DNA from: Alphaproteobacteria bacterium
Lineage (GTDB): Bacteria > Pseudomonadota > Alphaproteobacteria > GCA-2731375
Length of the DNA: 64,000 bases
Assembly (NCBI GenBank): GCA_030752605.1
Contig: JASMDX010000075.1
Coordinates: 17,086-81,085 of the forward strand
Direction of reading: 5' to 3'
Part shown: positions 1-64,000 of the stretch, one piece after another
Numbering within the stretch: position 1 is the stretch's first letter
Layout: the number at the start of each line of letters is the position of its first letter
Program-made: the position numbers and the translations under genes
Notes under the pieces: generated by a model
Told to the model about the DNA's origin: nothing
What the model saw: the letters and a program-made list of their open reading frames with translations, nothing else
Databases searched by the model: none

Positions 1-897
1 ACGGGCCTCGTAACGGTCGTTGGGGTTCTGCAGCTTGGGATCTTTGATCAGATCCTCGCGTTCAATAATGCGGGCCAGACGGCGCCAATGTTCCTCGTTC
101 GCCCGCGACGCGAAAATATAGCAATGATCGTCTGGACCGCCCGGCTTGCACGGATATAGGCCGCCGGGAGATGAACCGACTATCTCGTTGCCGACACGGC
201 GATTGGCGCTGTCGAAAGGCACTTGTTTCGACATGGGCGTGCGGCAATAGTTCAATACGGCGTCGCGCATGGCGATCTCGATGTGCTGGCCACGCCCGGT
301 GGTATGGCGTTGAAAAAGCGCGCCTAATATGCCCATGGCGCAAAGCATGCCGGTACCCGTGTCGCCGATGGTGGAGCCTGGCCTGACTGGAGGCCCGTCT
401 GGTTCACCGTTCACCCCCATGGAGCCGCCGGTGGCCTGGGCGATCATATCGAACGAGAGATAGTTGGCATGAGGGCTGTCGGGCGCGAAACCCTTAATCT
501 GGGCAAAAATCACCCGTGGGTTGATGGCGCTAAGGCGTTCATAGTCGAAACCCAGTCTGGCGAAGGTGCCCGGCGCCATGTTCTCGATCACCACATCGAC
601 GCTTTCGATTAGCCTGGCCAGCAGGGCCTTGCCCTCGTCATCCTTGAGGTTGCAGGTGATGGAGCGCTTGTTGAGATTGAAATAGAGAAAATAGTTGGCA
701 TCCACGCCCGGTTTGTCGGTGAAGCCCCACCGCCCCGGCTCGCCCTTGTTCGGCTCTTCCACCTTGACCACGTCGGCGCCCATCCAGGCCAGGGCTTCGG
801 TGCACGATGGCCCGGCTTCGAACTGGGTTAGATCAAGTATCTTGATGCCGTGCAGGGCGGGTGCCGTCTGGGATGAATTGCTGCCGTTCATGGTCAT
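1..897 (-). CDS. CoA transferase, family III (CaiB/BaiF/Frc-like), 3' end outside window
   Basis: The minus-strand translation from the ATG at 897 begins MTMNGSNSSQTAPALHGIKILDLTQFEAGPSCTEALAWMGADVVKVEEPNKGE..., the N-terminal signature of family III CoA-transferases. AAGGAAG RBS upstream. The ORF track missed it because it runs off the window edge. Confidence 0.8.
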   Translation of the reverse strand, partial: MTMNGSNSSQTAPALHGIKILDLTQFEAGPSCTEALAWMGADVVKVEEPNKGEPGRWGFTDKPGVDANYFLYFNLNKRSITCNLKDDEGKALLARLIESVDVVIENMAPGTFARLGFDYERLSAINPRVIFAQIKGFAPDSPHANYLSFDMIAQATGGSMGVNGEPDGPPVRPGSTIGDTGTGMLCAMGILGALFQRHTTGRGQHIEIAMRDAVLNYCRTPMSKQVPFDSANRRVGNEIVGSSPGGLYPCKPGGPDDHCYIFASRANEEHWRRLARIIEREDLIKDPKLQNPNDRYEAR

Positions 898-1380
898 CTT
901 CCTTTATGCTGCATGCTTGGCGGCGAGTGATCGCATTTGCCGCCATGAATGAAGAGAATTGTCAGAACCTCTGTATGCCGGGAACATTATAGACACATAA
1001 CGCCGCATATGGTGAACAGCCTTAGAACTGGCCCTTGTCTTGTCGCAGCCGTCAACTTCAGTTGCCCGTGGGGGCGAAAATTGCGGTACAAGGCCGCTAC
1101 CTGCAAACAGTGCAGTAATTGAAATAGCAAGAATTCAACCGGCAGATGGATTTCATTCTCGGCTGCCAGCATATTCCGAATTGATGTCCAGGGCTGATGA
1201 CCAGGCGGACTTGGCAGGTTAATCAAGTATATCGAGTATGGACTTGCCTGTTTTGCTTCAATATCATGTATGCGATGGCTTTGGCTTAGCCTTTGTTCGT
1301 TAGCCACATCTCATTTGGGCATAGCTCTAAGTTGTTATGCCGCATACCTATTTTGTTATTTACAGGAAGCGGGACCTTCC

Positions 1381-1821
1381 ATGCGATATCTTCACACCAT
1401 GGTTCGCGTATCGAACCTCGACGATACATTGAATTTCTTCTGCAATCTGCTTGGCATGGTGGAGGTGCGCCGTGTGGAAAGTGAAAAAGGCCGCTATACC
1501 AACATCTTCCTAGTCGCCTCCATGGATGAGGACGCCGCCAGGGAAACCCGGGCGCCGACCCTGGAATTGACCTACAACTGGGATCCGGAAGATTATGCCG
1601 GTGGGCGAAATTTTGGCCATCTGGCCTATCAGGTCGATAATATCTACGATACTTGCCAGAGCCTGATGGATGCAGGTATCACCATTAACCGGCCGCCCCG
1701 TGACGGCTACATGGCCTTCATCCGCACACCGGACAATATCTCGATCGAGCTGTTGCAGACTGGAGATGCCCTGCCCGCGCAGGAGCCTTGGGTCTCCATG
1801 GAGAACACCGGCAACTGGTGA
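1381..1821 (+). CDS. gloA: lactoylglutathione lyase (glyoxalase I)
   Basis: The internal Met start gives [20 protein letters not shown]...LGM...LELTYNW...[12 protein letters not shown], a classic GloA/VOC signature. AGGAAG RBS. The longer upstream extension in the ORF track is low-complexity. Confidence 0.8.
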
Positions 1822-1886
1822 TGACCGCCGGTAACCTTGCCCTGAAGAATAACTGGAACAACTAATTGGGAGTGCATGAAGTGGGA

Positions 1887-2552
1887 ATGAATATCAACCT
1901 GACGGCGGAAGACGGCCATTCCTTTGGCGCCTACCGGGCTGATCCCAGCGCGGTGGCCAGAGGCGGAATCGTCGTCATTCAGGAAATTTTTGGCGTCAAC
2001 GACCATATTCGGGAAGTCTGCGACGGCTTTGCCGCGGACGGTTATCTGGCCATCGCGCCGGCCTTGTATGACCGTACCGACAACAAGAATTGTCAATTGG
2101 GCTATACCCCCGATGACATCGCCGTAGGCCGCGATCTGAAGGATGTATTTTCGTGGGATCTTTGCATGCTGGATGTAAAAGCTGTGGTCGATGTGATGAC
2201 GGGTGAGGGCTTGAAAATCGGCACCGTCGGCTATTGCTGGGGCGGCACGATTTCTTATCTGGCGGGCACGCGCCTGCCAGTGGCGGCGTCGGTGGTCTAT
2301 TACGGCGGCCAGATCATGCCTTATGTGAATGAAAAGGAAGGCTGCCCCATGCTGATGCATTTTGGCGAGCATGACGCGGGCATCCCCTTGGATGACGTGG
2401 CCGCTATCGGCAAGGCGCACCCGGACGCTGAGGTGCATACCTATGATGCCGATCACGGCTTCAACTGTGATCATCGCGGTACCTATAATGAAGCTGCGGC
2501 GGTTATGGCCCGTCAGCGCACCATGGAGCTGTACGGTCAGCAAGTGGGTTAG
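1887..2552 (+). CDS. dienelactone hydrolase family protein
   Basis: MNINLTAEDGHSFGAYRADP... typical DLH N-terminus. GYCWGG Cys nucleophile elbow, then a C-terminal Asp/His. Confidence 0.75.
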   Translation: MNINLTAEDGHSFGAYRADPSAVARGGIVVIQEIFGVNDHIREVCDGFAADGYLAIAPALYDRTDNKNCQLGYTPDDIAVGRDLKDVFSWDLCMLDVKAVVDVMTGEGLKIGTVGYCWGGTISYLAGTRLPVAASVVYYGGQIMPYVNEKEGCPMLMHFGEHDAGIPLDDVAAIGKAHPDAEVHTYDADHGFNCDHRGTYNEAAAVMARQRTMELYGQQVG

Positions 2553-2811
2553 AACGCGTCGCTGCACGTCTCGGTGAAGGGCCGGCTCAAGCCGGCGCCT
2601 ATCCACTATTATTGGCCCTGAGATAGTCTTTTGGGGATGATCGTTGAGCTGCTCCCCCCTGGTTGGAGCACCCGGCTGGAGATTTTCTGGGGGCAAGGTT
2701 GTCGGCACTGGGATCACTATTGGAAAGTTCCAGCTCTAACCGGTCCAGAAATTTGGAGGCAGGCCAGCGCCTCCAGGCAGAAGCCAAGTCCTGGAATTTC
2801 CCAAAAAAGAA

Positions 2812-4290
2812 TTAGAAACCTTGAACCGCCTGCAAGACCCAAAAAATGACGCCGGCGATGACGGCGGAGGCGGGAACGGTGATGACCCAGGCGGCGGCGA
2901 TCGTGGTCAGGTGCGAGCGGCGCACCAGTTTGCGGCGCAGGGCCCTTTCCCGCAGGTCTTCAGGGTTGATATTTTTGCGTGCTTCTCCATACCGGCCATG
3001 GTTGATATGGGTGCGCCGCGCAGTCTGCCATTCCCGGTAAAACCCAACGCCAAAGACCGCGCCGACGGCGATGTGGGTGGAACTGACGGGCAGGCCTAGG
3101 GCGGAGGCGATGATTACCGTGATTGCCGCTGATAACGCTACGCAATAGGCCCGCATGGGGTTCATCTTGGTGATCTGCTGCCCTACGGTGCGGATCAGTT
3201 TTGGTCCAAATAGCAACAGGCCCGCCGAAATGCCGGCAGCACCGATAAACATTACCCAAAGAGGTATCTCGACTTTCGCCGCCACCTCTCCCGATTCGGC
3301 GGTACCAACGATGGCCGCCAGTGGGCCGACCGCGTTTGCTACATCGTTTGACCCATGGGCGAAGGACAGCAGGGCGGCGGAGCAGATCAGAGGAATGGTG
3401 AACAGGGAGCGCACGGACTTATTCCGGTTCTCCATGCCTTCCGCCTGGCGCCGGATCAACGGATTGACGATGAAATATGTCGCGGTGAAGATTGCCACGC
3501 CGATGGCCGTTATGGTCCAGCCGTCCGGGCGCCAGACCCGCTTCAGGCCCTTCATCGCCAGATAGGCGGAAAACACCCCCGCCATAATAGAGACCAGGAT
3601 CGGCACCCAACGCTTCGCGCCGGCGATTTTGTCGTCGCGATAAATAATGTTGGCCTTGATGAAGGCCAGAAATATCGCTGCGATCGCACCGCCCATAACC
3701 GGCGATATCACCCATGAAGCGGCGATCATGCCCATCGTGGGCCAGTTGATGACGCTGAAGCCGACGGCGGCAATGCCGGCGCCGATGACACCGCCGACAA
3801 TGGAATGGGTGGTGGAGACCGGCGCATTTAGCATGGTAGCGATGTTGACCCATAGGGCGGCAGCCAGCAGGGCGGATAACATACACCAGATGAACAGATC
3901 GGAACTGGGGAAGTCCTGAGGGGCAATGATACCTTTGGAAATCGTGCCGACCACATCGCCGCCGGCGACGATGGCGCCCATGGCCTCAAAGATGGAGGCG
4001 ATGATTAGCGCTCCCAGCATGGTCAGAGCGCGGGAGCCCACAGCGGCGCCCATATTGTTGGCAACGTCATTGGCGCCGATATTCAAGGCCATGTAGCCGC
4101 CGATGATGCCGGCGACAATGACCACGATGCGTTGTTCGCCTCCGGCAGAAGCAATTGTCGCACCGACCCAGACGATCAACAGGAACAGCAAAGCCAAGCC
4201 GATCTTGGTTACGGGCTGGGCCTGCTCGATCGTGGCGGCGCCGATCTGGTCAAACTTGGCAAGATCCTTGCTAAGTGTCTCTTTGTACAT
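2812..4290 (-). CDS. pitA: inorganic phosphate transporter, PiT family
   Basis: Two GANDVAN / GSNDVANAVGP PiT signature repeats and multiple TM segments. The N-terminus MYKETLSKDLAKFDQ resembles rhizobial Pit. An alternative upstream start at 4356 is possible. Confidence 0.8.
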   Translation of the reverse strand: MYKETLSKDLAKFDQIGAATIEQAQPVTKIGLALLFLLIVWVGATIASAGGEQRIVVIVAGIIGGYMALNIGANDVANNMGAAVGSRALTMLGALIIASIFEAMGAIVAGGDVVGTISKGIIAPQDFPSSDLFIWCMLSALLAAALWVNIATMLNAPVSTTHSIVGGVIGAGIAAVGFSVINWPTMGMIAASWVISPVMGGAIAAIFLAFIKANIIYRDDKIAGAKRWVPILVSIMAGVFSAYLAMKGLKRVWRPDGWTITAIGVAIFTATYFIVNPLIRRQAEGMENRNKSVRSLFTIPLICSAALLSFAHGSNDVANAVGPLAAIVGTAESGEVAAKVEIPLWVMFIGAAGISAGLLLFGPKLIRTVGQQITKMNPMRAYCVALSAAITVIIASALGLPVSSTHIAVGAVFGVGFYREWQTARRTHINHGRYGEARKNINPEDLRERALRRKLVRRSHLTTIAAAWVITVPASAVIAGVIFWVLQAVQGF

Positions 4291-4427
4291 CGCGCCCCCG
4301 CGCTCTAATCCCCATTGAAGCCCCCTGCGGACGCCAAGCTGAGCTGGCCCCATCAATTAGTGACGGAAAGTTAGAGGACCACGCGGGAACCGCCAATGCG
4401 GCAGATGGACACACCGGAATATAGGCG

Positions 4428-6035
4428 TCAAGCGGCCTTTGGCGAGGCGGCCTTGACGCTATCATCCACATGGGTTTCGTATTGGGAGAAATTCTCGCGA
4501 AAGCGGGCGACTAGGTCCTGCGCCTGGGCGTCATAGGCGGCGCCGTCGGCCCAGGTGCTGCGTGGGTCGAGGATCTCACTGGGCACGCCGGGGCATGATT
4601 CGGGCACCATCAAGCCGAAATTTTTGTCCTCGCGAAATGCTACATCAGCCAGATCGCCCTCCAGCGCCGCGCTCAACAAAGCCCGCGTATGCTGGATAGG
4701 CATGCGGTAGCCGGTGCCATAAATGCCGCCGGTCCAGCCGGTATTGACCAGCCAGCAATTAACGCCGTGCTGGGCGATGCGGTCGCGCAGCATGTTGCCA
4801 TAGACGGCTGGATGGCGTGGCATGAACGGCGCGCCAAAGCACGTGGAGAAGGTCGCCTGGGGTTCGCTGCCAACGCCTTTTTCCGTGCCGGCGACCTTGG
4901 CGGTATAGCCGGAGAGGAAATGATACATGGCCTGTTCCGGTGTTAAACGGGACAGGGGCGGTAGCACGCCAAAGGCATCCGCCGTCAGCATCACCGCATT
5001 GCGCGGGTGCCCAGCAGTGCCGGAGACGGCAATATTCGGAATGAAATCCAGGGGGTAGGAGGCGCGGGTATTTTCCGTATGGCTGCTGTCATCTAGGTCC
5101 AGGACGCGGGTATCTGGGTCCATCACGACGTTTTCCAAGACGGTGCCAAAGCGCTTGGTGGTAGCAAAAATCTCCGGCTCCGCCTCGGCGGAAAGATTGA
5201 TCACCTTGGCGTAACAACCGCCCTCGAAATTGAACAGGCCATTCTCGCTCCAGCCGTGCTCATCGTCACCAACCAGCTGCCGGTTGGGATCCGCCGACAG
5301 GGTCGTCTTGCCGGTGCCCGAGAGGCCGAAGAATATGGCGGATCCGCCGTCTGCCCCTACGTTGACAGAGCAATGCATGGGCAGGACGTCGTCCGCCGGC
5401 AGCAGATAATTCAAAATCGAAAATACCGATTTCTTGATCTCGCCAGCATAGGAGGTGCCGCCGATCAACACCATGCGCCGTTCGAACGAGGCCAGAATAT
5501 ATGTCCCCGTGCGCAGACCCGGCGTATCCGAGGCCGCTTCTAGGCTTGGTGCCTGCATGATCGTGAACTGGGGTTGGAAACTGGTCAGTTCTTCCGGCGT
5601 TGGCTGGATGAACATGTTGCGGGCGAACAGCGTATGCCAGGCTTGTTCTGTAATGATGCGGACACCGAGGCGATGGCCTCTGTCGGCGCCGGCCCAGACG
5701 TCCTGGACGAACAGGTCCTTGCCCTCGTAGTGGGCCAAATGAGCCTTCAGAATGTTGTCGAATTGGTCGGTTTCGATGGATTTGTTGACCGCGCCCCAAT
5801 CAATATCGCCTTCGTTGCTGGCCTCGCGCGCAATAAATTTATCATTAACGGAACGGCCTGTATGTACGCCCGTGCGGCAAACCAGCGCGCCGCCGTCGCT
5901 AAGCTCCGCCTCGCCATTGACCAAGGCCATTTGATACAGCGCCGGTGTCGCCAAATTCCAATATTCAGTGCCGGGATTGTTGATGCCCTGCGTGTTCAGC
6001 CCATGGCGGCTGATGTTAGCTCCGATTTGCGTCAC
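4428..6035 (-). CDS. pckA: phosphoenolpyruvate carboxykinase (ATP)
   Basis: [27 protein letters not shown] kinase-1a motif of ATP-PEPCK. 535 aa full-length. AGGAGAG RBS. Confidence 0.95.
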
Positions 6036-6070
6036 TGCACTCTCCTAGGAGACGACGAAACGTCCACCGG

Positions 6071-6102
6071 TGTTAAACCGACAGACATTGATGTTAAACC
6101 GA
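6071..6102. promoter_or_regulatory. direct repeat TGTTAAACCGA x2, spaced 21 bp, upstream of pckA. Candidate transcription-factor (response regulator) operator.
   Basis: Exact 11-mer at 6071-6081 and 6092-6102, lying 36-67 bp upstream of the pckA ATG on the divergent side. Confidence 0.4.
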
Positions 6103-6554
6103 TTTCGAAATGGCGACGATGCGCCCGCCCTGATTAATACTGGCCCTTGGCGCAAGATAAGCGGCATTGGTTTGTGAGGCAATGATGGGGATCGGTAAAA
6201 ATTCACTCCAAGGGCCAGGATACGGCAATATGGTGCAGATTGGGTGTTGAGCAGCGGTTTCGGGTGTCTCGAAAATCAGATTGTCTTACTTTTGGTGGAC
6301 TACGAGAAGGCTGCGGGTCGCCGGCATTGCGAATCGGGATCATTCGCGGTTTCGGCGAAGCCTGGGCGCGGCACTTCGCTTGCGCGGCGTGGATCACAAC
6401 CCGCCGGCTCACGGCCAGTCACGGTCTGCATCAGATTTCGGGCCTGGCCCGCATTATTCGTCAAGCCATTGTTCCATGGCTATTGCGGCAAAAGGCGCGT
6501 ATAGCGCCCTGATGAACAGATGCCGACAATAGGGACCGTGTTTCCGCCAGCGCC

Positions 6555-7922
6555 ATGAATACGTCAATGCCCATCAATCCCAGCCACGGGCTGGCTGCGG
6601 ATTTCGCCGCCTGCGTGCGGGCCATTACTAAACTGGCCATGCCGGTGGCCGTGGCGCGAACGGGGATGCTGGTTCTGGTCATCGTCGATACGGCGATGAC
6701 TGGCTATTTCAGCAGTGCGGAATTGGCATACTATGGCCTGGGCCAAGCAGTTTTTATGGTCTGCATGCTAATCGGCGTGGGTATGCTGGTGGGTACGGCG
6801 GTGCTGTCGGCCCAGGCGGTAGGCGCGGGCAGCCATTCGGATTGTGGGGTAATTTGGCGGGTATCCGGGTTGCACGCTCTGGCATTGGGCGCATTGTTTG
6901 TGGTTCTGGCTCAGGGTGGCGGCTATTTTTACACGCTGTTTGGTTACGATCAGGACCTGACCGATGGAGCCAGCAGAGTTCTTGTTATTTTGACATTCGG
7001 TCTGCCGGGGCAATTGCTGTTCACGGCATCGATCCTGTTTCTCGAAGCCCTGAACCGGCCCGGTCCGGGTCTGGCGATTATGGTCGGGGCCAATGTCCTA
7101 AATGCGGTCTTCAACTGGTTGTTGATCGGTGGTGACCTCGGCTGGGGCGGCGCGGGTGCCGCCTGGGCAACGACCGCCGTGCGCTGGTTGATCGCCATGG
7201 CGGCGGTGATCTACATCCTGCGCATGAAAGATGCCGCAGTCTATAATGTGGCGGGACCTCTTAATGAAGCCCGCTTATTAGGGCGAAAGTTGCGCCGCCT
7301 CGGCTATCCTTTGGGCTTGGCGCAGGGACTAGAGTCAGCGGCCTTCGCCTCTCTCACTTTATTCGCGGGTCTTTTGGGCGCGGAGGCAGTGGGCGCATTT
7401 CAGATAGTCATGAACCTGGTCGCCTTTTGTTTCATGGCGGCTATCGGTGTTGGCACCGCGACGGCGGTGCACGTGGGCCTGGCCATTGGCCGGGGCGATC
7501 AGCGGCAGATGATGCTGTCGGGTTGGGGCGGACTTTTCACCATTTCTGTCTTCATGGCCGCCATGGCTGTCGTCATGGCCCTGTTTCCAGGTAGCCTGGT
7601 GCAGATTTTCACCCAAGATCCGGTACTGCTGGCCATCGCCGTGCCGACCTTGTTAGTGGCGGCGGCCACATTGATCACCGACGGCGCCCAGGGGGTTTTA
7701 ATGGGTGCTTTGCGGGGCACTGGGGATGTCTGGATTCCCTCGGCCCTGCACCTGTGCTCGTTCCTGTTGGTCATGGTGCCGGCGGCTTATGGCTTCGCCA
7801 TTTGGGCAGATATTGGCACGCCCGGTCTAATGATGGGCACTTTTTGCGGCGTGACCCTGGCGGCGGTGCTCTTAGCGAGTCGCTTCCACCTAGTCAGCAA
7901 ACGGCCGGTTGCGCGGCTTTAA
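6555..7922 (+). CDS. MATE family efflux transporter
   Basis: 455 aa. Hydrophobic, 12-TM-like profile with the typical MATE two-halves organisation (…GYFSSAELAYYGLG… / …RGTGDVWIP…). Confidence 0.7.
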   Translation: MNTSMPINPSHGLAADFAACVRAITKLAMPVAVARTGMLVLVIVDTAMTGYFSSAELAYYGLGQAVFMVCMLIGVGMLVGTAVLSAQAVGAGSHSDCGVIWRVSGLHALALGALFVVLAQGGGYFYTLFGYDQDLTDGASRVLVILTFGLPGQLLFTASILFLEALNRPGPGLAIMVGANVLNAVFNWLLIGGDLGWGGAGAAWATTAVRWLIAMAAVIYILRMKDAAVYNVAGPLNEARLLGRKLRRLGYPLGLAQGLESAAFASLTLFAGLLGAEAVGAFQIVMNLVAFCFMAAIGVGTATAVHVGLAIGRGDQRQMMLSGWGGLFTISVFMAAMAVVMALFPGSLVQIFTQDPVLLAIAVPTLLVAAATLITDGAQGVLMGALRGTGDVWIPSALHLCSFLLVMVPAAYGFAIWADIGTPGLMMGTFCGVTLAAVLLASRFHLVSKRPVARL

Positions 7923-8020
7923 CCTTGCCCTGGTATGGTCACATTCTGGCCGCAATGAGGGCCGGCCCTGGCGCTAGCTTGTAAATTGATTACATTACGG
8001 GCAGGAAAAAGAGAGATAGC

Positions 8021-8716
8021 ATGGCCGCGCTTATCACCTTGGTTGATGACGACCGCAATATCCTGACCTCCGTCTCCATTGCGTTGGAGGGGGAGGGCTT
8101 CAAGGTCGTGACATATTCCGATAGTCAGGCCGCATTACAGGCCATGATCACCAGGGCGCCGGATTTGGCGGTGCTTGATATCAAGATGCCTGGTATGGAC
8201 GGTATGGAGTTGCTGAACTGCCTGCGCCGGTTCTCCGCCGTGCCGGTCATTTTTCTGACCTCCAAGGACGAGGAAATCGACGAAATGCTGGGCCTAAAAA
8301 TGGGTGCGGACGACTATATCCGCAAGCCATTTTCGCAACGCCTGTTGATCGAACGGATCCGCGCCGTCCTGCGGCGGGCCGAGGCGACGGGGCGGAGTGG
8401 TAAAAACGACGTAGGGGAATTGTTGATCCGGGGCGATCTACGCCTCGACCCAACGCGCCACGAGTGCACCTGGCGCAACGCCGGGGTACAATTAACGGTG
8501 ACCGAATTCCTCATCCTGCAGGCGCTGGTTAAGCATCCCGGCCATGTGAAGAGTCGTGATCAGTTGATGGATGCGGCTTATGGCGACAATATCTATGTTG
8601 ATGACCGCACTATTGATTCGCATATCAAACGCCTGCGCCGGAAGTTCAAGGCCGCGGATGATGATTTCACCCGCATCGAAACCCTGTACGGCCTGGGCTA
8701 TCGTTTCCAGGAGTAA
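8021..8716 (+). CDS. chvI: two-component response regulator ChvI (OmpR family)
   Basis: …[17 protein letters not shown]…[13 protein letters not shown]…[13 protein letters not shown]…KPFSQRLL… plus C-terminal wHTH …[18 protein letters not shown]…YGLGYRF. Near-colinear with rhizobial ChvI. Sits next to pckA as in Agrobacterium/Sinorhizobium. Confidence 0.9.
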
Positions 8717-8743
8717 ACGTCGTCAGGAAGCGGGAGGGCTTCG

Positions 8744-10402
8744 GTGGTAAGACAGATTGGCCAGCCCGGACCCCGTCCCACTGAACCGGTGCAGATGCGC
8801 CTGTCAGGCAACGAAGGCCGGGTTCCTGGGCGGCATCGCCGCTTTTCAATGTTAACCTTGCGGATACTGGCACCGAATGTGCTGGCCCTGGGCGTTCTTG
8901 TCGGGGGCATCTTTTATCTGGATCAATACCGCGATCTTCTGCTTGATGATAAGGTCGCGGCGCTGCAAAGTCAGGCTGAAGTGATTGCCGGTGCGCTGGG
9001 TGAGAGCGCCCTGACCAGCTCCGAGGACCGCCGCCTGGATGGCGAAATTTCCGCCCGCATTATCCGCCGTCTAGTCGCACCTACTCTGACCAGGGCTCGT
9101 CTGTATATGCCAAGTGGCGACATGCTGGCGGATTCGCGGCAGCTCATCGGCGCTGGTAGGCAGGTGCAACTGCGCTATTTGGCTCCCGCCGATCCATCGG
9201 ATCATGTGGTGCATTTTTTTAACCGAATCTATGACTGGCTGCTACCCAGCCTGCCGCGAGGCCCCGCTTTTCCCCGCTACCAGGAACGGCTCGGCCGTGG
9301 CCTGCTGGACTACCCTGAGTTGACGGTAGCCATGGGGGGTGAGGTCGGCGGCGCCATCCGCATGCTAAAGAATGAAACACTAATCCTGACGGTGGCGGTG
9401 CCGGTGCAGCAATTGCGCCGGGTAGTTGGGGCCCTGTTGCTGTCTGCCGACAGTGTCGATATCGAGGAAGGCTTGCGCAACGCGCGCCTTGCCATTTTGC
9501 AGGCGTCCGCCCTGGCGCTGACCGTGACGGTATTGATGTCGTTCTTTCTGGCCGGGACCATCGCTAGGCCGGTGCGCCATTTGGCCACGGCCGCTGACCG
9601 GGTGCGGCGCTGGCGGGGCCGCCGCGCGCAAATCCCTGATCTGAGCCGCCGTCACGATGAAATCGGCGATTTGAGCGTTGCCTTGCATGAAATGACCGAG
9701 GCCTTGTATGGCCGACTGGATGCCATCGAGGTCTTTGCCGCGGATGTGGCCCATGAAATCAAGAATCCCTTGACGTCGCTGCGCAGCGCCTTGGAATCCA
9801 TCGAGCGCACGGAAGACCCGAACCAAAAGCATCATCTGATGGAGGTAATGGCCCAGGATGTGCGCCGCATGGACCGTTTGATAAGCGATATTTCCAATGC
9901 CTCCCGGATCGATACGGAACTGGCGCGGGAGGAATCGGAAACCGTTGATTTGACGGCATTGCTACAAACCTTGATTTCCATGCGGCAATCGGCCACCGGA
10001 ACGCCGGGCCCGAGGTTCGAGTTGCACGTGGATACTGGCGACCCGGTCCTGATTGAGGGGCTGCCCAGCCGCCTCGGTCAGGTGGTCGACAATCTGGTTG
10101 GCAATGCGCTGTCATTTTCCCCAGCCTGTGGCGTGATCCGGCTATCCTTGGAGCGTCAGGGGGAAATGGCGCAATTGGATGTCGAGGATGATGGCCCAGG
10201 TATAGCGTCGGGGCAGGAAGAAGCGATTTTTCAGAGGTTTTACAGCCAGCGCCCACCAGGGGAGACCTTTGGCCAGCATTCCGGCCTAGGTCTATCCATC
10301 TGCCGACAAATCGTCGAGGCCCATGGCGGCACCATCACGGCGGGAAGACGCGCGGAGCTGGATGGCGGAGCACGCTTTACCGTTCGGCTGCCTATGCCTT
10401 GA
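8744..10402 (+). CDS. chvG: sensor histidine kinase ChvG/ExoS
   Basis: GTG start with GGGAGGG RBS. N-terminal TM, periplasmic domain, HAMP. HisKA FAADVAHEIKNPLTSL and HATPase_c (…GNALSF…DDGPGI…GLGLSI…). Immediately downstream of chvI. Confidence 0.88.
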   Translation: MVRQIGQPGPRPTEPVQMRLSGNEGRVPGRHRRFSMLTLRILAPNVLALGVLVGGIFYLDQYRDLLLDDKVAALQSQAEVIAGALGESALTSSEDRRLDGEISARIIRRLVAPTLTRARLYMPSGDMLADSRQLIGAGRQVQLRYLAPADPSDHVVHFFNRIYDWLLPSLPRGPAFPRYQERLGRGLLDYPELTVAMGGEVGGAIRMLKNETLILTVAVPVQQLRRVVGALLLSADSVDIEEGLRNARLAILQASALALTVTVLMSFFLAGTIARPVRHLATAADRVRRWRGRRAQIPDLSRRHDEIGDLSVALHEMTEALYGRLDAIEVFAADVAHEIKNPLTSLRSALESIERTEDPNQKHHLMEVMAQDVRRMDRLISDISNASRIDTELAREESETVDLTALLQTLISMRQSATGTPGPRFELHVDTGDPVLIEGLPSRLGQVVDNLVGNALSFSPACGVIRLSLERQGEMAQLDVEDDGPGIASGQEEAIFQRFYSQRPPGETFGQHSGLGLSICRQIVEAHGGTITAGRRAELDGGARFTVRLPMP

Positions 10403-11633
10403 CAGGATTACCCGATAAACGCTCCAACGGCTGGTCGCTGATCGGCCAGTGCAGCGCGGCGGCGGCCAAGCCAAGGGCCACCGAGATGCCCCACATCAGG
10501 TTGTAGGAACCGGTGGCGTCATAAATCAGCCCGCCTAGCCAGGCGCCCGAGAATCCGCCAATCTGATGGCTCATGAAGACCACGCCAAACAGCATGGAAA
10601 AATGCCGTGTGCCAAACACTTGTGCGACGATGCCGGAGGTCAAGGGCACGGTGGCCAGCCAGACCAGTCCCATGCAGGCGCCAAAAATGACCGCCGTGGC
10701 ATCGTTGATTGGTATTAACAGAAACGCCGTCATGATAACGGCACGCAGCAGATAAATCAGCGTCAGGATATTCTTCTTGCGAAAGCGGTCACCGGCGGCG
10801 CCGAAAGCAAAGGCGCCGATAATATTGCACAGACCGATGATCCCCATGGCATAGGCGGCGGCGGTGGTTGAGATGCCATTGTCCGCCAGAAAGGCCGGAA
10901 AATGTGTGGAGATAAAGGTGACGTGGAAACCACAAACAAAAAAGCCGGTGGCTAGTAGAATATAACCCCTGTTCGTCCGCGCCTCGCGGATAGCCTCGCG
11001 CAGGGATTGCGCAGGGCCTTGGCCGCCGCCCAGCGTATTAACTCGTAGCCCGATTGCCAGGAAGGATATCAGGGCAACGAAAATGGCGCATAGTACAAGC
11101 GTCTTGCGCCAGCCAAAAATATCGATCAAACCTTGCACACCCGGTACGAAGAAGAACATGCCGAGCGAGCCCGCTGCGATCACCGCCCCGAACACCACGC
11201 CCCGGCGTTCGTTCGGCACCACCTTACTCAAGGCACCAAGCACGATGACTTGGCTTGCCCCGCTCAGGCCCAGGCCAATCAGAAGGCCAATTGAAATGTA
11301 GAGATCAAAGGCGTTGGAGGCGACGGACGTCCACCACAGGCCCAGGGCGTAGAACAAAGTCCCTGCGACGATAACCTTCACCGCGCCATAGCGGTCGGCG
11401 ATCATGCCTGCGATAGGTTGGGTCAGGCCATAAAGCAGGGTTTGCCCAGCGATAACGAGCCCGAATAACTGTCGCCCAGTATCCAGATCCATCGAGATCG
11501 GGCGCAGAAAGACGCCGAAGGTCAAGCGTAGGCCGTTGCTGGCCAACATGATCAGGATGCCGCAAAGCAACATGATCCATAGCCGCCGTGTCATAACTCT
11601 ATTCCTTCGACCCGCGACCGGCGCAAAACACAT
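10392..11633 (-). CDS. MFS transporter
   Basis: 413 aa, 12 TM. MFS-like motifs (…GMIADRYG…). Confidence 0.7.
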   Translation of the reverse strand: MCFAPVAGRRNRVMTRRLWIMLLCGILIMLASNGLRLTFGVFLRPISMDLDTGRQLFGLVIAGQTLLYGLTQPIAGMIADRYGAVKVIVAGTLFYALGLWWTSVASNAFDLYISIGLLIGLGLSGASQVIVLGALSKVVPNERRGVVFGAVIAAGSLGMFFFVPGVQGLIDIFGWRKTLVLCAIFVALISFLAIGLRVNTLGGGQGPAQSLREAIREARTNRGYILLATGFFVCGFHVTFISTHFPAFLADNGISTTAAAYAMGIIGLCNIIGAFAFGAAGDRFRKKNILTLIYLLRAVIMTAFLLIPINDATAVIFGACMGLVWLATVPLTSGIVAQVFGTRHFSMLFGVVFMSHQIGGFSGAWLGGLIYDATGSYNLMWGISVALGLAAAALHWPISDQPLERLSGNPVKA

Positions 11634-11757
11634 AGCTATTCACTGAGCGGCCGAAAGCTTAATTGATTGGCGATTTCCATGGCGTTGCTACTGCCTCGCC
11701 GTGGTTCAGCTACAGCATATAGCGCCGCATGACAATCTTCTTGCATGGGCTTCTCAC

Positions 11758-12471
11758 TCAGGCACCTAAACCCAACTGCTGGGCCAGATCGGGAAAATCA
11801 TTGGCGATGATGTCGTGATGGCTATTGGGTACCGGATCAGGCGGGCCGGCGGCGCCCCATTCGTCAGGGCGTCGCACGAAGCCGGACTTGAAGCCGGCAT
11901 CGCGGGCTGCGTTCAAATCGAAATTGTGACAGGCAACCATCATGATTTCAGCTGGTTCTAACGCTAACCATTTCGCGGCGCGTTCATAGGCGCCGGGCAG
12001 GATCTTGTATTGCCCGATCATTTCGCAGGAGATCACCGCATCCCAGGACAGGCCGTTGCGCTTGGCTGTGTCCACGATCAGGGACACGCTCAGAATGGTG
12101 AAAGAGGCGACGATGTATTTCTCCCGCATCTTGGCCAAGGCGGCGGGGAAATCGGGCCAGCAGTCCAGTTGGTGCCAGCGATACCAAATCGCCTCACGCT
12201 CGACCTCGGTGAAGGCGCCAAGATCATGTTTCTCGATCATCTTGGCTAGTTGCTGGCGATGCACATCGTCGATGTTGAATGTGGCCGGCGCCCCCGCGCC
12301 GGTGTTAACCATTGCCTTGAGGGATGCCGCGCGGTAGTCGTTGGCGATGGTGGCCCAATCCCGCTCCAGCTCGTGGCGGGCACCAGCCTCGGCCAGTATG
12401 GTGGAAATCCCCTTGTGCCAATCCAGAATAGTGCCGCCCGTGTCGAATGTTAGCGCCTTGATGCCATGCAT
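11758..12471 (-). CDS. HAD-superfamily hydrolase (haloacid dehalogenase type II-like)
   Basis: MHGIKALTFDTGGTILDW (motif I Asp nucleophile) …SFTILS… …CHNFDLNAARDAGF (motif IV). GAGGAAA RBS. Confidence 0.7.
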   Translation of the reverse strand: MHGIKALTFDTGGTILDWHKGISTILAEAGARHELERDWATIANDYRAASLKAMVNTGAGAPATFNIDDVHRQQLAKMIEKHDLGAFTEVEREAIWYRWHQLDCWPDFPAALAKMREKYIVASFTILSVSLIVDTAKRNGLSWDAVISCEMIGQYKILPGAYERAAKWLALEPAEIMMVACHNFDLNAARDAGFKSGFVRRPDEWGAAGPPDPVPNSHHDIIANDFPDLAQQLGLGA

Positions 12472-12481
12472 TTGGGTTTCC

Positions 12482-13627
12482 TCAGTCAAAGGGCCGCAAC
12501 AGATCACGGCTGATCACCACGTTCTGAATTTCCGTGCTGCCGTCGATGTATTGCGCCATCTTTGCGCAGGCCAGATGGCGGGCCAGCGGGAAGTCGTGCT
12601 TGTAGCCATCAGCGCCCATGGCCTGCATGCATTGGGCGATGCCAGCAAGGGCTGCACGGGTGGCGAATTTCTTGGCGTGTGCCGCCGGGATCGCTGCCGG
12701 CTGCCCGGCGTCAATAGCAGCCAGCGCCGCATAGGCCATCAGGTGCGAGGCATGCAGATCTGTAGCCACGTCGGCCAGCTGCCATTGCACGCCCTGGAAG
12801 TCCAGGATCCGCTGGCCGAAGGCGCGGCGTTCGGCAGCATAGGCCAGGGCCACCTCCAGGCTGTTGGCCATCATGCCGCTACACATGGCGGCGACATTGG
12901 CGCGGGCCAGATCAATCCCGGCCATGGCGCCCTTGAAGCCGTCGCCAGGGGCATACAGCATCGTATCATCAGACACCCTGCAGTTTTCAAAGCGGAAGCC
13001 GCCGGTGCCCATCACATGTGCGCCCATGGTTGAATACGGTGTTTCGCGGATCACGCCGGGCAGGTGCGCCTCGACCATGAATGTGGCGATGCCGCGCCAG
13101 CCCCTTGAAGCATCAGTCTGGGCATAGACGCTCAGCAGATCTGCCGTGGCCGCCGAAGTTATCCAGGCCTTGGCGCCGTTCAGGATCCAGCCATCGCCGT
13201 CCTTGCGCGCCGTGGTCGTCACATTGGCCGCGTCCGAGCCGCTTTGGGGTTCTGTCAACAAAAAGGCGCCCAGGCATTCGCCGGACAGCATATCGGGCAA
13301 ATAGCGTTGCCTCTGCGCATCCGTGCCGCCGTCCGCGATGGCATTCATGAAATTGTTGTGTACGATCATTACGAAGGCATAGCCCATGTCGGCCATGGAC
13401 AATTGCTCCATTGCCCGCGCCATGCCGGCCTTTGACATGCCCTGGCCGCCCAGGCTCTCATCCAGCAGCATGCCGGTCAGGCCGGCTTTGGCGGCGGGGC
13501 GAATGCCATTGTCAGGCATGGTGCGTTCCAGTTCCCACCGGGCTGCGTTGGGGGTGATGGTGTTTGCGGCGAAATCAGCCGCCGCCGCGATCATCCGTTG
13601 TTCCGAAGGGCTAAGCGCGCTATCCAT
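12482..13627 (-). CDS. acyl-CoA dehydrogenase
   Basis: A 381-aa core starts at MDSALSPSEQRMIAAAADFA… with a GGAG RBS. ACAD fold motifs (…GSDAANVTTTA…, …YIDGSTEIQNVVISR). The 563-aa ORF-track call is an N-terminal over-extension. Confidence 0.8.
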   Translation of the reverse strand: MDSALSPSEQRMIAAAADFAANTITPNAARWELERTMPDNGIRPAAKAGLTGMLLDESLGGQGMSKAGMARAMEQLSMADMGYAFVMIVHNNFMNAIADGGTDAQRQRYLPDMLSGECLGAFLLTEPQSGSDAANVTTTARKDGDGWILNGAKAWITSAATADLLSVYAQTDASRGWRGIATFMVEAHLPGVIRETPYSTMGAHVMGTGGFRFENCRVSDDTMLYAPGDGFKGAMAGIDLARANVAAMCSGMMANSLEVALAYAAERRAFGQRILDFQGVQWQLADVATDLHASHLMAYAALAAIDAGQPAAIPAAHAKKFATRAALAGIAQCMQAMGADGYKHDFPLARHLACAKMAQYIDGSTEIQNVVISRDLLRPFD

Positions 13628-13672
13628 GGCGTACTCCACTGTGCTGCCAGAAAAGAGGGATAGACTAGCATC

Positions 13673-14347
13673 ATGCTTCTTGCCATTGAAGGCATTGACG
13701 GCGCCGGCAAGGGAACCCTGTGCCGCGAATTGCTGGCCCGCGCCGAGGCAGCGGGAATCAGTGCCGCCGCGCTGTCCTTTCCGCGTTACGAGCAGACCCA
13801 ATTTTCCGATCTGATCGGGCGCTATCTGCGTGGCGAAATGGGCGAGATCGACCAGGTGCCCGTTCGCTATACTGCCCTGCTGTATGGTGGTGACCGTTTT
13901 GAAAGCCGTGGTCAGCTGTTGGAATTGATCGCGGCCCACGATTTGGTGATCCTGGACCGCTATGTTGCCTCCAATATCGCCTATAACGCGGCTAAGGTCC
14001 CCGAGAATGAGCGCGTCGGTTTGATCTCTTGGATTGAGCAGTTGGAATTCGATCTGTTTGCGCTGCCGCGGCCAGACCTCACCCTGCTGCTGGCGACCTC
14101 CACCGTCTTGGCGGATCGCCTGATCGGCCAGAAAGCCGCCCGCAGCTATACCGAAGAGACCCGTGACCTGCACGAAGCCGACCGCGACTTCCTCTCCATC
14201 GTGGCGGATGTCTATGGCGGCTTAGCTGCAGCGGGCGGTGATCGCTGGCTTCGTGTCGAACCCTTGGCCGCTGATGGCACGCTGCGACCACCGGCCGACA
14301 TCGCGGCCACGGTCTGGCAACATCCCGGCCTTGCGGCGTTAGGGTAG
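13673..14347 (+). CDS. tmk: thymidylate kinase-like P-loop kinase (actinobacterial-type Tmk)
   Basis: MLLAIEGIDGAGKGT P-loop. …LDRYVASNIAYNAA… DRY/lid region. Colinear with mycobacterial TMPK rather than the usual proteobacterial Tmk. Confidence 0.65.
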   Translation: MLLAIEGIDGAGKGTLCRELLARAEAAGISAAALSFPRYEQTQFSDLIGRYLRGEMGEIDQVPVRYTALLYGGDRFESRGQLLELIAAHDLVILDRYVASNIAYNAAKVPENERVGLISWIEQLEFDLFALPRPDLTLLLATSTVLADRLIGQKAARSYTEETRDLHEADRDFLSIVADVYGGLAAAGGDRWLRVEPLAADGTLRPPADIAATVWQHPGLAALG

Positions 14348-14683
14348 GTCCAGGTTCACGATCACGGCGGCGGAGGCAATCACGGCCATGTCACCGACGG
14401 CTTCATCGGGTACATCCAGGCCACCCTTGACCACATTCACTGTCACCGCGCCGTAGGGCAGGGCGGCTTGCACCGCCTTTTGGTCGACTTCATCAGGTTG
14501 CTGTACGCCGATGGTGACGTCCACGAACATGGCGGTCTTGGGATCGACGCCAAGGGTGTGGAGCATGCTGAGAGAGGAATGATGCAAGGCATCATCCACG
14601 GCGCGCAGGGCGGCCTTGGTATAGTTGCCGCCGTGTAGGTCATTGCCGGCACCCATTTCCAATATAACGCGTCTTTTGCTCAT
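14339..14683 (-). CDS. Lin0512-family conserved protein (unknown function), paralog 1
   Basis: 114 aa. …EMGAGNDLHGGNYTKAA… carries the invariant GxGxDxHG family motif. Confidence 0.6.
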   Translation of the reverse strand: MSKRRVILEMGAGNDLHGGNYTKAALRAVDDALHHSSLSMLHTLGVDPKTAMFVDVTIGVQQPDEVDQKAVQAALPYGAVTVNVVKGGLDVPDEAVGDMAVIASAAVIVNLDLP

Positions 14684-14695
14684 GTTGATACTCCT

Positions 14696-15037
14696 CTACA
14701 CCACATCCAGGTACACTACGGCAGCGGCATGGGCCAATAGAGTGGCATCCGTGCCTTCCATATTGGGAATTTTCAGCCCTCCCTCGACCACGTCAACCGT
14801 GCCAGTACCATGGGGCAAAACAGCCTGTACCGCCGCTTTATCCACCTGCTCCGGATCGGGCACGCCGATGGTGACGGCCACTTGCATGGAATCCACATCC
14901 AGATCCAGCGCTTTCGCCACGGTCAGTGAGTTATGCCAGAGCGCGTCCCTAAGCGCGCGCACAGCTGCCTTGGTCGGATCCGTGCCGCGAATATCGGTAC
15001 CCATGCCAATTTCCAGCACCATGCGCTTCATCGCCAT
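14696..15037 (-). CDS. Lin0512-family conserved protein, paralog 2 (GxGxDxRG variant)
   Basis: ~113 aa, colinear with paralog 1 (MKRMVLEIGMGTDIRGTDPTKAAVRAL… vs MSKRRVILEMGAGNDLHGGNYTKAALRAV…). 12-bp spacer between the two genes. Confidence 0.6.
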   Translation of the reverse strand: MAMKRMVLEIGMGTDIRGTDPTKAAVRALRDALWHNSLTVAKALDLDVDSMQVAVTIGVPDPEQVDKAAVQAVLPHGTGTVDVVEGGLKIPNMEGTDATLLAHAAAVVYLDVV

Positions 15038-15127
15038 ATTGCAATCTCTCCATTTCCACAATTCCATGAAGTGTAGATCAGATATACTAGGTTGTCCGAT
15101 AAACTCTGAATTGGTCTATGATGGTGC

Positions 15128-15940
15128 ATGGCAGATCTGCGAATTTTTTCATACATGCCCAATCCGCGCATTTGGAAGGCGACCATTGCCGCGCGCCTTT
15201 GCGGCGTGGAGCTGGACTTGCGTGGGGCCAAGCCAGGTCAACTGGCCGAATGGCTTTGGGATTTCGATGCCCATCCCCTGACCGAGGCGGACCGGCGAGC
15301 TGGCAGCCCGTTTGCCCGGCAGAGCCGTACCGGATTTTCCGGGCAGCTCTATAAGACCGACGCTTTCTTGGCGGCGCACCCCTTTGGCACGGTGCCGGCG
15401 GCTTTCAGTCCCGATGGCGAGGTTGGTATATTCGAATCCAACAGCATCGCCCGCACGGTGGCGCGCCTGCGCCGCCACGGTCCCCAGCTATACGGCGATG
15501 ACGCCTATTCGGCGGCCCGCATAGACAGCTTTCTTGATGTCAGCTTGATCTTCGCCCGCGATGGGCAGAACTATCTTCTGGCCCTGAATGGCGGCGTCAT
15601 TGACGCGAATATACATTGCCAGGCCGCCAAGGCCTTTGAAATCTATCTGAGTGGCATGGAGGCGGCACTGTCATCCGAGCATGGTTATCTGGTCGGCGAT
15701 GATCTGACCCTGGCCGATATTGTTTTCGCGGCGGAACTATGTTCGTTCGCACGCGAGGCGGCGCATTTGGAGCGGCTAGCGGCGCGGAACTTGCCGGAAA
15801 TCTTCCATGGTGCCGTCGCCGACGATTATCCTGCCGCCCTGGATCATTTTGCAAGGCTGCGTGCCCACGAAGCGTTTGCTCCGGATATAGAGCCTTTCAT
15901 GGAGAAACTCGAAATGCGGCGGCGGACAGCCGAAAGTTAA
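15128..15940 (+). CDS. glutathione S-transferase family protein
   Basis: GST N-terminal thioredoxin-like fold (…RIFSYMPNPRIWKA…) and a C-terminal helical domain. 270 aa. Confidence 0.55.
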   Translation: MADLRIFSYMPNPRIWKATIAARLCGVELDLRGAKPGQLAEWLWDFDAHPLTEADRRAGSPFARQSRTGFSGQLYKTDAFLAAHPFGTVPAAFSPDGEVGIFESNSIARTVARLRRHGPQLYGDDAYSAARIDSFLDVSLIFARDGQNYLLALNGGVIDANIHCQAAKAFEIYLSGMEAALSSEHGYLVGDDLTLADIVFAAELCSFAREAAHLERLAARNLPEIFHGAVADDYPAALDHFARLRAHEAFAPDIEPFMEKLEMRRRTAES

Positions 15941-16215
15941 TGCCTTGATTGCGTTGGCGGCGCTTCGACGGCCAGCTCAATGTCGTCTTCGGCGCCCATG
16001 GCGCCTGTGGACGCGGCGGCAAGGATCTCTCCGGCGGTCGAGCCGGCTGAGGTCGCGGCATAGGCGGCGAATTCCAACAGGGTCAGCGCCATGCATTTCG
16101 GGCAGATATTTTCCTGAATCATAGCCGTCATAAGGTCGCCACCAACCGATTTGTCGATCAACTGACGGATTTCTTCCTCGCATTCGTCGGCATGTTTGAA
16201 ATCGTCGTCGTCCAT
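15937..16215 (-). CDS. hypothetical small acidic protein (CPKC motif)
   Basis: 92 aa. MDDDDFKHADECEEEIRQLIDK…ICPKCMALTLLEF…, an acidic N-terminus and Ala-rich C-terminus. No family recognised. Lies downstream of ubiD on the same strand. Confidence 0.35.
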   Translation of the reverse strand: MDDDDFKHADECEEEIRQLIDKSVGGDLMTAMIQENICPKCMALTLLEFAAYAATSAGSTAGEILAAASTGAMGAEDDIELAVEAPPTQSRH

Positions 16216-16333
16216 GATAGCCCAATCCAGCCTGATTTGGTCTCAGCCACCCCGAAGCATAGCAGACAAGCGGGCCCAAAAATATCTAGAACTGAACCAG
16301 TATTGTGGCGCTATTGTGCTATTCGGCAGGTCT

Positions 16334-17848
16334 TTACCGCCAGATTGGCCGTCCCGATCCAGGCAGGCCGTAGTCGGCCCATTTTTCGCTAACGTCGGCG
16401 ATCACTTCGTCGCTCATGCGTAGCCGTTTGCCCCAGGTCCGCTTGGTCTCGGGAGGTATCTTGACGGTGGCGTCGAGGCCGAGTTTGCCGCCCAAGCCCA
16501 CCTCGGGCGAGGCAAAATCGAGATAATCGATGGGCGTGTCTTCAATTACCAGGCTATCGCGGCCCGGATCCATGCGGGTGGCGACGGCCCACATCACATC
16601 TTTCCAGTTGCGCGCGTCAATATCATCGTCGACCACGATGGCCAGCTTGGTGTAGGTGAATTGGCGCAGGTACGACCAGACTGCCATCATGATGCGCCGG
16701 GCATGTCCGGGGTAGGCTTTGCGAATGGAGACAACCGCGATGCGGTAGGAACAGGCCTCCGGTGGCAGCCAAAAATCAACGATTTCAGGAAATTGTAGCT
16801 GCAGGATCGGGATATAGAGCTCGTTCAGGGCCATAGACATGACCGCCGGCTCGTCGGGCGGCGGTCCGGTGTAGGTGGAGAGGTAGGTCGGCTTCCTGCG
16901 CATGGTGACCGCGCTGAGGGTGAAGACCGGGAACGACGCCACCGCGTTCAGGTGCCCAGTATGGTCCCCATAGGGTCCTTCGTCGCCGAATTCTTCATGC
17001 GAGACATGGCCTTCCAGGACGATCTCGGCTTCCGCCGGTACTTGCAACGGCACCGTCAGGCAATTCGCCATGCCGATCCGGCGGCCCCTTAAAAGACCAG
17101 CGAATTGATATTCCGACAAAGTATCAGGCAGCGGCGTTACCCCTGCGAGCATTGTGCAGGGATCCGCCCCGATGGCTGCGGCCACCGGCATCGGCTTGCC
17201 GTGAGCCTCGACCCAGCGGCGGTAATGCTGTGCCCCGCCCCGATGTGACATCCAGCGCATCAATACCTTGTTGCGGTCGATCACTTGCATTCGGTAGATG
17301 CCGATATTGTATTGATCCTCGGCGCTCTTGCCCGGTCCCTTGGTGATTATCATGGGCCAGATAATCAATGGCGCGGGCTCGCCCGGCCAGCAACGCGGGA
17401 TAGGCAGCCGGGCCAGATCGATCTCGCTACCGCGCCAGGTAATCTCCTGGCAGGGTGGTATCTTGCGCCGCGTTTTTTTTGGGGTCATCGCCCCGACCCG
17501 TTTTAGCAGCGGCATGGCGTCCGCTATGTCTTTCAGATTAGCCGGTGGCGAAGGTTGATGCAGGGCGGCCAGCATTTCACCGACCTGGCGCAATTCATCG
17601 GCCTTGCGCCCCATTGCCATGGCGACGCGGTCGACCGTGCCGAATAGATTGACCAGCACCGGCGTATCGTAGGTCTGGCCGTCCGGGCCGATGGGATTTT
17701 CAAATAGTGCCGCCGGTCCGCCTTCGGCCAGCAGGCGGGTCTGGATTTCGGTCATTTCCAGGGATGTCGAGACCGGCGTCTTGATCCGCACCAACTGTTT
17801 TTCTTTTTCCAGCCGGTCGATAAATTTGCCGAGGGTAAGGTCGATCAT
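16334..17848 (-). CDS. ubiD: UbiD-family decarboxylase (4-hydroxy-3-polyprenylbenzoate decarboxylase)
   Basis: 504 aa from MIDLTLGKFIDRLEKEKQLVRIKTPVS…, colinear with UbiD. AAGGCGGAG RBS. 10 bp downstream of ubiV. Confidence 0.8.
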   Translation of the reverse strand: MIDLTLGKFIDRLEKEKQLVRIKTPVSTSLEMTEIQTRLLAEGGPAALFENPIGPDGQTYDTPVLVNLFGTVDRVAMAMGRKADELRQVGEMLAALHQPSPPANLKDIADAMPLLKRVGAMTPKKTRRKIPPCQEITWRGSEIDLARLPIPRCWPGEPAPLIIWPMIITKGPGKSAEDQYNIGIYRMQVIDRNKVLMRWMSHRGGAQHYRRWVEAHGKPMPVAAAIGADPCTMLAGVTPLPDTLSEYQFAGLLRGRRIGMANCLTVPLQVPAEAEIVLEGHVSHEEFGDEGPYGDHTGHLNAVASFPVFTLSAVTMRRKPTYLSTYTGPPPDEPAVMSMALNELYIPILQLQFPEIVDFWLPPEACSYRIAVVSIRKAYPGHARRIMMAVWSYLRQFTYTKLAIVVDDDIDARNWKDVMWAVATRMDPGRDSLVIEDTPIDYLDFASPEVGLGGKLGLDATVKIPPETKRTWGKRLRMSDEVIADVSEKWADYGLPGSGRPIWR

Positions 17849-17858
17849 CGCTCCGCCT

Positions 17859-18794
17859 TTACTCAGCCGCCGCTTCGACCCAAAGCCGGCCTTCTTGGCC
17901 ATGCAGGTAGCCATTGGCCAAGGGTACATCGCCGATGATCTCGTCCAGACGCGCCTCCGCTTCCTCCACCGCCATTGCATCGTCGAGTGCGCTGCGGAAC
18001 AGCGCGGCGACCTGCACCATGTCACAACTGTGCGGCCATAGCCGGAAGCTGTCGATCCCGGCGGCTTTCAACGCGGGCAGTTCAGCCAGCAGGCTGCAAT
18101 AGGTGTCGGACAGGGTCTGCGTGCCATTGATGGCCAGGAAAGGCTCGTCATCCAGGGTCTCGATGGTCAGGCCGTCGGGATCATTACCGCAAACGAATTG
18201 GCAGCCGTCCTTGTGCAGATCATGGGCCCGCGCGTGATAGCAGCGGGCCGAAATCGCCAGGGGCAGCCGGCCAAAAACCTGCACCTCCAGCGATACATCC
18301 TTGACGGCTTTGGTTTGGCCCAGGGCTTCGAGGGTGTCGAGCGAAAGCTCCGCCGGTAGCGAGATCCGATAGGCACCGCGCTTGGCCAGGTAGTTGATGG
18401 TGCCTCCGTTGTAGGCATTGACGAAAGGTCCGATAACGTGGCGCCGCCCGGCCAGCAGTGATGCGGTGGAAATATCATTGGCCTCGAAGGTCAGATCCGC
18501 GTCGACGGTGGTCTGTTTGATCTCATCCATCTCCTCCGCCGTCATGATCAACGCCAGGGTCGAGAGCACGACATCCTTGCCGGCCTTTTTCAGGCGCTCA
18601 TGCACCGCCGCGATATGCGGCAGGATAAATGGCCGCCGTTTGGCGCAAACAACCTCGCCCAGATAGACCGTTTCGATGTCCGCTTCGTCGGCGATGCGGA
18701 AATAGAAATCCCGCCAGCGTTCCGCATCCCAATGAAACAGCGTTGGTCCCAATGCCAGGCTGGTGGTTGATTTGGCCGCTTTCCGGTTTGTCAT
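17859..18794 (-). CDS. ubiV: U32-family peptidase-like protein UbiV
   Basis: …LALGPTLFHWDAERWRDFY…VYLGEVVCAKRR…VVLSTLALI… matches YhbV/UbiV. 4-nt ATGA overlap with ubiU. Confidence 0.8.
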   Translation of the reverse strand: MTNRKAAKSTTSLALGPTLFHWDAERWRDFYFRIADEADIETVYLGEVVCAKRRPFILPHIAAVHERLKKAGKDVVLSTLALIMTAEEMDEIKQTTVDADLTFEANDISTASLLAGRRHVIGPFVNAYNGGTINYLAKRGAYRISLPAELSLDTLEALGQTKAVKDVSLEVQVFGRLPLAISARCYHARAHDLHKDGCQFVCGNDPDGLTIETLDDEPFLAINGTQTLSDTYCSLLAELPALKAAGIDSFRLWPHSCDMVQVAALFRSALDDAMAVEEAEARLDEIIGDVPLANGYLHGQEGRLWVEAAAE

Positions 18795-19819
18795 CGCCAG
18801 GCCCTCCGATAGGCGCCGGAGGTTTCGCGCTGGCCCTCGGTCACATCCGCCAACTGGGGCATCTCGGGGATCGGCTCGCCCCGGCGGCAGGCGTCGATGG
18901 CGGCGCGGAAGGCCGCGACCACTTGTGCCGTGTAGGCGCGGCCGCGCTGCCGGCCCTCGATCTTCAAGGCGGAAACGCCGGCGGCCATCAACTCCGGCAA
19001 CAAGGGCAGGACGTTGAGGGAGGTCGGTGCCTCGAACAGGTACGAGGCGCGGCCGTCAGCCACGAAACGGCCCTTGCACAGGGTGGGATAACCGGCGGCG
19101 TCGCTTTGCTGAAAGATGTTGATGGTGAAATCGCCCAGTCGCGAGACCATCTCGGAGCCACGCTCCTCATAGCGGACATGGCTGGCGGGCGAACACACCC
19201 CGGTGATATTGGGTGACTTGCCGGTAACGTAGGACGACAGCAGGCACCGCCCCTCGGCCATGGGGCACATGCCGCCAAAGGCGAAAACTTCCGTCTCCAC
19301 CGGGATCTGGCTGTTCAACTCGGCGATATCCTCCACCGTCAGAACCCTGGGCAGGACCACGCGGCGTACGCCGAATGCCTCGTGATAAAAGCGGATCGCC
19401 TCGGCGTTCGAGGCCGAGGCCTGCACGGATAGATGCAGGCGCAAATCCGGGTGCTGCCTGGCCGCGTAGTCGAGGATGCCAATATCGGCCAGGATAACCG
19501 CGTCAACGCCTAGGTCGGCGGCGCAATCGATGGCGCGGTGCCAGGCCTCGGGCGCACCGGCGCGGGGAAAGGTGTTGATGGCGACAAAGACCATGCAGTA
19601 GCGCGCGTGGGCATATTCCAGGCCGTCCGCCAGTTCTTCCGGGCTGAAATTTAGGCCGGGGAAATTGCGCGCGTTGGTTTCGTCACGAAAGCCGAGATAG
19701 ACCGCTTCCGCCCCGGCATCGACGGCGGCCCGCAACGCCGCCGGCGTGCCCGCCGGGCAGATTAGTTCCAGATCACCCAAAATGGTTTCGGGTTTGGCTT
19801 TGGCACCGGTTGTGGCCAT
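18791..19819 (-). CDS. ubiU: U32-family peptidase-like Fe-S protein UbiU
   Basis: …LELICPAGTPAALRAAVDAGAEAVYLGFRDETNARNFPGLNFSPEE… …VFAFGGMCPMAEGRCLLSSY…GVCSPASHV…LCKGRF (4-Cys cluster). Strongly colinear with E. coli YhbU/UbiU. Confidence 0.85.
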   Translation of the reverse strand: MATTGAKAKPETILGDLELICPAGTPAALRAAVDAGAEAVYLGFRDETNARNFPGLNFSPEELADGLEYAHARYCMVFVAINTFPRAGAPEAWHRAIDCAADLGVDAVILADIGILDYAARQHPDLRLHLSVQASASNAEAIRFYHEAFGVRRVVLPRVLTVEDIAELNSQIPVETEVFAFGGMCPMAEGRCLLSSYVTGKSPNITGVCSPASHVRYEERGSEMVSRLGDFTINIFQQSDAAGYPTLCKGRFVADGRASYLFEAPTSLNVLPLLPELMAAGVSALKIEGRQRGRAYTAQVVAAFRAAIDACRRGEPIPEMPQLADVTEGQRETSGAYRRAWR

Positions 19820-19821
19820 GT

Positions 19822-20580
19822 TTATCCCTGTACCGCTGGTGTTTTCGAGGCGCGGCGGCGGCGTGATGAACCGCTCCGCGCCATGCTCTGGTGCAGATGA
19901 TCAACGGCGGCGGTTTGCGTCTCGATCCGTTCCATGGCGGGTTGCAACAGCGCATCCTGCAGCATGGCCATGTCGGCTCCGGCCCGGCGCGCCAATCGCA
20001 AGGCGACTTTGGCGGCCCGCCGCGCGGGCCGCGCCAAAGGGCCGGCCCGGACCAGGATATCGTCGATAATGTCGATTTCCTCGCCATCGACGGCGTTGCG
20101 CAGGGCTACCACGGCCTCCGTATCACCCTCGATCAACAGGCGGCGGGAAAAAAACAGCGCATCGCCGTCAACCCGGCCTTCCAGAAGATCGATCAGGGCC
20201 AGGAGAGAGCCGTGTATGGCCGCCGTGGCGCGGGACACATCAGCTTCGCGGGCAATGGTTAGCTTTGGTTGTTCGGCATCCGCTTTCAGCAGAAAGCGGA
20301 TCGGCAGATCGACGGGATCGATCAGGAATATCGTGTCGGCATGGCTGTCCAGGCGTTCAAACATTCCTGGATGCTGCTTGGTGACGGACGCCATCACGGC
20401 GCGCAGGAGGGGCCGCAGCACTACGTTGGGGATTGGTGCCAGCAACAAACCACCCAACAGCACTGGCGAAAAGGGCGGAACCATGCTTGCCCGGCCCGCG
20501 CTTATGGCGCCTTTGCCCCCTTGTTCAGGGCTATCCTGAGAGTCATTCAAAATATCGGTCATAGCGGTCAAATTTACCAT
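19822..20580 (-). CDS. ubiT: SCP2-domain protein UbiT (start uncertain)
   Basis: …LFFSRRLLIEGDTEAVVALRNAV… SCP2 signature as in YhbT/UbiT. Directly upstream of ubiU. Alternative starts at 20562 and 20484. Confidence 0.75.
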   Translation of the reverse strand: MVNLTAMTDILNDSQDSPEQGGKGAISAGRASMVPPFSPVLLGGLLLAPIPNVVLRPLLRAVMASVTKQHPGMFERLDSHADTIFLIDPVDLPIRFLLKADAEQPKLTIAREADVSRATAAIHGSLLALIDLLEGRVDGDALFFSRRLLIEGDTEAVVALRNAVDGEEIDIIDDILVRAGPLARPARRAAKVALRLARRAGADMAMLQDALLQPAMERIETQTAAVDHLHQSMARSGSSRRRRASKTPAVQG

Positions 20581-20674
20581 GCCAGCCAGCCCTGCTCCAT
20601 GCTGCTGCCCCTATGGCCCTGCGGCATAATGCCGCGACGCTGGGGCCAATCGCGGCCTATCCTCATATAATAGC

Positions 20675-20706
20675 GCCCTATTTGAAGCGTGCCATCCGAT
20701 AGGGCG
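20675..20706 (-). terminator. putative intrinsic terminator (stem CGCCCTAT/ATAGGGCG followed by UAUUAUAU) at the 3' end of the seven-gene operon
   Basis: 8-9 bp inverted repeat overlapping the oxidoreductase stop codon. A U-rich tract follows on the minus strand. The loop is long (17 nt), so confidence is moderate. Confidence 0.35.
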
Positions 20707-21931
20707 TCAGATCCACATCGGTAGGTTCACCGGCGACCAGCGCGGCGGTAATGCGGCCAGTGTTTGGCGCCATGCCGAAACCGTAGTGGCTGTGGCCAAA
20801 GGCGGCAAACAGGTCACGCTGGCCCGGCACCGTGCCGATGCAGGGCAGGCTATCTGGGAACGATGGGCGGCTGCCCATCCATTCTACCGGGTCGTCGGTG
20901 TTGATGTCGGGGAACAGCCGTTTCGCCAGGCCCTTGAAAATTTCAGCCCGACGATAGTTAGGCGCGGCATCAAGGCCGGCGAATTCGGCGGTGCCGGCAC
21001 AGCGCACCCCGGCCAGCATGGAAGAGGCTACGAATTTGCTCTCCGTATCCATGATGGAATTATTAACCGTGATGCCCGGCTGTTGCAGGATCAGATGATA
21101 GCCGCGTTCGGCCTCCAGCGGCAGATTTAGGCCCGATTGCTCTAGCAGCGGCGCAAGCAGGCGTGCCGACCAGGCGCCGGCGGCGATGACCACTTTGTCG
21201 CTGGTAATTTCGCCATCATCCGTCTGCAGCCGCCAGCCACCGCTTTCTTGTGGCGCGATCCGGTTAACGCCGGTCTGCCTGAACACCGCTCCCATATCCT
21301 GGGCCTTGGCGACCAGGGCCTTGCCAACGCCACCGGGTGAAAGGGCACGGGCCTGCGACTTGATCAATACCGCCGCTTTGTAGCGGGGCGACAGCGCGGG
21401 TTCAAGCTCATGGAGTGCGCCATCGTCAACGACCTCCAACGGCACATCGCGGTCCAGGCGCAGTTGCCAGCCCAACTGCTTCAGGTCAATCTCGGCTGGA
21501 TCACGGTAGATATGAACGTAGAAACTATCGCTGATCAGATGCTCCGAACCGGTACCCTGCAAAAGCTGGCGGTAAAGTTCGATATTGGGCCGGTTCAAGG
21601 CTTTCATGGCGTCGGCGATTTGGGGTAACTCGGCGACATTGCCGGCGCGCAGGAATTTTATGGCCCAGGGCAGGAACGAGGGTAGATAAGGCCAACGCAG
21701 TGCGATAGGACCTTCGGGATCCAACAGCCAGCGCGGTACGCTGCGCCACAGCCCCGGCATGGACTGCGGCACGCAGGTCCAGGGCGACACCACCCCGGCG
21801 TTGCCGTGGCTGGCCCCCTCCGCCGGCGGATCACGGTCGACGACCTCGACCGCCAGGCCTTTTTCGCGCAGATATACGGCGGTACAGATGCCGACAATGC
21901 CGGCGCCTACGATCGTAACCTGCTTAGCCAT
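20678..21931 (-). CDS. FAD-dependent oxidoreductase (DadA/D-amino-acid dehydrogenase-like)
   Basis: MAKQVTIVGAGIVGICTAVYLREKGLAVEVVDRD Rossmann GxGxxG. 417 aa, DAO-family length. Confidence 0.75.
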   Translation of the reverse strand: MAKQVTIVGAGIVGICTAVYLREKGLAVEVVDRDPPAEGASHGNAGVVSPWTCVPQSMPGLWRSVPRWLLDPEGPIALRWPYLPSFLPWAIKFLRAGNVAELPQIADAMKALNRPNIELYRQLLQGTGSEHLISDSFYVHIYRDPAEIDLKQLGWQLRLDRDVPLEVVDDGALHELEPALSPRYKAAVLIKSQARALSPGGVGKALVAKAQDMGAVFRQTGVNRIAPQESGGWRLQTDDGEITSDKVVIAAGAWSARLLAPLLEQSGLNLPLEAERGYHLILQQPGITVNNSIMDTESKFVASSMLAGVRCAGTAEFAGLDAAPNYRRAEIFKGLAKRLFPDINTDDPVEWMGSRPSFPDSLPCIGTVPGQRDLFAAFGHSHYGFGMAPNTGRITAALVAGEPTDVDLTPYRMARFK

Positions 21932-21951
21932 CGGCGACCATCCCTATTCTC

Positions 21952-23526
21952 TTATATCGCGACTTCAATCAGATACGGTCCTTCGCTATGCAGGCCGCTA
22001 TCAAAGGCCGTGGCCAGTTCCTCCGCCGTGGTTACCCGCGATGCCTCCACGCCCATGCCCTTGGCCATTTGCACCCAATCCAGGTTGGGCCGGTCGATGG
22101 ACAGCATATCCACCGCACGGGGGCCGGGGTTGAGCACGCCCACATTTGTCAATTCGCCACGCAGGATATTGTAGGTGCCGTTGGCGAAGAGCAACACGGT
22201 GACATCGAGATTTTCCCGCGCCATGGTCCACAGGGATTGCACCGTGTACATACAACTCCCATCGCCTTCCAGGGCGATGACCTTGCGGTCCGGGCAGGCG
22301 ATGGCGGCGCCGACGGCGACAGGCAGGCCGTAGCCGATGGAGCCGCCCCGGTTGTTGATCCAGTCATGCGGTGGCGCGCCGGCGGTTGTGGGGAAGAATT
22401 CCCGCCCCGTGGTGACGCTTTCATCGACCACGATGGCGCCCTCGGGCACCATGGCGCCCAGCACGGCGGCAATAGCGGCGGGCGTGATCTCGCCCGTGGG
22501 CAGGGCCGGACGATGCGGTGCCGCAACGCCGGCGGGCTCCATATCCAGGCAGTCCAGTTCAATGGCCAAGGCTTCCAGGGCGGCTTCCATATCCTCATCC
22601 GTACCGGCCAACAACGTGGATTTGGCATCCGGGTCCACCAACAGAGAGGGCTTGTCGGGATATGCGAAAAAAGCAACCGGCTCCCGCGCGCCGACCATCA
22701 CCAGATCACCGGCTTTTTTCATGACTTCAAGCGCCAGTTCCACCACATAGGGCACGCGGTTGACCTGTACCCGGCCCGCACCCCTTTCCAGGCGGGTATT
22801 GGCGCCTTCGGTCAGGATGCCGCAACCGGTCTTGGCGGCGATCCGGCCCGCCAGGTTCAGGCTGCGCTCGCGCAGGGCTGCGCCGCCCATCAATAAAGTG
22901 GCATTATCGGAGGTGCGCAGCAGATCGGCGGCGGCCTTGACCGCATCGTCGGATACTTTGGGTGGCGCGCTGGGCGCCGTGGTTACGGCGACTTCGTCCG
23001 CCGGCCCCCAGGCGGTATCGGCGGGCAGGATCAGGGTGGCGATCTGTCCCGGTGTCTGGGTCGCCGCCTCGATCGCCAAGGCGCCGTCGCCGGCGATGGT
23101 CTTGGAGGTCGGCGATGTCTTGACCCAATGGGACATGGACGCTGCCGTGCCCTCGATGTCGGCGGTCAGGGGCGCATCGTACTTAATGTGATAGGTGGCA
23201 TGTTCGCCGACGATATTGACGACGGCGGAGTCCGCCTTCTTGGCGTTATGCAGGTTGGCCAAACCATTGGCCAGGCCGGGCGCCAAATGCAGCAGGGTCG
23301 ATGCCGGCTTGCCCAGCATGCGGTAATAGCCGTCGGCGGCGCCGGTCACCACGCCCTCGAACAGGCCCAGGACGCAACGCATGCCCGGTACCTTGTCCAG
23401 GGCGGCGACGAAATGCATCTCGGATGTACCCGGATTGGTGAAGCAGACCGTGACGCCGCCGTCGATCAGGGTGCGGACCAGGCTTTCGGCGCCATTCATT
23501 TCATCGGAATTTATCTCGTTACTCAT
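21952..23526 (-). CDS. thiamine-pyrophosphate enzyme, acetolactate-synthase-like (POX/ALS family)
   Basis: 524 aa. Pyr domain N-terminus. TPP motif …ALEGDGSCMYTVQSLWTMARENLDVTVLLFANGTYN (GDG-X24-N). Confidence 0.75.
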   Translation of the reverse strand: MSNEINSDEMNGAESLVRTLIDGGVTVCFTNPGTSEMHFVAALDKVPGMRCVLGLFEGVVTGAADGYYRMLGKPASTLLHLAPGLANGLANLHNAKKADSAVVNIVGEHATYHIKYDAPLTADIEGTAASMSHWVKTSPTSKTIAGDGALAIEAATQTPGQIATLILPADTAWGPADEVAVTTAPSAPPKVSDDAVKAAADLLRTSDNATLLMGGAALRERSLNLAGRIAAKTGCGILTEGANTRLERGAGRVQVNRVPYVVELALEVMKKAGDLVMVGAREPVAFFAYPDKPSLLVDPDAKSTLLAGTDEDMEAALEALAIELDCLDMEPAGVAAPHRPALPTGEITPAAIAAVLGAMVPEGAIVVDESVTTGREFFPTTAGAPPHDWINNRGGSIGYGLPVAVGAAIACPDRKVIALEGDGSCMYTVQSLWTMARENLDVTVLLFANGTYNILRGELTNVGVLNPGPRAVDMLSIDRPNLDWVQMAKGMGVEASRVTTAEELATAFDSGLHSEGPYLIEVAI

Positions 23527-23558
23527 TGGTAGATGTCTCCTAGATGCATATTCAGTTC

Positions 23559-25292
23559 TCAGCTGGCGCGCAGCCTGACCGTGGCGGCTTCGTCCACTGA
23601 CTTACCATCCCCGCTTAGCTTAACGCCATAAATCTCTTCGCCGGCCTGTAGGCTGACGACGCCGTCGCGGATATCGCGTAGCACCCGCCATGGCTCCCGC
23701 TGTTTCGGATCGCCCCAGCCACCGCCGCCTGGTGATGAGGCGCGCAGGGTCAGGGGGCCGAAATGGCGGACGGCGTACTTCGGTGGCGTTTCTCTACCGC
23801 CATGGGCAAACGATACTTCCATGTCGCCGGGCTGGCCCGCGGCCCCGCCCGCGGCCCCGAAGCAGGACGTGTTGTACAGTCCCTCGCCGCGAAAGGCGTA
23901 TTCGGCATCGACATTGATCTCAACCTCGAAATCGGCGCCGGTGCCGCCGCGATAGGCGCCGGAGCCGGCGGCATCGGTGCGGAATTCCTGCCGTTTGAAC
24001 AGCACGGGATAGAGTTGCTCGTATGTTTCCACATTGGGCAACACCAGGCCGCCCAGGGCGATCAGATGGCCGATCTGGTTGAAACCGTCGCGGCCTTCGA
24101 CGCCGCCGCCGCCAGGCGCGGAATTCCATTGATACATCACGAATGGGCTCTCTCCGCCTGTCCTGCCTGATGTGGTGCCATGTATGGCCTTGCCCCAACC
24201 GGCGCAGCTGCGTTCGGGCACCGCCTGGTTCAGGGTTTTCCAGATCACATGTACGATCTCGTGCGCGACGAAGACCGTGTTCATGGTCATGGCGGCGGGC
24301 GGTCTGGCATTGATGATGGTGCCTTCGGGCGCGATGATGGTCACCGTGCGGAAGGTGCCTTCGTTGCGTGGCAGATCCGGGTCGAAGTACGAGGCCAAGG
24401 CCATGTAGACAGCGGACCAGGTGTTGGCGACGGAGGAATTCTTGAAGCCTTTGACCTGTGGCGCGGTGCCGGTGAAATCAACCTCCAAGGCCTCACCCTT
24501 GACGCTCAGGCGCACCCGAATGGCATCATCAACAGGCTCAAAGCAGTCGTTGTCGATGGCTTCTTCGGCGTGGTAGTTGCCGTCGGGCATGGCGGCGACA
24601 CAGCGGCGGAAGCTGCGGTCGGCATGTTCCAGGATGCCTTCGAAATAGTCCCGGTATTGCGTCATGCCAAGCTCTTCCACTAGGGCGGCGATGCGGTCGG
24701 CGCCGATCTTGGTGGAGCCGATCATGGCCCGTAGATCGCCATCCAGGGCCTCCGCCGTGCGCGTGTTGATCATCACCAGGCGCCAGATGTCCTGGCGCGT
24801 CTCGCCCTTGGCGATCAGTTTCATCACCGGCAGGCGGATGCCTTCGTGAAAAATCTCACGGGCTTCGGAATTGTAGGTCCCCGCCGCGCCGCCGCCAATA
24901 TCGGCTTGGTGGGCCCGGTTGCAGGCAAAGGCAACCAACTCGCCGCCAACAAATACCGGCCGGGCGATAACCCAGTCGGGCAGATGGTTGCCGCCCGCCG
25001 TGTAGGGATCGTTCAACAAAAAGACATCGCCATCATCGATATCACCGGCGAAATCCCGCAACAGGGCGCGCACGGCGAAACCGCCACCTCCCGTATGGAT
25101 GGGAATGCCGTCGGCCTGGCTGACCAGGGTGCCGTCGGGATCGGCGATGAAGCAGGAGAAATCGTGGCTTTGCGAGAAAATCGGGCTGCGCGCGGTCCGC
25201 GTCATGACCCAGCCCATCTGCCGCGATATATGATCCAAACGGTTCTGCACCAGGGCCAGGACGATCGGATCGAGACTGTCTTGACTGTTCAT
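23559..25292 (-). CDS. hyuB: hydantoinase B/oxoprolinase family protein
   Basis: 577 aa. …LDPIVLALVQNRLDHISRQMG…FSCFIADPDGTLVSQA… typical HyuB. 1-bp gap to hyuA. Confidence 0.85.
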   Translation of the reverse strand: MNSQDSLDPIVLALVQNRLDHISRQMGWVMTRTARSPIFSQSHDFSCFIADPDGTLVSQADGIPIHTGGGGFAVRALLRDFAGDIDDGDVFLLNDPYTAGGNHLPDWVIARPVFVGGELVAFACNRAHQADIGGGAAGTYNSEAREIFHEGIRLPVMKLIAKGETRQDIWRLVMINTRTAEALDGDLRAMIGSTKIGADRIAALVEELGMTQYRDYFEGILEHADRSFRRCVAAMPDGNYHAEEAIDNDCFEPVDDAIRVRLSVKGEALEVDFTGTAPQVKGFKNSSVANTWSAVYMALASYFDPDLPRNEGTFRTVTIIAPEGTIINARPPAAMTMNTVFVAHEIVHVIWKTLNQAVPERSCAGWGKAIHGTTSGRTGGESPFVMYQWNSAPGGGGVEGRDGFNQIGHLIALGGLVLPNVETYEQLYPVLFKRQEFRTDAAGSGAYRGGTGADFEVEINVDAEYAFRGEGLYNTSCFGAAGGAAGQPGDMEVSFAHGGRETPPKYAVRHFGPLTLRASSPGGGGWGDPKQREPWRVLRDIRDGVVSLQAGEEIYGVKLSGDGKSVDEAATVRLRAS

Positions 25293-25293
25293 A

Positions 25294-27369
25294 TCAATTC
25301 TCCGCCCCGTCGATTTCGATCAGGAAATTATCCGCTGCGTCCACCGACAAGCGGTCTTTCGGTCCGACAAACACCGTCGTGGTCAGCTCCTCCACCAGCA
25401 GCGGGCCGTCCCGGCAAAAGCCTGGCCGCAGATCGGCGCCGGTATAGACAGGCGTCTCCTGCCAGCCATGCCTGCCGTCCGTAAAGACTTGGCGCAGCGC
25501 GGTGGGTTCGGGCCGTTTATCCGATGGCTCAGCTGATATCGGATCCGTGACATCGATCAAGCCACGTGCGGTGACACGCAGGGCGGTGATCTCGATGGTG
25601 CCGCCCGGCTGGGTGTGGCCGTACTGCCGTTGATGATCCGCATCGAAGGAAACTCGAACGGCGCCTGGGTCGAAGCTGTCATCGGACAAGGCGACGCGGA
25701 TCGACCACAACTGGCCGCGATAGCGTAAGTCCAATTCCCGCTGCACTATCGCCTTGTCGCCGCTGAATCCTTCGGCGGCCAGCGCGGCCTGCGCCCGATC
25801 AGCCAGGGGCTCGAAAGCCTGTTGCAAGGTGGTGCCGTCGACGCTGTCCAGATTGTCGAAATGCACGGCCAGATAATCCTGGCGAATGTCCGTGTGCAAC
25901 ATGCCCAGGGCGCAAAAGGCGCCCGCCTGGCGCGGCACATAAGCCTGGCCGCAGCCCAACGAGCGGGCCACGGAGGCGCCATGCATGGGCCCGGCGCCGC
26001 CAGCGGCTACCAGAGTGAAGCGGCGCGGATCGTGGCCCCGCTGGATCGAGATATGCTCCACCGCATGCAGCAGGTTCTGTTCCAACAGGCGGATGATGCC
26101 TGCTGCCGCTTCTTCGACCCGAATTCCCAAAGGGGCCGCGATCTTGCTCTCGATAGCCTGCCACGCCAGCTTGTCGTCCAAGGTCACGCTGCCGCCCGCA
26201 TAGGGACCGGGGCGCAGGCGGCCCAGAACCATATAGGCGTCGGTGACGGTTGGCTGATCGCCGCCCTGGCCATAACAGGCCGGGCCGGGCAGGGCACCCG
26301 CGCCCAGTGGGCCCACATGCAGCAAACCGGCCTCGTCCACATGGGCGATGGTGCCGCCGCCCGCACCCACGGTATGGATTTCCACCGAGGGCGTGGCCAG
26401 GTGATAGCCGTCGATGTTCAGCTCGTCCGTCACGCCGACCTGGCCTTCGCCCATCAGGGTAACATCGCAACTGGTGCCGCCGATCTCCATGGCGATCAGA
26501 TTGTTCGTGCTCGCCGCCCGGCTATAGAGGCCCAGGGCGCCGACGCCGGCGGCGGGACCCGAGAGCACCAGATTGACCGGCCGCTCCGAGACCTGTTCGA
26601 CGGACACCGCGCCGCCGTTGCTTTGCAGCAATAAAATCGGCCGGGCCAAGCCGTTATCGCGTAAATGGCTGTCCAGATCCCTTAGGTAACCGACCACATT
26701 CGGTGCGATGTAGGCATTGACCACGGTGGTCGAGGTGCGTTCGTACTCCCCCATGATCGGGGCGATGCGGCTGGATAGCGAGACCCAGGGAAATGCTTCC
26801 AGGTGTTTCGCCACCGCATCCTCGTGCGCCGGATTGCCATAGCTGTTCAGCAAGGCAACGGCGATGGCGTCCACCTCTTCCTCGGCAAAGACCGCCATCG
26901 CCGCATCAACGTCGCTCAATGCGATGGACGCCAGTTCGACACCGTTCTTGTCCAGGCGGCCAGCCACGGGTTGGCGGAGATAACGCGGCACCAAAACGTC
27001 GGGAAAAGGTGCGCGGTGATCCCACATGTTCTCCCGTATACCACGGCGTACTTCCAGGCTGTCGCGGAAGCCGGTGGTGGTCAGCAGGCCGACCTTGGCG
27101 CCTTTCTTTTCTAGAATGGTGTTCGTAGCGACGGTGGATCCATGAAAAAACAAAGCGCAATTGCCAAGTAAATCAGACAGTTCGATCGACAACTGGTCCG
27201 CCGCCCGCGCCAGCACCGACATGACACCCTGGCTGGGATCGGCGGGCACGGAGGGCGCCTTGAACACCCACAGGGAGCCGGTTTGATCGCGCAGCACCAT
27301 GTCCGTGAAGGTGCCGCCCACATCGACGCCGATGCGCCAAGGTGCTGCTGGTTGCGCGCCGCTCACCAC
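25294..27369 (-). CDS. hyuA: hydantoinase A/oxoprolinase family protein
   Basis: 691 aa. WRIGVDVGGTFTDMVL ATPase motif, …GGTSCDV… GTG start overlapping the upstream TGA (GTGA). Confidence 0.85.
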   Translation of the reverse strand: MVSGAQPAAPWRIGVDVGGTFTDMVLRDQTGSLWVFKAPSVPADPSQGVMSVLARAADQLSIELSDLLGNCALFFHGSTVATNTILEKKGAKVGLLTTTGFRDSLEVRRGIRENMWDHRAPFPDVLVPRYLRQPVAGRLDKNGVELASIALSDVDAAMAVFAEEEVDAIAVALLNSYGNPAHEDAVAKHLEAFPWVSLSSRIAPIMGEYERTSTTVVNAYIAPNVVGYLRDLDSHLRDNGLARPILLLQSNGGAVSVEQVSERPVNLVLSGPAAGVGALGLYSRAASTNNLIAMEIGGTSCDVTLMGEGQVGVTDELNIDGYHLATPSVEIHTVGAGGGTIAHVDEAGLLHVGPLGAGALPGPACYGQGGDQPTVTDAYMVLGRLRPGPYAGGSVTLDDKLAWQAIESKIAAPLGIRVEEAAAGIIRLLEQNLLHAVEHISIQRGHDPRRFTLVAAGGAGPMHGASVARSLGCGQAYVPRQAGAFCALGMLHTDIRQDYLAVHFDNLDSVDGTTLQQAFEPLADRAQAALAAEGFSGDKAIVQRELDLRYRGQLWSIRVALSDDSFDPGAVRVSFDADHQRQYGHTQPGGTIEITALRVTARGLIDVTDPISAEPSDKRPEPTALRQVFTDGRHGWQETPVYTGADLRPGFCRDGPLLVEELTTTVFVGPKDRLSVDAADNFLIEIDGAEN

Positions 27370-27767
27370 CGGGACGCCTTGTCTTGGATCGAAACGTGGG
27401 CCGCGACGACCTTCCAGCCCAGATCGGGAAACTTCACCCAGGTTTGCGATTGCCGGCCCACTTCGTCCTGACCGCGGACCTTGAATTCCAGGTTCACGGT
27501 GGCGAAACTGTCGCCCAGGGTGAGGATTTCCAGGCGACGGCGCACTTCCTTGATGCCGGGACCTGGCGCGCGCGAGGTTCGGTGTTTATGGATCTCGTCG
27601 AAACCATAGCCGTTTTCGTGCATGGCATAGCGAATTGTCTTGGTGCTGTCCCAAAAGGTGTTGTCCAGAACATTCACATCTTTGTCGATCAGGGCCTGTT
27701 CATATTCCTCGAACAGGGCAGTAATTTCCGCCACTACGTCCGGATCGTTTTCGACAAGTGTATTCAC
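27363..27767 (-). CDS. DUF3225 / NTF2-like protein (AtzH/HpxZ-like)
   Basis: ~134 aa from a GTG that overlaps the amidase TGA (GTGA). VNTLVENDPDVVAEITALFEEYEQALIDKDVNVLDNTFWDS… NTF2-like cone. The 183-aa ORF-track call is an over-extension into the amidase gene. Confidence 0.6.
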   Translation of the reverse strand: MNTLVENDPDVVAEITALFEEYEQALIDKDVNVLDNTFWDSTKTIRYAMHENGYGFDEIHKHRTSRAPGPGIKEVRRRLEILTLGDSFATVNLEFKVRGQDEVGRQSQTWVKFPDLGWKVVAAHVSIQDKASRW

Positions 27768-28942
27768 GCGGAATTCTCCATTGCTAGGGCTAGGGCAGTC
27801 AGTTGGGCGTCCGTGCCCCAGCGGCCAATGATCGACATGCCAACAGGCAGGCCATCGATAGTAGCGCCAGGGATCGATACTTGCGGTACCCCGGTCAGGC
27901 CGCCGTGAGTGCACAGACAGGCGATCTGCATGCGCAGAGGGTCGGTCTGGTTGATCGGCAGGCCCTTCATCGGTGCTGGAAATGGTGTCGTCGGAAGGCA
28001 GAGCACGGTGTTGGGCGGCAACAGATAATCCAGCCGGGTCCGAGCCTCCTGGCGCATCATGTTGGCCCAGTCGCGCTCGGCTTCGGGAATGGCGGCGGCG
28101 GTGGCTAGGCCGCGGGCGACGGAGTAAGCCATGGCCGGATTGGTTGTTTCCAGCCAGTCCTTGAAGGTCAGCCAGCCTTCATGGGATTGCAGGGTACGCT
28201 GCGCCCTGGCCCAGGTGCTCAGACCAGGCGGTGCCATGACCTCTTCTTCAATTGTTTCCACCAATTCGCCCAGGCGCTCGATAATGGGTAATAGGGCGGC
28301 ATGTAGCTTGCCGTCCGCGAAGCCGAAGGCATCCACCGCGACGATCAGGCGGTCCGGCAGTTCGGTTGGAATATCTTCCGCCAACATGACGGCGGATGCC
28401 CTGGCGAAGGTCTTGGCGTCGCGGGCGAACCAACCGGTCGTATCGGAACTGGGCGCTTGCGGCATCATACCGCCAAGCTCCAGCCGGCCATGGGTGGGGC
28501 GGATGCCGTATAGACCGCAGAAACTGGCTGGCACCCGAACCGAGCCGCCGGTATCCGTGCCCAGGGCGATGTCGCACATATCTGCGGCCACTGCCGCCGC
28601 CGAGCCGGCGGAGGAGCCACCCGGTACCCGGTCAGGCGCGGCACTGTTCACCGGCGTGCCATGAAAGACATTCTCGCCCAGGATGCCTAGGGAGACTTCA
28701 TCGGTAATCGCCTTGCCCACCAGATCGGCGCCGCCGTCCAGCAAAACCTGCACGGCCCAGGCGTGCCGCTTTGCCGGTTCATGGTTGCCCGGCCAGTCTG
28801 GATTGCCGCCGCCCGTGGGATGCCCAGCCACATCAAACAAATCCTTGGCCACGAAGGTCAGGCCCGATAGCGGCCCATTCGGTGCGCCTTCGATATGTAC
28901 CGACGAGCCTGGCACCAACGCGCCGACCGTGTCTTGCATCAT
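27764..28942 (-). CDS. amidase-signature family amidase (short form)
   Basis: …GGSSAGSAAAVAADMCDIALGTDTGGSVRVPASFCG… AS signature with the Ser-cisSer-Lys triad region. 392 aa. Start abuts the upstream stop with 0-bp gap. Confidence 0.8.
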   Translation of the reverse strand: MMQDTVGALVPGSSVHIEGAPNGPLSGLTFVAKDLFDVAGHPTGGGNPDWPGNHEPAKRHAWAVQVLLDGGADLVGKAITDEVSLGILGENVFHGTPVNSAAPDRVPGGSSAGSAAAVAADMCDIALGTDTGGSVRVPASFCGLYGIRPTHGRLELGGMMPQAPSSDTTGWFARDAKTFARASAVMLAEDIPTELPDRLIVAVDAFGFADGKLHAALLPIIERLGELVETIEEEVMAPPGLSTWARAQRTLQSHEGWLTFKDWLETTNPAMAYSVARGLATAAAIPEAERDWANMMRQEARTRLDYLLPPNTVLCLPTTPFPAPMKGLPINQTDPLRMQIACLCTHGGLTGVPQVSIPGATIDGLPVGMSIIGRWGTDAQLTALALAMENSA

Positions 28943-29956
28943 CTAGCCCTCCAACAATTCTTGCACCGCCGCGCGCACATGCGCCTCATCATCGGTGTTG
29001 TCGATAGGGTTGCCCGCGCGGTGGCCCCAGATGGATTCGATGGGCCGGAACTCAGCGTTCGGCATTTGCGTGCATTCGGCCTCGCTATCCTCGGGCGTGA
29101 AGTAGAGATCCGTGCGCGAGGGCATGATCATGGCGCGGGCCTCGATGGCGCCCAGGGCGGTGGCCAGATCGCCGTTATAAATCTCGTTGTCAGATATATC
29201 TGAATCGTACCAGACCGCCAGCATGGCAAGCAGATCATCGCCATTGCGGCGCAGGAAATTTGCCTCCCAGCCGCGCACCAGATAATCCTCCAACGAGGCG
29301 AAACCCAGCTCCAGGTGCTTTTCCTGACGATAGAAGGCTTGGCTCATGGCCCAACCGGCATACAAGCGCCCCATGGCGCGCAAGCCACGCACGGGCCGGG
29401 CGGTGAAGCCACTCTCCTGCCAGGCCGGATCGGCGGTCAAGGTGGCGCGCACACCTTCGAGGAAAACCTTGTTATGGGGCGTGGTACGTGCCGAGCCGCA
29501 GACGGCGCAAATGGCGTCTACTTGATCCGGGAAGATGGCGCCCCAATGCAGGGCTTGTTGGGCGCCCATTGACCAGCCATAGACGAGAGCCAGATGCTCG
29601 ATTCCAAAATTTTCTTTTAGCAAGCGGTTCTGGGCCTGCACGTTGTCCCAATGGCTGAAGCGGGGAAAGCGCCCCATGCCATAGGGTTCCGCGATGTTGG
29701 AGGGAGAGGAAGAGAGTCCGTTGCCGAACATGTTGGGGATGATGATGAAGTACTTTTCTGGATCCAGGATACCGCCCGGACGGATCAACCATTCGATATC
29801 GATATGCTGGGCGCCATACGAGGTGGGATAGAGCACCACGTTGGATTTATCCGCCGCCAGTTTGCCATAGGTTTGATAGGTCAATTGCGCATTGGTCAGG
29901 GTCATGCCCCGCTGTAGGCGCAGATTGTCCAACTCGAAAACCTTGTAATCGTCCAT
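28943..29956 (-). CDS. alpha/beta-hydrolase, homoserine O-acetyltransferase (MetX)-like
   Basis: 337 aa. …LALVYGWSMGAQQALHWG… nucleophile elbow in MetX-like context. First gene of the minus-strand operon. Confidence 0.65.
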   Translation of the reverse strand: MDDYKVFELDNLRLQRGMTLTNAQLTYQTYGKLAADKSNVVLYPTSYGAQHIDIEWLIRPGGILDPEKYFIIIPNMFGNGLSSSPSNIAEPYGMGRFPRFSHWDNVQAQNRLLKENFGIEHLALVYGWSMGAQQALHWGAIFPDQVDAICAVCGSARTTPHNKVFLEGVRATLTADPAWQESGFTARPVRGLRAMGRLYAGWAMSQAFYRQEKHLELGFASLEDYLVRGWEANFLRRNGDDLLAMLAVWYDSDISDNEIYNGDLATALGAIEARAMIMPSRTDLYFTPEDSEAECTQMPNAEFRPIESIWGHRAGNPIDNTDDEAHVRAAVQELLEG

Positions 29957-30050
29957 TTTTGTGCTCCCTCCACTGCTTATCCTATCGCCAGCGGGCGGAG
30001 TGGTCCAATATGATCGCCTGCAATTCGTATTTCAGAGGGCCCCGATTGCC

Positions 30051-31964
30051 ATGACCAAGCCAAAACCAGCATCGCCGACCACCCAGGCAGCGCAAAAGGC
30101 TGTGCTGGAAGCTCTGCCGTTTGAAGATCAATTCGATTTCGAGCAGGCTCAGCGCGGTTTTATTGCCGCCGTGCCCGATGGCCAGGTCACGAATGCGCGC
30201 GGCGCTGAACTTTGGGATTTGCAGGCGTACGATTTTCTGAACCAAGGCGAGGCGCCTGATACGGTCAATCCCAGCCTCTGGCGCATGGCACAATTGAACA
30301 TGAATAACGGCCTCTACAAGGTGTGTGAGCGGGTCTATCAGCTACGTGGCATCGATCTGGCCAATATGACGATCATTGAAGGCGACAGCGGCCTGATCAT
30401 CGTCGATCCCATGACCACGGCCGAGGTGGCAGGCGCTGGGTTGGATCTGTATCATGCCCATCGCCCGGAAAAACCGGTTGTCTGCGTGATCTACTCTCAC
30501 AGTCATGTGGATCACTATGGCGGCGCCATGGGTGTGGCCAGTGCCGAGGATGCCGCATCTGGCAAGGTCAGCGTGATCGCGCCGGATCAGTTTGTCGAGG
30601 AATTAAGCGGCGAAAATGTCATCGCCGGCAATGCCATGATGCGCCGGGCACAGTTCCAGTTCGGCGGTTTGTTGCGCAAGGGAGCGTGCGGCCAGGTTGA
30701 TGCCGGCCTGGGCAAGGTCACGGCGCGGGGTCGGGTGACCTTGATCTCGCCGACATTAGTGATAACCGAGCCAACGGAAACTCATGCCGTTGATGGCGTG
30801 GAGATAGTCTTTCAACTGGCCCCGGATTCAGAGGCGCCGGCGGAAATGCATATGTTCTTGCCGCAATTCGGTGTCTTGAATATGGCGGAGAACACCACGC
30901 GCCTGCTACACAACTTTATTCCCTTTCGAGGCTCGGTCGCGCGCGACCCGCGCATCTGGTCGCGGCATATCTCCGATGCGATCACGATGTTTGGTGACCG
31001 GACCGAAGTTCTGATCGGCCAGCATCACTGGCCCACATGGGGCCGGGACGAGGTTAGGGCCTATTTGGAAAAGCAGCGGGATCTGTACAAATATATTCAC
31101 GACCAGACAGTCCGTTTAATGAACCATGGCCTCAACCGTGAGGAAATCTCCGAGGAGCTGGACCTGCCTCCCGGTCTGGATCAGGAATGGTCCGTGCGCG
31201 GTTACTACGGCAGCGTCAGCCATAACGCCAAGGCTGTCTATCAGCGATATCTCAGCTGGTATGATGCCAACCCGGCCAATCTGAACCAGTTGCCCCGGCG
31301 CGAAGCCGGAAGAAAGATGGTCGAATATATGGGCGGCGCCGAGGCGCTGCTTTTTCGTGCTCAGGCGGATTTCGGGGTTGGGGAGTACCGTTGGGTGGCG
31401 CAAGTGTTGAGCCATCTGGTCTTTGCCGAGCCGGAAAATATGGCAGGGCGGCAACTATTGGCAGATACCTTTGAACAACTCGGTTATCAGGCGGAAAGTG
31501 CGACCTGGCGTAACGCCTATCTGTATGGCGCGCAGGAACTGCGCCACGGCTTGGCCAAACTGCCTCCGCGCCGGATGATCAGCCCGGACATGCTGACCGC
31601 GCTGAGCGGTGGGGCGCTGTTTGATTTCATGGCCGTGCGTCTGAATGGCGCCAAGGCCGCCGGCCTGCGCTGGCGGATCAACTGGCATTTGAGTGACATC
31701 GACGAACGCCTGATGATGAACCTGCAGAATTGCACCATGACGTACATGCCTGGCGAGGTGGCGGACGACGCGGCTGCGTCCGTGCGGGTCAGCCGCGAGG
31801 TGCTGGTGGCGGTAAACGTGCGTAAGACCAATGTGACAGAGGCCTTGGCCGCCGGCGAAATGGAAATCAAAGGTGATCCGGCGCTGGTCGTGCGGCTTTT
31901 CGAAATATTGGATGATTTTGATATGATGTTCGATGTCGTCGCACCCAGTCTGAAGGGAGAGTGA
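30051..31964 (+). CDS. alkyl/aryl-sulfatase, SdsA1-type (MBL fold + dimerisation + SCP2-like C-terminus)
   Basis: …VIYSHSHVDHYGGAMGV… HxHxDH metallo-beta-lactamase motif. ~640 aa, three-domain architecture. A longer start at 29961 is possible. Confidence 0.75.
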   Translation: MTKPKPASPTTQAAQKAVLEALPFEDQFDFEQAQRGFIAAVPDGQVTNARGAELWDLQAYDFLNQGEAPDTVNPSLWRMAQLNMNNGLYKVCERVYQLRGIDLANMTIIEGDSGLIIVDPMTTAEVAGAGLDLYHAHRPEKPVVCVIYSHSHVDHYGGAMGVASAEDAASGKVSVIAPDQFVEELSGENVIAGNAMMRRAQFQFGGLLRKGACGQVDAGLGKVTARGRVTLISPTLVITEPTETHAVDGVEIVFQLAPDSEAPAEMHMFLPQFGVLNMAENTTRLLHNFIPFRGSVARDPRIWSRHISDAITMFGDRTEVLIGQHHWPTWGRDEVRAYLEKQRDLYKYIHDQTVRLMNHGLNREEISEELDLPPGLDQEWSVRGYYGSVSHNAKAVYQRYLSWYDANPANLNQLPRREAGRKMVEYMGGAEALLFRAQADFGVGEYRWVAQVLSHLVFAEPENMAGRQLLADTFEQLGYQAESATWRNAYLYGAQELRHGLAKLPPRRMISPDMLTALSGGALFDFMAVRLNGAKAAGLRWRINWHLSDIDERLMMNLQNCTMTYMPGEVADDAAASVRVSREVLVAVNVRKTNVTEALAAGEMEIKGDPALVVRLFEILDDFDMMFDVVAPSLKGE

Positions 31965-31968
31965 AACT

Positions 31969-32943
31969 TTGACGGAAACAACGTACAGCATCGGTGTTAT
32001 CGGCCTCGGTATCATGGGGCGGCGGATGATCGCGAATGTGATCAAACATTTCCGCCTTGCTATCAGCGGCGCCTGGGATCCGGATTCCCGGGCCTGCGCG
32101 GACGCAGCGGCGGAAACGCCTGACCTGGCGATCATGGCGGATGCGGACGCGGTTATCGCGCGGGCGGATCTGATATACGTTGCCACGCCGCCTTTATGGC
32201 ACCGGGAATATGCGGACCGGGCCATGGTGGCCGAAAAGCCGCTCTATTGTGAAAAACCCCTGGGCATCGATGTGGAGAGCAGCCGCGATCTGGTGGCGAC
32301 CTTGGACAACAGCTATACGCCCAACGTAGTGAATTTCATCCAGGCATCATCTCGCGCCGTGACCTTGACCAAGGAGCGCGTCGACAACGGCGCCCTGGGT
32401 GAAATCATCGGCGTCGATATCATCGTACATTTTTCCCGCTGGCCTCGGGATTGGCAGGCAGACGCCGATTGGCTACGTTTTCGTGATCAGGGCGGCTATA
32501 CACGCGAGGTGTTGTCGCATTTTATCTTTGTCACCCAGCGTCTGTTGGGGCCGGCAGCCTTGATCACCTCCTGTCCGGTCTATCAGGATGATCCTGAATT
32601 GTGCGAGACGCATATTTCCGCCGTGCTCGATTGTGGTGGCGTGCCGATTTCGGTGTTGGGGACCAGCGGCGGGGCGGGACCCGACAGGGTGGAAATGACG
32701 GTCTGGGGCAGCGAGCGGAGTCACCGTTTGCATGATTGGTTCTTCCTTCAATCCAGCAACGGCGGTGACTGGATGCAGGAATTCCCAGAGGTCGAGGATC
32801 CGCGCGTTGAAAGTTTCGGCTTGCAATTGGACAATGTGGCGGCTTGGATGGACGGCGAACCCAATGTCCTAGCCAGTGCCGCCGATGCCCTGGGGGTGCA
32901 AGAACTGGTCGAGGCGATGTTGGGTGCTGAAATAGGCGAGTAG
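31969..32943 (+). CDS. Gfo/Idh/MocA family oxidoreductase
   Basis: TTG start with GAAGGGAGAG RBS. …YSIGVIGLGIMGRRM… NAD(P)-binding Rossmann. Confidence 0.65.
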   Translation: MTETTYSIGVIGLGIMGRRMIANVIKHFRLAISGAWDPDSRACADAAAETPDLAIMADADAVIARADLIYVATPPLWHREYADRAMVAEKPLYCEKPLGIDVESSRDLVATLDNSYTPNVVNFIQASSRAVTLTKERVDNGALGEIIGVDIIVHFSRWPRDWQADADWLRFRDQGGYTREVLSHFIFVTQRLLGPAALITSCPVYQDDPELCETHISAVLDCGGVPISVLGTSGGAGPDRVEMTVWGSERSHRLHDWFFLQSSNGGDWMQEFPEVEDPRVESFGLQLDNVAAWMDGEPNVLASAADALGVQELVEAMLGAEIGE

Positions 32944-32948
32944 ACGGA

Positions 32949-34013
32949 ATGGTGAGGGAAGACCATAGGCCCATTGAGGGGGCCTGCGCCTGGTTAGGTA
33001 CGGAGATGGTGGATAATTCGCGTTGGCGGTTAGTGCTGTCGAATGACGATGTCGCGGAACTAAAGGCCGCCTGCGCCTCGGTTCAACAGAGCGGTATTCC
33101 ATGGCCGCAGATGAGCAAGGCGGACTTTCCACTCGTGCATCTGCCTGCCAAGCTGGCGGATATGGCCGAGGAGTTGGAACATGGCAGCGGCCTGGCCAAT
33201 TTGTCCGGGTTGCCCGTTGAGGCCTTCGGCGATGGTTTGCGCCATGTTTGGTATGGCATCGGCTTGCATATGGGGCAGCCGGTGGAACAAGATGGCAATG
33301 GCCTGTTGATGCGCGATATCCAGGACGAAAGCCAGGATACCGACACCATATTTGGGCATAAATTAACGGCGCGGAATGGCAGTACCTTTACTTCGTCCAA
33401 GGCGCGCACACTGTCCAACAATCTGTTGCGCTTTCATACCGACCGTGCGGATGTGGTGGCGCTGTTATGTTTGCGTCAGGCACCGATTGGCGGGGTCAGT
33501 CGGATCGCTTCTTCGGCCACGGTCCACAATGTGATGTTAGGGCGGCACCCGGATTTGGCGGCGCTGTTATATGGTCCCTATCACCGCTCCCGCCTGGGCG
33601 AGGAACGCGGTGGTGAGGCCATGAGCTATGCCTTGCCTGTGTTCGGCCAACGGGACGGCCGCTTTACCTCGCATTATTCCCGCACCTATGTCGAAGCGGC
33701 CCAGGAAATGCCCGGTGTTCCAATTATGGAGGACCGCCATTGGCAAGCCCTGGATATGTTGAATGAGCTGGCGGATGAGTTATGCATGGAGATGACCATG
33801 CAGGCCGGTGACATGCAGTTCATCAACAATCATGTGATATATCACGCCCGCACGGCCTTTCAAGACCACCCCGGCAGCAGCGTCGACCAGCGCCGTTGTC
33901 TGCACCGTTTGTGGCTGTCCATGCCCAACAGCCGGCCCTTGCCGGAGGATCATGCGGTGCTATGGCAAAATGTCGAGGCCGGCGCCTTGCGCGGCGGCAT
34001 TATTCAGGGCTAA
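32949..34013 (+). CDS. Fe(II)/2-oxoglutarate-dependent dioxygenase, TauD/TfdA family (AtsK-like?)
   Basis: …LRFHTDRADVVALLCL… (HxD) and …NNHVIYHARTAF… (distal His). 354 aa. Confidence 0.7.
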   Translation: MVREDHRPIEGACAWLGTEMVDNSRWRLVLSNDDVAELKAACASVQQSGIPWPQMSKADFPLVHLPAKLADMAEELEHGSGLANLSGLPVEAFGDGLRHVWYGIGLHMGQPVEQDGNGLLMRDIQDESQDTDTIFGHKLTARNGSTFTSSKARTLSNNLLRFHTDRADVVALLCLRQAPIGGVSRIASSATVHNVMLGRHPDLAALLYGPYHRSRLGEERGGEAMSYALPVFGQRDGRFTSHYSRTYVEAAQEMPGVPIMEDRHWQALDMLNELADELCMEMTMQAGDMQFINNHVIYHARTAFQDHPGSSVDQRRCLHRLWLSMPNSRPLPEDHAVLWQNVEAGALRGGIIQG

Positions 34014-34021
34014 GACCTGAA

Positions 34022-34459
34022 CTATTCCGTCAGGGGCACGCCCGGTACCCAAAGATAGCCGTCCTGGTCGATAATATAGGCCTCGCGCAGGCCATGGGGC
34101 TTGTCCAGGGCGCCGGCCAAAACCTCGAAACCCAATTCCCGCGCCCGGGCCTCGGCGATATCGGGGTCACGGCCATATAGGCGCAATTCCGCGCCGATGC
34201 CGCGCGCCAGATCCTCATCCAGGCTACCCTTCAGGGGATGGCTGCTGTAGGTGTGGTCGGCGTGCAGCATCCATTCGGCGCCATAGCCGCGCAGGGCTGC
34301 AAAATCCGGGTCTGAATGCACCACTTCGGCGCCCAGAACCTCAATCTGGAACATTAGGGCGCCGGGAACATCACGCACCACCAGATTGACCCCTAAACCA
34401 CGCAGGCCACGGCCATATTCAGGAGCGGGCATCCAAGGAGTGCTGGTGGACAGCTTCAT
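34022..34459 (-). CDS. VOC (glyoxalase/bleomycin-resistance/dioxygenase) family protein
   Basis: 145 aa, paired βαβββ modules. Confidence 0.5.
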   Translation of the reverse strand: MKLSTSTPWMPAPEYGRGLRGLGVNLVVRDVPGALMFQIEVLGAEVVHSDPDFAALRGYGAEWMLHADHTYSSHPLKGSLDEDLARGIGAELRLYGRDPDIAEARARELGFEVLAGALDKPHGLREAYIIDQDGYLWVPGVPLTE

Positions 34460-34571
34460 AATTCATTCCTTTTGGGCCGTAATTTATAACGCCTTTAGCT
34501 TAAATTAAAAATGGCCCTTATAAAAGATCAATATATGATAATAATGTAGGGCCAATAATTTTAGAGAGGAT

Positions 34572-36086
34572 ATGACCATGCCTGGCGGCGCCAAATTACT
34601 GGCTCTTGACCTGGATAAAGACAATACGGGACCGCTTTATCGGCAGTTATACGACCTTTTACGCCTGATGATCCTGGATGGCCGTTTGCCATCGGGTAGC
34701 CGCTTGCCGGCCAATCGTGTCTTGGCCCAAGATCTGTCGCTGTCTCGCAATACGGTGGCCACGGCCCTGCAACAGCTTTTGGCCGAAGGATATGTGGAAA
34801 CCCGGCGAGGTGACGGTACCTATGTGGCCTCGGAATTACCCGATGACGTATTGGGCGGACCGGACTGCCACCAGCCTGACCGTCATGCCTACCGAACCGA
34901 GCAAGCGGATGATGTTGCCCGCCGCTATGGTCTTTCCCGACGCGGCCAAACCCTGGCGGCGATCAGCCGGGCCTCGGTGGGCAGTACCACGGCCTTTGCC
35001 CCCGGACCGGATATAGATGCTTTTCCTTTTGCCGTTTGGGCTCGCCTGTTGGCGCGCTTTTGGCGCCGCCCGGGTTCGGAATTGGCAATCAGCCGCGATG
35101 CCGGCGGTTATCCACCCTTGAAGGCGGCGATCGCGGCCTACTTGGGCGCCATGCGCGGCGTGCGCTGCGATCCCGGCCAGATCATCGTGGTCAGCGGGGC
35201 CCAGCAGGCGATCGGCCTGGCGGCCCAGGTTTTGCTGGATCATGATGATCAGGCCATGGTGGAGGAGCCGGGTTATGGCGGTATACGGGGCGCTCTGACC
35301 GCCGCTGGCCTGCGCATGGCGCTTGTGCCCGTCGATGAGGAAGGCATGGATATCGCCGCCGGCGAGGCCCGCGCGCCCATGGCGCGGCTGGCCTGTGTCG
35401 CGCCGTCGCACCAGCATCCCCTGGGCGTGGTGATGAGCCTGCGCCGGCGTTTGGCTCTGATCGAATGGGCCCGGCGGCGCCAGGGTTGGATTTTGGAAGA
35501 CGACTACGATAGTGAATACCGTTATGCTGGCCGGCCCCTGGCTGCCTTGCAGGGTTTGGACACCACGGGGCGGGTGATCTATGTGGGCAGCTTTTCCAAG
35601 GTGCTGTTTCCCGCCTTGCGACTGGGCTATCTGGTGGTGCCCCCTGATCTGGTGGATCCTTTCATTCGGGCCCGGCGGGTGCTGGACGATCATACCGCCA
35701 TGCTGGCTCAGCCGGTGCTGGCGCGGTTCATCGAGGATGGTCATTTCGCCGCCCATGTGCGCCGTATGCGCCGGCTGTACGCAGACCGTCAAGAAGCCTT
35801 GCTGAGCGCGGCAAAGGCTCATCTGAGCGGTTTGCTTAAGATCGATGCCGATGAGGCCGGCATGCATCTGATCGCCAGTCCGGCGTCCGGGTCAATGGGC
35901 GCGATGGATGACCGATCGATCGCCCAGGCGGCGGCCAAGGCCGGGGTCATGGTCATGGCCTTGAGCACGGCCTATGCCGGCAAGCCTGTGCGCCGGGGCT
36001 TGATACTGGGTTATGCCGCGCACGATGAAGACGCAATCGCGGCTGCCGCCCGGCGTCTTGGTGAAATCATGGCGGCCGCGGCATGA
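34572..36086 (+). CDS. MocR/GabR-type transcriptional regulator (GntR HTH + aminotransferase-like domain)
   Basis: N-terminal …PLYRQLYDLLRLMILDGRLPSGSRLPANRVLAQDLSLSRNTVATALQQLLAEGYVETRRGDGTYVA wHTH. ~400-aa fold-type-I PLP domain. GAGAGGA RBS. Confidence 0.8.
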   Translation: MTMPGGAKLLALDLDKDNTGPLYRQLYDLLRLMILDGRLPSGSRLPANRVLAQDLSLSRNTVATALQQLLAEGYVETRRGDGTYVASELPDDVLGGPDCHQPDRHAYRTEQADDVARRYGLSRRGQTLAAISRASVGSTTAFAPGPDIDAFPFAVWARLLARFWRRPGSELAISRDAGGYPPLKAAIAAYLGAMRGVRCDPGQIIVVSGAQQAIGLAAQVLLDHDDQAMVEEPGYGGIRGALTAAGLRMALVPVDEEGMDIAAGEARAPMARLACVAPSHQHPLGVVMSLRRRLALIEWARRRQGWILEDDYDSEYRYAGRPLAALQGLDTTGRVIYVGSFSKVLFPALRLGYLVVPPDLVDPFIRARRVLDDHTAMLAQPVLARFIEDGHFAAHVRRMRRLYADRQEALLSAAKAHLSGLLKIDADEAGMHLIASPASGSMGAMDDRSIAQAAAKAGVMVMALSTAYAGKPVRRGLILGYAAHDEDAIAAAARRLGEIMAAAA

Positions 36087-36171
36087 ACGCTTGCGATGCG
36101 CCAGTGCCCCGCCTATGTATTTCGCTGCGCCCCACGACAATTCACAATCAGGGGCAAGCTAGGAGAACACC

Positions 36172-36591
36172 ATGAGCGACGATATTTTGAACCCACATAG
36201 TGCCCTGGTTTATATCATGGTACTGGTCTCCGCCGCCGACAATGACATGACTGACCGGGAATTGAAACGCATTGGTGATCTGGTGCAAAACCTGCCCGTC
36301 TTCGACGATTTCGATACGGATGAACTGGTCCCCCTGGCTGAGGAATGCGCCGCCAAGCTGGGCCAGCCCGGCGGTCTGGATCAGGTGCTTGACCTGATCG
36401 TCGCCTCCCTGCCGGCGAAGTTGAGCGAGACCGCCTATGCCCTGGCCTGCGAGATTGCCGCCGCCGATCTGCATGTGGAGCAGGAGGAACTGCGCCTGTT
36501 GCAACAATTGCGCGACAGCCTGCAACTGGACCGCCTGATCGCCGCCGCCATCGAACGCGGTGTTCGCGCCCGGCATACCAGTTTGGATTGA
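36172..36591 (+). CDS. TerB-like (tellurite-resistance TerB / DjlA N-domain) protein
   Basis: 139 aa. …VYIMVLVSAADNDMTDRELKRIGDLV… and a second repeat …ALACEIAAADLHVEQEELRLLQQLRD…. Confidence 0.55.
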   Translation: MSDDILNPHSALVYIMVLVSAADNDMTDRELKRIGDLVQNLPVFDDFDTDELVPLAEECAAKLGQPGGLDQVLDLIVASLPAKLSETAYALACEIAAADLHVEQEELRLLQQLRDSLQLDRLIAAAIERGVRARHTSLD

Positions 36592-37421
36592 GCCAACAGC
36601 ACCTTGCGGCCGACGAGAACCTGCGGAACTTTCCTTTGGACAATGCATCGCAACAGGAGCTTGCGCGGTTGCTGGCAACCTTGCGCCGGGAAGGCCGGCA
36701 GCAGAGCGGCCTTGACCCAGTGTTGGTGCCGCCCAACAAAGCCGTGGCCTACGACGTCGCGAGAATGGTGGCCGAAGAATTGCGCTGGAAGGTCGCTGGA
36801 TGGAAAATCGCTGCGATCAAGGCGGAGATGCAACAGGCCTTGCGCACCGAAAGCCCGATTTATGGCCGGGTCTTCGCAGGACAAGTCAAGGCCTCGCCCC
36901 AGCACGTCGTGTATGCGGATTTGTGCAGCCCAATCCCGGAAGCCGAATATATGGCGTGCCTGGGCGATGACCTGCCGCCACGCGCCGTGCCCTATAGCGT
37001 TGAAGAAGTGACGGAAGCGGTAGCCTCCCTTCACCCGGGCCTCGAACTTGCCGAATGCCGCTTTGTCCATGACGAGCATTTTCCGCCGTTGGAGGCAATT
37101 CTGGCCGATGGCGCTGGTGGCAGCATGATCGTCCACGGCCCGGCCATCGAGAATTGGCGGGAACGTGATATTGCCGTCCAGCAGGTTGAACTTCGTTGCA
37201 ATGGCAAGCCACGCCGCCAAGGCACCGCCGCCGACGCCCTGGATCACCCCATGGTCCCGCTGACCTGGCTGGCCAACGAACTGTCCCGGACCGGCATCGG
37301 CATGAAGGCCGGACAGATGATCAGCACAGGCACCCTGACCGGCATGCTGGCCCCCAAACCCGGCCAGACCTTCGTCGGGGATTTCGGGCAATTTGGCGCG
37401 GTTACTGCAACCTATGAATAG
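36588..37421 (+). CDS. 2-keto-4-pentenoate hydratase family protein (MhpD/HpcG-like), paralog 1
   Basis: …AYDVARMV…VAGWKIAAIK…YGRVF… family pattern. TTG start overlapping the TerB-like stop (TTGA). Confidence 0.65.
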   Translation: MSQQHLAADENLRNFPLDNASQQELARLLATLRREGRQQSGLDPVLVPPNKAVAYDVARMVAEELRWKVAGWKIAAIKAEMQQALRTESPIYGRVFAGQVKASPQHVVYADLCSPIPEAEYMACLGDDLPPRAVPYSVEEVTEAVASLHPGLELAECRFVHDEHFPPLEAILADGAGGSMIVHGPAIENWRERDIAVQQVELRCNGKPRRQGTAADALDHPMVPLTWLANELSRTGIGMKAGQMISTGTLTGMLAPKPGQTFVGDFGQFGAVTATYE

Positions 37422-37432
37422 GGTGTGGCATT

Positions 37433-37450
37433 AAAGGGGCGCGTCCCTTT
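37433..37450 (+). terminator. putative intrinsic terminator hairpin AAAGGGG-CGC-GTCCCTTT followed by a pyrimidine-rich tract
   Basis: Immediately after the hydratase stop. 6-7 bp stem with a short loop. Confidence 0.35.
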
Positions 37451-37481
37451 CTTCCTATTCCCTTTGGTATTCCTCCACCAT

Positions 37482-37778
37482 TTAACGAATTGAAGAATGT
37501 TCAAAGTTTGCCGAACGAAGCGCCCCTCGAACCCATTCACCATCCTTTTCTAGTTCGCGCGTGGAACGACCTGTTTCGAGATAAGGTTCAATTAGCGGGT
37601 CTGCCCACTCCCGGATTTCTTTCACTGCAATACAAGCTTGGGTAATCAGTCGGTCTTTGCATTCTTCAAAAGTGTCACCGCCGACAGCGCGAACAGTAAA
37701 TGGAAAAGGACGAGATTCGCCATTGATGTGGAGGGGGTAGGTCATCGTCGCATAGGACCAAATTCCTGATTTGGTCAT
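37482..37778 (-). CDS. HicB-like antitoxin-family small protein (orphan; no HicA found)
   Basis: 98 aa. MTYPLHINGESRPFPFTVRAVGGDTFEECKDRLITQACIAVKE resembles the HicB N-domain (YP…V…G.T.EEa). Sits in a ~50% GC islet. Confidence 0.35.
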   Translation of the reverse strand: MTKSGIWSYATMTYPLHINGESRPFPFTVRAVGGDTFEECKDRLITQACIAVKEIREWADPLIEPYLETGRSTRELEKDGEWVRGALRSANFEHSSIR

Positions 37779-37919
37779 GACCGCTAATTGGCACTTTTGT
37801 CATCCCGTCGTCCACGTAAACTTCCAATAGCTCTAGCGATAACGCCCAACAGTGCACGTATATCTGGCTCTTCTGGCTTCGGATCGACAGGTAAGCTGTA
37901 GGCCTCCGACTTGTGTGCC

Positions 37920-38555
37920 TTAGGCTGATGTCAAGAACACGGCAGCAGCATCCATCGCCGCTTGCCAATTGCCATCCTGGGTGAAGCCGGAGCGTTTGCG
38001 CGGCTTCAGATCATGATTGCCGTCAGGGCACCAATGGAACCGTATGGCGTTGGATAAGGTATAGCCTTCCACCTCCGCTCGGCTGCCGAGTTTGTCCCGC
38101 TCACCCTGAACAAACAGGCTGGGCAGGGCCAAATCCGCCAGGTGCTCGGTGCGCAGCCGTTCCGGCTTGCCGGCGGGGTGAAAGGGATAACCCAGACAGA
38201 CCAGGGCCTGGACTTCCGGCGCGTCCGGTTCGGCGGCCAGCAGCGAGGCCATGCGCCCACCCATGGATTTGCCGCCGATGGCCAGCCGCTCACCAACGCC
38301 CTCCTCGCGCAGCCGTGCGATGACCTCGCGCCAGGATTGCAATAGAATTGCTTGCCGGTCCGGTGGCGGTCTGTTGCCCGTGGCGCGGCGGGTTACCATA
38401 TAGGGGAATTCAAAGCGCACCACTTTGATGCCTTGCTCACCCAAGCCTTCGGCGAAGGTTGTCATGAAGGGGCTATCCATGGCCGCGCCGGCGCCATGGG
38501 CCAGCACAAAGGTTGCTTCGGCTCCCTCGGGGCCGTCGTATAAGAAATTAGCCAT
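37920..38555 (-). CDS. alpha/beta hydrolase (KANL3/Tex30-like esterase family)
   Basis: Start at MANFLYDGPEGAEATFVLAHGAGAAMDSPFM… …IGGKSMGGRMAS nucleophile elbow. Confidence 0.65.
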   Translation of the reverse strand: MANFLYDGPEGAEATFVLAHGAGAAMDSPFMTTFAEGLGEQGIKVVRFEFPYMVTRRATGNRPPPDRQAILLQSWREVIARLREEGVGERLAIGGKSMGGRMASLLAAEPDAPEVQALVCLGYPFHPAGKPERLRTEHLADLALPSLFVQGERDKLGSRAEVEGYTLSNAIRFHWCPDGNHDLKPRKRSGFTQDGNWQAAMDAAAVFLTSA

Positions 38556-39393
38556 GTCCGAGAGCATACTGCAAAACGAGGGCACAATCCGCCTGACTAT
38601 TTTCTTGGGTGTTCTGGCCGGCATGGCGCTGTGGGAGCTTGCCGCCCCGCGCCGCATCCTGACCCAGAACAAGCCGTACCGTTGGTTCGGCAATCTGGGC
38701 ATCGTGGTGCTGAACACCGCCCTGGGACGCCTGCTCTTTCCCATCCTGGCCGTGGGTGCGGCCTATTGGGCGGAGCAAAATTTCTGGGGGCTGTTCAATT
38801 GGCTGGCGCTACCCGGCTGGCTGGAGGTCGCGGTGGCTGCCGCCCTGCTGGATCTGACCGTCTATTGGCAGCACCGCCTGTTCCACAAGATCCCGCTTTT
38901 ATGGCGCTTGCACCGGATGCACCATGCGGACCCGGATTTTGACGTTACCACGGCGCTGCGCTTTCATCCCTTGAAAATCGCCCTTTCCATGCTGATCAAG
39001 CTGGGTGCGGTGGCGATCCTGGGACCCGCCGCATTGGCCGTGCTGATATTCGAGGTGCTGTTGAATGGCACCGCCATGTTCAACCATGGCAACGTGCGCT
39101 TGCCTCTTGGACTGGACCGTTGGTTGCGTCTGTTGGTGGTAACGCCGCATATGCGCCGGGTGCATCATTCCGTTGAGGCAGGGGAATACAACAGCAATTT
39201 CGGCTTCAATCTGCCTTGGTGGGACCGCCTGTTCGGATCCTACCGGGCTCAGCCGGTGCTGGGTCATGATGAAATGCGGATCGGCCTGCCCGAATACGGT
39301 GGCGGCATTTGCGCCAATCTGATCTGGATGCTAGTGCTTCCCTTCAAGCCGCTGCAGGCTGAATCGCAAGGAATTGAACATGACCAAGGTTGA
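38554..39393 (+). CDS. sterol desaturase / fatty-acid hydroxylase superfamily membrane protein
   Basis: His boxes HRLFHK…HRMHH…HHSVE. N-terminal TM, then WELAAPRR. Confidence 0.7.
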   Translation: MSESILQNEGTIRLTIFLGVLAGMALWELAAPRRILTQNKPYRWFGNLGIVVLNTALGRLLFPILAVGAAYWAEQNFWGLFNWLALPGWLEVAVAAALLDLTVYWQHRLFHKIPLLWRLHRMHHADPDFDVTTALRFHPLKIALSMLIKLGAVAILGPAALAVLIFEVLLNGTAMFNHGNVRLPLGLDRWLRLLVVTPHMRRVHHSVEAGEYNSNFGFNLPWWDRLFGSYRAQPVLGHDEMRIGLPEYGGGICANLIWMLVLPFKPLQAESQGIEHDQG

Positions 39394-40435
39394 GGTTGAT
39401 AGCCTGCCCGTATCCGTGATCACGGGCTTTCTGGGCAGTGGCAAGACCACCCTGTTGAACCGTTTGATTCAGCATCCGGGCATGGCCAAAACCGCTGTGG
39501 TAATCAACGAGTTTGGCGAGATCGGCATCGACAACATGCTGGTGGAAAGCGTCGATGATGATGTGGTCTTGATGTCCAGCGGCTGTCTGTGCTGCACCAT
39601 TCGGGGTGAATTGGTGGATACCTTGAAAAGTCTGTTCACCCGCCGCGCCAAACAGGAAATTCCGGATTTCGAGCGTCTGGTGATCGAAACCACGGGCTTG
39701 GCCGACCCCGCGCCCATCCTACACACCCTGATGGCCGATCCGTTCCTTATGGGCCGCTACCGCCTGGACGGCGTCATCTCGACGGCGGATGCGATGTTGG
39801 CGGCGAATACCATGGAGAAACATGCCGAGGCAATAAAGCAGGCCGCGGTGGCCGACCGTATCGTTATTACCAAGTCGGATCTGGCCGACGACGGCGCCAT
39901 CGAGGCGTTGGAGGGACTACTAAGCGGACTAAACCCGGCGGCCCATATTCACCGCGCCGCCCATGGCGAGATTGATCCAGCACTTTTGTTCAATGCCGGC
40001 CTGTATGACCCGGAAACCAAATCCCTGGATGTGCAGCGCTGGTTGTCTGCGGAAGCCTATGAAGAGCCGGACGGGCACGGGCATGATCATGGCCATGAGC
40101 ATGACGTAAATCGCCACGATGATCAGATCCAGGCCTATTGTGTTTATCTCGACGAGCGTCTGCCTTGGGATCAGATCGCCAGCTGGCTGGAACTGCTGAC
40201 CACCTATCGTGGCGATGATATTCTGCGCATCAAGGGCATGCTGAACGTGGCGGAAAGCGAGACGCCCATCGTGGTCCATGGCGTGCAGCATATGTTCCAT
40301 CCGCCGGTACAGTTGGACGAATGGCCCGATGACGACCATCGCTCCCGCATTGTCTTCATCACTCGTGGCCTGGATCGGGAGGTAGTGGAAAACATGCTGA
40401 TAGCGCTGACTCAGAAAGAAGGCTCAGCCGTCTAG
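39380..40435 (+). CDS. COG0523 (CobW/ZigA-like) GTP-binding metallochaperone with His-rich segment
   Basis: GFLGSGKTT P-loop. SGCLCCT CxCC metal motif. HGHDHGHEHD His-rich stretch. C-terminal CobW_C domain. Confidence 0.8.
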   Translation: MTKVEVDSLPVSVITGFLGSGKTTLLNRLIQHPGMAKTAVVINEFGEIGIDNMLVESVDDDVVLMSSGCLCCTIRGELVDTLKSLFTRRAKQEIPDFERLVIETTGLADPAPILHTLMADPFLMGRYRLDGVISTADAMLAANTMEKHAEAIKQAAVADRIVITKSDLADDGAIEALEGLLSGLNPAAHIHRAAHGEIDPALLFNAGLYDPETKSLDVQRWLSAEAYEEPDGHGHDHGHEHDVNRHDDQIQAYCVYLDERLPWDQIASWLELLTTYRGDDILRIKGMLNVAESETPIVVHGVQHMFHPPVQLDEWPDDDHRSRIVFITRGLDREVVENMLIALTQKEGSAV

Positions 40436-41133
40436 GTTGGCGGCCTTCCAGTCTTCATAAGCCTGCAAAGTCGCGGCATTGGGCGGATAGGTGCCTATGG
40501 TGGGATGGCCGGCTTCGACCCGCGATTTAAGAAAACCTTCCAACCGTTCCTGTTCCGAGCCGTCGTTGGCGACTTCCTCGGCCATGGCTTGTGGTACGAC
40601 CACGACGCCATCGCTGTCCCCGACCAGCACATCGCCTGGCAGGACCGCGATGCCACCACAGGCGATGGGGCGCTGTAAATCCGCACCAAAATGGACATTT
40701 AGACTGGCTGGCGCAGCGCTGCCGGCGCAAAAAACCGGTAGTAATCCGGCTGCCACCTCAACCCCGTCCCGGACGGGTCCGTCACTGATTACCGCCGCGA
40801 TACCCCGCTCCTGCAACCGTGCCGCCAAAATGTCGCCGATCACGCCGGCGCTTAGTTCGCCACGGGCATCGATGACCATGGCGTGGCCTGGGGGATGTCT
40901 TCAACCGCCTTACGCGGCGGGTACTCCGGGTCGCCCAGCACCTCCACACGGGACAAATCCTCGCGCATGGGTATAAATCGAAGGGTATAAGCCAAAGCGG
41001 CGAAGCGGCAATTCTCCGGATCTAGGGGCCGGGCGCCAACAATGAAACAATTGCGCAGGCCGCGTTTTAGCAATTGCATGGTCAGCGTTACGGTCGAAAT
41101 GCCCTCGAATAGCTGCAATACCTCTGGTTTCAT
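40424..41133 (-). pseudogene. RraA-family (RraA/HMG-CHA aldolase-like) gene disrupted by a -1 frameshift in a C5 homopolymer
   Basis: Two overlapping ORFs: 40852-41133 (N-terminal part …AVEDIP) and 40424-40879 (MVIDARGELSAGVIGDILAA…). Adding one C to the CCCCC run (plus-strand GGGGG at 40890-40894) restores …DIPPGHAMVIDARGE… and a ~236-aa RraA-like protein. Confidence 0.7.
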
Positions 41134-42311
41134 AGCAGGTTCCGAGCCGATAAATTAGCCAGCAGGGCACCGACGCCGAAGGTCCAGGGCGGGATCTTGT
41201 CCGTATGGTTGATCTGATTGGTCAGGCTGCCCAACAGAGGGTTGGCGATGGTGACTATATCGCCCAGATGATGGGTAAAGCCCTGGCCGGGGGCGTCGCG
41301 GTCCTCGGTGGGGGCGAACATGGTGCCTGTGAACAGCAACAAACCGTCGGGAAAATGATTGTGCGGCCCACAGGCATAGGTGGCCAGGTCGGCCAGATCG
41401 CGGCTGATTTCGGCAATCGAGGAGCTGCCTTGCAATTCGAAGCCATCGCTGCCTGAAACCCAAAGGCTAATGTCCATGGCGCGGACATGGCCGAGGTTGA
41501 AACCGTCATCAAACAGGCGGATGAATGGTCCCACGGCGCAGGAGGCGCGGTTGTCCTTGGCCTTACCCAGCAACAATGCGCTGCGGCCCTCGAAATCCCG
41601 TAAATTAACGTCGTTGCCCAGGCAGGCGCCAACAATACGGCCGTCCGGCGCAATGGCCAGGACGATTTCCGGTTCCGGGTTGTTCCAGGAGGATTTGGGG
41701 TGGATGCCGATCTCGGCCCCGATGCCAACGGCGGCCATGGGTTGGGATTTAGTGAAGACCTCCGCATCCGGGCCGATGCCGACTTCCAGGTATTGTGACC
41801 ATAGGCCCCGTTCCTCCAAGACCGCCTTGACGCGGGCGGCTTCTTCGGAACCCGGCGCGATATCCGCCAGGGACTGGCCAATCTCGGCCCCAATGGCGTT
41901 GCGGATCTCTGCCGCCTTGTTCGGATCGCCTTTGGCCTGTTCCTCGATCACCCGTTCTAGCATGGAACTGACAAAGGTCACGCCACAGGCCTTTAGCGCT
42001 TGCAGGTCTGCCGGTGCCAGAAAATAGGGTTGCTCGGAATCCCGGTTATCGTGGGCGCCGTTGGCGAGCATTGCCTCTACATCGCCCAGGCGCACGCCCT
42101 TGCCTTCAATGGCGGCGGCCGCCGGATTTTCCATGGCCAGCAATCCCGAGAGGGTGGGCGAGACAGACAATAGATCAAAGACGCCGTCGTCGCTGACCAG
42201 GACCGGTGTTGGCCCACCCCAATCGCCCGGCAGCCAGACGCGGCCGACAAAGCATCCGGCCAGACCATCTTCGGGCAAGGTATTCGCGGCGGTGAGTGAA
42301 ATCTGGGTCAT
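41130..42311 (-). CDS. fumarylacetoacetate hydrolase (FAH) family protein
   Basis: 393 aa from MTQISLTAANTL… with GAGGAAA RBS. FAH-fold C-terminal domain. Stop overlaps the RraA-like start (ATGA). Confidence 0.7.
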   Translation of the reverse strand: MTQISLTAANTLPEDGLAGCFVGRVWLPGDWGGPTPVLVSDDGVFDLLSVSPTLSGLLAMENPAAAAIEGKGVRLGDVEAMLANGAHDNRDSEQPYFLAPADLQALKACGVTFVSSMLERVIEEQAKGDPNKAAEIRNAIGAEIGQSLADIAPGSEEAARVKAVLEERGLWSQYLEVGIGPDAEVFTKSQPMAAVGIGAEIGIHPKSSWNNPEPEIVLAIAPDGRIVGACLGNDVNLRDFEGRSALLLGKAKDNRASCAVGPFIRLFDDGFNLGHVRAMDISLWVSGSDGFELQGSSSIAEISRDLADLATYACGPHNHFPDGLLLFTGTMFAPTEDRDAPGQGFTHHLGDIVTIANPLLGSLTNQINHTDKIPPWTFGVGALLANLSARNLL

Positions 42312-42461
42312 TTGGTCTGTTTCCTCAAGAGCTTCCCGGCATTCATGGCCGCCAGTATGGCAATAGCGGGGCCAAGGGGGAAGCGGCAAAGAAGTTGTTG
42401 GACCCCGGGCAAAGCGGCTACATTTGTCCGCACGGCCCCAGATTAACGTAAGGACAACGAA

Positions 42462-42968
42462 ATGCCCGCCAATGCCCGCCTTATTGCAGCGCTTGCCGCT
42501 GTTTTGTACCTTTTCACTTCGCTGGTCCCGGCGCAGGCCATTTCGGCGCGAGAAAAGGACTTTCAAGATTGGCGCCTGCGTTGCGAGCGCAAGAGCGACA
42601 ATGATCCCGAACGCTGCTTTATCATGCAGATCGCCAAGGCCTTGAAGAACAAACGCGATATCCTGCGTATCGGAGTGCGCTACCTGGAACCGGAAAAACC
42701 GGCCATGATATTTCTGACTCTGCCCTTGGGGATTTATCTGCCCGATGGTTTGCTGTTTCTGGTCGATGGGGGCGAGATCCTAAACATACCGGTGGAAATC
42801 TGCATGGCCAATGGTTGCCACACGCGCATGGCGCTGGAAGGCGCTTTGTTGAAAACTCTAAAAGGCGGGCGTCAGGCCACCTTGACCTTTTATGATGGCC
42901 AGCAGCAAAAGATCACTGTGCCGATTTCCTTGGCCGGGTTTACAGCCGCCTATGCCGCCTTAAAATAA
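42462..42968 (+). CDS. invasion-associated locus B (IalB) family protein, secreted
   Basis: Signal peptide MPANARLIAALAAVLYLFTSLVPAQA. IalB-like body (…WRLRCERK…CFIMQ…). Confidence 0.6.
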   Translation: MPANARLIAALAAVLYLFTSLVPAQAISAREKDFQDWRLRCERKSDNDPERCFIMQIAKALKNKRDILRIGVRYLEPEKPAMIFLTLPLGIYLPDGLLFLVDGGEILNIPVEICMANGCHTRMALEGALLKTLKGGRQATLTFYDGQQQKITVPISLAGFTAAYAALK

Positions 42969-42986
42969 GCAAGAAAATAGGGAGAA

Positions 42987-44030
42987 ATGATTATGACAGA
43001 GACACCAGCAATAGACCCCACGGATCTGATGTGGGAATACCTGAAAGGCTTCCACGCCGTGCATCATATGGCGATCGGCAACGAACTGGGCCTGTTTGCC
43101 AAGATCAACGAGGCCGGGGAGGGCGGTCGCACGCCGGCCAGTCTGGCGGCGGATTTGGATCTTCACGGGCTCTACGTCGATGTCTGGTGCAAGACCGGTT
43201 ATCACTACGGCCTGCTGGAAGAGGGCGAGGCGGGCTGTTTTGTTCTGGCCGAGATGATGGATAAACTATTGGTGAATGCCGGCGATCCGCGCAATTTGGC
43301 GCCGCTTATTTCTTCGACGGTGAATTATGGCAGCGATGATTTGCGTACATATGCCGAGAATTTCAGGACCGGCGGGACGCATCGTTTTCAGGAACATGGT
43401 GATGATTTTTCACGCCATGTGGGCGATTCCACGGCGGGTTTCCATACCGTCGTGGCCCGGCGCATGCTAGGTGGCATCCCCGGCCTGAAGGGCAAGTTGG
43501 AAGCTGGCGCCAAGGTGCTGGATGTGGGCTGCGGCATCGGTGGCCTGATGATGAAGGTGGCCCAAGCTTGGCCCAATTGCGAATGCGTCGGTGTTGATAT
43601 CGATCCCCATGGCGTACAGCAGGCCCGTGCCAAGGTCGCGGCCTCGGACGTGGCCGACCGGGTCACGGTGGAAGCCGTGGGCTCAGACGGGATTGGCCAT
43701 GATGGTGAATTCGATCTGGCCATCATGTTCGAAGTGTTGCACGAGATTGACGATGGCATCCGCCCTGATGTTATCAAGGATGTTGCGAAATCCCTGAAGA
43801 CTGGCGGGGTAATGTTCATTCTGGATGAAACCTATCCATCCGATCTCTCCGGCTTGCGTGATCCCAGTTATAACTTCGCTGTTCAGACGCAATTCAATGA
43901 GTTGATCTGGGGCAACGTGGTGCCGACCATCGAGATGCAGCGTGAGTTGTTCGCCGGCGCCGGGTTGAAGGAAGTTGCCCGCGAGCCCATCGGTGGCATC
44001 TTCACTATGTTGGTCGCTGTGAAGGAGTAG
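42987..44030 (+). CDS. class I SAM-dependent methyltransferase (O-methyltransferase-like)
   Basis: …VLDVGCGIGGLMM… motif I. …DLAIMFEVLHEI… motif II/III. N-terminal dimerisation-like domain. Confidence 0.7.
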   Translation: MIMTETPAIDPTDLMWEYLKGFHAVHHMAIGNELGLFAKINEAGEGGRTPASLAADLDLHGLYVDVWCKTGYHYGLLEEGEAGCFVLAEMMDKLLVNAGDPRNLAPLISSTVNYGSDDLRTYAENFRTGGTHRFQEHGDDFSRHVGDSTAGFHTVVARRMLGGIPGLKGKLEAGAKVLDVGCGIGGLMMKVAQAWPNCECVGVDIDPHGVQQARAKVAASDVADRVTVEAVGSDGIGHDGEFDLAIMFEVLHEIDDGIRPDVIKDVAKSLKTGGVMFILDETYPSDLSGLRDPSYNFAVQTQFNELIWGNVVPTIEMQRELFAGAGLKEVAREPIGGIFTMLVAVKE

Positions 44031-44035
44031 CGGTC

Positions 44036-44830
44036 ATGGCATCCGACCCCATCAGCGGTGCCGCGCGCTATCTGTTCGACGCCGCCCAGGCCAAGGAACA
44101 GGGCGCGCCGTTGCCGAGCGATCTGGCGCCCGCAGATGTGGCAACGGCCTATCTGGTCCAAGACATGCTGCAGGCCTTTTGGACCGAGTCCGGCGCCGGC
44201 GAGGTGGTGGGATGGAAGGTCGCCCTGACATCCAAGGTAATGCAGGAACTGGTTGGCGTGGCGCAACCTTGCGAGGGCGCGATTTTTGCCTCCCGTATGC
44301 ATCATGGCACCGCCAGTCTAGCGCATGACAGCCTGGTCAATATCGGCGTGGAGTCTGAGATTGCCGTGCGCATTGCCCATGATCTGCCGGCGTTGGATGG
44401 CCCCTACGATCAGAACAATATCGCCGAGGCTGTGGCGGCTTGTATGGCCGCTATCGAAATCGTCGACGACCGGGCCATCGACTACAGCCTGGTCGATGCG
44501 CCGCTTCTGATCTCTGACAATTCCTTCAATGCTGGCTGCATCCTGGGTGAAGAGGTCACGGCCTGGCAGGATCTGGATCTGGCGGCATTGCCGGGCCGCA
44601 TGCTGATCAACGACGAGGTCGTGGGTGAAGGCGTTGGCCGCGATGCCTTGGGCCATCCCCTGGTGCCGCTAGCCTGGCTGGCCAACAACCTGAATGAACG
44701 GGGGACCATGTTGCGGGCCGGCGACGTGGTTCTGACCGGCTCTATCGTTGCCACCAAATGGCTGCAACCGGGTGATCATATGGTCAGCGAAGTTGATGGT
44801 CTGGGCCGGGCCGGTCTGACCGTGACTTAA
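44036..44830 (+). CDS. 2-keto-4-pentenoate hydratase family protein, paralog 2
   Basis: …AYLVQDMLQ…VVGWKVALTS… colinear with the 36588-37421 paralog. Confidence 0.65.
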   Translation: MASDPISGAARYLFDAAQAKEQGAPLPSDLAPADVATAYLVQDMLQAFWTESGAGEVVGWKVALTSKVMQELVGVAQPCEGAIFASRMHHGTASLAHDSLVNIGVESEIAVRIAHDLPALDGPYDQNNIAEAVAACMAAIEIVDDRAIDYSLVDAPLLISDNSFNAGCILGEEVTAWQDLDLAALPGRMLINDEVVGEGVGRDALGHPLVPLAWLANNLNERGTMLRAGDVVLTGSIVATKWLQPGDHMVSEVDGLGRAGLTVT

Positions 44831-44843
44831 GGTTGGATGTGAT

Positions 44844-46403
44844 ATGAGCAATTTGCACCAAGGCCTGACCAATCCATTATTGATGCTGCGGACCCTTGCC
44901 CGCTGGGGCAGCCGGGTCGCCTTCAGCGGTTATGGCGGCGCCTTTACCTACGCCCAATGCCATGATCTGGTGGGACGTTACCAAGCGGTCATGCAAGGTG
45001 CGGGCGTAACGCGCGGACAGCGAATTGCCTTGTTGAACGCCAATCGGGCCGAGGCTTGGCTGGCGAGTATCGCGGCACAAGGCCTGGGCCTGTGCGCTAT
45101 CTCCCTGCATCCTCTGGGTGCTTACGAAGACCAGCAATTCATTCTTGAAGATGCTGAAATCGACCATTTGTTCGTAGATACGGAAAACTATCTCGAACGG
45201 GGTGCCGAATTGGCGGCGGCAACGCCACGACTGCAAAATGTCTTTACCTTGGGCCCGGCGGATTATGGCCTGGATATCCGGCTTGCAGGTAGCAATGTGG
45301 GGGCGGTGTCGCCGGTCAACCTATGCCAGCCAGATGACGACGGGATGCTGGGCTATACCGGAGGTACCACGGGAAAATCCAAGGGTGCTCTGCGCCGACA
45401 TCATTCCTTTGTCGCCATGATCAACGCGGTAACGGCGGATTTTGAATGGCCCGACGACATCGTTTACCTTGCCGTGGCGCCGATTTCTCATGTCGGCGGC
45501 ACAAAAATTCCAACGACCTTGTTGCGCGGCGGTAGGGTCCATATGCACCATGGTTTTGATCCGGAAGCGGTGCTGGATGATATCGGGACGGAACAGATTT
45601 CGGCCACGCTGCTGGTGCCGACCATGGTCAATATCCTGCTCGACCATCCGAAACTGGATGAGGCCGATCTTTCCAGTTTGGAATTGCTGATGTATGGCGC
45701 CGCGCCTATGTCGCCCACCCGTTTGTTGGAAGGGTTGGAGCGGATCGGCCCGGTGTTCTGCCAACTATACGGCCAGACCGAAGGCTATCCCCTGACCGTG
45801 TTGCGCAAGGGCGATCATAATAGGGATGCTCCCGATCTATTCGCGGCCTGTGGCCATCCATGTACCTCGGTCCAGATCGCCTTGCTGGACGAGGAAGGCA
45901 ACGAAGTGCCGGCGGGCGAGGTGGGCGAAATCTGCGCCCAGGCACCGCAGGTGATGGACGAATACTGGCAGCGCCCGGAACAGACGGCGGAGACACTGGC
46001 GAACGGCTGGCTGCATACGGGCGACATGGCCTATGCCGACGAGCGCGGCTATCTCTATATTGTCGATCGCAAGAAGGACATGATCATCACGGGCGGTTTC
46101 AACGTCTTTCCCCGCGAAGTGGAAGATGTCTTGACCACGGATCAAAACGTCGCCATGGCTGCGGTGATCGGTGTGCCCGACGATAAATGGGGCGAAGCGG
46201 TTAAGGCCGTGGTGATTCCACGCCCTGGAGCCGAGATCGATGTAGATGCCCTGATCCAGCGGGTCCGGGATGCCAAGGGCGCGGTGCAGGCGCCGAAATC
46301 AGTGGATATAGTGGAGGAAATTCCTCTGACCCCCCTGGGTAAGCCGGATAAGAAGGCCTTACGTGAGACCTATTGGGCCGGCCAAGGCCGCCGCGTCGGG
46401 TAA
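44844..46403 (+). CDS. AMP-dependent acyl-CoA synthetase/ligase
   Basis: …YTGGTTGKSKGA… AMP-binding motif. …TGDMAYADERGYLYIVDRKKDMI…. Confidence 0.8.
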   Translation: MSNLHQGLTNPLLMLRTLARWGSRVAFSGYGGAFTYAQCHDLVGRYQAVMQGAGVTRGQRIALLNANRAEAWLASIAAQGLGLCAISLHPLGAYEDQQFILEDAEIDHLFVDTENYLERGAELAAATPRLQNVFTLGPADYGLDIRLAGSNVGAVSPVNLCQPDDDGMLGYTGGTTGKSKGALRRHHSFVAMINAVTADFEWPDDIVYLAVAPISHVGGTKIPTTLLRGGRVHMHHGFDPEAVLDDIGTEQISATLLVPTMVNILLDHPKLDEADLSSLELLMYGAAPMSPTRLLEGLERIGPVFCQLYGQTEGYPLTVLRKGDHNRDAPDLFAACGHPCTSVQIALLDEEGNEVPAGEVGEICAQAPQVMDEYWQRPEQTAETLANGWLHTGDMAYADERGYLYIVDRKKDMIITGGFNVFPREVEDVLTTDQNVAMAAVIGVPDDKWGEAVKAVVIPRPGAEIDVDALIQRVRDAKGAVQAPKSVDIVEEIPLTPLGKPDKKALRETYWAGQGRRVG

Positions 46404-46514
46404 TCGTGGAAATGATGAAGGAAGCGGAAGCTTTGTGCGGCGATTTATTGTAAAAGCATATTCACGCAACGACGTTACCTACCTCTCCGCGAACCCCTGT
46501 TAGGGAGCCGAACA

Positions 46515-48356
46515 ATGCCAAGTTATACCGCGCCGGTTAGAGATCTTAGTTTCGTTCTGAACGAGCTATTGGCGATTACGGATTGTACTGGGATCCCCGG
46601 CTATGGAGATGTGAGTGCCGATTTGATTGATGCGGTCCTGGACGGTGGCGCCAAGATGGCCGAGGAGGTCTGGGCGCCCTTAAACCAGGTTGGCGACGAA
46701 GAAGGCTGCCGTTTCGAAAACGGCGTGGTTCGGGTGCCGAGCGGTTTCAAGGACGCCTTTGATGCCTGGAACGAGGGCGGCTGGAATGCAATTTCCACTT
46801 CGGCCGATTGGGGTGGTCAGGGCCTGCCGGGCGTTATAGGCATGGCGGTCGGTGAAATGGCCATGTCTTCGAACCTGTCTCTGTCCATGTATGTGGGGCT
46901 TACGGGGGGGGCTGCCAGCGTGTTGATGACAGTTGCACCGGATCATCTGAAGCAGCTCTATGTGCCAAAAATGATGTCGGGGGAATGGACCGGCACCATG
47001 AACCTGACCGAGCCCCATTGTGGCACCGATCTGAAGTTGATGCGCACTAAGGCGGTGGAGCAGGATGATGGCACTTATGCCATCACCGGCACCAAGATTT
47101 TCATCACCGGTGGCGACCACGATATGACCGACAACATCGTTCATCTGGTATTGGCCAAGGTGGAAGGCGAGGGCGAAGGCCTCTCGGCGGTCTCGCTGTT
47201 CCTGGTGCCCAAGGTCAGCGTGAACGATGATGGCAGCCTGGGTCAGGGCAACAATGTGGTCTGTGGCAGCATCGAACACAAAATGGGCATCAAGGGTTCG
47301 GCCACCGCCGTCTTGCATTATGAAGGCGCCATTGGCCATCGCCTCGGGCCAAAGCCGGAACCAAGCGTCGAGGGCGACGACGGCAAGAAAAAGAGGCGCA
47401 GCTCCGGCGCCGGTATGGCGGGCATGTTTCAGATGATGAATGGCGCCCGCATTGGCGTCGCCTATCAGGGCGTGGCTCTTTCTGAAGTGGCCTATCAGAA
47501 CGCAGCTGAGTATACCCGGGAACGTCTGGCGGGCCGATCTTTGAGTGGTGCGAAATATCCTGATCAGCCGGCTGATCCCATCGTGGTGCACCCGGATGTC
47601 CGGCGCATGCTGTTGCACATGCGGGCCTTCAACGAAGGCGCCCGCGCTCTCTTGATGTGGCTGACCCACGAGGCCACGGTGGGCCGTTTCGATGGCAATG
47701 ACGAGCGTAAGCAACAGGTTTCCGACCTGTTCAATCTGCTGACGCCGGTGGTCAAGGCGCATTTCACGGATGTCGGCTTTGAATGCACCAATATGGCCAT
47801 GCAGTGTTTCGGCGGGCATGGCTATGTCCATGAGCACGGCATGGAGCAGTTTGTTCGCGACGCCCGTATCTCGCAACTTTATGAAGGCGCCAACGGCGTG
47901 CAGGCTCTGGATCTGGTGGGCCGCCGCATGGGCGTGGACAATGGCCGTCCGACCCGGGCGCTGTTCGCGCTGATTAGCGAATTCATCGCCTCGCAAAAAG
48001 ACGACGAGGATATGGCCGCCTATACCAAACCGTTGGAGGCGGGCCTGAACGATTTGATGGCGGTGGCCATGTGGCTGGCCCAGAACGCCATTCAGAACCA
48101 TGACGAAGCCGGTGCCGCATCCGTCGATTTCCTGCGCATGATGGGCACTGTGGCGGTCGGTTATATGTGGGCCCGGATGGCACGGGTGTCGCTGGATCAA
48201 TTGGCGCAGGGGGGCGATGACGAGGCTTTTTATAAAATGAAGCTGAACACTGCCCGTTACTACATGGGCCGCGTAATGCCCGATACGGCATCCCTGAAGG
48301 CCCGCGCCACGGCGGGCGCGGATGTTCTGATGATGCCTGATGACGAAGCGTTTTAA
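46515..48356 (+). CDS. acyl-CoA dehydrogenase, long (~600 aa, AidB/FadE-like with C-terminal extension)
   Basis: 613 aa. ACAD N/M/C domains (…TEPHCGTDLKLMRT…). Contains a G8 homopolymer at 46904-46911. Confidence 0.75.
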   Translation: MPSYTAPVRDLSFVLNELLAITDCTGIPGYGDVSADLIDAVLDGGAKMAEEVWAPLNQVGDEEGCRFENGVVRVPSGFKDAFDAWNEGGWNAISTSADWGGQGLPGVIGMAVGEMAMSSNLSLSMYVGLTGGAASVLMTVAPDHLKQLYVPKMMSGEWTGTMNLTEPHCGTDLKLMRTKAVEQDDGTYAITGTKIFITGGDHDMTDNIVHLVLAKVEGEGEGLSAVSLFLVPKVSVNDDGSLGQGNNVVCGSIEHKMGIKGSATAVLHYEGAIGHRLGPKPEPSVEGDDGKKKRRSSGAGMAGMFQMMNGARIGVAYQGVALSEVAYQNAAEYTRERLAGRSLSGAKYPDQPADPIVVHPDVRRMLLHMRAFNEGARALLMWLTHEATVGRFDGNDERKQQVSDLFNLLTPVVKAHFTDVGFECTNMAMQCFGGHGYVHEHGMEQFVRDARISQLYEGANGVQALDLVGRRMGVDNGRPTRALFALISEFIASQKDDEDMAAYTKPLEAGLNDLMAVAMWLAQNAIQNHDEAGAASVDFLRMMGTVAVGYMWARMARVSLDQLAQGGDDEAFYKMKLNTARYYMGRVMPDTASLKARATAGADVLMMPDDEAF

Positions 48357-48382
48357 TCTGGTTTGCAAGTGGTGTGGGAAAA

Positions 48383-49687
48383 ATGGCAAATACCGAGGTT
48401 GAATTCTGCGGCCTGAATTTCAAGAACCCTATGGTGGTCGCATCCATCGAGCCGACCAATAGCCCCGACCTGATCAAGCAATGCTTTGATGCCGGGGCTG
48501 GCGGCGCCATCGTCAAGACGTTGACTGATATCGAGGATATGGCGCAGCTGACGCAGAACTCGAAATACTCCGTGATGAATGCCCAGGGAAATATTATCCA
48601 CGGGAAGCCGGCCAGGGATTTCGTCTTCTACAGCCGTTCCGGCTATGCCTCTACCGCCTACAAAGACTGGATTCCCTATCTCAAGGAATGCCAGGCCTAT
48701 GGCGCCGAGCGCGACGCGCACTTGATCGGCAGCGTCGGAGCCAAGGAAATCAGCGGCTGGCGCGATATCTCCCGCACTATTGAGGATTGTGGCCTGCCCA
48801 TGGTGGAGCTGAATTTCGGCTGTCCCCATCCGGCCATGATGCCCGGTGTTCACGGTGGTTCCATGATCGGCCAGGACCCCGACATGGCGGCGGAAGTCAC
48901 CCGCCAGGTCGCCGAGGTGGTTGATATCCCCATAGTGGTAAAGTTGACCCCGGATCAGGCTGATCCCGTGGCTATCGCCCATGCCGTAAAGGGGGCGGGG
49001 GCCGCGGCGGTCACCGCGACCAACCGTTACACCGGCTTTGCTATAGATATTGATACGGCAACGCCCCAGATCGGCGGCCCGGCGGGCATTGGCGGTACCT
49101 GGACCAAGCCGCTATCGTTGCGTTGGGTGCATCGCATTCATCAGGAAATCGGTATGCCTGTGGCCGGCTCCAACGGTATTTTTGATCATCGCGATGCAAT
49201 CGAATTTATCATGGCCGGTGCTGGCGTGGTGCAAATCGGCTCGGTCCTGATGATCAAGGGCATCAAATGGCTCACCAAGGTGATTGAGGGCATGGAACGC
49301 TTCATGGATGAAAAGGGCTATCACGATGTTCGCGCCATGCACGGCATCGCCTCGGCCCGGGCCGCTGGCGACTACAGCGAACAATTTGCCCGTGGCCGCC
49401 GCTATGCTGCCATTGATCATGGTGCTTGCAAGAACCCAACCTGCACGGTCTGCATCCAGATGTGCTTTTACGAAGCCCTTAGCCAGGCGGACGGCAAGGT
49501 GGATATGCATCCCGAAAGCTGCATTGGTTGCGAGCTCTGTTATGACGTCTGCCCGTTCGGTGCCATAGCCATGGCCGAGACGACCCCGGCCCAGCATGCG
49601 GCGGGTTACTACGATATTCCCGAAGGTATTTTTGAAACCGATAAATTCACGACCCGGCGCAACAATCCCGAGTCCATCGACGGTTAG
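48383..49687 (+). CDS. PreA-like dihydropyrimidine/dihydroorotate dehydrogenase-family flavoprotein with 2x[4Fe-4S] ferredoxin domain
   Basis: DHOD-like TIM barrel (…NFGCPH…). C-terminal …CTVCIQMC…CIGCELCYDVCP. A GTG at 48374 is an alternative start. Confidence 0.7.
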   Translation: MANTEVEFCGLNFKNPMVVASIEPTNSPDLIKQCFDAGAGGAIVKTLTDIEDMAQLTQNSKYSVMNAQGNIIHGKPARDFVFYSRSGYASTAYKDWIPYLKECQAYGAERDAHLIGSVGAKEISGWRDISRTIEDCGLPMVELNFGCPHPAMMPGVHGGSMIGQDPDMAAEVTRQVAEVVDIPIVVKLTPDQADPVAIAHAVKGAGAAAVTATNRYTGFAIDIDTATPQIGGPAGIGGTWTKPLSLRWVHRIHQEIGMPVAGSNGIFDHRDAIEFIMAGAGVVQIGSVLMIKGIKWLTKVIEGMERFMDEKGYHDVRAMHGIASARAAGDYSEQFARGRRYAAIDHGACKNPTCTVCIQMCFYEALSQADGKVDMHPESCIGCELCYDVCPFGAIAMAETTPAQHAAGYYDIPEGIFETDKFTTRRNNPESIDG

Positions 49688-50442
49688 CGAAAGTCGAAGC
49701 CCTGTTGCTTAAGTTGCTCGCGCAGGCCTTCGCGCAGCTGCGGCGAAAACTTGGAATCCATGTCATGGGTCCAGGAATCCGGCGTCGTCGGTACGCCGAT
49801 ATTCTTGTAATGCGCTTCCAGGGCGGCATCATAATCATCCAGGCTGGTACCTGTGTCCCGGTTGTCGCGTAGGGCGCCGAAGCGTTCGTAATGAACCATG
49901 GTGGAATAATCCATGCGCGGCTTTTGCGGCGGCACCTCATCGGGAAAGCCTAGGCACATGCCGAACACACAATAGACCTGGCTGGGTAGGCCCAGAATTC
50001 GCGCCGTAGCCACGGCATCGTTGCGCAGGGCACCGATCATGACGCCTTTCAGGCCAACGGACCCGGCGGCCAGATAGGTCGACATCCCCACCAGCGCCGC
50101 ATCGATTGATGCTACTAGGCCGACCTCCAGATTATTGTCCACAAGAGTGTGCCCATTCTTGGCCAAGGCATATTCGAGGCGGGTCAGATCGGCGCAAAAT
50201 GCCAGGAAGACCGGAGCCTTTTCCACATGCGGTTGACCGCCCGCGACCGCCGCCAATTGCTTCCGGAGAACCGGGTCCTGTACTATGATGACGCTATAGG
50301 TCTGGATATTGGACGAGGTCGGCGCCCGGAAGGCAGCCTTCAGAACTTGGTCGATCAGTTCCTCGGGCACAGGGGTATTCTTATAGCTTCGCACGCTGAC
50401 ACGGTTGTTTAATAGCGCAATAGTCTTGCTAGCATCATTCAC
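49684..50442 (-). CDS. nitroreductase family protein (NfsA-like)
   Basis: …LNNRVSVRSYKNTPVPEELIDQVLKAAFRAPTSSNIQTYSVIIV… nitroreductase N-terminal signature. 252 aa. Confidence 0.7.
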   Translation of the reverse strand: MNDASKTIALLNNRVSVRSYKNTPVPEELIDQVLKAAFRAPTSSNIQTYSVIIVQDPVLRKQLAAVAGGQPHVEKAPVFLAFCADLTRLEYALAKNGHTLVDNNLEVGLVASIDAALVGMSTYLAAGSVGLKGVMIGALRNDAVATARILGLPSQVYCVFGMCLGFPDEVPPQKPRMDYSTMVHYERFGALRDNRDTGTSLDDYDAALEAHYKNIGVPTTPDSWTHDMDSKFSPQLREGLREQLKQQGFDFR

Positions 50443-50475
50443 AGGTACATTCTTTCGTCTGATTTCAAAGTGGAT

Positions 50476-51777
50476 TTAAAGTGACTTAACCGCTGCCGCA
50501 AAGGCTTTCAAGGTCTGCGCCACATCGGCCTCGTCATGGGCCAGGGAAACATAGAATTTTTTATCCCCCTTTAGAACGCCATGGGCGAGCAGGCTTTCAT
50601 TGAAGCGTTGGTAGCGTTCAACGTCATTGCCTTGCGTGCCACGGTAGTCCTTGACTTCGCGGTCGGTGAAAACGACGTCGAACAACGGTGGCTCACCAAG
50701 AACCACGGCCGGAATGCCGGCCCCTTGCAACAATTCGTCCAGGCCCTGCATCAATTTCTTGCCGGTGGCAAAGATCGTCTCGTAGGTGCCGGGGCGCCTC
50801 AGGATTTCCAGCGTAGCCAGACCTGCCACCGCCGCCACGGGGTTGCCGCTCAAAGTGCCGAGCTGCGGCATGAAGCTTTTGTCCGCCACGGCATCTTTGT
50901 CGAAATGTGTCATGATATCTGCCCGGCCCGCTATGGCCGCCAGGGGGAGGCCGCCGCCGATAACCTTGCCCAGGGCGCACAGGTCCGGGGTGACTCCATA
51001 ATAGGCCTGGGCCCCGCCATAGGCGAAACGGAAACCGGTCACCACCTCGTCAAAGATCAGGGGGATGCTGTATTCGGTCGCGAGCCGGCGCAAGGTTTCA
51101 AGGAAGCCCGGCGCGGGCGGCAGGAAACGTTGGAAGGGTTCGACAATGATGCCGCCCAGGTCGTTGTGATGCGCCTTGATCAGGCTGGCTGCCGCCTTGG
51201 CATCGTTGTAGGGCGCGATTAGCATCTCATCGCGGATGCGTTGCGGGATGCCGGCTGAATCGGGTGCGGCCTGGGGAAAGTTGCCTGGCTGTTTTGGCGC
51301 CATGGACATCAGGGCATAATCGCTCATGCCGTGAAAGCCGCCCTCAAACTTCAGAATCTTGTCGCGCCTGCTGTGGGCCCGGGCCAGACGCATAGCGTAG
51401 AGATTCGCCTCCCCCCCAGAGGAAACATAGCGGACCTTGTCGGCGCAGGCGACCGCATCGACGATCTCGGCCGCCAGACGGATGCCGGCTTCGTTATTGG
51501 CAAAGAAGGTCGTGCCCCGCGGCAGCTGTTCCTGTATTGCCGCCAAAACTTCCTCATTACCATGGCCGATCAGCATGGGGCCGGAGCCGAGCAGATAATC
51601 CACATATTCGTTGCCCGAGACATCCCAGACCCGGCCGCCACGGCCTGCCTTGATGACAATGTCAAAGGACAGATTGCCGAAGCCGCCCGCCGGCAAAACC
51701 TTAGCCGCCAACTCCACCAGGGCCAGTTCGTCGTCGCTGCGTTTCAGATCGTTCATGACTGTTTCCAATGGGGTCAT
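50476..51777 (-). CDS. class III (omega) aminotransferase
   Basis: 433 aa. …IFDEVVTGFR… PLP-Lys region. Class III fold. Confidence 0.8.
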   Translation of the reverse strand: MTPLETVMNDLKRSDDELALVELAAKVLPAGGFGNLSFDIVIKAGRGGRVWDVSGNEYVDYLLGSGPMLIGHGNEEVLAAIQEQLPRGTTFFANNEAGIRLAAEIVDAVACADKVRYVSSGGEANLYAMRLARAHSRRDKILKFEGGFHGMSDYALMSMAPKQPGNFPQAAPDSAGIPQRIRDEMLIAPYNDAKAAASLIKAHHNDLGGIIVEPFQRFLPPAPGFLETLRRLATEYSIPLIFDEVVTGFRFAYGGAQAYYGVTPDLCALGKVIGGGLPLAAIAGRADIMTHFDKDAVADKSFMPQLGTLSGNPVAAVAGLATLEILRRPGTYETIFATGKKLMQGLDELLQGAGIPAVVLGEPPLFDVVFTDREVKDYRGTQGNDVERYQRFNESLLAHGVLKGDKKFYVSLAHDEADVAQTLKAFAAAVKSL

Positions 51778-53030
51778 CTGATCAAATTTCTGGGCACGTC
51801 CCGGAACGGCCGGTCAGTATCGTTGCGCGGCTCCTTGGGCATGCCCAGGACTCGTTCGGATATGATGTTGCGCTGAATCTCGTCAGTACCGCCGGCAATC
51901 GATATGGCCGGCGTGGAAACCAGGATCTCGGCGATAACACCGTCCATGGAACTATCACTGCCGGTCAGCATGGCATCGGCGCCACTGATCATGGTGTGCA
52001 CATGGTTGCCCAGGCGCGCCACATGGCTGGCCGCCAGTTTGCCGATGGAGCCTTCCGGGCCCTGGTTGCGCCCTAACACCGCCGCCGCCCGGGCCCGCCG
52101 CGCCGTCCATTCGGCGGATTTGGCCAAGGTCAGCAGCTTGGCGATCTCCTGACGCACCACCGGGTCGTCGTACTTGCCGGTCTCTTTCGCCCGTTCGATG
52201 ACCAGATCGACGCGGCCCATGCGCTGGGGATACCATTTGTAGGGCGCCATGGCGTGGGCGATTTCCTCCCGCTCCTCCACATAGGCGCGCTCGGGGCGGT
52301 TCGTGCCCATGGCCCAGCGGCGCAGGCCGTCGGCGCCCCGGCGTTCATGCATCAGGGTCGTGGTGGCGATCTTCCAACCATCGCCCAGGCCCTCGACCTG
52401 GTATTCCGGATCGATCACGGCATCGGTGAAAAACACCTGATTGAACGAGGCATGGCCGTTCATTTGCCTGAGCGGTTGCACATCAACCGCGTCCTGGGTC
52501 ATGTCCAGGACGAAATAACTCAGGCCCTTGTGCTTGGGTAGGTCCCAATCGGTGCGTGCCAGCAGCAGGCCCCATTGGGCATGATGGGCCGAGGTGGTCC
52601 AGACTTTTTGCCCGTTGATGATCCACTTGCCATCCTTCAGATCAGCCCGTGTTACCGCACCCGCTAAGTCCGAGCCGCTGCCCGGTTCCGAGAATAATTG
52701 GCACCAGGTATCCTCGCCCGTCAGAATACGACGGAGGAATTTTTCCTTATGCATCTGGCTGCCGTGTTCCAACAGGGTGGCGGCGGCTAGCATGCGGATG
52801 CCGGCGCGGGCCACGCCGATGGCGCCAATTTTCTGGAATTCTTCCTCGATGGCAGAGACCATGCCGTCGGGTAGGCCCCGGCCATACCATTCTTTTGGCC
52901 AGGCCGGCATGCCCCAGCCGGAATCCGCCAACTTGTTACGCCATTCCACCAGGCTGAGGTTCGGATCCCAGTTGACTTCCAGCCAGGCGTGGATTTCCTC
53001 AAGAACTTCTGTTTCGTTAATTTCACTCAT
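51774..53030 (-). CDS. acyl-CoA dehydrogenase family protein
   Basis: 418 aa with ACAD domains. 4-nt overlap with the aminotransferase. Confidence 0.75.
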   Translation of the reverse strand: MSEINETEVLEEIHAWLEVNWDPNLSLVEWRNKLADSGWGMPAWPKEWYGRGLPDGMVSAIEEEFQKIGAIGVARAGIRMLAAATLLEHGSQMHKEKFLRRILTGEDTWCQLFSEPGSGSDLAGAVTRADLKDGKWIINGQKVWTTSAHHAQWGLLLARTDWDLPKHKGLSYFVLDMTQDAVDVQPLRQMNGHASFNQVFFTDAVIDPEYQVEGLGDGWKIATTTLMHERRGADGLRRWAMGTNRPERAYVEEREEIAHAMAPYKWYPQRMGRVDLVIERAKETGKYDDPVVRQEIAKLLTLAKSAEWTARRARAAAVLGRNQGPEGSIGKLAASHVARLGNHVHTMISGADAMLTGSDSSMDGVIAEILVSTPAISIAGGTDEIQRNIISERVLGMPKEPRNDTDRPFRDVPRNLIR

Positions 53031-53040
53031 AATACTGTCC

Positions 53041-54180
53041 TCAACCTTGCCAGCGCTGCAACATCAGTTCCCGGTGATAGCTGGGTTCACCCAGAAACAC
53101 CTCGGAACTTTTCGCGCGTTTGAACCATAAATGGGTATCGTTATCCCAGGTAAAGCCGATGCCGCCATGGATCTGGATGGTGTGGATGGCGGTCTGCATA
53201 TAGGCCTCCGCCGCACCGGCCTTGGCCAGTGACGCCATGGCACCGAGCTCTTCCCCGCCATCATGATCGCCATCGGCAGCGGCGGCGGCGTAATAGGCGG
53301 CGGATTTCGCCAGTTCCACGTCGATCAGCATATCGGCCGATTTGTGCTTCATGGTCTGGAACGAAGCTATGGTGCGGCCAAACTGCATGCGCAGCTGAGC
53401 ATAATCCAGGGCCTGTTCCCGCAAGGCCTCGGCCCCGCCGACCATTTCGTTGGCCAGACAGGTCACCGCCTGATCCAGGGTCTTCGTCAGGAGCGCGGCG
53501 GCGGCACCTTCGCTACCCAATAGCTGCGCAGAGACGCCGTTGAATTCCAGGCGCGCCAGTTTGCGCGTGTCATCGACGCCTTGCAGGCGCTTCCGGCTCA
53601 GACCGTCCGCGTCCCCCGCCACGGTGAAGAATGACAGGCCATTGTCGCCGGCTGTGCCTGGTGCCCGCGCCAAAACCACGATCAGTTCCGCCGTGTGGCC
53701 ATCCAGGACGAAGCTCTTGACGCCGTCCAGTTGATAACCGTCTTCCACGGCCTTGGCCGTCATTGCCATGCCAGCGCTGTCCCAGCGGCCATTTTCCTCA
53801 GTGAAAGCCAAGGCCGCCCGGTTTTTTCCAGCGGAAATGGGCGGTAGCAGGGCACGCTTTTGCTCTTCGTCACCGGCATTCAGAATAGCCGTGGCCGCCA
53901 TCACGACGGTGGAGAAATAGGGCGCACAGAGCAGGCTCCGGCCCATTTCCTCCAGCACGATGGCCAGTTCAACAAAGCCAAAGCCCTGGCCGCCGTATTC
54001 CTCGGGAATATGAATGGCGGTCACGCCCAGATCCTGGCTCAACTGACGCCAGACGTCCGGATCATAGCCGTCCTCGGTCTCCATCAGGCGGCGCACTTCT
54101 GTGGTCGGTGATTTTTCCGCCAGAAAACGCCTCAGGATCGAACGAAATTCGGTTTGTTCATCGGTGAAACTAAAACTCAT
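53041..54180 (-). CDS. acyl-CoA dehydrogenase family protein
   Basis: 380 aa from MSFSFTDEQTEFRSILRRF… with AGGGAGG RBS. The ORF-track GTG extension is unlikely. Confidence 0.75.
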   Translation of the reverse strand: MSFSFTDEQTEFRSILRRFLAEKSPTTEVRRLMETEDGYDPDVWRQLSQDLGVTAIHIPEEYGGQGFGFVELAIVLEEMGRSLLCAPYFSTVVMAATAILNAGDEEQKRALLPPISAGKNRAALAFTEENGRWDSAGMAMTAKAVEDGYQLDGVKSFVLDGHTAELIVVLARAPGTAGDNGLSFFTVAGDADGLSRKRLQGVDDTRKLARLEFNGVSAQLLGSEGAAAALLTKTLDQAVTCLANEMVGGAEALREQALDYAQLRMQFGRTIASFQTMKHKSADMLIDVELAKSAAYYAAAAADGDHDGGEELGAMASLAKAGAAEAYMQTAIHTIQIHGGIGFTWDNDTHLWFKRAKSSEVFLGEPSYHRELMLQRWQG

Positions 54181-54244
54181 GGCACGTGCCTCCCTAAGCC
54201 TACTGTAAACCGAAGTGGCTAAAGGGTGAAGGCTCTGATCTCGG

Positions 54245-55072
54245 CTATTTCGCCGCGCGCGTGAGGCGCTCGCCACGCCAACGCAACAGTTCCACCACGG
54301 CCATCAGGCTCACCGACACCACGATCAGCAGTGTCGCGATGGCCACGATCGAGGGATCAAGATTGTCGCGCAGACCGGAGAACAGTTGCCGGGGCAAGGT
54401 AAACTGCGCCGGCGAGGCAATGAAAAGCGCCACGACGATCTCATCGAACGAGGTGACAAAGGCAAAGACGGCACCGGATATCACGCCAGGCGTGATCATG
54501 GGCAGGGTGACGGTGAAAAAGGCAATGATTGGACGGGCGCCTAGGCTTTGCGCCGCGCGCACCATGTTGCGGTCAAAGCCCTGCAAGGTCGCCGTCACGG
54601 TGATGACCACGAAGGGCACCGCCAGAACCGTATGGGCCAGGATCATGCCTGTAAAAGTGCCGGCCAGGCCGACGCGGGCAAAGACGAAATAGGCCGCCAG
54701 CGCCGTGATCACCAAGGGCACCATCATGGGGGAGAGCAGCAGCGCCATCAGCAACGGCTTTAGACGGAATTCAACGCTGGTCAGGCCATAGGCCGCCAGC
54801 GTGCCCAAGATCGTCGCCAGCACCGTGGTGGCCGAAGCGATGATGATGCTGTTCTCAAGTGACAGCATCCAAGGGTACGGCGTGAAGATAACCTCGAACC
54901 ATTGCCATGACAGTCCGGGCAACGGGTAGTTCAGTATCGAGGATGAACTGACCGATATGGGAATGATGACGATGATCGGCGCCACCAGAAAGACGAATAC
55001 AAGAATGCAGATAATGCGGAAAGCCCAATGCCAAAGCCGCTGGGATGGGGTCGCATATCGCGGCAGTGCCAT
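54245..55072 (-). CDS. ABC transporter permease (PotC/PotI-like)
   Basis: 275 aa, 6 TM. EAA-like loop (…AAQSLGARPIIAFFTVTLP…). Confidence 0.75.
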   Translation of the reverse strand: MALPRYATPSQRLWHWAFRIICILVFVFLVAPIIVIIPISVSSSSILNYPLPGLSWQWFEVIFTPYPWMLSLENSIIIASATTVLATILGTLAAYGLTSVEFRLKPLLMALLLSPMMVPLVITALAAYFVFARVGLAGTFTGMILAHTVLAVPFVVITVTATLQGFDRNMVRAAQSLGARPIIAFFTVTLPMITPGVISGAVFAFVTSFDEIVVALFIASPAQFTLPRQLFSGLRDNLDPSIVAIATLLIVVSVSLMAVVELLRWRGERLTRAAK

Positions 55073-55081
55073 TTTCGGCCC

Positions 55082-56338
55082 CTAACCCAGTTTCATGCCG
55101 CCGGCACCGGCGAAGCGCTGGTACAGCGGATACAACACGGCGATACAGATCAGCAACAACATGGCGAGGGCGCCGGCCAAGCCCCAATTGGCTGTATTGG
55201 TGGCGAATTCGGCGATCAGATAGGCCAGCATCTGGTCCGAGCCGCCCCCGATCAGCATGGGCGTGATATAGAAACCCAGCGCGATGACATAGACCAGCAG
55301 ACAGCCCGCCGCCAGGCCTGGTACGGTCTGCGGAAAATAGACCCCAAGAAAAGCCGATCGCGGTGTCGCGCCCAACGAGGCGGCGGCGCGCACATGATCG
55401 CCGGGGATGCCTTTCATCACGCTATAGAGCGGCAGAATCATGAAGGGCAGCAGAATATGCACCATCGAAATATAGACGCCGGTGCGGTTGAAAATCAGTG
55501 CCAGGGGTTCGTCCACCAGGCCCAGCCCGATCAATGCATCGTTAACGATGCCCGACTTCTGCAACACGATCACCCAGGCGGCCGTGCGCACCAAAAGCGA
55601 GGTCCAGAACGGTAACAGCACCAACAGGATCAGGATCTTGGCCAGCCGTGGTGGTGCCGTGGCGATCATATAGGCCACGGGATAACCCAGCATGATGCAG
55701 GCCAGCGTGACAACCAGGGCTATCCACAAGGTACGCCGCAGGTTGGAGAGATAGATTTGCTGCTCCGGCGCCGCGCGCTCGATACTGCCATCCCACTGCA
55801 GGTCCAGGTCCAATGCCTGCAACAGGTAGTGCAGGGTGAAGCGGCTGTCGTTGGCCTTCAAGGTGCGCCAGTAAATCAGTTCGGACCAGCGTTTGTCCCG
55901 GGCGATGATGGCTTCCTTGAACGGCGCCCGCATGCGTTTTGCCTTGCGGCCCGTGCGCATCAACAGGCTGCGGAAGCCGCTGACTTCGTAATTCAGGCGC
56001 AGCGACACCTTGGGCAGGGTGGTGTCGGCATAGCCGCGCTTCAGATCCTCGGCCAGGGCCGCGAAGGTGGCCTCGTCGGGTATGCTTTGTGCATCCCAAT
56101 CCCGCAGGGCCGCCGTAACCCTGGGCAGCATGGTCACCACCTCCGGGTTGGAGATGGAGAAATACAGCACCGAGCCGATCGGGATCAGAAAGAAAGCCAG
56201 CAAAAAAAGAAACAGCGGCGCAATCAGGCCATAGGCACGAAACTTGCGCCGCCGCTCCGCCCGCCGCAAATTCGCTTTCAAAATGCTCCGGTCGGAAACC
56301 GCTCCCGTTGGCCCGGGATTAATAGCCTGCTCACTCAT
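55082..56338 (-). CDS. ABC transporter permease (PotB/PotH-like, large periplasmic loop)
   Basis: ~419 aa from MSEQAINPG. …AAASLGATPRSAFLGVYFPQTVPG… EAA motif. Confidence 0.7.
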   Translation of the reverse strand: MSEQAINPGPTGAVSDRSILKANLRRAERRRKFRAYGLIAPLFLFLLAFFLIPIGSVLYFSISNPEVVTMLPRVTAALRDWDAQSIPDEATFAALAEDLKRGYADTTLPKVSLRLNYEVSGFRSLLMRTGRKAKRMRAPFKEAIIARDKRWSELIYWRTLKANDSRFTLHYLLQALDLDLQWDGSIERAAPEQQIYLSNLRRTLWIALVVTLACIMLGYPVAYMIATAPPRLAKILILLVLLPFWTSLLVRTAAWVIVLQKSGIVNDALIGLGLVDEPLALIFNRTGVYISMVHILLPFMILPLYSVMKGIPGDHVRAAASLGATPRSAFLGVYFPQTVPGLAAGCLLVYVIALGFYITPMLIGGGSDQMLAYLIAEFATNTANWGLAGALAMLLLICIAVLYPLYQRFAGAGGMKLG

Positions 56339-56435
56339 GTGGCTTGCTCGTTTATTGAAAACCCTGATTGGCGGGAGCACCTAGATCGGCGCCCCCGCAA
56401 CCATGATTCCATGCCCTGCCGGGTTCGGGCCGGGC

Positions 56436-57488
56436 CTACTTAGCCTTCCAGGCGGTCCAACGCTCGAAGATCTCATCGGAATTATCGAGCCAGAATTCCA
56501 CCGAATCCTGGCGACCCGTATCCAAGGCATCGGCGATATTCGCACCCGCCGGCAGGGCAGCCGCGACGTCAGGCTTGATATATTTCAATGCCGCCTTGAC
56601 CGGCTGACCATAGGTATAGTCATTGGTGAAAGCCGCCTCACGTTTTGGATCGGAAAAAAACTGCAGATACTCATACGCCGTATCCACGTGTTTCGAGCCT
56701 TTGAAAATGACCCATTTATCCACGTACAAAATGTTGTTCTGCCAGATCATTTTCAGGCCGTGGCCGTCCTTGTTGGCCTTGGAAATGCGGCCGTTGTAGG
56801 CTGTGGACATCACGACGTCGCCGCTGATCAGCCATTCCGGCGCCTGGGCGCCCGCTTCCCACCACTGGATGTTGCTTTTGATCGAATCCAGCTTGGCGAA
56901 GGCGCGATCCAGGCCGGCCTTGGTGCTCATTACCTTGTAGACATCCTTGACATCGACGCCGTCGGCCATCAGGGCGAATTCCAGTGTGCCCTTGGGATCA
57001 CTGCGGACACCGCGCTTGCCGGGGATCTTTTTCAGATCAAAAAAATCGGCGATCGAAGTCGGCTCAGCCTTGGTATTTTTCGGGTTATAGCCAACCAGTT
57101 GCGAAACCGTCGCGACGCCCAGGCCGCATTCCGTGACGGCTGGGCCGATATAATTGTCCTTTGGCCCGATGCGGGACCAATCCAGCTTCACGAACAGGCC
57201 CTCCTCGCAACCACGGATCAGCTCCGAGGTTTCGATCTGCACCACATCCCATGGGCGGTTGCCGGTTTCCTGCATGGCCTTGAACTGGGCCCAGCCACCA
57301 AGATAGGTGTCTTCCAGAACCTTGATGCCCTTGGAATCGCCAAACGGTTTGAAGAAATTCTTGCGTTGGGAATCCTGATAACCTCCACCCCACGATGCGA
57401 TGGTGAAATCCCGCGCAATAGCCGTGCCCGCCAGCGCCACGACGCCCAGCGTTACCGCCGCCGCCGCCACATATTTTCGAAAAATCAT
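56436..57488 (-). CDS. ABC transporter substrate-binding protein (PotD/PotF-like, SBP family 1)
   Basis: Start at MIFRKYVAAAAVTLGVVALAGTAIA (signal peptide) with GAGAAAGGGG RBS. Confidence 0.75.
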   Translation of the reverse strand: MIFRKYVAAAAVTLGVVALAGTAIARDFTIASWGGGYQDSQRKNFFKPFGDSKGIKVLEDTYLGGWAQFKAMQETGNRPWDVVQIETSELIRGCEEGLFVKLDWSRIGPKDNYIGPAVTECGLGVATVSQLVGYNPKNTKAEPTSIADFFDLKKIPGKRGVRSDPKGTLEFALMADGVDVKDVYKVMSTKAGLDRAFAKLDSIKSNIQWWEAGAQAPEWLISGDVVMSTAYNGRISKANKDGHGLKMIWQNNILYVDKWVIFKGSKHVDTAYEYLQFFSDPKREAAFTNDYTYGQPVKAALKYIKPDVAAALPAGANIADALDTGRQDSVEFWLDNSDEIFERWTAWKAK

Positions 57489-57592
57489 CACTTGCCCCTT
57501 TCTCCCGTTGTCCACGAACACACTAAATGGTTCATGTCAGTTTTTGGTTCTTTATGGAAAATATTGTAACACTGCCCGAAAGAGTGCGTAAA

Positions 57593-58726
57593 ATGAATCC
57601 TGTCAGCAACCAATTCGCGGCGGTGGAGCAAGTGCGGGAAAATTCAGAAGGCGTCGTCTCGTTTGTTGGTGTGGAAAAGACCTATGATGGTGATACCAAT
57701 GTGGTCAAGGGCCTGGATCTGACCATCTGCAAAGGCGAATTCCTAACCTTGCTTGGCCCGTCCGGCTCGGGCAAAACCACGACCCTGATGATGCTGGCCG
57801 GTTTCGAGGAGCCGACGGCGGGGGAGATTCTACTTCGTGGTAACTCACTTGCCCACGTGCCGCCATATCGCCGCAACATGGGCATTGTGTTTCAGAATTA
57901 TGCCTTGTTCCCTCATAAAAGTGTGCGCGAAAATGTCGCCTATCCATTGCGGCAACGACGCCTGCCCAAGGCGGAAATAGGTGAGCGGACCTTGCGGGCC
58001 CTGCGGATGGTCGAGCTTGAGCATCTGGCGGATCGCCGCCCAGCCCAGCTTTCGGGCGGTCAGCAGCAGCGCGTCGCGCTGGCCAGGGCCCTGGTGTTCG
58101 AGCCCGAACTAGTCCTGATGGACGAACCCCTGGGTGCTCTGGACAAGAATTTGCGGGAACAGATGCAGATCGAGATCAAGCATTTGCACGAGGCGTTTGG
58201 CATGACCGTGGTCTATGTCACCCATGACCAACGGGAGGCGTTGACCATGTCCGATCGGGTGGCAGTTTTTAACGATGGCATCGTGCAGCAAATTGATGAT
58301 CCGCACACGATCTACGAATATCCCAGCAATTCCTTCGTCGCCAACTTTATCGGCGAAAACAATAATCTTGACGGGCGCATCACCAAACGGCTGGGTGACG
58401 AATGCGAGGTCACCCTGGACAGTGGCGAACAGGTCACGGCGCAGGCGGTCAATGTCGGCGGTGAAGGCAGCACGACGTCGCTGTCAATTCGGCCGGAACG
58501 TCTGCATCTCAATATCAATGGCCGCGGCATGGTCAACCGGGTGCAGGGCACGGTTATGGAGATTATTTATGGTGGCGATCATTCCATGATCCGCATCGCA
58601 CGAAATGGTGGCGGGGAGTTGATGGCCAAGGCCGTCGCGGCGGAGGCGGAGCGCATTCATTTGGGCGACAGCTTGGAGGCCGGCTGGGACACCGCCCATT
58701 GCCGCGCCCTGGACCCGATGGAATGA
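57593..58726 (+). CDS. ABC transporter ATP-binding protein (PotA-like, with C-terminal TOBE domain)
   Basis: GPSGSGKTT Walker A. LSGGQQQRVALARAL signature. …LVLMDEPLGALD Walker B. Confidence 0.85.
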   Translation: MNPVSNQFAAVEQVRENSEGVVSFVGVEKTYDGDTNVVKGLDLTICKGEFLTLLGPSGSGKTTTLMMLAGFEEPTAGEILLRGNSLAHVPPYRRNMGIVFQNYALFPHKSVRENVAYPLRQRRLPKAEIGERTLRALRMVELEHLADRRPAQLSGGQQQRVALARALVFEPELVLMDEPLGALDKNLREQMQIEIKHLHEAFGMTVVYVTHDQREALTMSDRVAVFNDGIVQQIDDPHTIYEYPSNSFVANFIGENNNLDGRITKRLGDECEVTLDSGEQVTAQAVNVGGEGSTTSLSIRPERLHLNINGRGMVNRVQGTVMEIIYGGDHSMIRIARNGGGELMAKAVAAEAERIHLGDSLEAGWDTAHCRALDPME

Positions 58727-58768
58727 TGAAGACCACGCCCGCGCCACGAGCAAATTCGGAGACAAGAA

Positions 58769-60172
58769 ATGAACCAACCGGCACCTGATCCCACCTACAT
58801 GACCGTGCATGCCCTGTCTGCCGCCATTGCCGATGGCAGCCTGACCTCCGCCGGCATAGTCGAATGCTGTTTGCAGCGGATCGCCGCGCTTGATGAAAAG
58901 CTGCATGCCTTTGTCACCGTCTATGCGGATGAGGCGCGCCTGGCGGCCAAGGCCGCCGACCAGGCTATCCAATCCGGCCATTCCCTCGGCCCCTTGCATG
59001 GTATCCCCATCGCCCTGAAGGACATCATCGATATGGAGGGGCGGATCACCACCGGCGGCAGCCAGGTCTGGCGCCAACGTATCTCGCCGACCACGGCGAC
59101 GGTGGCGCAACGGCTGATCGGCGCCGGTATGATCGTTATCGGCAAGACCCATTCGGTGGAATTCGCCATGGGTGGCTGGGGCACCAACACCCACATGGGC
59201 ACGCCGTGGAACCCCTGGGATTTGGACACACACCGCACGCCCGGCGGCTCTTCGTCGGGCTCCGGCGTTGCCGTGGCCGCCGGTATGGTGCCCGCCGCCA
59301 TTGGCACCGATACGGGCGGCTCGGTACGCCTGCCGGCTTCGTACTGTGGTCTGGCCGGGCTCAAGACCACCGTGGGCCGGGTCAGCCTGCATGGTATCCT
59401 GCCGCTCAGCACCACCCTGGATACACCGGGGCCCATGACGCGTTCGGTCGAGGATGCGGCGATGATCTATGACACCATTCAGGGCCACGATCCGCTGTGG
59501 CCGCCAACCCTGGCCCATACGGCGCAAAGCCCATTCGCGACAATGCGCCGTGGCGTGCAGGGCTTGCGCCTGGCCGCGGTCTCCGGTGCCGAACGCTCGG
59601 GCGTCGATGGCCCAACCCTGGCCGCTTTCGACGCCGCACAGGAGACGTTGCATGGACTGGGCGCCACGATCACGGAGATCGAGATGCCGCGTCCCTTCAC
59701 GGACTTCGCCGCCATAGCTGGGCGCATCATCGGTGCGGAAGGCTATCGTTTCGTTGGCAAATTGGCGGATGACGACGAATTGCCCATCGATCCCAATGTG
59801 CGCCCGCGTATTGCCCTGGGCCGGGATATCAAGGCCCACGAATACCTCGACGCCCTGGCCGAGAAGGAAGCCGTCAAGGCGGAATTCGCTGAGATCATGC
59901 TGGATTTCGATGCCCTGTTGCTGCCCAGCACTGAAACCCCGGCGATTCCCGTGGTGGAGGCGGACGAAGGCGGTACGCCGGCGCGCTTTACCCGCGCCGG
60001 CAATTGCCTGGATCTCTGCGCCCTGTCCCTGCCCAACGGGATGTCACCGGATGGCTTGCCAACATCTCTGCAAATCGCCTGTGCCGGCCATGACGAGGCC
60101 ACGGCCCTGCGCGTCGGCTGGGCCTATGAACAGGCCACGGACTGGCACACCCGGCATCCGGATCTAGGCTGA
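58769..60172 (+). CDS. amidase-signature family amidase
   Basis: 467 aa. …GGSSSGSGVAVAAGMVPAAIGTDTGGSVRLPASYCG…. Confidence 0.85.
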   Translation: MNQPAPDPTYMTVHALSAAIADGSLTSAGIVECCLQRIAALDEKLHAFVTVYADEARLAAKAADQAIQSGHSLGPLHGIPIALKDIIDMEGRITTGGSQVWRQRISPTTATVAQRLIGAGMIVIGKTHSVEFAMGGWGTNTHMGTPWNPWDLDTHRTPGGSSSGSGVAVAAGMVPAAIGTDTGGSVRLPASYCGLAGLKTTVGRVSLHGILPLSTTLDTPGPMTRSVEDAAMIYDTIQGHDPLWPPTLAHTAQSPFATMRRGVQGLRLAAVSGAERSGVDGPTLAAFDAAQETLHGLGATITEIEMPRPFTDFAAIAGRIIGAEGYRFVGKLADDDELPIDPNVRPRIALGRDIKAHEYLDALAEKEAVKAEFAEIMLDFDALLLPSTETPAIPVVEADEGGTPARFTRAGNCLDLCALSLPNGMSPDGLPTSLQIACAGHDEATALRVGWAYEQATDWHTRHPDLG

Positions 60173-60351
60173 TATGTGCATCACGTCTTGGCAAACCCAG
60201 TGGCGGGGAAATCGCGGCGGCGGCATTGGATGCGGGTCTGCTGCTAAATGCGCCACGCCCCGATAGCTTGCGGTTCATGCCCGCCCTTAACGTCCGCCAT
60301 GGGGAGATCGAACAAATGCTGGAAATCCTGCATGACGTAATGGCGAAATGA
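60172..60351 (+). pseudogene. remnant: C-terminal ~50 codons of a class III aminotransferase (ArgD/GabT-like)
   Basis: Frame +1 reads …GGEIAAAALDAGLLLNAPRPDSLRFMPALNVRHGEIEQMLEILHDVMAK*, the canonical class III aminotransferase C-terminus. No N-terminal body upstream, which is occupied by the amidase. Confidence 0.55.
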
Positions 60352-60415
60352 TCAATTGCAGGCCCGCCGAATTGGGCCGAAAATGGCGGCGCCCGAAATT
60401 TATTGAGACGCAGAC

Positions 60416-61504
60416 ATGTCCATGCGCCTGCAAATTCTGATTGTTACCTTGTTGGCCGCCATATTGGCGGTCGGCTGGTGGTCGTTCGACATTTGGGGCG
60501 GTGGCGGTGCGGTGGCGAAAAAGGCCAAACGGTCCGGCACTACATTGGTGCTGGTGGAAAAGGCTGTGCTGACCGACGACCATATTTCGCTAACCCTGGT
60601 GGGCACGGGCAAGGCCATCCGCTCCGCCCAGCTATACCCTGCGGTAGCGGGCGAGGTGCGCCAGATCACCTTCAGGGCGGAGCAGCGCGTCAAGAAGGGC
60701 CAGGCACTAATCCGCCTGGATGACAAGCATCAACGCCTGAAGGTTCGTTTGATGGAGGTTGCCACCGCCGAGGCCCGGCGCCAGCTGCGACGCATGCAAA
60801 AGCTAACGCCGTCGGGCTATGCCGCCCGAACCCGCCTGGATACGGCGCAGACACAGCTGGATCTGGCCCAATTGCGTTTGGAGCAGGCCAATGCCGAGTT
60901 GCATGACCGCACCATTCACGCGCCATTCGCCGGCGTGGTGGGTATGACCGATCTGAACCGGGGTGATCGGGTCACGGCGGACACCATGGCGGTGACCTTG
61001 GATGACCGCTCCGCCATCCTGGTGGAGTTTACCGTGCCGGAAGCTCACGCGGGACGAATTAGTGTGGGTGATACGATCACGGTCAGGCCCTGGTCGACGC
61101 CCGAAACAGCGATCGAGGGCAAGATTGCGGCCCTGGGCAGCCGTATCGACCGGACCACGCGTTCGCTACGGGTGCAGGCCAGAATAGAAAATCCCAATGA
61201 CCGTCTCCGTCCTGGCGGCTCGTTCCAGGTACTGCTGGCCTTTAAGGGCGGGGCCTATCCCATTGTCCGCGAGGTCGCCGTGTTGTGGAGCCGGGATGGC
61301 GCCTATCTATGGCGGATCGCGGGTGGCAGGGCGGAAAAGGTCCATGTCCGCCTGGTCCGGCGCGACAAGGGGCGGGTGCTGGTCGATGGACCCTTACGGC
61401 CAGGCGATCTGATTGTCGTGGAAGGCGTCCAGGGCCTGCGTCTGGGGCAAAAGGTGAAGACCGCGCCATTCAGGGCTGGCGCGGCCAAGGCCGGAACGTC
61501 GTAA
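60416..61504 (+). CDS. RND efflux periplasmic adaptor (membrane fusion protein, HlyD family)
   Basis: N-terminal TM anchor, coiled-coil (…LDLAQLRLEQANAEL…), beta-barrel/lipoyl domains. Stop overlaps the start of the RND pump (TAATG). Confidence 0.8.
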   Translation: MSMRLQILIVTLLAAILAVGWWSFDIWGGGGAVAKKAKRSGTTLVLVEKAVLTDDHISLTLVGTGKAIRSAQLYPAVAGEVRQITFRAEQRVKKGQALIRLDDKHQRLKVRLMEVATAEARRQLRRMQKLTPSGYAARTRLDTAQTQLDLAQLRLEQANAELHDRTIHAPFAGVVGMTDLNRGDRVTADTMAVTLDDRSAILVEFTVPEAHAGRISVGDTITVRPWSTPETAIEGKIAALGSRIDRTTRSLRVQARIENPNDRLRPGGSFQVLLAFKGGAYPIVREVAVLWSRDGAYLWRIAGGRAEKVHVRLVRRDKGRVLVDGPLRPGDLIVVEGVQGLRLGQKVKTAPFRAGAAKAGTS

Positions 61505-64000
61505 TGATTGGGCTCGGCGATTTGCCTTCCCTGGCCGTGCGCCGGCCAACGCTGATTGTCGTCGTGAACCTATTGATCATCGTCGCTGGCCTCGGTGCCC
61601 TGTTGGGGGTGGAGGTGCGCGAGCTGCCGGATGTTGACCGCCCCTGGGTTAGCGTCCGCGCCTTTTTCGAAGGCGCCTCGCCTGAAACCATGGATGCGGA
61701 GGTGACCTCAGTTATTGAAAGCGCAGTGGCGCGGGTTGCCGGGGTCAAAATTATCGCCTCGGCCTCGGAAGAGGACAATGCGCGTATTTTTGCGCAGTTT
61801 GGCGCCAATGTTGATATTGACGTCGCTGCCAACGATGTGCGCGAGGCCGTTGCCGGGGTCGAACGGCGCCTACCCGAGGGCGTGGAAGATATAGTCGTGG
61901 TCAAGGCGGACAGTAACGCCCGTCCCATCATCCGTCTGGCCCTCACGTCGGAGCATCTTTCGCAAGAGGCATTGACCGAGCTGGCCGAGGATGACGTCAA
62001 GCCGGAACTGGCGGCGATTGACGGCGTTGCTATCGTCAATCTGTTCGGTGATCGCAAACGGGTGTTGCGCGTGGTGGTCGATCCCATGCGCCTGGCCAGT
62101 TATCACCTGTCCATCAGCGATGTCGCAAAGGTATTGGAAAGCACGGACATGGATGTGCCGGCGGGCAGCTTCAAATCGGACGACCAGATGTTGCTGGTCC
62201 GCGCCGATGCCTCCCTGTGGCGGCCGGGAGATGTGGAGCGCCTGGCCATTAACGACCACGTTCGCCTGGGCGATGTCGCCCGCGCCATTTACGGCCCGGC
62301 GGAGGCGTTGAGCCATACCTTATTGAACGGCCGCAAGGTTATAGGCATGGCCCTGATCCGCAAGGCCAAGTCCAACACTATCGCCATTTCCAATGGAGTT
62401 GACCGCGCCGTCACGCGTCTGAATAAACGCCTGAAGGGCGCCGAGGTTATTAAGATCTCGGACGATGCCCGCTTTATCCGCGGCTCGATCCGCGAAGTGG
62501 TCTACAGCTTGGGCATCGCCACCCTGGTGGTGATTGCGGTGATATATACCTTCATGACCGCCGTGCGCCCCACCTTGATTCCCGCCGTGGCCATCCCCAT
62601 CGCTTTGGCCGGAACCATCGCGGTGATCTGGCTGTTGGGTTTTTCCATCAATATTCTGACCTTGTTGGCCTTGGTGCTGGCGACGGGCATGATCGTCGAT
62701 GACGCCATTGTGGTAGTGGAGAATATTCAGCGCCAACGCAGTCTGGGCAAGGGGCCTCTGGCCGCCGCCGTGCTGGGCACGCGGCAAGTGTTTTTCGCGG
62801 TGCTGGCGACCACGGCGACCTTGATCTCGGTCTTTCTGCCCATCGCCTTTCTGCCCAGCGTGGCCGGCAAGCTGTTCAGCGAATTCGGTTTTGTCCTGGC
62901 CATCGCCGTGGCCATATCCTCCTTTGTCGCCCTGACCCTCTGCCCCATGCTGGCGGCGCGTCTGCCTGCCGATTGGGGTGCCGTGAAGTCTAGCGCGCCC
63001 GGCCCCTTGGCTCGTTTTGGCGGTGCCATGACGGCGGGCTATCAACGTCTGCTAGATTTCACTCTTGGTGCGCCGGTGCTGGTTCTGGGCTGTGCGGTAT
63101 TTTTGGCGGCCGGTGCCGTGGCTCTTTATCCCACCATTGATCGGGAGCTGCTGCCGAAGGAAGACCGGGGCGCCATCGTCATCTATATGCAGGGTCCCGA
63201 CGGCGTTGGCCTTGACTACATGGACCGCCAATCGGCCCAGGCCGAGGCCATATTGCAGCCGTTGCACGAGAATGGAGAGGTCAGCAATATCCTCGCCATC
63301 GTTGGACGTTGGGATCTTAACCGGGTTTTTCTGATGGCGCCGCTCACGCCCTGGTCCGAGCGGACACGCAGCCAGAACGATATCGCCAAGACGCTGCGTG
63401 GGCCGCTGAAGGCAATTCCAGGTGCCACGGCGCGAGTTAGCCAGCCCAACAGTTTGAACCTGCGCCGCTCCGGCGGGCGATTGGAATTCACCTTGACGGG
63501 GGGGAACTACAAGAATATCGCCGCCGCCGCCGACGCTTTTTTGGTGGCCATGCACGAACGCATCCCAAATCTGGAAGACCCGGAGATCGAATACCAACAG
63601 ACCCAGCCGCAGCTGTCGGTAAAGGTGGACCGAGCCCGAGCAGAGGATCTGGGTGTCGAGGTGGAGGGCATCGCCGATACCTTGAGGGCCATGGTCGATG
63701 GCCTGAAGGTGGCGGAACTTAACGTCAACGACCGCACCATTCCGGTGCGCATTGAATCCGCCGCCGGCGCCATCAATGATCCCTCTGATCTAAGCAATCT
63801 GTTCGTGCCCACGGCCAGCGGCGATCTGGTGCCACTCTCTGCCTTCATCTCGTTGGAAGAGGTCGGCGTGGCCGCCGAACTGGACCGGGCCGGGCAAAGT
63901 CGCGCCATCGAGATCGATGCGCCTCTGACACCTGGTTACACCTTGCCTGAGGCGATGGCGGATGTGGAGGCCCTGGCCGACGAAATCCTTCCCCCTGGCA
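61504..64000 (+). CDS. RND efflux transporter permease (AcrB/HAE1 family), 3' end outside window
   Basis: MIGLGDLPSLAVRRPTLIVVVNLLIIVAGL…LPDVDRPWVSVRAFFEGASPETMDAEVTSVIE… typical AcrB N-terminus, >830 aa open to the window end. Missed by the ORF track because it has no stop. Confidence 0.85.
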   Translation, partial: MIGLGDLPSLAVRRPTLIVVVNLLIIVAGLGALLGVEVRELPDVDRPWVSVRAFFEGASPETMDAEVTSVIESAVARVAGVKIIASASEEDNARIFAQFGANVDIDVAANDVREAVAGVERRLPEGVEDIVVVKADSNARPIIRLALTSEHLSQEALTELAEDDVKPELAAIDGVAIVNLFGDRKRVLRVVVDPMRLASYHLSISDVAKVLESTDMDVPAGSFKSDDQMLLVRADASLWRPGDVERLAINDHVRLGDVARAIYGPAEALSHTLLNGRKVIGMALIRKAKSNTIAISNGVDRAVTRLNKRLKGAEVIKISDDARFIRGSIREVVYSLGIATLVVIAVIYTFMTAVRPTLIPAVAIPIALAGTIAVIWLLGFSINILTLLALVLATGMIVDDAIVVVENIQRQRSLGKGPLAAAVLGTRQVFFAVLATTATLISVFLPIAFLPSVAGKLFSEFGFVLAIAVAISSFVALTLCPMLAARLPADWGAVKSSAPGPLARFGGAMTAGYQRLLDFTLGAPVLVLGCAVFLAAGAVALYPTIDRELLPKEDRGAIVIYMQGPDGVGLDYMDRQSAQAEAILQPLHENGEVSNILAIVGRWDLNRVFLMAPLTPWSERTRSQNDIAKTLRGPLKAIPGATARVSQPNSLNLRRSGGRLEFTLTGGNYKNIAAAADAFLVAMHERIPNLEDPEIEYQQTQPQLSVKVDRARAEDLGVEVEGIADTLRAMVDGLKVAELNVNDRTIPVRIESAAGAINDPSDLSNLFVPTASGDLVPLSAFISLEEVGVAAELDRAGQSRAIEIDAPLTPGYTLPEAMADVEALADEILPPG

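Follow-up and report, generated by a model that had tools for sequence, protein, structure and literature searches.

A ubiT-ubiU-ubiV-ubiD locus in a marine alphaproteobacterium, a probable four-gene module for anoxic ubiquinone synthesis

Organization of the locus

The window, which is the whole 64-kb stretch of DNA that was analysed, contains four consecutive minus-strand open reading frames in the order ubiT-ubiU-ubiV-ubiD, placed as in the initial annotation (Table 1). The genes are tightly packed, with exactly the junctions that annotation had described: ubiT and ubiU are separated by a 2-bp gap (TAA-AC-ATG), ubiV starts on the ubiU stop codon in a 4-nt ATGA overlap, and a 10-bp gap separates ubiV from ubiD (TAA-AGGCGGAGCG-ATG). 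This packing, together with the ribosome-binding site in the last gap, implies that the four genes would be co-transcribed, as judged from gene spacing only, and that their translation would be coupled. A mechanical open reading frame call placed the start of ubiD at GTG 18025, which would run 167 nt into ubiV. The ATG at 17848 was preferred; it is preceded by AGGCGGAG and yields the same 504-aa product that NCBI calls on a near-identical public contig. The NCBI call for the 252-aa UbiT product on the near-identical contig is likewise identical.

Table 1. Features of the ubiTUVD locus and its upstream region, in coordinates of the window
Feature	Position	Strand	Description
ubiT	19822-20580	minus	252 aa; SCP2-domain accessory factor, O2-independent ubiquinone pathway
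ubiU	18791-19819	minus	342 aa; U32-family [4Fe-4S] protein, half of the O2-independent hydroxylase (family assignment)
ubiV	17859-18794	minus	311 aa; U32-family [4Fe-4S] protein, UbiU partner (family assignment)
ubiD	16334-17848	minus	504 aa; prFMN-dependent 4-hydroxy-3-polyprenylbenzoate decarboxylase (family assignment)
ubiV-ubiD spacer AGGCGGAGCG	17849-17858	minus	Shine-Dalgarno-like GGAG 4 nt before the ubiD ATG (direct reading)
Intergenic leader, 97 bp	20581-20677	minus	Between a same-strand FAD-oxidoreductase gene and ubiT
Candidate operator, palindrome GCGGCAT(A/T)ATGCCGC	20621-20635		41-55 nt upstream of the ubiT ATG
Candidate 8-codon upstream ORF (ATGGAG..., MEQGWLAW*)	20574-20600	minus	Stop overlaps the ubiT start codon

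Identity of UbiT, UbiU and UbiV

Membership in the UbiU, UbiV and UbiT families was judged by the NCBI curated equivalog cut-offs, and all three proteins passed. UbiU scored 523.1 bits against NCBIfam NF047963 (cut-off 440), with residues 17-342 covering positions 1-331 of the 331-position profile, while UbiV scored 367.9 bits against NF047965 (cut-off 275) and UbiT 73.6 bits against NF047962 (cut-off 46.9). UbiT also matched Pfam SCP2 (35.9, cut-off 21.3). Its SCP2 core spans residues ~49-170; alignment revealed in addition a helical and basic C-terminal extension of ~60-80 aa, which is typical of alphaproteobacterial UbiT and lacking from the E. coli protein.

The ligands of the [4Fe-4S] clusters of E. 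coli UbiU and UbiV are known (PMC6747719). Residues C185, C192, C209 and C248 of UbiU aligned with E. coli C169, C176, C193 and C232, and C50, C185, C198 and C202 of UbiV aligned with C39, C180, C193 and C197, with the CXnCX12CX3C motif kept. All 8 Fe-S cysteines are therefore present, and the two U32 proteins carry the ligands specific to UbiU and UbiV, as their initial assignment supposed. A 2026 preprint defines the O2-independent ubiquinone pathway by the joint presence of UbiU, UbiV and UbiT, and by that definition the pathway is encoded at this locus. On the basis of these matches, UbiT is assigned as an SCP2 lipid-binding accessory factor, and UbiU and UbiV as two [4Fe-4S] U32 proteins that would jointly constitute the O2-independent ubiquinone-ring hydroxylase.

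The linked UbiD and recurrence of the four-gene block

All three Pfam domains of the family (UbiD_N, UbiD and UbiD_C) were found in the fourth protein, which scored 483.5 bits against TIGR00148 (cut-off 244.85). NCBI names it only 'UbiD family decarboxylase', and we considered whether it might decarboxylate a non-ubiquinone aromatic acid and merely lie beside ubiTUV. Its best NCBIfam model, the 4-hydroxy-3-polyprenylbenzoate decarboxylase equivalog NF008175 (PRK10922), was matched at 654.2 bits, below the strict equivalog cut-off of 788; moreover, the surroundings are rich in catabolic genes, and in the related locus L001 a gene for an HpaB-type aromatic hydroxylase adjoins the block. However, the same model led by a wide margin over the menaquinone-type model (429 bits) and VdcC (243 bits). 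Over 497 aa the protein shares 54.5% identity with E. coli UbiD, and its best PDB matches were the E. coli UbiD structures 2IDB and 5M1B at 611 bits, compared with 142 bits for the next-best characterised match, a phenolic acid decarboxylase; ferulic-acid, protocatechuate and all other non-ubiquinone decarboxylases scored no higher than this. It thus groups with the ubiquinone UbiDs rather than with other clades, in agreement with the original naming of the gene.

Alignment with Fdc1 placed UbiD residues N181, R186, E246, E290 and D295 opposite N168, R173, E233, E277 and E282, leaving the Glu-Arg-Glu/Asp catalytic network (R186, E290 and D295) intact. N181 and E246 align with Fdc1 N168 and E233, which we take to be metal ligands. 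The invariant H202 lies near Fdc1 H191 but 2 positions off in the phmmer alignment. The protein is accordingly annotated as a predicted prFMN-dependent decarboxylase converting 3-polyprenyl-4-hydroxybenzoate to 2-polyprenylphenol.

A substrate outside ubiquinone synthesis is also difficult to reconcile with the way in which the T-U-V-D block travels as a unit across four different contexts, and we regard it as very improbable. The block was found in the window, L089, L090 and L096, in L001 and L002, in L095, in L097, and in L003 and L004, with four different flanks; because it recurs in this manner, the adjacency of ubiTUV and ubiD is not due to chance. It occurs in at least 4 further lineages, all within one uncultured alphaproteobacterial clade, and the ubiV-ubiD gap is 8-10 bp where measured (L001, L003 and L096). 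The block was absent at 81 stand-alone ubiD loci and at 54 of 56 informative ubiU loci. The T-U-V-D operon is a genuine variant of a known pathway, specific to its lineage, that extends the known system and overturns nothing.

The region upstream of ubiT

An Fnr/FixK box had been anticipated in the ubiT leader (20581-20677) but is absent: no TTGA-N6-TCAA core occurs within 300 nt of ubiT, and no site with 2 or fewer mismatches was found from 19.6 to 24.7 kb. This weighs against the low-oxygen induction that we propose below. An Fnr-type box (TTGAT-N4-ATCAA type) precedes ubiT at 5 of 7 related loci and is present in 29 of the 57 ubiT upstream regions taken from metagenomes, and the T-U-V-D loci L001 and L003 have kept theirs. 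Since ubiT-led operons are often Fnr-boxed and none of 81 stand-alone ubiD genes has an Fnr box, membership in the operon would bring ubiD under O2-responsive control.

The leader itself had no Rfam match, and its predicted fold was no better than that of shuffled sequence (z = +0.57). A weak sigma-70-like match (ATGGCA-17-TATTAT, 20695-20667) runs across the upstream edge of the leader. Within the leader, GCGGCATAATGCCGC is the sole match to GCGNCANNNTGNCGC in the window, and has the 15-mer form GCGNCA-N3-TGNCGC in the ubiT promoter region; the background of the palindrome pattern was 0.021 per kb across 1.58 Mb of related DNA. L095 and L096 keep the palindrome, and L097 has it with one mismatch, inside leaders that have otherwise diverged. 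Sites bound by RegA in R. capsulatus ChIP experiments, GCGTCAATATGGCGC among them (PMC5359404), are similar to it, and we infer from this likeness only that it is a candidate RegA/PrrA/ActR-type operator. The only two-component pair in the window (8021-10402) was considered as RegBA and rejected, as it is OmpR/ChvG-like.

The upstream ORF has counterparts of equal length, each starting with ATGGAG, in L096 (MEQGWLVC*), L095 (MEGCGLLC*) and L097 (MEWHRLPC*). No convincing ribosome-binding site was found for the 8-codon ORF, and we have low confidence that it is real. The combination of a conserved RegA-like palindrome with this putative ORF, in place of an Fnr box, appears to be new here.

A run of seven tightly packed catabolic genes on the same strand stops 97 bp short of ubiT, making read-through or the use of another promoter possible for ubiTUVD. 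The four genes might thus be adjacent yet unresponsive to oxygen, being either constitutive or transcribed by read-through from this hydantoinase/amidase/TPP-enzyme/oxidoreductase cluster. In addition to the missing Fnr/FixK box, there is no convincing terminator between the cluster and ubiT, with terminator-like matches not above shuffled sequence, and the organism occurs in oxic-zone Tara samples. Conservation of the leader palindrome across four lineages nevertheless argues for dedicated regulation, the Fnr-type boxes of the T-U-V-D relatives L001 and L003 point the same way, and E. coli is described in the literature as making such Fe-S proteins under low O2. We consider an oxygen-blind operon rather unlikely.

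Comparison with known systems

The same four protein families serve E. coli (Pelosi et al. 2019, PMC6747719; Arias-Cartin et al. 2023, PMC10470549), where ubiT and ubiU-ubiV correspond to yhbT/U/V. Identities to the window proteins are 51% for UbiU, 34% for UbiV and 54.5% for UbiD, with the Fe-S cysteines and UbiD catalytic residues conserved. The layout differs, as the initial annotation had pointed out: E. coli ubiT and ubiUV are transcribed divergently at 3.30 Mb, ubiD lies 0.7 Mb off at 4.02 Mb, and ubiX is unlinked. Likewise, E. coli ubiUVT expression is activated by Fnr, whereas the window lacks an Fnr box.

Linkage of ubiD to ubiTUV is less novel than had been implied, since ubiXDTUV and ubiXTUVD sets have already been named in the literature. 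In Hyphomicrobium denitrificans, Hden_0564-0568 encode UbiXDTUV, which are co-regulated with denitrification and include the organism's only ubiD and ubiX (bioRxiv 10.1101/2025.02.17.638619 / PMC12423496). Like the window locus, this is an alphaproteobacterial decarboxylase-ubiTUV cluster read as serving O2-independent ubiquinone synthesis. However, its order is X-D-T-U-V, it includes ubiX and it lies beside nitric-oxide reductase genes; the window has the order T-U-V-D, no ubiX within 64 kb and no respiratory genes near the block. For photosynthetic Bradyrhizobium, accessory ubiDTUV/ubiXTUVD genes were listed together as O2-independent ubiquinone genes and described as necessary, like the nar/nap nitrate reductases, for denitrification (bioRxiv 10.1101/2023.06.14.544914 / PMC11973431). 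That report is one of presence and absence, and its set, unlike the window, includes ubiX.

Two further arrangements were seen in related DNA. In the metagenomic loci L167, L169 and L173, ubiD is linked to ubiTUV, but ubiX-ubiD is divergent from ubiT-ubiU-ubiV across a shared intergenic region; their UbiDs keep the canonical YY (L173 also the R) discussed below and are 53-57% identical to the window UbiD. Alphaproteobacterial three-gene ubiT-ubiU-ubiV operons (Pelosi 2019; L091-L094) resemble the window locus in their T-U-V order, overlapping junctions and long UbiT, and their UbiU proteins are 72-76% identical to that of the window. In contrast to the window, they have no ubiD downstream, and most have a TTGA-N6-TCAA box upstream of ubiT.

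A proposed anoxic module

We propose that the locus is probably a four-gene transcription unit that functions as an anoxic ubiquinone module. For both ring hydroxylation and decarboxylation, bacteria own an O2-requiring and an O2-independent route: flavin monooxygenases and UbiB-dependent decarboxylation are the former, and UbiUVT and UbiX/UbiD the latter. As these are the steps with alternative routes, the operon would bundle the O2-independent versions of both, permitting this marine alphaproteobacterium to keep ubiquinone synthesis going at low oxygen. In this lineage, ubiT would have lost its usual Fnr-type control, possibly to a RegA/PrrA-like redox regulator.

Published findings support the coupling of decarboxylation to O2-independent hydroxylation that the initial annotation had read from the gene order. 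In E. coli, mutants in ubiD and in ubiX retain some ubiquinone synthesis, but only in air. According to a 2026 preprint, the alternative UbiB-dependent decarboxylation needs O2 and is used by many aerobic Alphaproteobacteria instead; UbiX/UbiD is the route that bacteria need without oxygen, and only about 2% of genomes lacking UbiX/UbiD have UbiUVT. The wiring of ubiD to ubiTUV would provide independent genomic-context support for UbiD as the anoxic decarboxylase.

Searches with E. coli UbiX (tblastn) found no ubiX in the window or in the 6-10 kb around the relatives' loci L001-L004, and the window also lacks ubiA, ubiE, ubiG, ubiB and genes for O2-dependent hydroxylases. UbiX is the flavin prenyltransferase that supplies prFMN, and UbiD is inactive without prFMN; this maker of the cofactor would have to be encoded outside the window. 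Maturation of prFMN is described in the literature as oxidative, making anoxic activation of UbiD a general puzzle. Being compact, the module could be transferred to other hosts as a means of testing the UbiX/UbiD anoxic-route idea. The source organism belongs to a marine lineage that is abundant (Tara samples) but uncultured, and the module would bear on how planktonic heterotrophs live in low-oxygen niches.

Divergence of the operon-linked UbiD clade

The UbiDs linked to ubiTUV in T-U-V-D operons are monophyletic (200 of 200 neighbor-joining bootstraps) and form a divergent clade found only in these operons, with the signature GDHTG-HL-N and STYTG-P-PPDEP. The clade has 19 specific substitutions, and 9 of them alter a residue that E. 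coli UbiD shares with at least 90% of 81 alphaproteobacterial UbiDs. Among these are the change of YY to HL or HM, four residues past the catalytic Asp, and the replacement of the R in STYTGRPPDEP by P or H. Identity to E. coli UbiD is 53-58% for the linked proteins compared with a mean of 61% for other UbiDs, and the linked proteins have diverged at a higher rate than stand-alone UbiDs. The clade's UbiU displayed no comparable shift, so the acceleration is UbiD-specific. To our reading, this fast-evolving, monophyletic clade with altered invariant residues is new here.

The substitutions at invariant sites and the faster evolution could signify a changed function, which weighs against the module as proposed, and such gene-specific divergence leaves room for a 'specialised' UbiD. 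The linked ubiD might then be a second paralogue with a role tied to UbiTUV, perhaps docking to an anaerobic complex or O2-independent cofactor maturation, with a canonical housekeeping ubiD elsewhere in the genome. The separate clade, its specific substitutions and the lack of a shift in UbiU speak for this explanation. Against it, no further ubiD was seen in any fetched locus, the linked ubiD of H. denitrificans is the sole copy, all catalytic and metal-binding residues are kept, and faster evolution is equally expected of a single-copy gene restricted to anoxic episodes. We therefore view a second copy as unlikely, if less so than the other alternatives discussed; within the proposed module, the linked ubiD would most simply be the cell's own UbiD, dedicated to low oxygen.

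The T-U-V-D UbiD may have been re-tuned for anoxic work through its altered residues beside the catalytic Asp (YY to HL/HM, R to P/H), perhaps for prFMN activation without O2 or for passing its decarboxylated phenol straight to a UbiT-UbiUV complex, a suggestion that we consider doubtful. If true, the quinone pool itself would feedback-regulate anaerobic ubiquinone synthesis. The clade, with residues altered next to the catalytic acid, provides a natural variant set bearing on the anoxic activation or use of UbiD.

The ubiTUVD genes encode a ubiquinone-type UbiD

Four ORFs succeed one another on the minus strand between positions 16334 and 20580 of the window. The initial annotation had read them as ubiT, ubiU, ubiV and ubiD in that order (T-U-V-D), separated by a 2-bp gap, a 4-nt overlap and a 10-bp gap, and all three junctions were read in the window sequence as claimed. 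Its identification of the first three genes was likewise borne out, as their products scored above the cut-offs of the respective curated models (UbiU, 523 bits versus 440; UbiV, 368 bits versus 275; UbiT, 73.6 bits versus 46.9). Identity to the E. coli proteins was ~50% for UbiU, 34% for UbiV and 54.5% for UbiD over their full length, and 30% for UbiT over the SCP2 core. The contrast drawn with E. coli also stands: there, ubiT and ubiUV are transcribed divergently, with ubiD at a distance of 0.7 Mb. For ubiD, the mechanical ORF reaches back to GTG 18025; a start at ATG 17848 yields 504 aa, as NCBI annotates on a near-identical contig. The product is a three-domain UbiD whose top model, the 4-hydroxy-3-polyprenylbenzoate decarboxylase equivalog, scored 654 bits, under its strict cut-off of 788, with other models far lower (menaquinone-type, 429; VdcC, 243). 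Database records list the products as an SCP2-domain protein, U32 peptidases and a UbiD family decarboxylase.

Loss of the cysteine ligands from the U32 proteins and a grouping of UbiD with non-ubiquinone decarboxylases were both examined as grounds for rejecting this reading. By alignment, UbiU keeps all four of E. coli C169, C176, C193 and C232, and UbiV keeps C39, C180, C193 and C197, the ligands identified by Pelosi et al. 2019 (PMC6747719). Among solved structures, UbiD matched E. coli UbiD with 611 bits and the best non-ubiquinone decarboxylase with 142, upholding its assignment to the ubiquinone type. UbiD residues R186, E290 and D295 align with the Glu-Arg-Glu/Asp network of Fdc1 (R173, E277 and E282), and N181 and E246 align with the Fdc1 metal ligands N168 and E233. 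Judged by sequence, neither ground refutes the reading. Taken together, these results establish which families the four proteins belong to, the presence of their cofactor and catalytic residues, and the coupled packing of the genes.

Features of the window and of related loci
Feature	Position	Strand	Remarks
ubiT/ubiU junction		minus	TAA-AC-ATG, gap 2 bp
ubiU/ubiV junction		minus	ATGA, overlap 4 nt
ubiV/ubiD junction		minus	TAA-AGGCGGAGCG-ATG, gap 10 bp, with Shine-Dalgarno-like GGAG
Candidate 8-codon upstream ORF	20574-20600	minus	stop overlaps ubiT start codon in window
Palindrome GCGGCA-N3-TGCCGC	window 20621-20635; L095 3593-3607; L096 5185-5199; L097 ~365-380
Upstream cluster	20678-29956	minus	alpha/beta hydrolase, amidase, AtzH-like protein, hydantoinase/oxoprolinase A and B, TPP enzyme, D-amino-acid-dehydrogenase-like FAD oxidoreductase
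92-aa acidic ORF, CPKC motif	15937-16215	minus	118 nt downstream of ubiD
Two tandem Lin0512-family genes	14339-15067	minus	114 and 123 aa
dTMP-kinase-like gene	13673-14347	plus	182.6, just under NCBIfam cut-off of 193
Fnr/FixK-type core upstream of ubiT	L001, L003, L091, L092, L093
Divergent ubiX-ubiD	L167 2638-4703; L169 3204-5269; L173 3332-5325

The length of the window UbiT (252 aa versus 174 aa in E. coli) is no anomaly, as UbiT measured 221-253 aa in 8/8 related T-U-V(-D) loci with gene calls read. Residues ~170-252 (19822-20070 in the window) form a conserved C-terminal extension of ~60-80 aa, comprising a helix-like segment and a basic tail, that is also seen in related loci L001, L003, L091 and L092. 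In contrast, E. coli UbiT lacks this extension of alphaproteobacterial UbiT, whose architecture (SCP2 domain plus extension) resembles that of UbiJ. A 532-aa UbiU homologue, P0150, is 74% identical to the window UbiU and carries both a U32 and an SCP2 Pfam domain, apparently as a UbiT-UbiU fusion of the kind reported for Zymomonas.

Distribution of the T-U-V-D arrangement

T-U-V-D was present in the window lineage (L089, L090 and L096) and in related loci L001/L002, L097, L095 and L003/L004, whose UbiU is 89%, 86%, 85% and 75% identical, respectively, to that of the window. Genes V and D are 8-10 bp apart in L001, L003 and L096; the surroundings of T-U-V-D represent four unrelated contexts. 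Alphaproteobacterial loci L091-L094 (UbiU 72-76% identical) hold T-U-V only. Among metagenomic ubiU loci whose sequence extends far enough downstream, ubiD followed ubiV in 2/56, both from the window's clade. None of the 81 stand-alone ubiD loci among the matches listed (UbiD 64-68% identical; Rhodospirillales, Azospirillum, Rhizomicrobium and others) had ubiT, ubiU, ubiV or ubiX within 10 kb. A second linked architecture places ubiX-ubiD divergent from ubiT-ubiU-ubiV and encodes a canonical YY-type UbiD. The window differs from contig JAMYFT010037759.1 (GCA_024711825.1) by 2 bases in 21 kb, and its proteins were found on dozens of contigs (NCBI, JGI, ENA, Tara Oceans), with MAGs labelled 'Alphaproteobacteria bacterium' or 'Rhodospirillaceae bacterium'.

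UbiDs encoded within T-U-V-D form a divergent clade

A neighbor-joining tree of 86 UbiDs, with E. coli as the root, recovered the four T-U-V-D-linked sequences as monophyletic in 200/200 bootstraps. This clade carries 19 clade-specific substitutions, several at sites otherwise shared by E. coli and 90% or more of the other alphaproteobacterial UbiDs. At window residues 299-300, four residues past the catalytic Asp, the near-universal GDHTG-YY-N is replaced by GDHTG-HL/HM-N, and at residue 329 the invariant Arg of STYTG-R-PPDEP is replaced by Pro or His. The signature was seen in the window, L001, L003 and L095, as well as in L096 and L097; divergently linked UbiDs lack it.

Identity to E. coli UbiD was 53-58% for the linked clade versus 57-64% (mean 61%) for the 81 others, whereas UbiU of the T-U-V-D clade showed no such shift (50-52% versus a mean of 51%). 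Since UbiU of the same clade was unshifted, the acceleration is gene-specific: by this measure, linked UbiDs have evolved faster than stand-alone UbiDs and their UbiU has not. The acceleration is consistent with a paralogue or with a single gene that came under altered constraint on joining the anoxic module. Horizontal acquisition of ubiD found no support, as its third-position GC (0.73) is like that of its neighbours and its nearest relatives are alphaproteobacterial.

The region upstream of ubiT

In E. coli, expression of ubiUV, and of ubiT from one of its promoters, is activated by Fnr. Of the related loci, 5/7 (including T-U-V-D loci L001 and L003) carry an exact TTGA-N6-TCAA core 90-150 nt ahead of ubiT, and the core was found upstream of ubiT in 29/57 metagenomic loci (among L096-L175), against a background rate of 0.015 per kb. 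Several marine loci (L145, L146, L150, L159 and L162) have two such boxes ~120 nt apart. The core was found at 0/81 stand-alone ubiD loci among the matches listed. Since ubiT-led operons often carry an Fnr box and these stand-alone ubiD loci do not, entry into the operon would put ubiD under O2-responsive control. In the window itself, the Fnr/FixK box suggested upstream of ubiT was not found, either by exact search or with up to 3 mismatches, ruling out direct Fnr control there.

The window, L096, L095 and L097 have in common the sequence TCGCG[G/A]CA-N3-TG[C/T]C[G/A]CAG, after which comes an upstream ORF of 8 codons that opens with ATGGAG. The palindrome occurs upstream of ubiT in exactly those T-U-V-D loci without an Fnr box, and is the sole match to GCGNCANNNTGNCGC in 64 kb (background, 0.021 per kb). 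It is similar to RegA ChIP-seq 15-mers of Rhodobacter capsulatus, and RegB, the partner of RegA, senses the ubiquinone pool (PMC5359404). Because RegB monitors this pool, the RegA-like palindrome is an attractive lead, and ubiTUVD a candidate for RegA-type control. The candidate upstream ORF has its ATGGAG start and a Leu at codon 6 in 4/4 lineages (window, L095, L096 and L097), with no clear ribosome-binding site. A structured RNA leader or riboswitch was rejected, as comparison of 15800-21000 with Rfam gave no match at E <= 1 and folding of the leader was no better than for shuffles (z = +0.57).

Transcription of ubiTUVD might also originate further upstream. At least seven close-packed same-strand genes stop 97 bp before ubiT, and read-through from this cluster into ubiT is therefore possible. 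Terminator-like matches after ubiD, or between the cluster and ubiT, were not above shuffles, and none was convincing as an intrinsic terminator.

A proposed O2-independent module

In E. coli, mutants of ubiD or ubiX retain residual ubiquinone synthesis in air only, and the alternative decarboxylation route requires UbiB and O2. UbiUVT occurs in ~2% of genomes without UbiX/UbiD (2026 preprint), and the ubiXDTUV cluster of H. denitrificans, which holds the organism's sole ubiD and ubiX, is co-regulated with denitrification (bioRxiv 10.1101/2025.02.17.638619 / PMC12423496). On these grounds, we infer that the ubiTUVD operon would supply O2-independent forms of those ubiquinone steps for which O2 is otherwise required. 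In the window, tblastn with E. coli proteins and a Pfam scan of 50/54 called ORFs, the four beyond 57.5 kb being covered by tblastn alone, detected neither ubiX nor ubiB, nor any further ubi or respiratory gene. The gene for UbiX must lie elsewhere.

Linkage of ubiD (with ubiX) to ubiTUV, physical or nominal, is in print for Hyphomicrobium (PMC12423496) and Bradyrhizobium (bioRxiv 10.1101/2023.06.14.544914 / PMC11973431). The Pelosi 2019 survey (PMC6747719) treats T/U/V architecture only, and gene linkage is not addressed in the 2026 preprint. New here are the T-U-V-D order without ubiX, its confinement to a single marine, uncultured clade, a divergent signature in UbiD and the replacement of the Fnr box. 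The ubiTUVD operon is a known system in variant form, of moderate specialist interest, chiefly as context evidence for UbiD as the anoxic decarboxylase.

Neighbouring genes

The 92-aa ORF downstream of ubiD was rejected as a fifth operon member, since it has no Pfam or NCBIfam match and is missing after ubiD in L001, L003 and L095. It falls in a 90%-identity cluster of 23 members, single members of which occur on 90 and 165 contigs. The dTMP-kinase-like gene is convergent and shares 9 nt at its 3' end with the first Lin0512 gene. The remainder of the window is given to heterotrophic catabolism and transport. The cluster upstream of ubiT, whose TPP enzyme matches NF005760 with 769 bits, resembles an operon for catabolism of a cyclic amide.

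Follow-up and report, generated by a model that had tools for sequence, protein, structure and literature searches.

A conserved marine alphaproteobacterial operon possibly involved in the breakdown of small cyclic amides

Seven genes encoded tandemly on one strand of an alphaproteobacterial contig raise the question of whether their products act on a common substrate and, if so, on what kind of compound. They had been proposed, in the original prediction, to form a catabolic operon for an N-heterocycle.

Organization and conservation of the operon

In the window (the whole 64,000-nucleotide stretch analyzed), seven intact genes form one compact block on the minus strand, at positions 20678-29956. 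They encode, in order, an alpha/beta hydrolase (ABH), an amidase-signature (AS) amidase, an AtzH-like protein, HyuA, HyuB, a ThDP-dependent enzyme, and a DAO-family oxidoreductase. The amidase start codon immediately follows the ABH stop codon (0 nt), whereas the amidase and AtzH-like genes overlap by 4 nt (GTGA), so that the GTG start of the latter shares the amidase stop codon. Another GTGA overlap joins the AtzH-like gene to HyuA, and the remaining gaps are 1 nt (HyuA/HyuB), 32 nt (HyuB/ThDP), and 20 nt (ThDP/DAO). A purine-rich Shine-Dalgarno sequence precedes every gene that has an upstream gap. With all junctions read, the one-strand layout with 0-32 nt gaps or GTGA overlaps was as originally described, and the family calls for all seven genes were borne out by Pfam and NCBIfam assignments. 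Inside the operon, no internal promoter or terminator signals rose above chance, and the profile assignments revealed no transporter gene among its members.

The conserved unit consists of six genes: the esterase-like ABH, AS amidase, AtzH-like protein, HyuA, HyuB, and ThDP enzyme. This core was found in about 15 marine alphaproteobacterial metagenome-assembled genomes (complete in 12 loci and cut by contig ends in 3), where gene order and tight coupling, including the amidase/AtzH/HyuA overlaps, are retained while the flanks are rearranged. Among these relatives, dS of the core genes was 0.5-2.3, near saturation, and dN/dS was 0.03-0.14; the core is under purifying selection. Examination of gene neighborhoods thus upheld co-conservation of the genes. 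The proposed seven-gene unit holds for the window, but the DAO gene was seen at the operon only there and in the five closest relatives (L004-L008), and is accessory to the core. The cluster is confined to one clade of uncultured marine alphaproteobacteria.

HyuA and HyuB are related to ring-opening hydrolases

HyuA (25294..27366, minus strand), the ATP-binding subunit of the hydantoinase/oxoprolinase/lactamase type, has Hydant_A_N, Hydantoinase_A, and Hydant_A_C domains, and HyuB (23559..25292, minus strand), the metal-binding catalytic subunit, matches Hydantoinase_B at 502 bits. For both subunits, the nearest solved structure is caprolactamase CapAB of Pseudomonas jessenii (6yra). HyuA and HyuB scored 497 and 291 bits, respectively, against caprolactamase (CapA and 6yra_B), 408 and 234 bits against N-methylhydantoinase (7hk5, the next best for HyuA), and 242 and 57 bits against acetone carboxylase. 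The ATP motifs (DVGGTFTD and GALPGP in HyuA) and the CapB metal ligands (D41, H99, D101, and H124 in the HyuB alignment) are conserved, whereas the phosphate-2 motif is EIGGT, with Glu, in place of DMGGT, with Asp, in CapAB. Judged by these alignments, HyuAB resembles ring-opening hydrolases much more closely than it does ketone carboxylases, and is about equally close to lactamase and hydantoinase. HyuB has 577 aa, as against 776 aa in the acetone carboxylase alpha chain (5m45_A). The best NCBIfam matches of HyuA and HyuB were the caprolactamase equivalogs, at 600 and 360 bits, respectively, below their cut-offs of 1000.

HyuAB relatives at 50-64% identity have other neighbors, in three cases a class-III aminotransferase. 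Such aminotransferases lie beside HyuAB of the same E-x-GGT subfamily in locus L018 and on two Rhizobiaceae plasmids, an arrangement that matches capAB functionally. The operon itself has no aminotransferase, and nothing in the caprolactam pathway corresponds to its amidase/AtzH pair. In Pseudomonas sp. NS671, hyuABC encodes an ATP-dependent hydantoinase, HyuAB, which is about 31-32% identical to CapAB, together with the N-carbamoyl-amino-acid amidohydrolase HyuC (PMC8453981). Like that cluster, the operon encodes a two-subunit ATP-dependent HyuA/HyuB beside a potential decarbamoylase. By contrast, the putative decarbamoylase here would be the AS amidase plus the AtzH-like decarboxylase rather than HyuC, the ThDP enzyme and MetX-like hydrolase belong to the core, and HyuAB of the operon is only distantly related to the NS671 enzyme.

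The amidase and AtzH-like protein form a coupled pair

The amidase (27764..28942, minus strand; PF01425) is a short protein of 392 aa in the PRK08310 family (439.8 bits; cut-off 391). Its amidase triad is intact, with K33, the GGSSAG motif, and GTDTGGS(134) all present. Membership in the AtzE or HpxY family was rejected, as the amidase scored 184 bits (cut-off 461) and 179 bits (cut-off 426) with the AtzE models. The true start of the AtzH-like/HpxZ-like gene (27363..27767, minus strand) is the GTG at 27767, giving an NTF2-fold protein of 134 aa (PF11533, 145 bits) instead of the 183-aa open reading frame. This protein is about 45% identical to AtzH (6bjt) and barely passes the HpxZ equivalog model (136.2 bits; cut-off 135). 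AtzH residues Tyr22, Arg46, Arg63, Arg66, Gln106, and Gln108 are invariant in the alignment, and two pocket positions are changed (Arg96 to Val and Arg73 to Lys).

In AtzE-AtzG-AtzH (PMC6219798) and HpxXYZ, as in the operon, an AS amidase gene directly precedes a DUF3225/AtzH-like gene. The implied logic is also common to them: amide hydrolysis would yield an unstable N-carboxy compound, which would then be decarboxylated. However, the operon amidase belongs to PRK08310, and its N-terminus is shorter by about 60 residues; no gene for the small partner AtzG/HpxX was found beside the pair, and the operon also lacks AtzD/AtzF and HpxW. In the strict sense, therefore, the AtzE/AtzH and HpxY/HpxZ architecture originally invoked does not apply. 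AS amidases that act on ureido groups are documented, namely AtzE, allophanate hydrolase (PMC6219798), and AguY (PMC12283126). AguY, which acts beside AguA, is a noncanonical amidase-signature N-carbamoylputrescine amidohydrolase of agmatine/putrescine metabolism, and provides a precedent for an AS amidase standing in for a canonical carbamoylase where the substrate carries a ureido group (PMC12283126). It is not close kin of the operon amidase, whose PDB matches at E <= 1e-20 included no AguY/Tse8 chains.

The hydrolase, ThDP enzyme, and flavoenzyme

The ABH (28943..29956, minus strand; Pfam Abhydrolase_1) belongs to the MetX-like PRK07581 family (502 bits; cut-off 332) and has a GWSMG nucleophile elbow, but fails the MetX equivalogs (129.5 bits; cut-off 500). 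Its nearest solved chains, at about 200 bits, are 5d6o and 5e4y, which we take to be the CgHle/MekB acetyl-ester hydrolases. MekB and CgHle, homologous to homoserine O-acetyltransferase, likewise combine a MetX-like fold with failure to pass the MetX equivalogs. The ABH is probably an esterase. It differs from them in being encoded within a HyuAB operon rather than beside a Baeyer-Villiger monooxygenase.

The ThDP enzyme (21952..23526, minus strand), which resembles acetolactate synthase (ALS) and benzoylformate decarboxylase (BFDC), belongs to the PRK07586 family (768.7 bits; cut-off 363). It matches TPP_enzyme_N and TPP_enzyme_C, with no match to the TPP middle domain in the Pfam search, and has the ThDP motif GDG-X25-N. 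The closest relatives of known structure are benzoylformate decarboxylases (144 bits); as a true ALS or BFDC it was rejected, because both equivalog models fail. An AruI-type model reached only 108 bits (cut-off 500). The accessory gene (20678..21931, minus strand) encodes a FAD-dependent DAO-family amine/amino-acid oxidoreductase (PF01266, 207 bits), which falls below the cut-offs of DadA PRK00711 (186 bits; cut-off 383) and ThiO (119.5 bits; cut-off 250.8).

These profile searches bear on whether the operon is a characterized pathway in a divergent organism, for creatinine/N-methylhydantoin, caprolactam, cyanuric acid (AtzEGH), or oxalurate (HpxXYZ). The caprolactamase matches of HyuA and HyuB and the marginal HpxZ score of the AtzH-like protein point in that direction. 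However, none of the cut-offs for caprolactamase, AtzE, MetX, ALS, BFDC, or DadA was reached, so that those four routes were not matched, as the original prediction had held. The operon also lacks AtzG/HpxX, AtzD/F, HpxW, creatinine deaminase, an isochorismatase-type N-carbamoylsarcosine amidase, and an omega-aminotransferase. On these comparisons, a known pathway appears extremely improbable and is largely refuted.

A possible pathway for cyclic amide breakdown

Tentatively, and with somewhat less than even confidence, we propose that the operon serves to break down a small cyclic amide, which could be a lactam or a hydantoin/cyclic ureide, by chained steps. HyuA/HyuB would open the ring at the cost of ATP. 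If the product has an N-carbamoyl (ureido) group, the AS amidase could release the terminal NH2 as ammonia, leaving an N-carboxy intermediate that the translationally coupled AtzH-like protein would decarboxylate; the two would together replace a classical N-carbamoylase. The freed amino acid or amine may then be oxidized, by the DAO-family flavoenzyme in the lineage of the window and by other enzymes elsewhere, and the ThDP enzyme may decarboxylate or cleave the 2-oxo acid to give an aldehyde. The MetX-like hydrolase would act on the substrate or an intermediate, removing an ester group that is probably acyl. The catalytic steps, their order, and the identity of the substrate are all inferred. 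The originally suggested logic of ring opening, deamidation/decarboxylation, and oxidation/ThDP chemistry is plausible, given the conserved catalytic and pocket residues of AtzH and the AguY precedent. With a plain lactam as substrate, the amidase/AtzH pair would have no obvious role.

Parts of this chain resemble known routes. In the D-arginine route of P. aeruginosa (DauA/AruI/KauB), a DAO-family dehydrogenase is followed by an ALS-like ThDP 2-oxo-acid decarboxylase and an aldehyde dehydrogenase. In agropinic-acid catabolism on octopine-type Ti plasmids, a HyuAB-type lactamase (agaFG) is followed by a DAO-family oxidoreductase (agaE). Both are analogies in pathway logic and not family assignments; there is no sequence-level orthology. 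The operon combines known enzyme types in a new arrangement and is not a new kind of system.

Variation among relatives and dispersed modules

The operon varies among species. An aldehyde dehydrogenase heads it in L010, HyuB and the ThDP gene are separated by a PF00144 hydrolase gene in L009, L013, and L017, and a sensor kinase is inserted in L011. In two species (L014 and L015), an SDR follows the ThDP gene. These two retain ABH-HyuAB-ThDP without the amidase pair, so that the core does not strictly require decarbamoylation. The accessory enzymes (aldehyde dehydrogenase, SDR, PF00144 hydrolase, and aminotransferases) fit amine, 2-oxo-acid, and aldehyde chemistry. Beyond the marine clade, the ABH (70-74% identity), the amidase with its AtzH-like partner (about 70%), and the ThDP enzyme (about 80%) occur separately, in unrelated contexts.

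The independent occurrence of all four modules, the loss of the amidase pair, and the tolerated insertions (sensor kinase and PF00144 hydrolase) would suit a mosaic of co-transcribed genes, in which HyuAB, the amidase/AtzH pair, the esterase, and the ThDP enzyme have independent roles and no common substrate. We regard this as quite unlikely, because order and tight coupling persist across some 15 species despite near-saturated dS and reshuffled flanks, and the chemistry of the parts chains without gaps.

Housekeeping or metabolite-damage control, also unlikely, would have the enzymes clear endogenous by-products, such as spontaneous lactams of the 5-oxoproline type, carbamoylated or N-carboxylated metabolites, and stray esters, gathered under one promoter in the marine clade. 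Consistent with this, each module is highly conserved across orders and even phyla (70-80% identity), and solo modules lie in non-catabolic settings: the ThDP gene near ribosomal-protein genes, the ABH near def-fmt-truA, and the amidase pair beside a UPRTase gene. The operon also has no transporter or dedicated regulator, and its sigma-70-like promoter is compact. By contrast, the species-variable accessory genes (aldehyde dehydrogenase, SDR, PF00144 hydrolase, and DAO) are as in catabolic clusters, a sulfatase/oxygenase cluster and a MocR regulator are encoded divergently from the operon, and same-subfamily HyuAB is found in clearly catabolic clusters on Rhizobiaceae accessory plasmids.

Modules that stand alone elsewhere, often in housekeeping-looking neighborhoods, lower our confidence in a single dedicated catabolic pathway for all the genes. 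For the dedicated N-heterocycle pathway of the original prediction, co-conservation, operon layout, and plausible chemistry thus stand, and confinement to one clade, solo modules, and the missing transporter weigh against it.

Control region and ends of the operon

Upstream of the ABH gene lies a common, conserved 94-bp control region (29957..30050) with predicted overlapping divergent sigma-70-like promoters. The operon promoter (minus strand) has a -35 TTGGAC (30008-30003) and a -10 TAGGAT (29984-29979) with an 18-nt spacer, followed by the ribosome-binding site GGAGGGAG; the sulfatase promoter (plus strand) has TCGCCA (29985-29990) and TATGAT (30009-30014). The motif ATCATRTTGGACC occurs once in the window and is kept in 11 related loci. 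From the layout and this single conserved upstream promoter, the operon is predicted to be one transcription unit. The divergent block (30051..36086, plus strand), by Pfam assignment, includes an alkyl sulfatase (30051-31964), a GFO/MocA oxidoreductase (31969-32943), a TauD-family dioxygenase (32949-34013), and, beyond these genes, the only nearby regulator, a MocR-type protein (34572-36086).

Operon and sulfatase genes might belong to a larger system for a sulfated or esterified compound, which we consider very improbable. The sulfatase and esterase would unmask the compound, oxidoreductases would make a carbonyl, and HyuAB would open the product or, in the most extreme form of this reading, carboxylate it in the manner of a ketone carboxylase. 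The two units share the control region, and the sulfatase adjoins the ABH in 9 related loci and a JGI contig; in L011, a single gene separates the two. On the sulfatase side, L010 and L017 also carry Rieske oxygenase genes, and the nearest solved relatives of the esterase include MekB, presumably of a ketone pathway. However, the sulfatase is not beside the operon in L012, L016, or L021, and this reading is also opposed by the lack of a gamma subunit, the hydrolase-like size of HyuB, and a similarity of HyuAB to carboxylases far below that to hydrolases.

At the 3' end, a hairpin and U-tract had been thought to close the unit. A terminator scan found 7 sites against 8.1 expected from shuffled sequence, and thus no excess. 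The hairpin exists (20675..20706, minus strand) but is modest, and its AU-rich tail, UAUUAUAU, is no U-tract and is not conserved in relatives, where the hairpin itself is only partly conserved. Its 8-bp stem (-15.5 kcal/mol, z = -1.8; 12 of 200 shuffles fold equally well) spans the last DAO codons and the stop codon, and may act as a weak terminator.

Organization of the operon

Seven intact ORFs, all on the minus strand, occupy positions 20678-29956 of the window. From gene 1 to gene 7, they encode a MetX-like alpha/beta hydrolase (ABH; 28943-29956, PRK07581), an amidase-signature (AS) amidase (27764-28942, PRK08310), an AtzH-like/DUF3225 protein (27363-27767, PF11533), HyuA (25294-27366) and HyuB (23559-25292; both by Pfam/NCBIfam), an ALS/BFDC-like ThDP enzyme (21952-23526, PRK07586), and a DAO-family flavoenzyme (20678-21931, Pfam DAO). 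Pfam and NCBIfam searches placed every protein in the same family as the original prediction, and all seven carry intact catalytic motifs. The AtzH-like gene starts with GTG at 27767, giving a 134-aa protein that matches the length of its homologues; the mechanical ORF is longer. The successive junctions are 0 nt, a GTGA overlap, a second GTGA overlap, 1 nt, 32 nt and 20 nt. Given these short distances (0-32 nt) and the two overlaps, the translational coupling claimed earlier is real. The strong intrinsic terminator expected past the DAO gene was not confirmed: a modest hairpin spans the stop codon (-15.5 kcal/mol, z = -1.8), its tail is AU-rich with no U-tract, and it is poorly conserved. The region as a whole showed no excess of terminator-like sites over shuffled sequence.

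A conserved core in one marine clade

A genome scan with HyuA as the query recovered 19 loci, all from MAGs of uncultured marine Rhodospirillaceae or Alphaproteobacteria, the record names of which suggest oxygen-deficient and deep waters. Twelve loci carry the full order ABH-amidase-AtzH-HyuA-HyuB-ThDP, and contig ends interrupt it in three further MAGs. Two species (loci L014 and L015) have ABH-HyuA-HyuB-ThDP with the amidase pair missing, and one (L018, HyuA 71% identical) has HyuAB alone. In the synteny comparison, the AtzH-like protein is 84-91% identical, comparable to neighbouring genes, and every gene compared with its window counterpart gave dS of 0.5-2.3 and dN/dS of about 0.03-0.14. 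The flanks of the operon vary from species to species. Low dN/dS at high dS, together with differing flanks, indicates that the core is kept by selection and not merely inherited. The gene-neighbourhood comparison proposed with the original prediction thus upheld co-conservation of the six-gene core. DAO, which had been counted as a member of the unit, proved to be an accessory gene: only the five closest relatives carry it 3' of the ThDP gene. In three relatives, a serine hydrolase gene of PF00144 (beta-lactamase/esterase/aminopeptidase family) separates hyuB from the ThDP gene (L009, 5700-6870; L013, 13050-14240; L017, 13823-14971), and L014 and L015 have an SDR gene 3' of the ThDP gene.

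Protein searches, gene-context look-ups, the genome scan, a metagenome scan and a plasmid collection did not reveal the cluster beyond the marine clade. Paracoccaceae, Blastomonas and another marine MAG each have a solitary ABH gene of 70-74% identity. The ThDP enzyme is likewise solitary, in unrelated neighbourhoods, at 77-80% identity in a Hyphomicrobiaceae MAG and two unclassified metagenome contigs (L026-L028); judged from these sequences, this is unusually strong conservation for an uncharacterized 'acetolactate synthase-like' protein. HyuAB relatives at 50-64% identity have no other operon genes nearby. The idea that the operon is a mosaic, its genes sharing no common substrate, seems quite improbable. 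We conclude that the operon is real, conserved and uncharacterized, a new combination of known enzyme kinds present only in one clade of uncultured marine Alphaproteobacteria.

On two Rhizobiaceae plasmids, HyuA homologues of 53% identity lie in clusters encoding a class-III aminotransferase, HyuAB, an NTF2 protein, a GMC oxidoreductase and an FAH-family protein (L109, 7544-16271; L111, 7499-16098). This hyuAB cluster, conserved on Sinorhizobium and Agrobacterium accessory plasmids, appears to be uncharacterized. Its NTF2 protein was considered as AtzH-like and found to be unrelated to AtzH.

HyuAB resembles hydrolases of the family

HyuA contains the Pfam domains Hydant_A_N (146 bits), Hydantoinase_A (293 bits) and Hydant_A_C (38 bits), and HyuB, encoded 1 nt from hyuA, matches Hydantoinase_B (502 bits). 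Among solved structures, caprolactamase (6yra) and N-methylhydantoinase (7hk5) come closest to HyuAB. Against the equivalogs for the caprolactamase subunits CapA and CapB (NF050156/NF050157), the scores were 600 and 360 bits, below the 1000-bit cut-off. In the alignment to 6yra_B, HyuB retains all four CapB metal ligands: D41 corresponds to Asp in SHDFS, H99 and D101 to His and Asp in NHLPD, and H124 to His in RAH.

ATP binding by the alpha subunit was assessed by the motifs DxGGTxxD (phosphate 1), DxGGT (phosphate 2) and GxxPGP (adenosine). HyuA has DVGGTFTD at residue 15 and GALPGP at residue 357. At phosphate 2, CapA has Asp (D295), the D295A substitution of which reduces activity, whereas the window HyuA has Glu (EIGGT, residues 294-298), invariant in the clade. 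E-[IV]-GGT is present in all HyuA relatives that are at least 50% identical (L018, L030-L037, L109 and L111), including those on the Rhizobiaceae plasmids, and D-x-GGT in CapA and more distant HyuA proteins. By this motif distribution, the Glu variant can be taken to mark a HyuA subfamily.

We also considered HyuAB as a ketone (acetone/acetophenone) carboxylase and rejected it: there is no third subunit, the beta subunit has 577 aa, and similarity to carboxylases is far lower than to hydrolases. With gaps of 0-32 nt, the operon holds no gene for a third carboxylase subunit. The acetone/acetophenone carboxylase models gave 293, 201 and 142 bits against cut-offs of 1250-1500, and the corresponding PDB matches 242 and 57 bits. 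HyuAB is accordingly classed, as a prediction, among the hydrolase-type and not the carboxylase-type enzymes.

The amidase and its AtzH-like partner

In cyanuric acid degradation, AtzE and AtzH carry out amide hydrolysis followed by N-carboxy decarboxylation on carboxybiuret (PMC6219798), and the AS amidase AguY is able to act as a carbamoylase (PMC12283126). The AtzH-like protein of the operon matches PF11533 with 145 bits and marginally exceeds the HpxZ cut-off (136.2 versus 135), the sole characterized equivalog reached in the operon. The catalytic AtzH residues Tyr22 and Arg46, together with Arg63, Arg66, Gln106 and Gln108, are invariant in it, and its nearest solved structures are AtzH (6bjt) and 2rcd. 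The amidase (PF01425, 201 bits) has the Lys/cis-Ser/Ser triad and the signature, with K33 in FVAKD, GGSSAG at 108-113 and GTDTGGS134. It fell far below the AtzE-family models NF006631 (184 bits, cut-off 461) and TIGR02715 (178.9 bits, cut-off 425.75) and passed PRK08310 (439.8 bits, cut-off 391).

No small GatC-like AtzG/HpxX gene lies immediately upstream of the amidase; the ABH stop codon and the amidase ATG are contiguous, leaving no room for such an ORF. Neither AtzD/AtzF nor the oxamate amidohydrolase HpxW was found among the scanned window ORFs of at least 200 aa. Amide hydrolysis and then decarboxylation would be the order for the window pair as for AtzE/AtzH, but its amidase belongs to PRK08310 and has no AtzG/HpxX partner gene; the pair is therefore like AtzE/AtzH in logic and not a member of that module. 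Of the AtzE/AtzH architecture originally assigned, the AtzH-like protein with its catalytic residues stands, and the AtzE-family amidase and the AtzG/HpxX component fall away.

The amidase family is very large, with about 8000 matches scored, most near 70% identity. Amidases without HyuAB were located in a soil-metagenome contig, SAR324 and an Acetobacteraceae MAG (69-70% identity) and on a Pseudoroseomonas plasmid (52%); the stand-alone modules lie at L001 10001-11606, L002/L003 9566-11841, L110 7001-8594 and L113 1861-3430. Three of these four amidases are paired with an AtzH-like gene, the Acetobacteraceae MAG having a SnoaL/DUF4440 NTF2-like gene instead, and in two cases the module adjoins a UPRTase-family gene. 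The PGAP label 'HpxZ' for the partner rests on homology only. A housekeeping or damage-control role for the operon seems rather unlikely.

ABH, the ThDP enzyme and DAO

ABH scored well below the MetX models TIGR01392 (129.5 bits, cut-off 500) and NF001209 (124 bits, cut-off 331) and passed only the uncharacterized PRK07581 (502 versus 332 bits). Its nearest solved chains, 5d6o and 5e4y, are both MetX-like; we take them to be the esterases CgHle and MekB.

ThDP binding was judged by GDG-X(24-27)-N(N) plus Pyr/PP domains. The ThDP enzyme matches TPP_enzyme_N and TPP_enzyme_C, with no TPP_enzyme_M match, and has GDG(421-423)-X25-N. It remained below the cut-offs for ALS (TIGR00118, 116/538 bits), BFDC (200/493), AruI-type enzymes (108/500) and Xsc (78.5/620) and passed only PRK07586, a model whose name 'acetolactate synthase' comes from homology. 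Benzoylformate decarboxylases are the nearest solved structures. DAO matched only the general DAO Pfam model (207 bits), scoring 186/383 bits for DadA (PRK00711) and 119.5/250.8 bits for ThiO; its top PDB match was glycine oxidase (75 bits).

With the marginal exception of HpxZ, the profile searches thus reached no characterized equivalog cut-off, in agreement with the earlier view that the operon fits no assignable pathway. The creatinine/N-methylhydantoin route is unmatched: the operon and its flanks contain no isochorismatase-fold N-carbamoylsarcosine amidase and no creatinine/cytosine deaminase. Our literature search found no publication describing this gene combination; where PMC5699537 mentions DUF3225, the subject is DpdD, which has no bearing here. 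We give hardly any credence to the operon being a divergent form of a known pathway.

A proposed pathway

We propose a model in which HyuAB would open a cyclic amide at the expense of ATP, the amidase would cleave the terminal amide of the ureido product, and the AtzH-like protein would decarboxylate the resulting N-carboxy intermediate. Where a DAO gene exists, DAO would oxidize the amine or amino acid; the ThDP enzyme would decarboxylate the 2-oxo acid, the aldehyde would be handled by the ALDH or SDR of variant loci, and ABH, as an esterase, would take off an acyl group. A free amine on the ring-opened product is suggested by the class-III aminotransferase genes that neighbour related HyuAB. 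Taken as a whole, we hold this model tentatively, at somewhat below an even chance.

A more specific reading is an undescribed mineralization of a natural cyclic ureide or hydantoin-type compound by alphaproteobacteria of the dark ocean and oxygen-minimum zones. It would use HyuAB and a two-protein carbamoylase (the PRK08310 amidase with the AtzH-like protein as N-carboxy decarboxylase), followed by the ThDP enzyme and the esterase; this we regard as possible yet doubtful. The description in the original prediction was largely right. Its interpretation, a candidate N-heterocycle degradation pathway, is plausible, unproven and weaker than stated, because the modules occur independently outside the clade, DAO is accessory and the AtzE/AtzH analogy fails in two defining features.

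If the model holds, an AS amidase and an AtzH-like decarboxylase would replace the carbamoylase, a new answer to the hydantoinase/carbamoylase problem. It would also provide the first functional context for the PRK07581 hydrolase, the PRK08310 amidase with its AtzH-like partner and the PRK07586 ThDP enzyme, three large, highly conserved, uncharacterized alphaproteobacterial families, and would point to a nitrogen-rich heterocycle consumed by uncultured pelagic Alphaproteobacteria. Under the cyclic-ureide reading, the very widespread stand-alone pair would gain a function as a general ureido-group amidohydrolase. If the model fails, the operon would be another clade-specific assembly of known enzyme families.

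Control region and neighbouring genes

A divergent unit at 30051-36086 encodes an alkyl sulfatase, followed by a GFO/MocA oxidoreductase, a TauD-family dioxygenase and a MocR-type regulator. The sulfatase gene starts at ATG 30051, so that 94 bp (29957-30050) separate the two units. This gap is filled by two overlapping divergent sigma-70-like promoters, TTGGAC-N18-TAGGAT for the operon and TCGCCA-N18-TATGAT for the sulfatase, the -35 of each abutting the -10 of the other. The 13-nt motif ATCATRTTGGACC is kept in 11 diverged loci (L004, L006-L008, L010, L011, L013-L015, L017 and L020). A search across the window for a second copy, as a possible operator, returned this single site, and the whole window contains no Rfam family and no tRNA. 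An aldehyde dehydrogenase gene (L010) or a hybrid sensor kinase gene (L011) stands between the promoter motif and ABH.

The sulfatase gene adjoins ABH in nine related loci and one JGI contig and is one gene away in L011; not all relatives have this arrangement, and a joint system of the operon with the sulfatase genes appears very unlikely. The alkyl sulfatase is of the MBL/SdsA1 type, and its N-terminus, judged by eye, is unlike a signal peptide. In L010 (1706-3579) and L017 (2481-4342), Rieske oxygenase alpha and beta genes lie between the TauD and GFO genes.

Directly downstream of the operon, on the same strand (16334-20580), are ubiT (SCP2), ubiU, ubiV (peptidase U32) and ubiD, a cluster unrelated to the operon. 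This oxygen-independent ubiquinone biosynthesis set agrees with an origin in oxygen-minimum zones, to which the names of related MAGs point. Elsewhere, the window encodes a PreA-like dihydroorotate/dihydropyrimidine-dehydrogenase-type protein with 4Fe-4S domains (48374-49687), a class-III aminotransferase (50476-51777), and an ABC transporter adjoined by a second, full-length AS amidase of 467 aa (54245-60172). These genes may serve further organic-nitrogen catabolism.

Follow-up and report, generated by a model that had tools for sequence, protein, structure and literature searches.

A translationally coupled amidase/AtzH-like gene pair within a HyuAB-encoding operon of a marine Rhodospirillaceae-type bacterium

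The window analysed here, a single stretch of 64,000 nucleotides, comes from a marine Rhodospirillaceae-type genome and carries a compact operon encoding, in this order, an alpha/beta hydrolase, an amidase, an AtzH-like protein, HyuA, HyuB, a thiamine-diphosphate (ThDP) enzyme and a DAO-type oxidoreductase (Table 1). All the genes and junction features under study are located on the minus strand, the amidase gene and the small ORF at the coordinates that a preliminary description of this DNA had given. The TAG stop codon of the hydrolase gene directly abuts the ATG of the amidase gene (TAGATG).

Table 1. Genes and junction features of the operon, with positions counted from the first nucleotide of the window
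Feature	Position	Strand	Evidence
Alpha/beta hydrolase, MetX-like, NCBIfam PRK07581 family, 337 aa; operon gene 1	28943..29956	-	PRK07581 502 bits, cutoff 332
Short amidase-signature amidase, NCBIfam PRK08310 family, 392 aa, ATG start	27764..28942	-	PRK08310 439.8 bits, cutoff 391
GGAG Shine-Dalgarno of the AtzH-like gene, within the amidase C-terminal codons (Ala-Met-Glu)	27776..27779	-	8 nt 5' of GTG
GTGA overlap of amidase TGA stop and AtzH-like GTG start; translational coupling	27764..27767	-	TGA 27766-27764, GTG 27767-27765
AtzH-like/DUF3225 NTF2-fold protein, 134 aa	27363..27767	-	PF11533 146.5 bits; HpxZ 137.5 bits (cutoff 135)
GTGGTGA: AtzH-like TGA stop (27365-27363) and two in-frame GTG candidates for the hyuA start	27363..27369	-	Junction sequence
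HyuA-type subunit, ATP-dependent hydantoinase/oxoprolinase/lactamase, 691 aa	25294..27369	-	Hydant_A_N, Hydantoinase_A and Hydant_A_C domains
HyuB-type subunit, 577 aa; ATG 1 nt past the hyuA stop	23559..25292	-	Hydantoinase_B 502.5 bits
ThDP enzyme, acetolactate-synthase-like PRK07586 family, 524 aa; 32 nt past hyuB	21952..23526	-	768.7 bits, cutoff 363
FAD-dependent oxidoreductase, DAO family, D-amino-acid dehydrogenase-like, 417 aa; last operon gene	20678..21931	-	PRK00711 186 bits, below cutoff 383

The amidase was assigned to its family by the NCBIfam equivalog model NF006169, residues 2-388 matching positions 3-390 of 395, and was also recognised by Pfam Amidase (PF01425, 201 bits). Motifs of the Ser-cisSer-Lys type are present (KD with Lys33, GGSSAGS at 108-114, and GTDTGGSVRVP at 128-138 with Ser134) and are expected to hold the catalytic residues. 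The N-terminus is shorter by roughly 40-60 residues than in the AtzE and GatA models, the match starting at position 64 of the AtzE model and position 41 of Pfam Amidase. An AtzE-like identity was ruled out, since the protein passes the PRK08310 model and scores below the cutoffs of both AtzE models (NF006631, 184 bits vs 461; TIGR02715, 178.9 vs 425.75). Thus, of the 'AtzE/AtzH-like module' named in the preliminary description, the AtzH-like half stands, and the AtzE half does not. A tblastn search of the window gave no AtzG-like hit (all E-values above 0.1), and the abutting stop and start codons leave no room for atzG upstream of the amidase gene. To our knowledge, no member of the PRK08310 family or of the present AtzH-like clade has a known activity or substrate, and no paper in the literature searched mentions the models of these families.

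The small protein matches the AtzH-like (DUF3225) family PF11533 far above its cutoff of 27 bits, residues 7-129 aligning with positions 4-124 of 126, and passes the HpxZ equivalog model (NF033625) marginally; for comparison, the Azospirillum partner reaches 215 bits with this model and the corresponding domain of a natural fusion protein (P0211) 194 bits. The best PDB matches of its AlphaFold2 model (pLDDT 82.4) were AtzH (6BJT/6D63; TM 0.79-0.85, with 0.79-0.82 for 6BJT; 42-46% identity), then 2RCD and 2OWP, and sequence identity to 2RCD and AtzH is about 44-46%. The predicted fold is of the NTF2 alpha+beta type and superposable on AtzH. Tyr22, shown by mutagenesis to be essential in AtzH (PMC6219798), and Arg46 align exactly with their AtzH counterparts and do not vary among 16 members of the clade and 21 representatives of the family, and Arg63, Arg66, Phe94, Gln106 and Gln108 of the AtzH pocket are also kept. 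The arginine-rich pocket is nevertheless incomplete: Arg73 is replaced by Lys throughout the clade, and Arg96 by Val here and by Val, Ile or Met across the clade (FK[VIM]RG), so that the substrate cannot be assumed to be 1,3-dicarboxyurea. The AtzH reaction was itself inferred via a coupled assay, without direct observation, and NTF2-fold enzymes perform many different chemistries (PMC6219798).

The preliminary description had placed the GTG start of the small ORF over the TGA of the amidase gene and the GTG start of hyuA over the TGA of the small ORF, had predicted that profile search and structural comparison would reveal a DUF3225/AtzH-like protein, and had preferred a 134-aa product to an over-extended 183-aa one. 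The profile and fold matches given above agree with it, as do the junctions. Bacterial operons often contain 4-nt overlaps, and a lone one is unremarkable; the conservation of the amidase/AtzH-like overlap is not due to chance, since NTGA occurs at this junction in 72 of the 76 related loci with an adjacent amidase (ATGA in 42, GTGA in 26, TTGA in 4), and a Shine-Dalgarno-like tetramer precedes the AtzH-like start in 70 of 73, the equivalent of GGAG being kept in related loci as atGGAGg. For hyuA, a start at 27366 gives a 4-nt overlap and an alternative start at 27369 a 7-nt one; both are possible, because the junction in relatives reads ATGGTGA, ATGGTAA or CTGGTGA, the first of the two candidate codons being ATG in some loci but CTG in others. 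The mechanical ORF list had extended the small ORF to 183 aa (27363-27914). The best 120 homologues, in turn, are 123-139 aa long, and the upstream extension is not conserved, as the open frame 5' of the NTGA start can be as short as 2 or as long as 1000 codons in related loci. The coupled 134-aa version is the real gene.

An amidase gene lies directly 5' of the AtzH-like gene in 76 of 85 related loci, which belong to Alpha- and Gammaproteobacteria, SAR324, Methylomirabilota/Rokubacteria, Verrucomicrobia and Acidobacteria. These pairs fall into about 50 neighbourhood groups, among which no third gene recurs consistently. Conservation extends to the amidase and AtzH-like genes and no further; the two make up a self-contained module that recurs in many unrelated genomic settings. 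The two proteins are also naturally fused (P0211; PRK08310 517 bits, HpxZ 194 bits): this fusion was assembled from two samples and still has Arg where AtzH has Arg96, and genes for amide/urea-type ABC transporters flank it. In the remaining 9 of the 85 loci, the gene of the AtzH-like clade has no amidase gene beside it (for example, where it follows gyrB), although in two of the nine the contig ends too near to judge. Conversely, short amidases of at most 50% identity were found without an AtzH-like gene in Variovorax, Pleomorphomonas, Aminobacter and Paracoccus. In annotated genomes, the Pleomorphomonas enzyme adjoins an allophanate hydrolase, while in Azospirillum the short amidase and hpxZ adjoin xanthine-dehydrogenase-family genes and DUF1116. 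The short amidase of Paraburkholderia has no AtzH-like gene of its own; it adjoins a rutB-like gene and is followed by an AtzG-like gene, atzE and hpxZ. AtzH-like domains are fused, too, to an isochorismatase-family hydrolase, the sole NCBIfam match of which is weak (BiuH, 79 bits, cutoff 370); the BiuH family likewise yields N-carboxy products.

A PRK07581-family hydrolase was also found near the short amidase in loci L055 and L095 (63% identity) and in Variovorax (L092, 49% identity). Within the marine clade (23 loci, L001-L023), the ThDP enzyme gene follows hyuB at 21; at L020 and L023, where it was not seen, the contig breaks off too early. The DAO-family oxidoreductase occurs in some relatives only (L006, L007, L009, L010 and L012). 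HyuA carries its three domains in one gene, and the Hydantoinase_B domain is encoded by the next. The closest HyuA model is that of caprolactamase CapA, although neither caprolactamase cutoff of 1000 bits is reached (CapA, NF050156, 600 bits; CapB, NF050157, 360 bits). HyuAB linkage is confined to the marine Rhodospirillaceae clade, where hyuA and then hyuB follow the pair, and to two other lineages, one Rokubacteria and one Verrucomicrobia locus, where hyuB and then hyuA follow it independently (29-38% identity); most of the about 50 neighbourhood types carrying the pair have no HyuAB. Gene order is uninformative on reaction order, and since a ring-opening hydantoinase or lactamase would make a ureido or amide substrate rather than consume the amidase product, HyuAB most plausibly acts upstream of the pair, supplying that substrate. 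The suggestion of the preliminary description that the pair is 'feeding into HyuA' is not supported on either count.

By analogy with AtzEG/AtzH, it is reasonably probable that the pair forms a coupled two-enzyme unit, in which the amidase would deamidate a ureido- or N-acyl-urea-type group and the AtzH-like protein would decarboxylate the N-carboxy product. In the marine operon, ATP-dependent ring opening by HyuAB might provide the amide or ureido compound ahead of the pair. The substrate of the amidase may then be a small carbamoyl, ureido or N-acyl-urea compound; hydrolysis of its terminal amide would release ammonia and leave a labile product of the carbamic-acid type. The AtzH-like protein, translated alongside the amidase on a shared mRNA, would ensure that this product is decarboxylated in a controlled way. 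A carbamoyl or amide nitrogen is thus probably removed in two steps. Simple carbamates lose CO2 spontaneously, so that it is not evident why a decarboxylase would be needed. The pocket differences from AtzH, the nine amidase-less loci and the short amidases without an AtzH-like gene count against the two-step mechanism. AguY (PMC12283126) offers a precedent for an amidase-signature enzyme with an N-carbamoyl group as its target. The proposed chemistry is further supported by the fusion of AtzH-like domains to an isochorismatase-family hydrolase and by the genes annotated beside the short amidase in Azospirillum, Paraburkholderia and Pleomorphomonas. The general idea of an amidase and an AtzH-like protein handling an N-carboxylated product had been put forward in the preliminary description and fits the AtzH literature (PMC6219798), the presence of Tyr22 and Arg46 and the natural fusion. 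The gene anatomy, the family assignments, the conserved pairing and coupling, the fusion and the conserved catalytic residues are observed in the sequences, and the chemistry, the order of the steps and the class of substrate are what we infer.

Several other explanations might be considered. It appears unlikely that the pair is a true oxalurate catabolic unit, with the short amidase as a non-orthologous replacement of the oxalurate amidohydrolase HpxX/HpxY, the AtzH-like protein decarboxylating N-carboxy-oxamate to oxamate, and HyuAB perhaps opening the ring of a precursor, for instance parabanate. The small protein does pass the HpxZ equivalog model, and relatives are automatically named 'oxalurate catabolism protein HpxZ' by NCBI, but the score of 137.5 bits barely exceeds the cutoff of 135, against 194-215 bits in canonical-type partners, and the equivalent of AtzH Arg96, hydrophobic in the present clade, is Arg in the Pectobacterium homologue 2RCD, which, judging by the genera listed in PMC6219798, comes from a ggt-atzG-atzE-atzH-type cluster. 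The genes beside the Azospirillum pair also agree with such a unit, DUF1116 being the AllG family of oxalurate degradation (PMC12625717); the neighbourhoods of the pair are, however, very heterogeneous, and here the window contains no AtzE-family or AtzG-like gene and the operon no purine or allantoin genes. It is quite unlikely that the amidase acts on an ordinary carboxamide while the AtzH-like protein performs an unrelated NTF2-type step (hydrolysis, isomerisation or dehydration), which in the marine operon could be on the HyuAB product. The variety of NTF2-fold chemistries (PMC6219798), a pocket less cationic than that of AtzH and the AtzH-like genes without an adjacent amidase are in line with this, yet the pairing is near-universal, translationally coupled across phyla and even fused, and AtzH, the closest characterised homologue (44% identity), has the same key residues.

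A mainly structural function of the AtzH-like protein, stabilising the short amidase as AtzG does AtzE and not acting as a catalyst, seems distinctly unlikely. The shortened N-terminus of the amidase and the lack of an AtzG-like gene in the window would suit it, and a physical complex would agree with the close coupling and with the fusion; a mere scaffold, however, would not need the conserved Tyr22, Arg46, Arg63, Arg66, Gln106 and Gln108, and same-family amidases occur without any AtzH-like gene in the four genera named above, while that of Paraburkholderia has none of its own. Acetone and acetophenone carboxylases are members of the HyuAB family. Nevertheless, it is very improbable that HyuAB is an ATP-dependent carboxylase that N-carboxylates an amide or urea-like compound, to be dismantled by the amidase and the AtzH-like protein in the manner of urea carboxylase and allophanate hydrolase. 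Allophanate hydrolase is indeed an amidase-signature enzyme related to the present amidase, and HyuA and HyuB show weak similarity to acetophenone carboxylase subunits, but both are far closer to caprolactamase, a hydrolase (600 vs 293 bits and 360 vs 142 bits), a third subunit is not encoded in the operon, and most pair-carrying loci lack HyuAB.

The two-step mechanism has its nearest counterpart in AtzE-AtzG and AtzH of the cyanuric acid operon atzDGEHF of Pseudomonas sp. ADP (PMC6219798), where an amidase-signature amidase gene is likewise directly followed by a DUF3225/AtzH-like gene. The small proteins share the fold (TM about 0.8, 44% identity) and seven active-site residues, including Tyr22 and Arg46, and the logic, deamidation followed by decarboxylation of an unstable N-carboxy product, is probably common to both. 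In contrast to AtzE, the present amidase is a PRK08310 protein of 392 aa with a shorter N-terminus and no AtzG subunit, and the AtzH-like protein differs from AtzH in having Val for Arg96 and Lys for Arg73. AtzD and AtzF are absent here, and neither 1-carboxybiuret nor 1,3-dicarboxyurea can be presumed to be the substrate. The HpxX-HpxY-HpxZ system (with HpxW), which has been proposed as an oxalurate branch of purine catabolism in enterobacteria, and the 'ggt-atzG-atzE-atzH' clusters (PMC6219798) resemble the present pair in the coupling of an HpxZ-type protein, here a marginal one, to an amidase-signature amidase, but the operon encodes no AtzE-type HpxY, no AtzG-type HpxX and no adjacent GGT-type HpxW, and its context is HyuAB, the ThDP enzyme and the DAO-type oxidoreductase.

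Modules of the same kind, with both families in the same order, are annotated but uncharacterised in cultured Alphaproteobacteria (for example, Azospirillum brasilense plasmid p4, with a 4-nt overlap, and Pseudoroseomonas cervicalis pL11-B). Their amidases are 46-52% and their AtzH-like proteins 42-48% identical to those of the window; the HpxZ proteins of this type, where tested, score well over the cutoff (Azospirillum and P0211), and the neighbours are different (xanthine-dehydrogenase family, DUF1116). In a known ATP-dependent hydantoinase route, N-methylhydantoin amidohydrolase is followed by N-carbamoylsarcosine amidase. Such routes have in common with the present operon that genes for a HyuA/HyuB-type ring opener and for an enzyme capable of carbamoyl removal occur together, although the HyuAB subunits here fall below every curated equivalog cutoff. 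Decarbamoylation in those routes is performed by a single carbamoylase of the isochorismatase, nitrilase or M20 type, whereas here it would require an amidase-signature amidase together with an AtzH-like decarboxylase. The pair is a variation on the known amidase/AtzH-type partnership, placed here in an operon with an ATP-dependent ring-opening hydrolase.

The amidase upstream of the AtzH-like gene belongs to the PRK08310 family (439.8 bits; cutoff 391) and not, as 'AtzE/AtzH-like' in the preliminary description would imply, to the AtzE family, both AtzE models having failed (184 against a cutoff of 461 and 178.9 against 425.75). The enzyme is N-terminally short, the Pfam model match beginning at position 41, and its amidase-signature motifs (KD with Lys33, GGSSAGS, and GTDTGGSVRVP with Ser134) are expected to carry the Ser-cisSer-Lys catalytic residues. 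The assignment of its partner to DUF3225 was borne out: the 134-aa product matched PF11533 (AtzH-like) with 146.5 bits (cutoff 27), its nearest solved structures were 2RCD, AtzH (6BJT/6D63) and 2OWP, and its predicted structure (AlphaFold2, pLDDT 82.4) gave TM 0.79-0.85 on AtzH. In databases the AtzH-like protein carries the name 'oxalurate catabolism protein HpxZ' and its partner the name 'amidase'. The HpxZ name is probably too specific for the window clade, since the NCBIfam HpxZ score was marginal (137.5 bits against a cutoff of 135) and the Hpx gene context is missing. A tblastn search of the window with two AtzG-like peptides returned only noise. In the related locus L004, an ORF of 75 aa preceding the pair was considered as a possible AtzG and rejected; it has no PDB relative. 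The operon also encodes a MetX-like alpha/beta hydrolase (PRK07581) upstream of the amidase, HyuA and HyuB, which are nearest to caprolactamase models with scores far below the cutoffs, and, downstream of hyuB, a PRK07586 ThDP enzyme followed by a DAO-family oxidoreductase.

Features of the amidase/AtzH-like pair and gene junctions in its operon
Feature	Position	Strand	Details
Short amidase ORF	28942 to 27764	-	392 aa, ATG start
Amidase stop TGA	27766-27764	-	overlapped by GTG at 27767-27765 (GTGA)
Shine-Dalgarno GGAG	27779-27776	-	8 nt 5' of the AtzH-like GTG
AtzH-like ORF	27767 to 27363	-	134 aa from the coupled GTG
AtzH-like stop TGA	27365-27363	-	within GTGGTGA
Alpha/beta hydrolase / amidase junction			0 nt (TAGATG)
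Amidase / AtzH-like junction			4-nt overlap
AtzH-like / hyuA junction			4- or 7-nt overlap
hyuA / hyuB junction			1 nt
hyuB / ThDP enzyme junction			32 nt
ThDP enzyme / DAO-type oxidoreductase junction			20 nt

A mechanical ORF list starts the AtzH-like frame farther 5', with the GTG at 27914, and so makes it 183 aa long. This version was ruled out by the lengths of the homologues, which are 123-139 aa among the 120 best matches in a collection of 5.8 billion proteins (119 of them covering at least 91% of the 134-aa query), and by the open frame 5' of the equivalent start, which varies from 2 to 1000 codons across 73 related loci, so that the extension is not conserved. An SD-like tetramer lies just 5' of the start in 70 of these 73 loci. 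Judged from this comparison, the real gene is the 134-aa version, in agreement with the over-extension suspected in the preliminary description, and the GTGA overlap proposed there between the amidase stop and the AtzH-like start is present. The further proposal, that the AtzH-like TGA overlaps the GTG of hyuA, holds for the overlap itself and fails for the 4-nt GTGA as the sole start: two in-frame GTG codons (27369 and 27366) overlap the stop, and the first of them, three bases upstream, is replaced by ATG in several relatives (ATGGTGA or ATGGTAA). Other relatives have CTG at this position, leaving only the GTG of the GTGA, and either GTG is a possible hyuA start in the window. A promoter and terminator scan of the operon gave matches at the level expected from shuffled sequence.

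The pocket of AtzH comprises Tyr22, Arg46, Arg63, Arg66, Arg73, Phe94, Arg96, Gln106 and Gln108, and its effect is abolished in Tyr22 variants and reduced in Arg46 variants (PMC6219798). The window protein aligns with AtzH without gaps up to residue 78 and keeps Tyr22, Arg46, Arg63, Arg66, the Phe, Gln106 and Gln108, while Arg73 is changed to Lys and Arg96 to Val. A motif FK[V/I/M]RG is present in 16 clade members, among which Lys73 is invariant, and the position of Arg96 is occupied by Arg or Lys in most family representatives outside the clade. The 14 columns invariant among 21 family representatives include Tyr22, Arg46, Arg105, Gln106, His124 and Ser126. As read from these alignments, the catalytic core is retained and the pocket is less positively charged, which argues for a related reaction on a substrate other than that of AtzH.

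A scan of one genome per species yielded 291 confirmed relatives, the best 80 of which were examined together with five metagenome loci. In 76 of these 85 loci a PRK08310-type amidase gene lies directly upstream of the AtzH-like gene, with stop/start junctions of ATGA (42), GTGA (26) or TTGA (4), the other four overlapping or abutting; the Shine-Dalgarno sequence of the AtzH-like gene is encoded by the conserved C-terminal Ala-Met-Glu codons of the amidase. The loci represent Rhodospirillaceae, Bosea, Hyphomicrobiaceae, Reyranellaceae, Acetobacteraceae, Acidiferrobacteraceae, SAR324, Methylomirabilota/Rokubacteria, Verrucomicrobia and Acidobacteria, and fall into about 50 neighbourhood groups. 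No consistent third partner emerged from a strict census of genes on the same strand as the pair and no more than 150 nt from it, in which NUDIX (4), DUF1194 (3), GFO (3), HyuB (2), AcrB (2) and single genes such as SecA were encountered. A less strict census of neighbours in the 85 loci, by greedy ORF calling, was noisy because of the many antisense ORFs in high-GC DNA and served only to show the diversity of contexts. Pfam annotation of the extra ORFs in two loci (L052 and L082) found mostly spurious ORFs and added nothing. Judging by gene order, the conserved unit is the amidase/AtzH-like pair. The AtzH-like gene has no adjacent amidase in nine loci, in two of which the contig end is too near to judge. 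Clade members with about 75% identity are among the AtzH-like genes standing apart from an amidase (L037, 9980-10396; L036, 9992-10396; L096, 4291-4710), where they overlap the end of gyrB, follow SBP_bac_5 or precede a PLP-dependent (PALP) enzyme.

Cultured bacteria carry the short amidase gene in several settings on their annotated plasmids and secondary replicons. It is followed by hpxZ in Pseudoroseomonas, overlaps hpxZ by 4 nt next to xanthine-dehydrogenase-family genes and DUF1116 in Azospirillum, and belongs to the series rutB-like, short amidase, AtzG-like, atzE, hpxZ in Paraburkholderia. In Pleomorphomonas it follows allophanate hydrolase without hpxZ, in Variovorax it is part of an AmiC-like/ANTAR operon with a PRK07581 hydrolase 49% identical to that of the window, and in Paracoccus it is coupled to genes of RidA and a GGT. 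Such settings suggest small, nitrogen-rich amides and ureides, and they also show that an AtzH-like partner is not strictly needed by the short amidase. On the Paracoccus liaowanqingii plasmid (L094, 5001-8168), the gene sharing a 4-nt overlap with the PRK08310-like short amidase (40% identity) belongs to the RidA family; a different small 'reactive-intermediate' protein stands where the AtzH-like gene would be, with gamma-glutamyltransferase next. The window itself encodes a second, full-length amidase-signature amidase (58769-60172, plus strand; 467 aa), which comes immediately after the gene (57527-58726) of a polyamine-type ABC transporter ATPase and matches best NCBIfam PRK07056 and PRK06102, both under cutoff. 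As no second AtzH-like gene was detected elsewhere in the window, this enzyme has no such partner and makes an informative counterpart to the short amidase of the pair.

Two fusion proteins were found in a search of 1.84 billion cluster representatives. P0211 (521 aa), assembled from two different samples, has an HpxZ-type domain (194 bits) fused to an amidase that scores 517 bits on PRK08310 and shares 44% identity with that of the window; it is flanked by two Peripla_BP_5/6-type ABC transporters. P0238 (421 aa, 11 contigs) joins an AtzH-like domain (HpxZ model, 155 bits) to an isochorismatase-family hydrolase that matches a single NCBIfam model, BiuH, and this weakly (79 bits; cutoff 370). 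This second fusion suggests that ureide hydrolases of the cysteine-hydrolase type are also served by AtzH-like decarboxylases. Both proteins speak for a direct link in function between the AtzH-like family and hydrolases that cleave amides or ureides.

The order AtzH-like, hyuA, hyuB, ThDP enzyme is conserved in a marine Rhodospirillaceae clade (L001-L023), which also keeps the alpha/beta hydrolase upstream. In one Rokubacteria and one Verrucomicrobia locus the pair is followed, with overlaps of 4-7 nt, by distant HyuB-HyuA genes (29-38% identity, opposite order), and a third group encodes HyuAB on the opposite strand at a distance of about 5 kb. The link with HyuAB is, by this distribution, recurrent but lineage-specific. 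Some marine relatives (L001, 14245-15393, and equivalents in L002, L015, L016 and L019) have an additional gene between hyuB and the ThDP gene, for a serine esterase of the beta-lactamase family (LipL-like, with a score below cutoff), which the window lacks. In another lineage (L055/L095) the genes of a GFO-type oxidoreductase and a PRK07581 hydrolase (63% identity) lie directly after the pair; both types are also encoded next to the pair in the window, where the GFO gene is 46% identical to theirs. Since these homologues directly follow the pair, the divergent cluster of the window may belong to the same pathway. This cluster (29961-34013, plus strand) encodes an alkyl-sulfatase-like metallo-beta-lactamase, a GFO/IDH/MocA oxidoreductase and a TauD-type dioxygenase, and is followed by a MocR-type regulator (GntR plus aminotransferase; 34572-36086, plus strand); in close relatives Rieske dioxygenase subunits are inserted in it. 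The GTG listed mechanically for the sulfatase-like ORF is 4 nt from the ATG of the divergent alpha/beta hydrolase (29956-29961). As the product is called at 647 aa in relatives against 667 aa in the window, the true start probably lies some 20 codons inside the listed frame, which leaves the two genes an ordinary intergenic promoter region between them. The operon is followed directly (16334-20580, minus strand) by genes of an SCP2-domain protein, two U32-peptidase-family proteins and a UbiD-family decarboxylase, a layout which we take to resemble that of the ubiT/ubiU/ubiV genes of O2-independent ubiquinone biosynthesis plus ubiD.

All of the pathway chemistry proposed for the operon is what we infer, the core two-step proposal resting on the analogy with AtzEG/AtzH, the conserved Tyr22 and Arg46, the coupling and the fusions. 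The amidase would remove a terminal carbamoyl or amide nitrogen from a small anionic ureide, N-acyl-urea or N-carbamoyl compound, and the N-carboxy product would be decarboxylated by the AtzH-like protein; in AguY, an enzyme of the amidase-signature type is already known to act on an N-carbamoyl group (PMC12283126). The substrate of the amidase would be created through ring opening by the caprolactamase-like HyuAB, and oxidation of the resulting amino acid could fall to the DAO-type enzyme and its decarboxylation to the ThDP enzyme. That the marine operon encodes an undescribed ATP-dependent route for cyclic ureides or lactams (hydantoin-type), with ring opening by HyuAB, the amidase and AtzH-like complex replacing an N-carbamoylase and DAO/ThDP enzymes finishing, is a tentative reading that we consider rather unlikely to be correct. 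In this reading, an AtzG-independent short amidase with an AtzH-like decarboxylase would act instead of the classical one-enzyme N-carbamoylase, the two working as a complex that hands over a labile N-carboxy intermediate, and more broadly the PRK08310/AtzH-like pair would be a widespread, uncharacterised 'decarbamoylation cassette' of environmental bacteria. Metagenome-assembled genomes of marine Rhodospirillaceae commonly have the window version, which may mark an unrecognised way in which nitrogen is scavenged from cyclic amides or ureides in the ocean.

To our knowledge, no DUF3225 protein other than AtzH has been studied functionally, and AtzH is known solely with the AtzE-AtzG amidase. 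The literature search yielded no paper describing a PRK08310 amidase/AtzH-like arrangement, and queries on PRK08310, PRK07581, PRK07586, or a hydantoinase with NTF2 and amidase found only the AtzH paper. The pair is a second, much more widespread AtzH-like partnership, with an AtzG-less PRK08310 amidase, a conserved stop/start overlap and sometimes fusion, and it offers a testable function for two large families (PRK08310 and AtzH-like) so far without characterisation. In the published arrangement the gene order is atzG-atzE-atzH, with ggt in front in enterobacteria (ggt-atzG-atzE-atzH; PMC6219798). The window pair differs from it in using another amidase family, in lacking AtzG and in the altered pocket of its AtzH-like clade.
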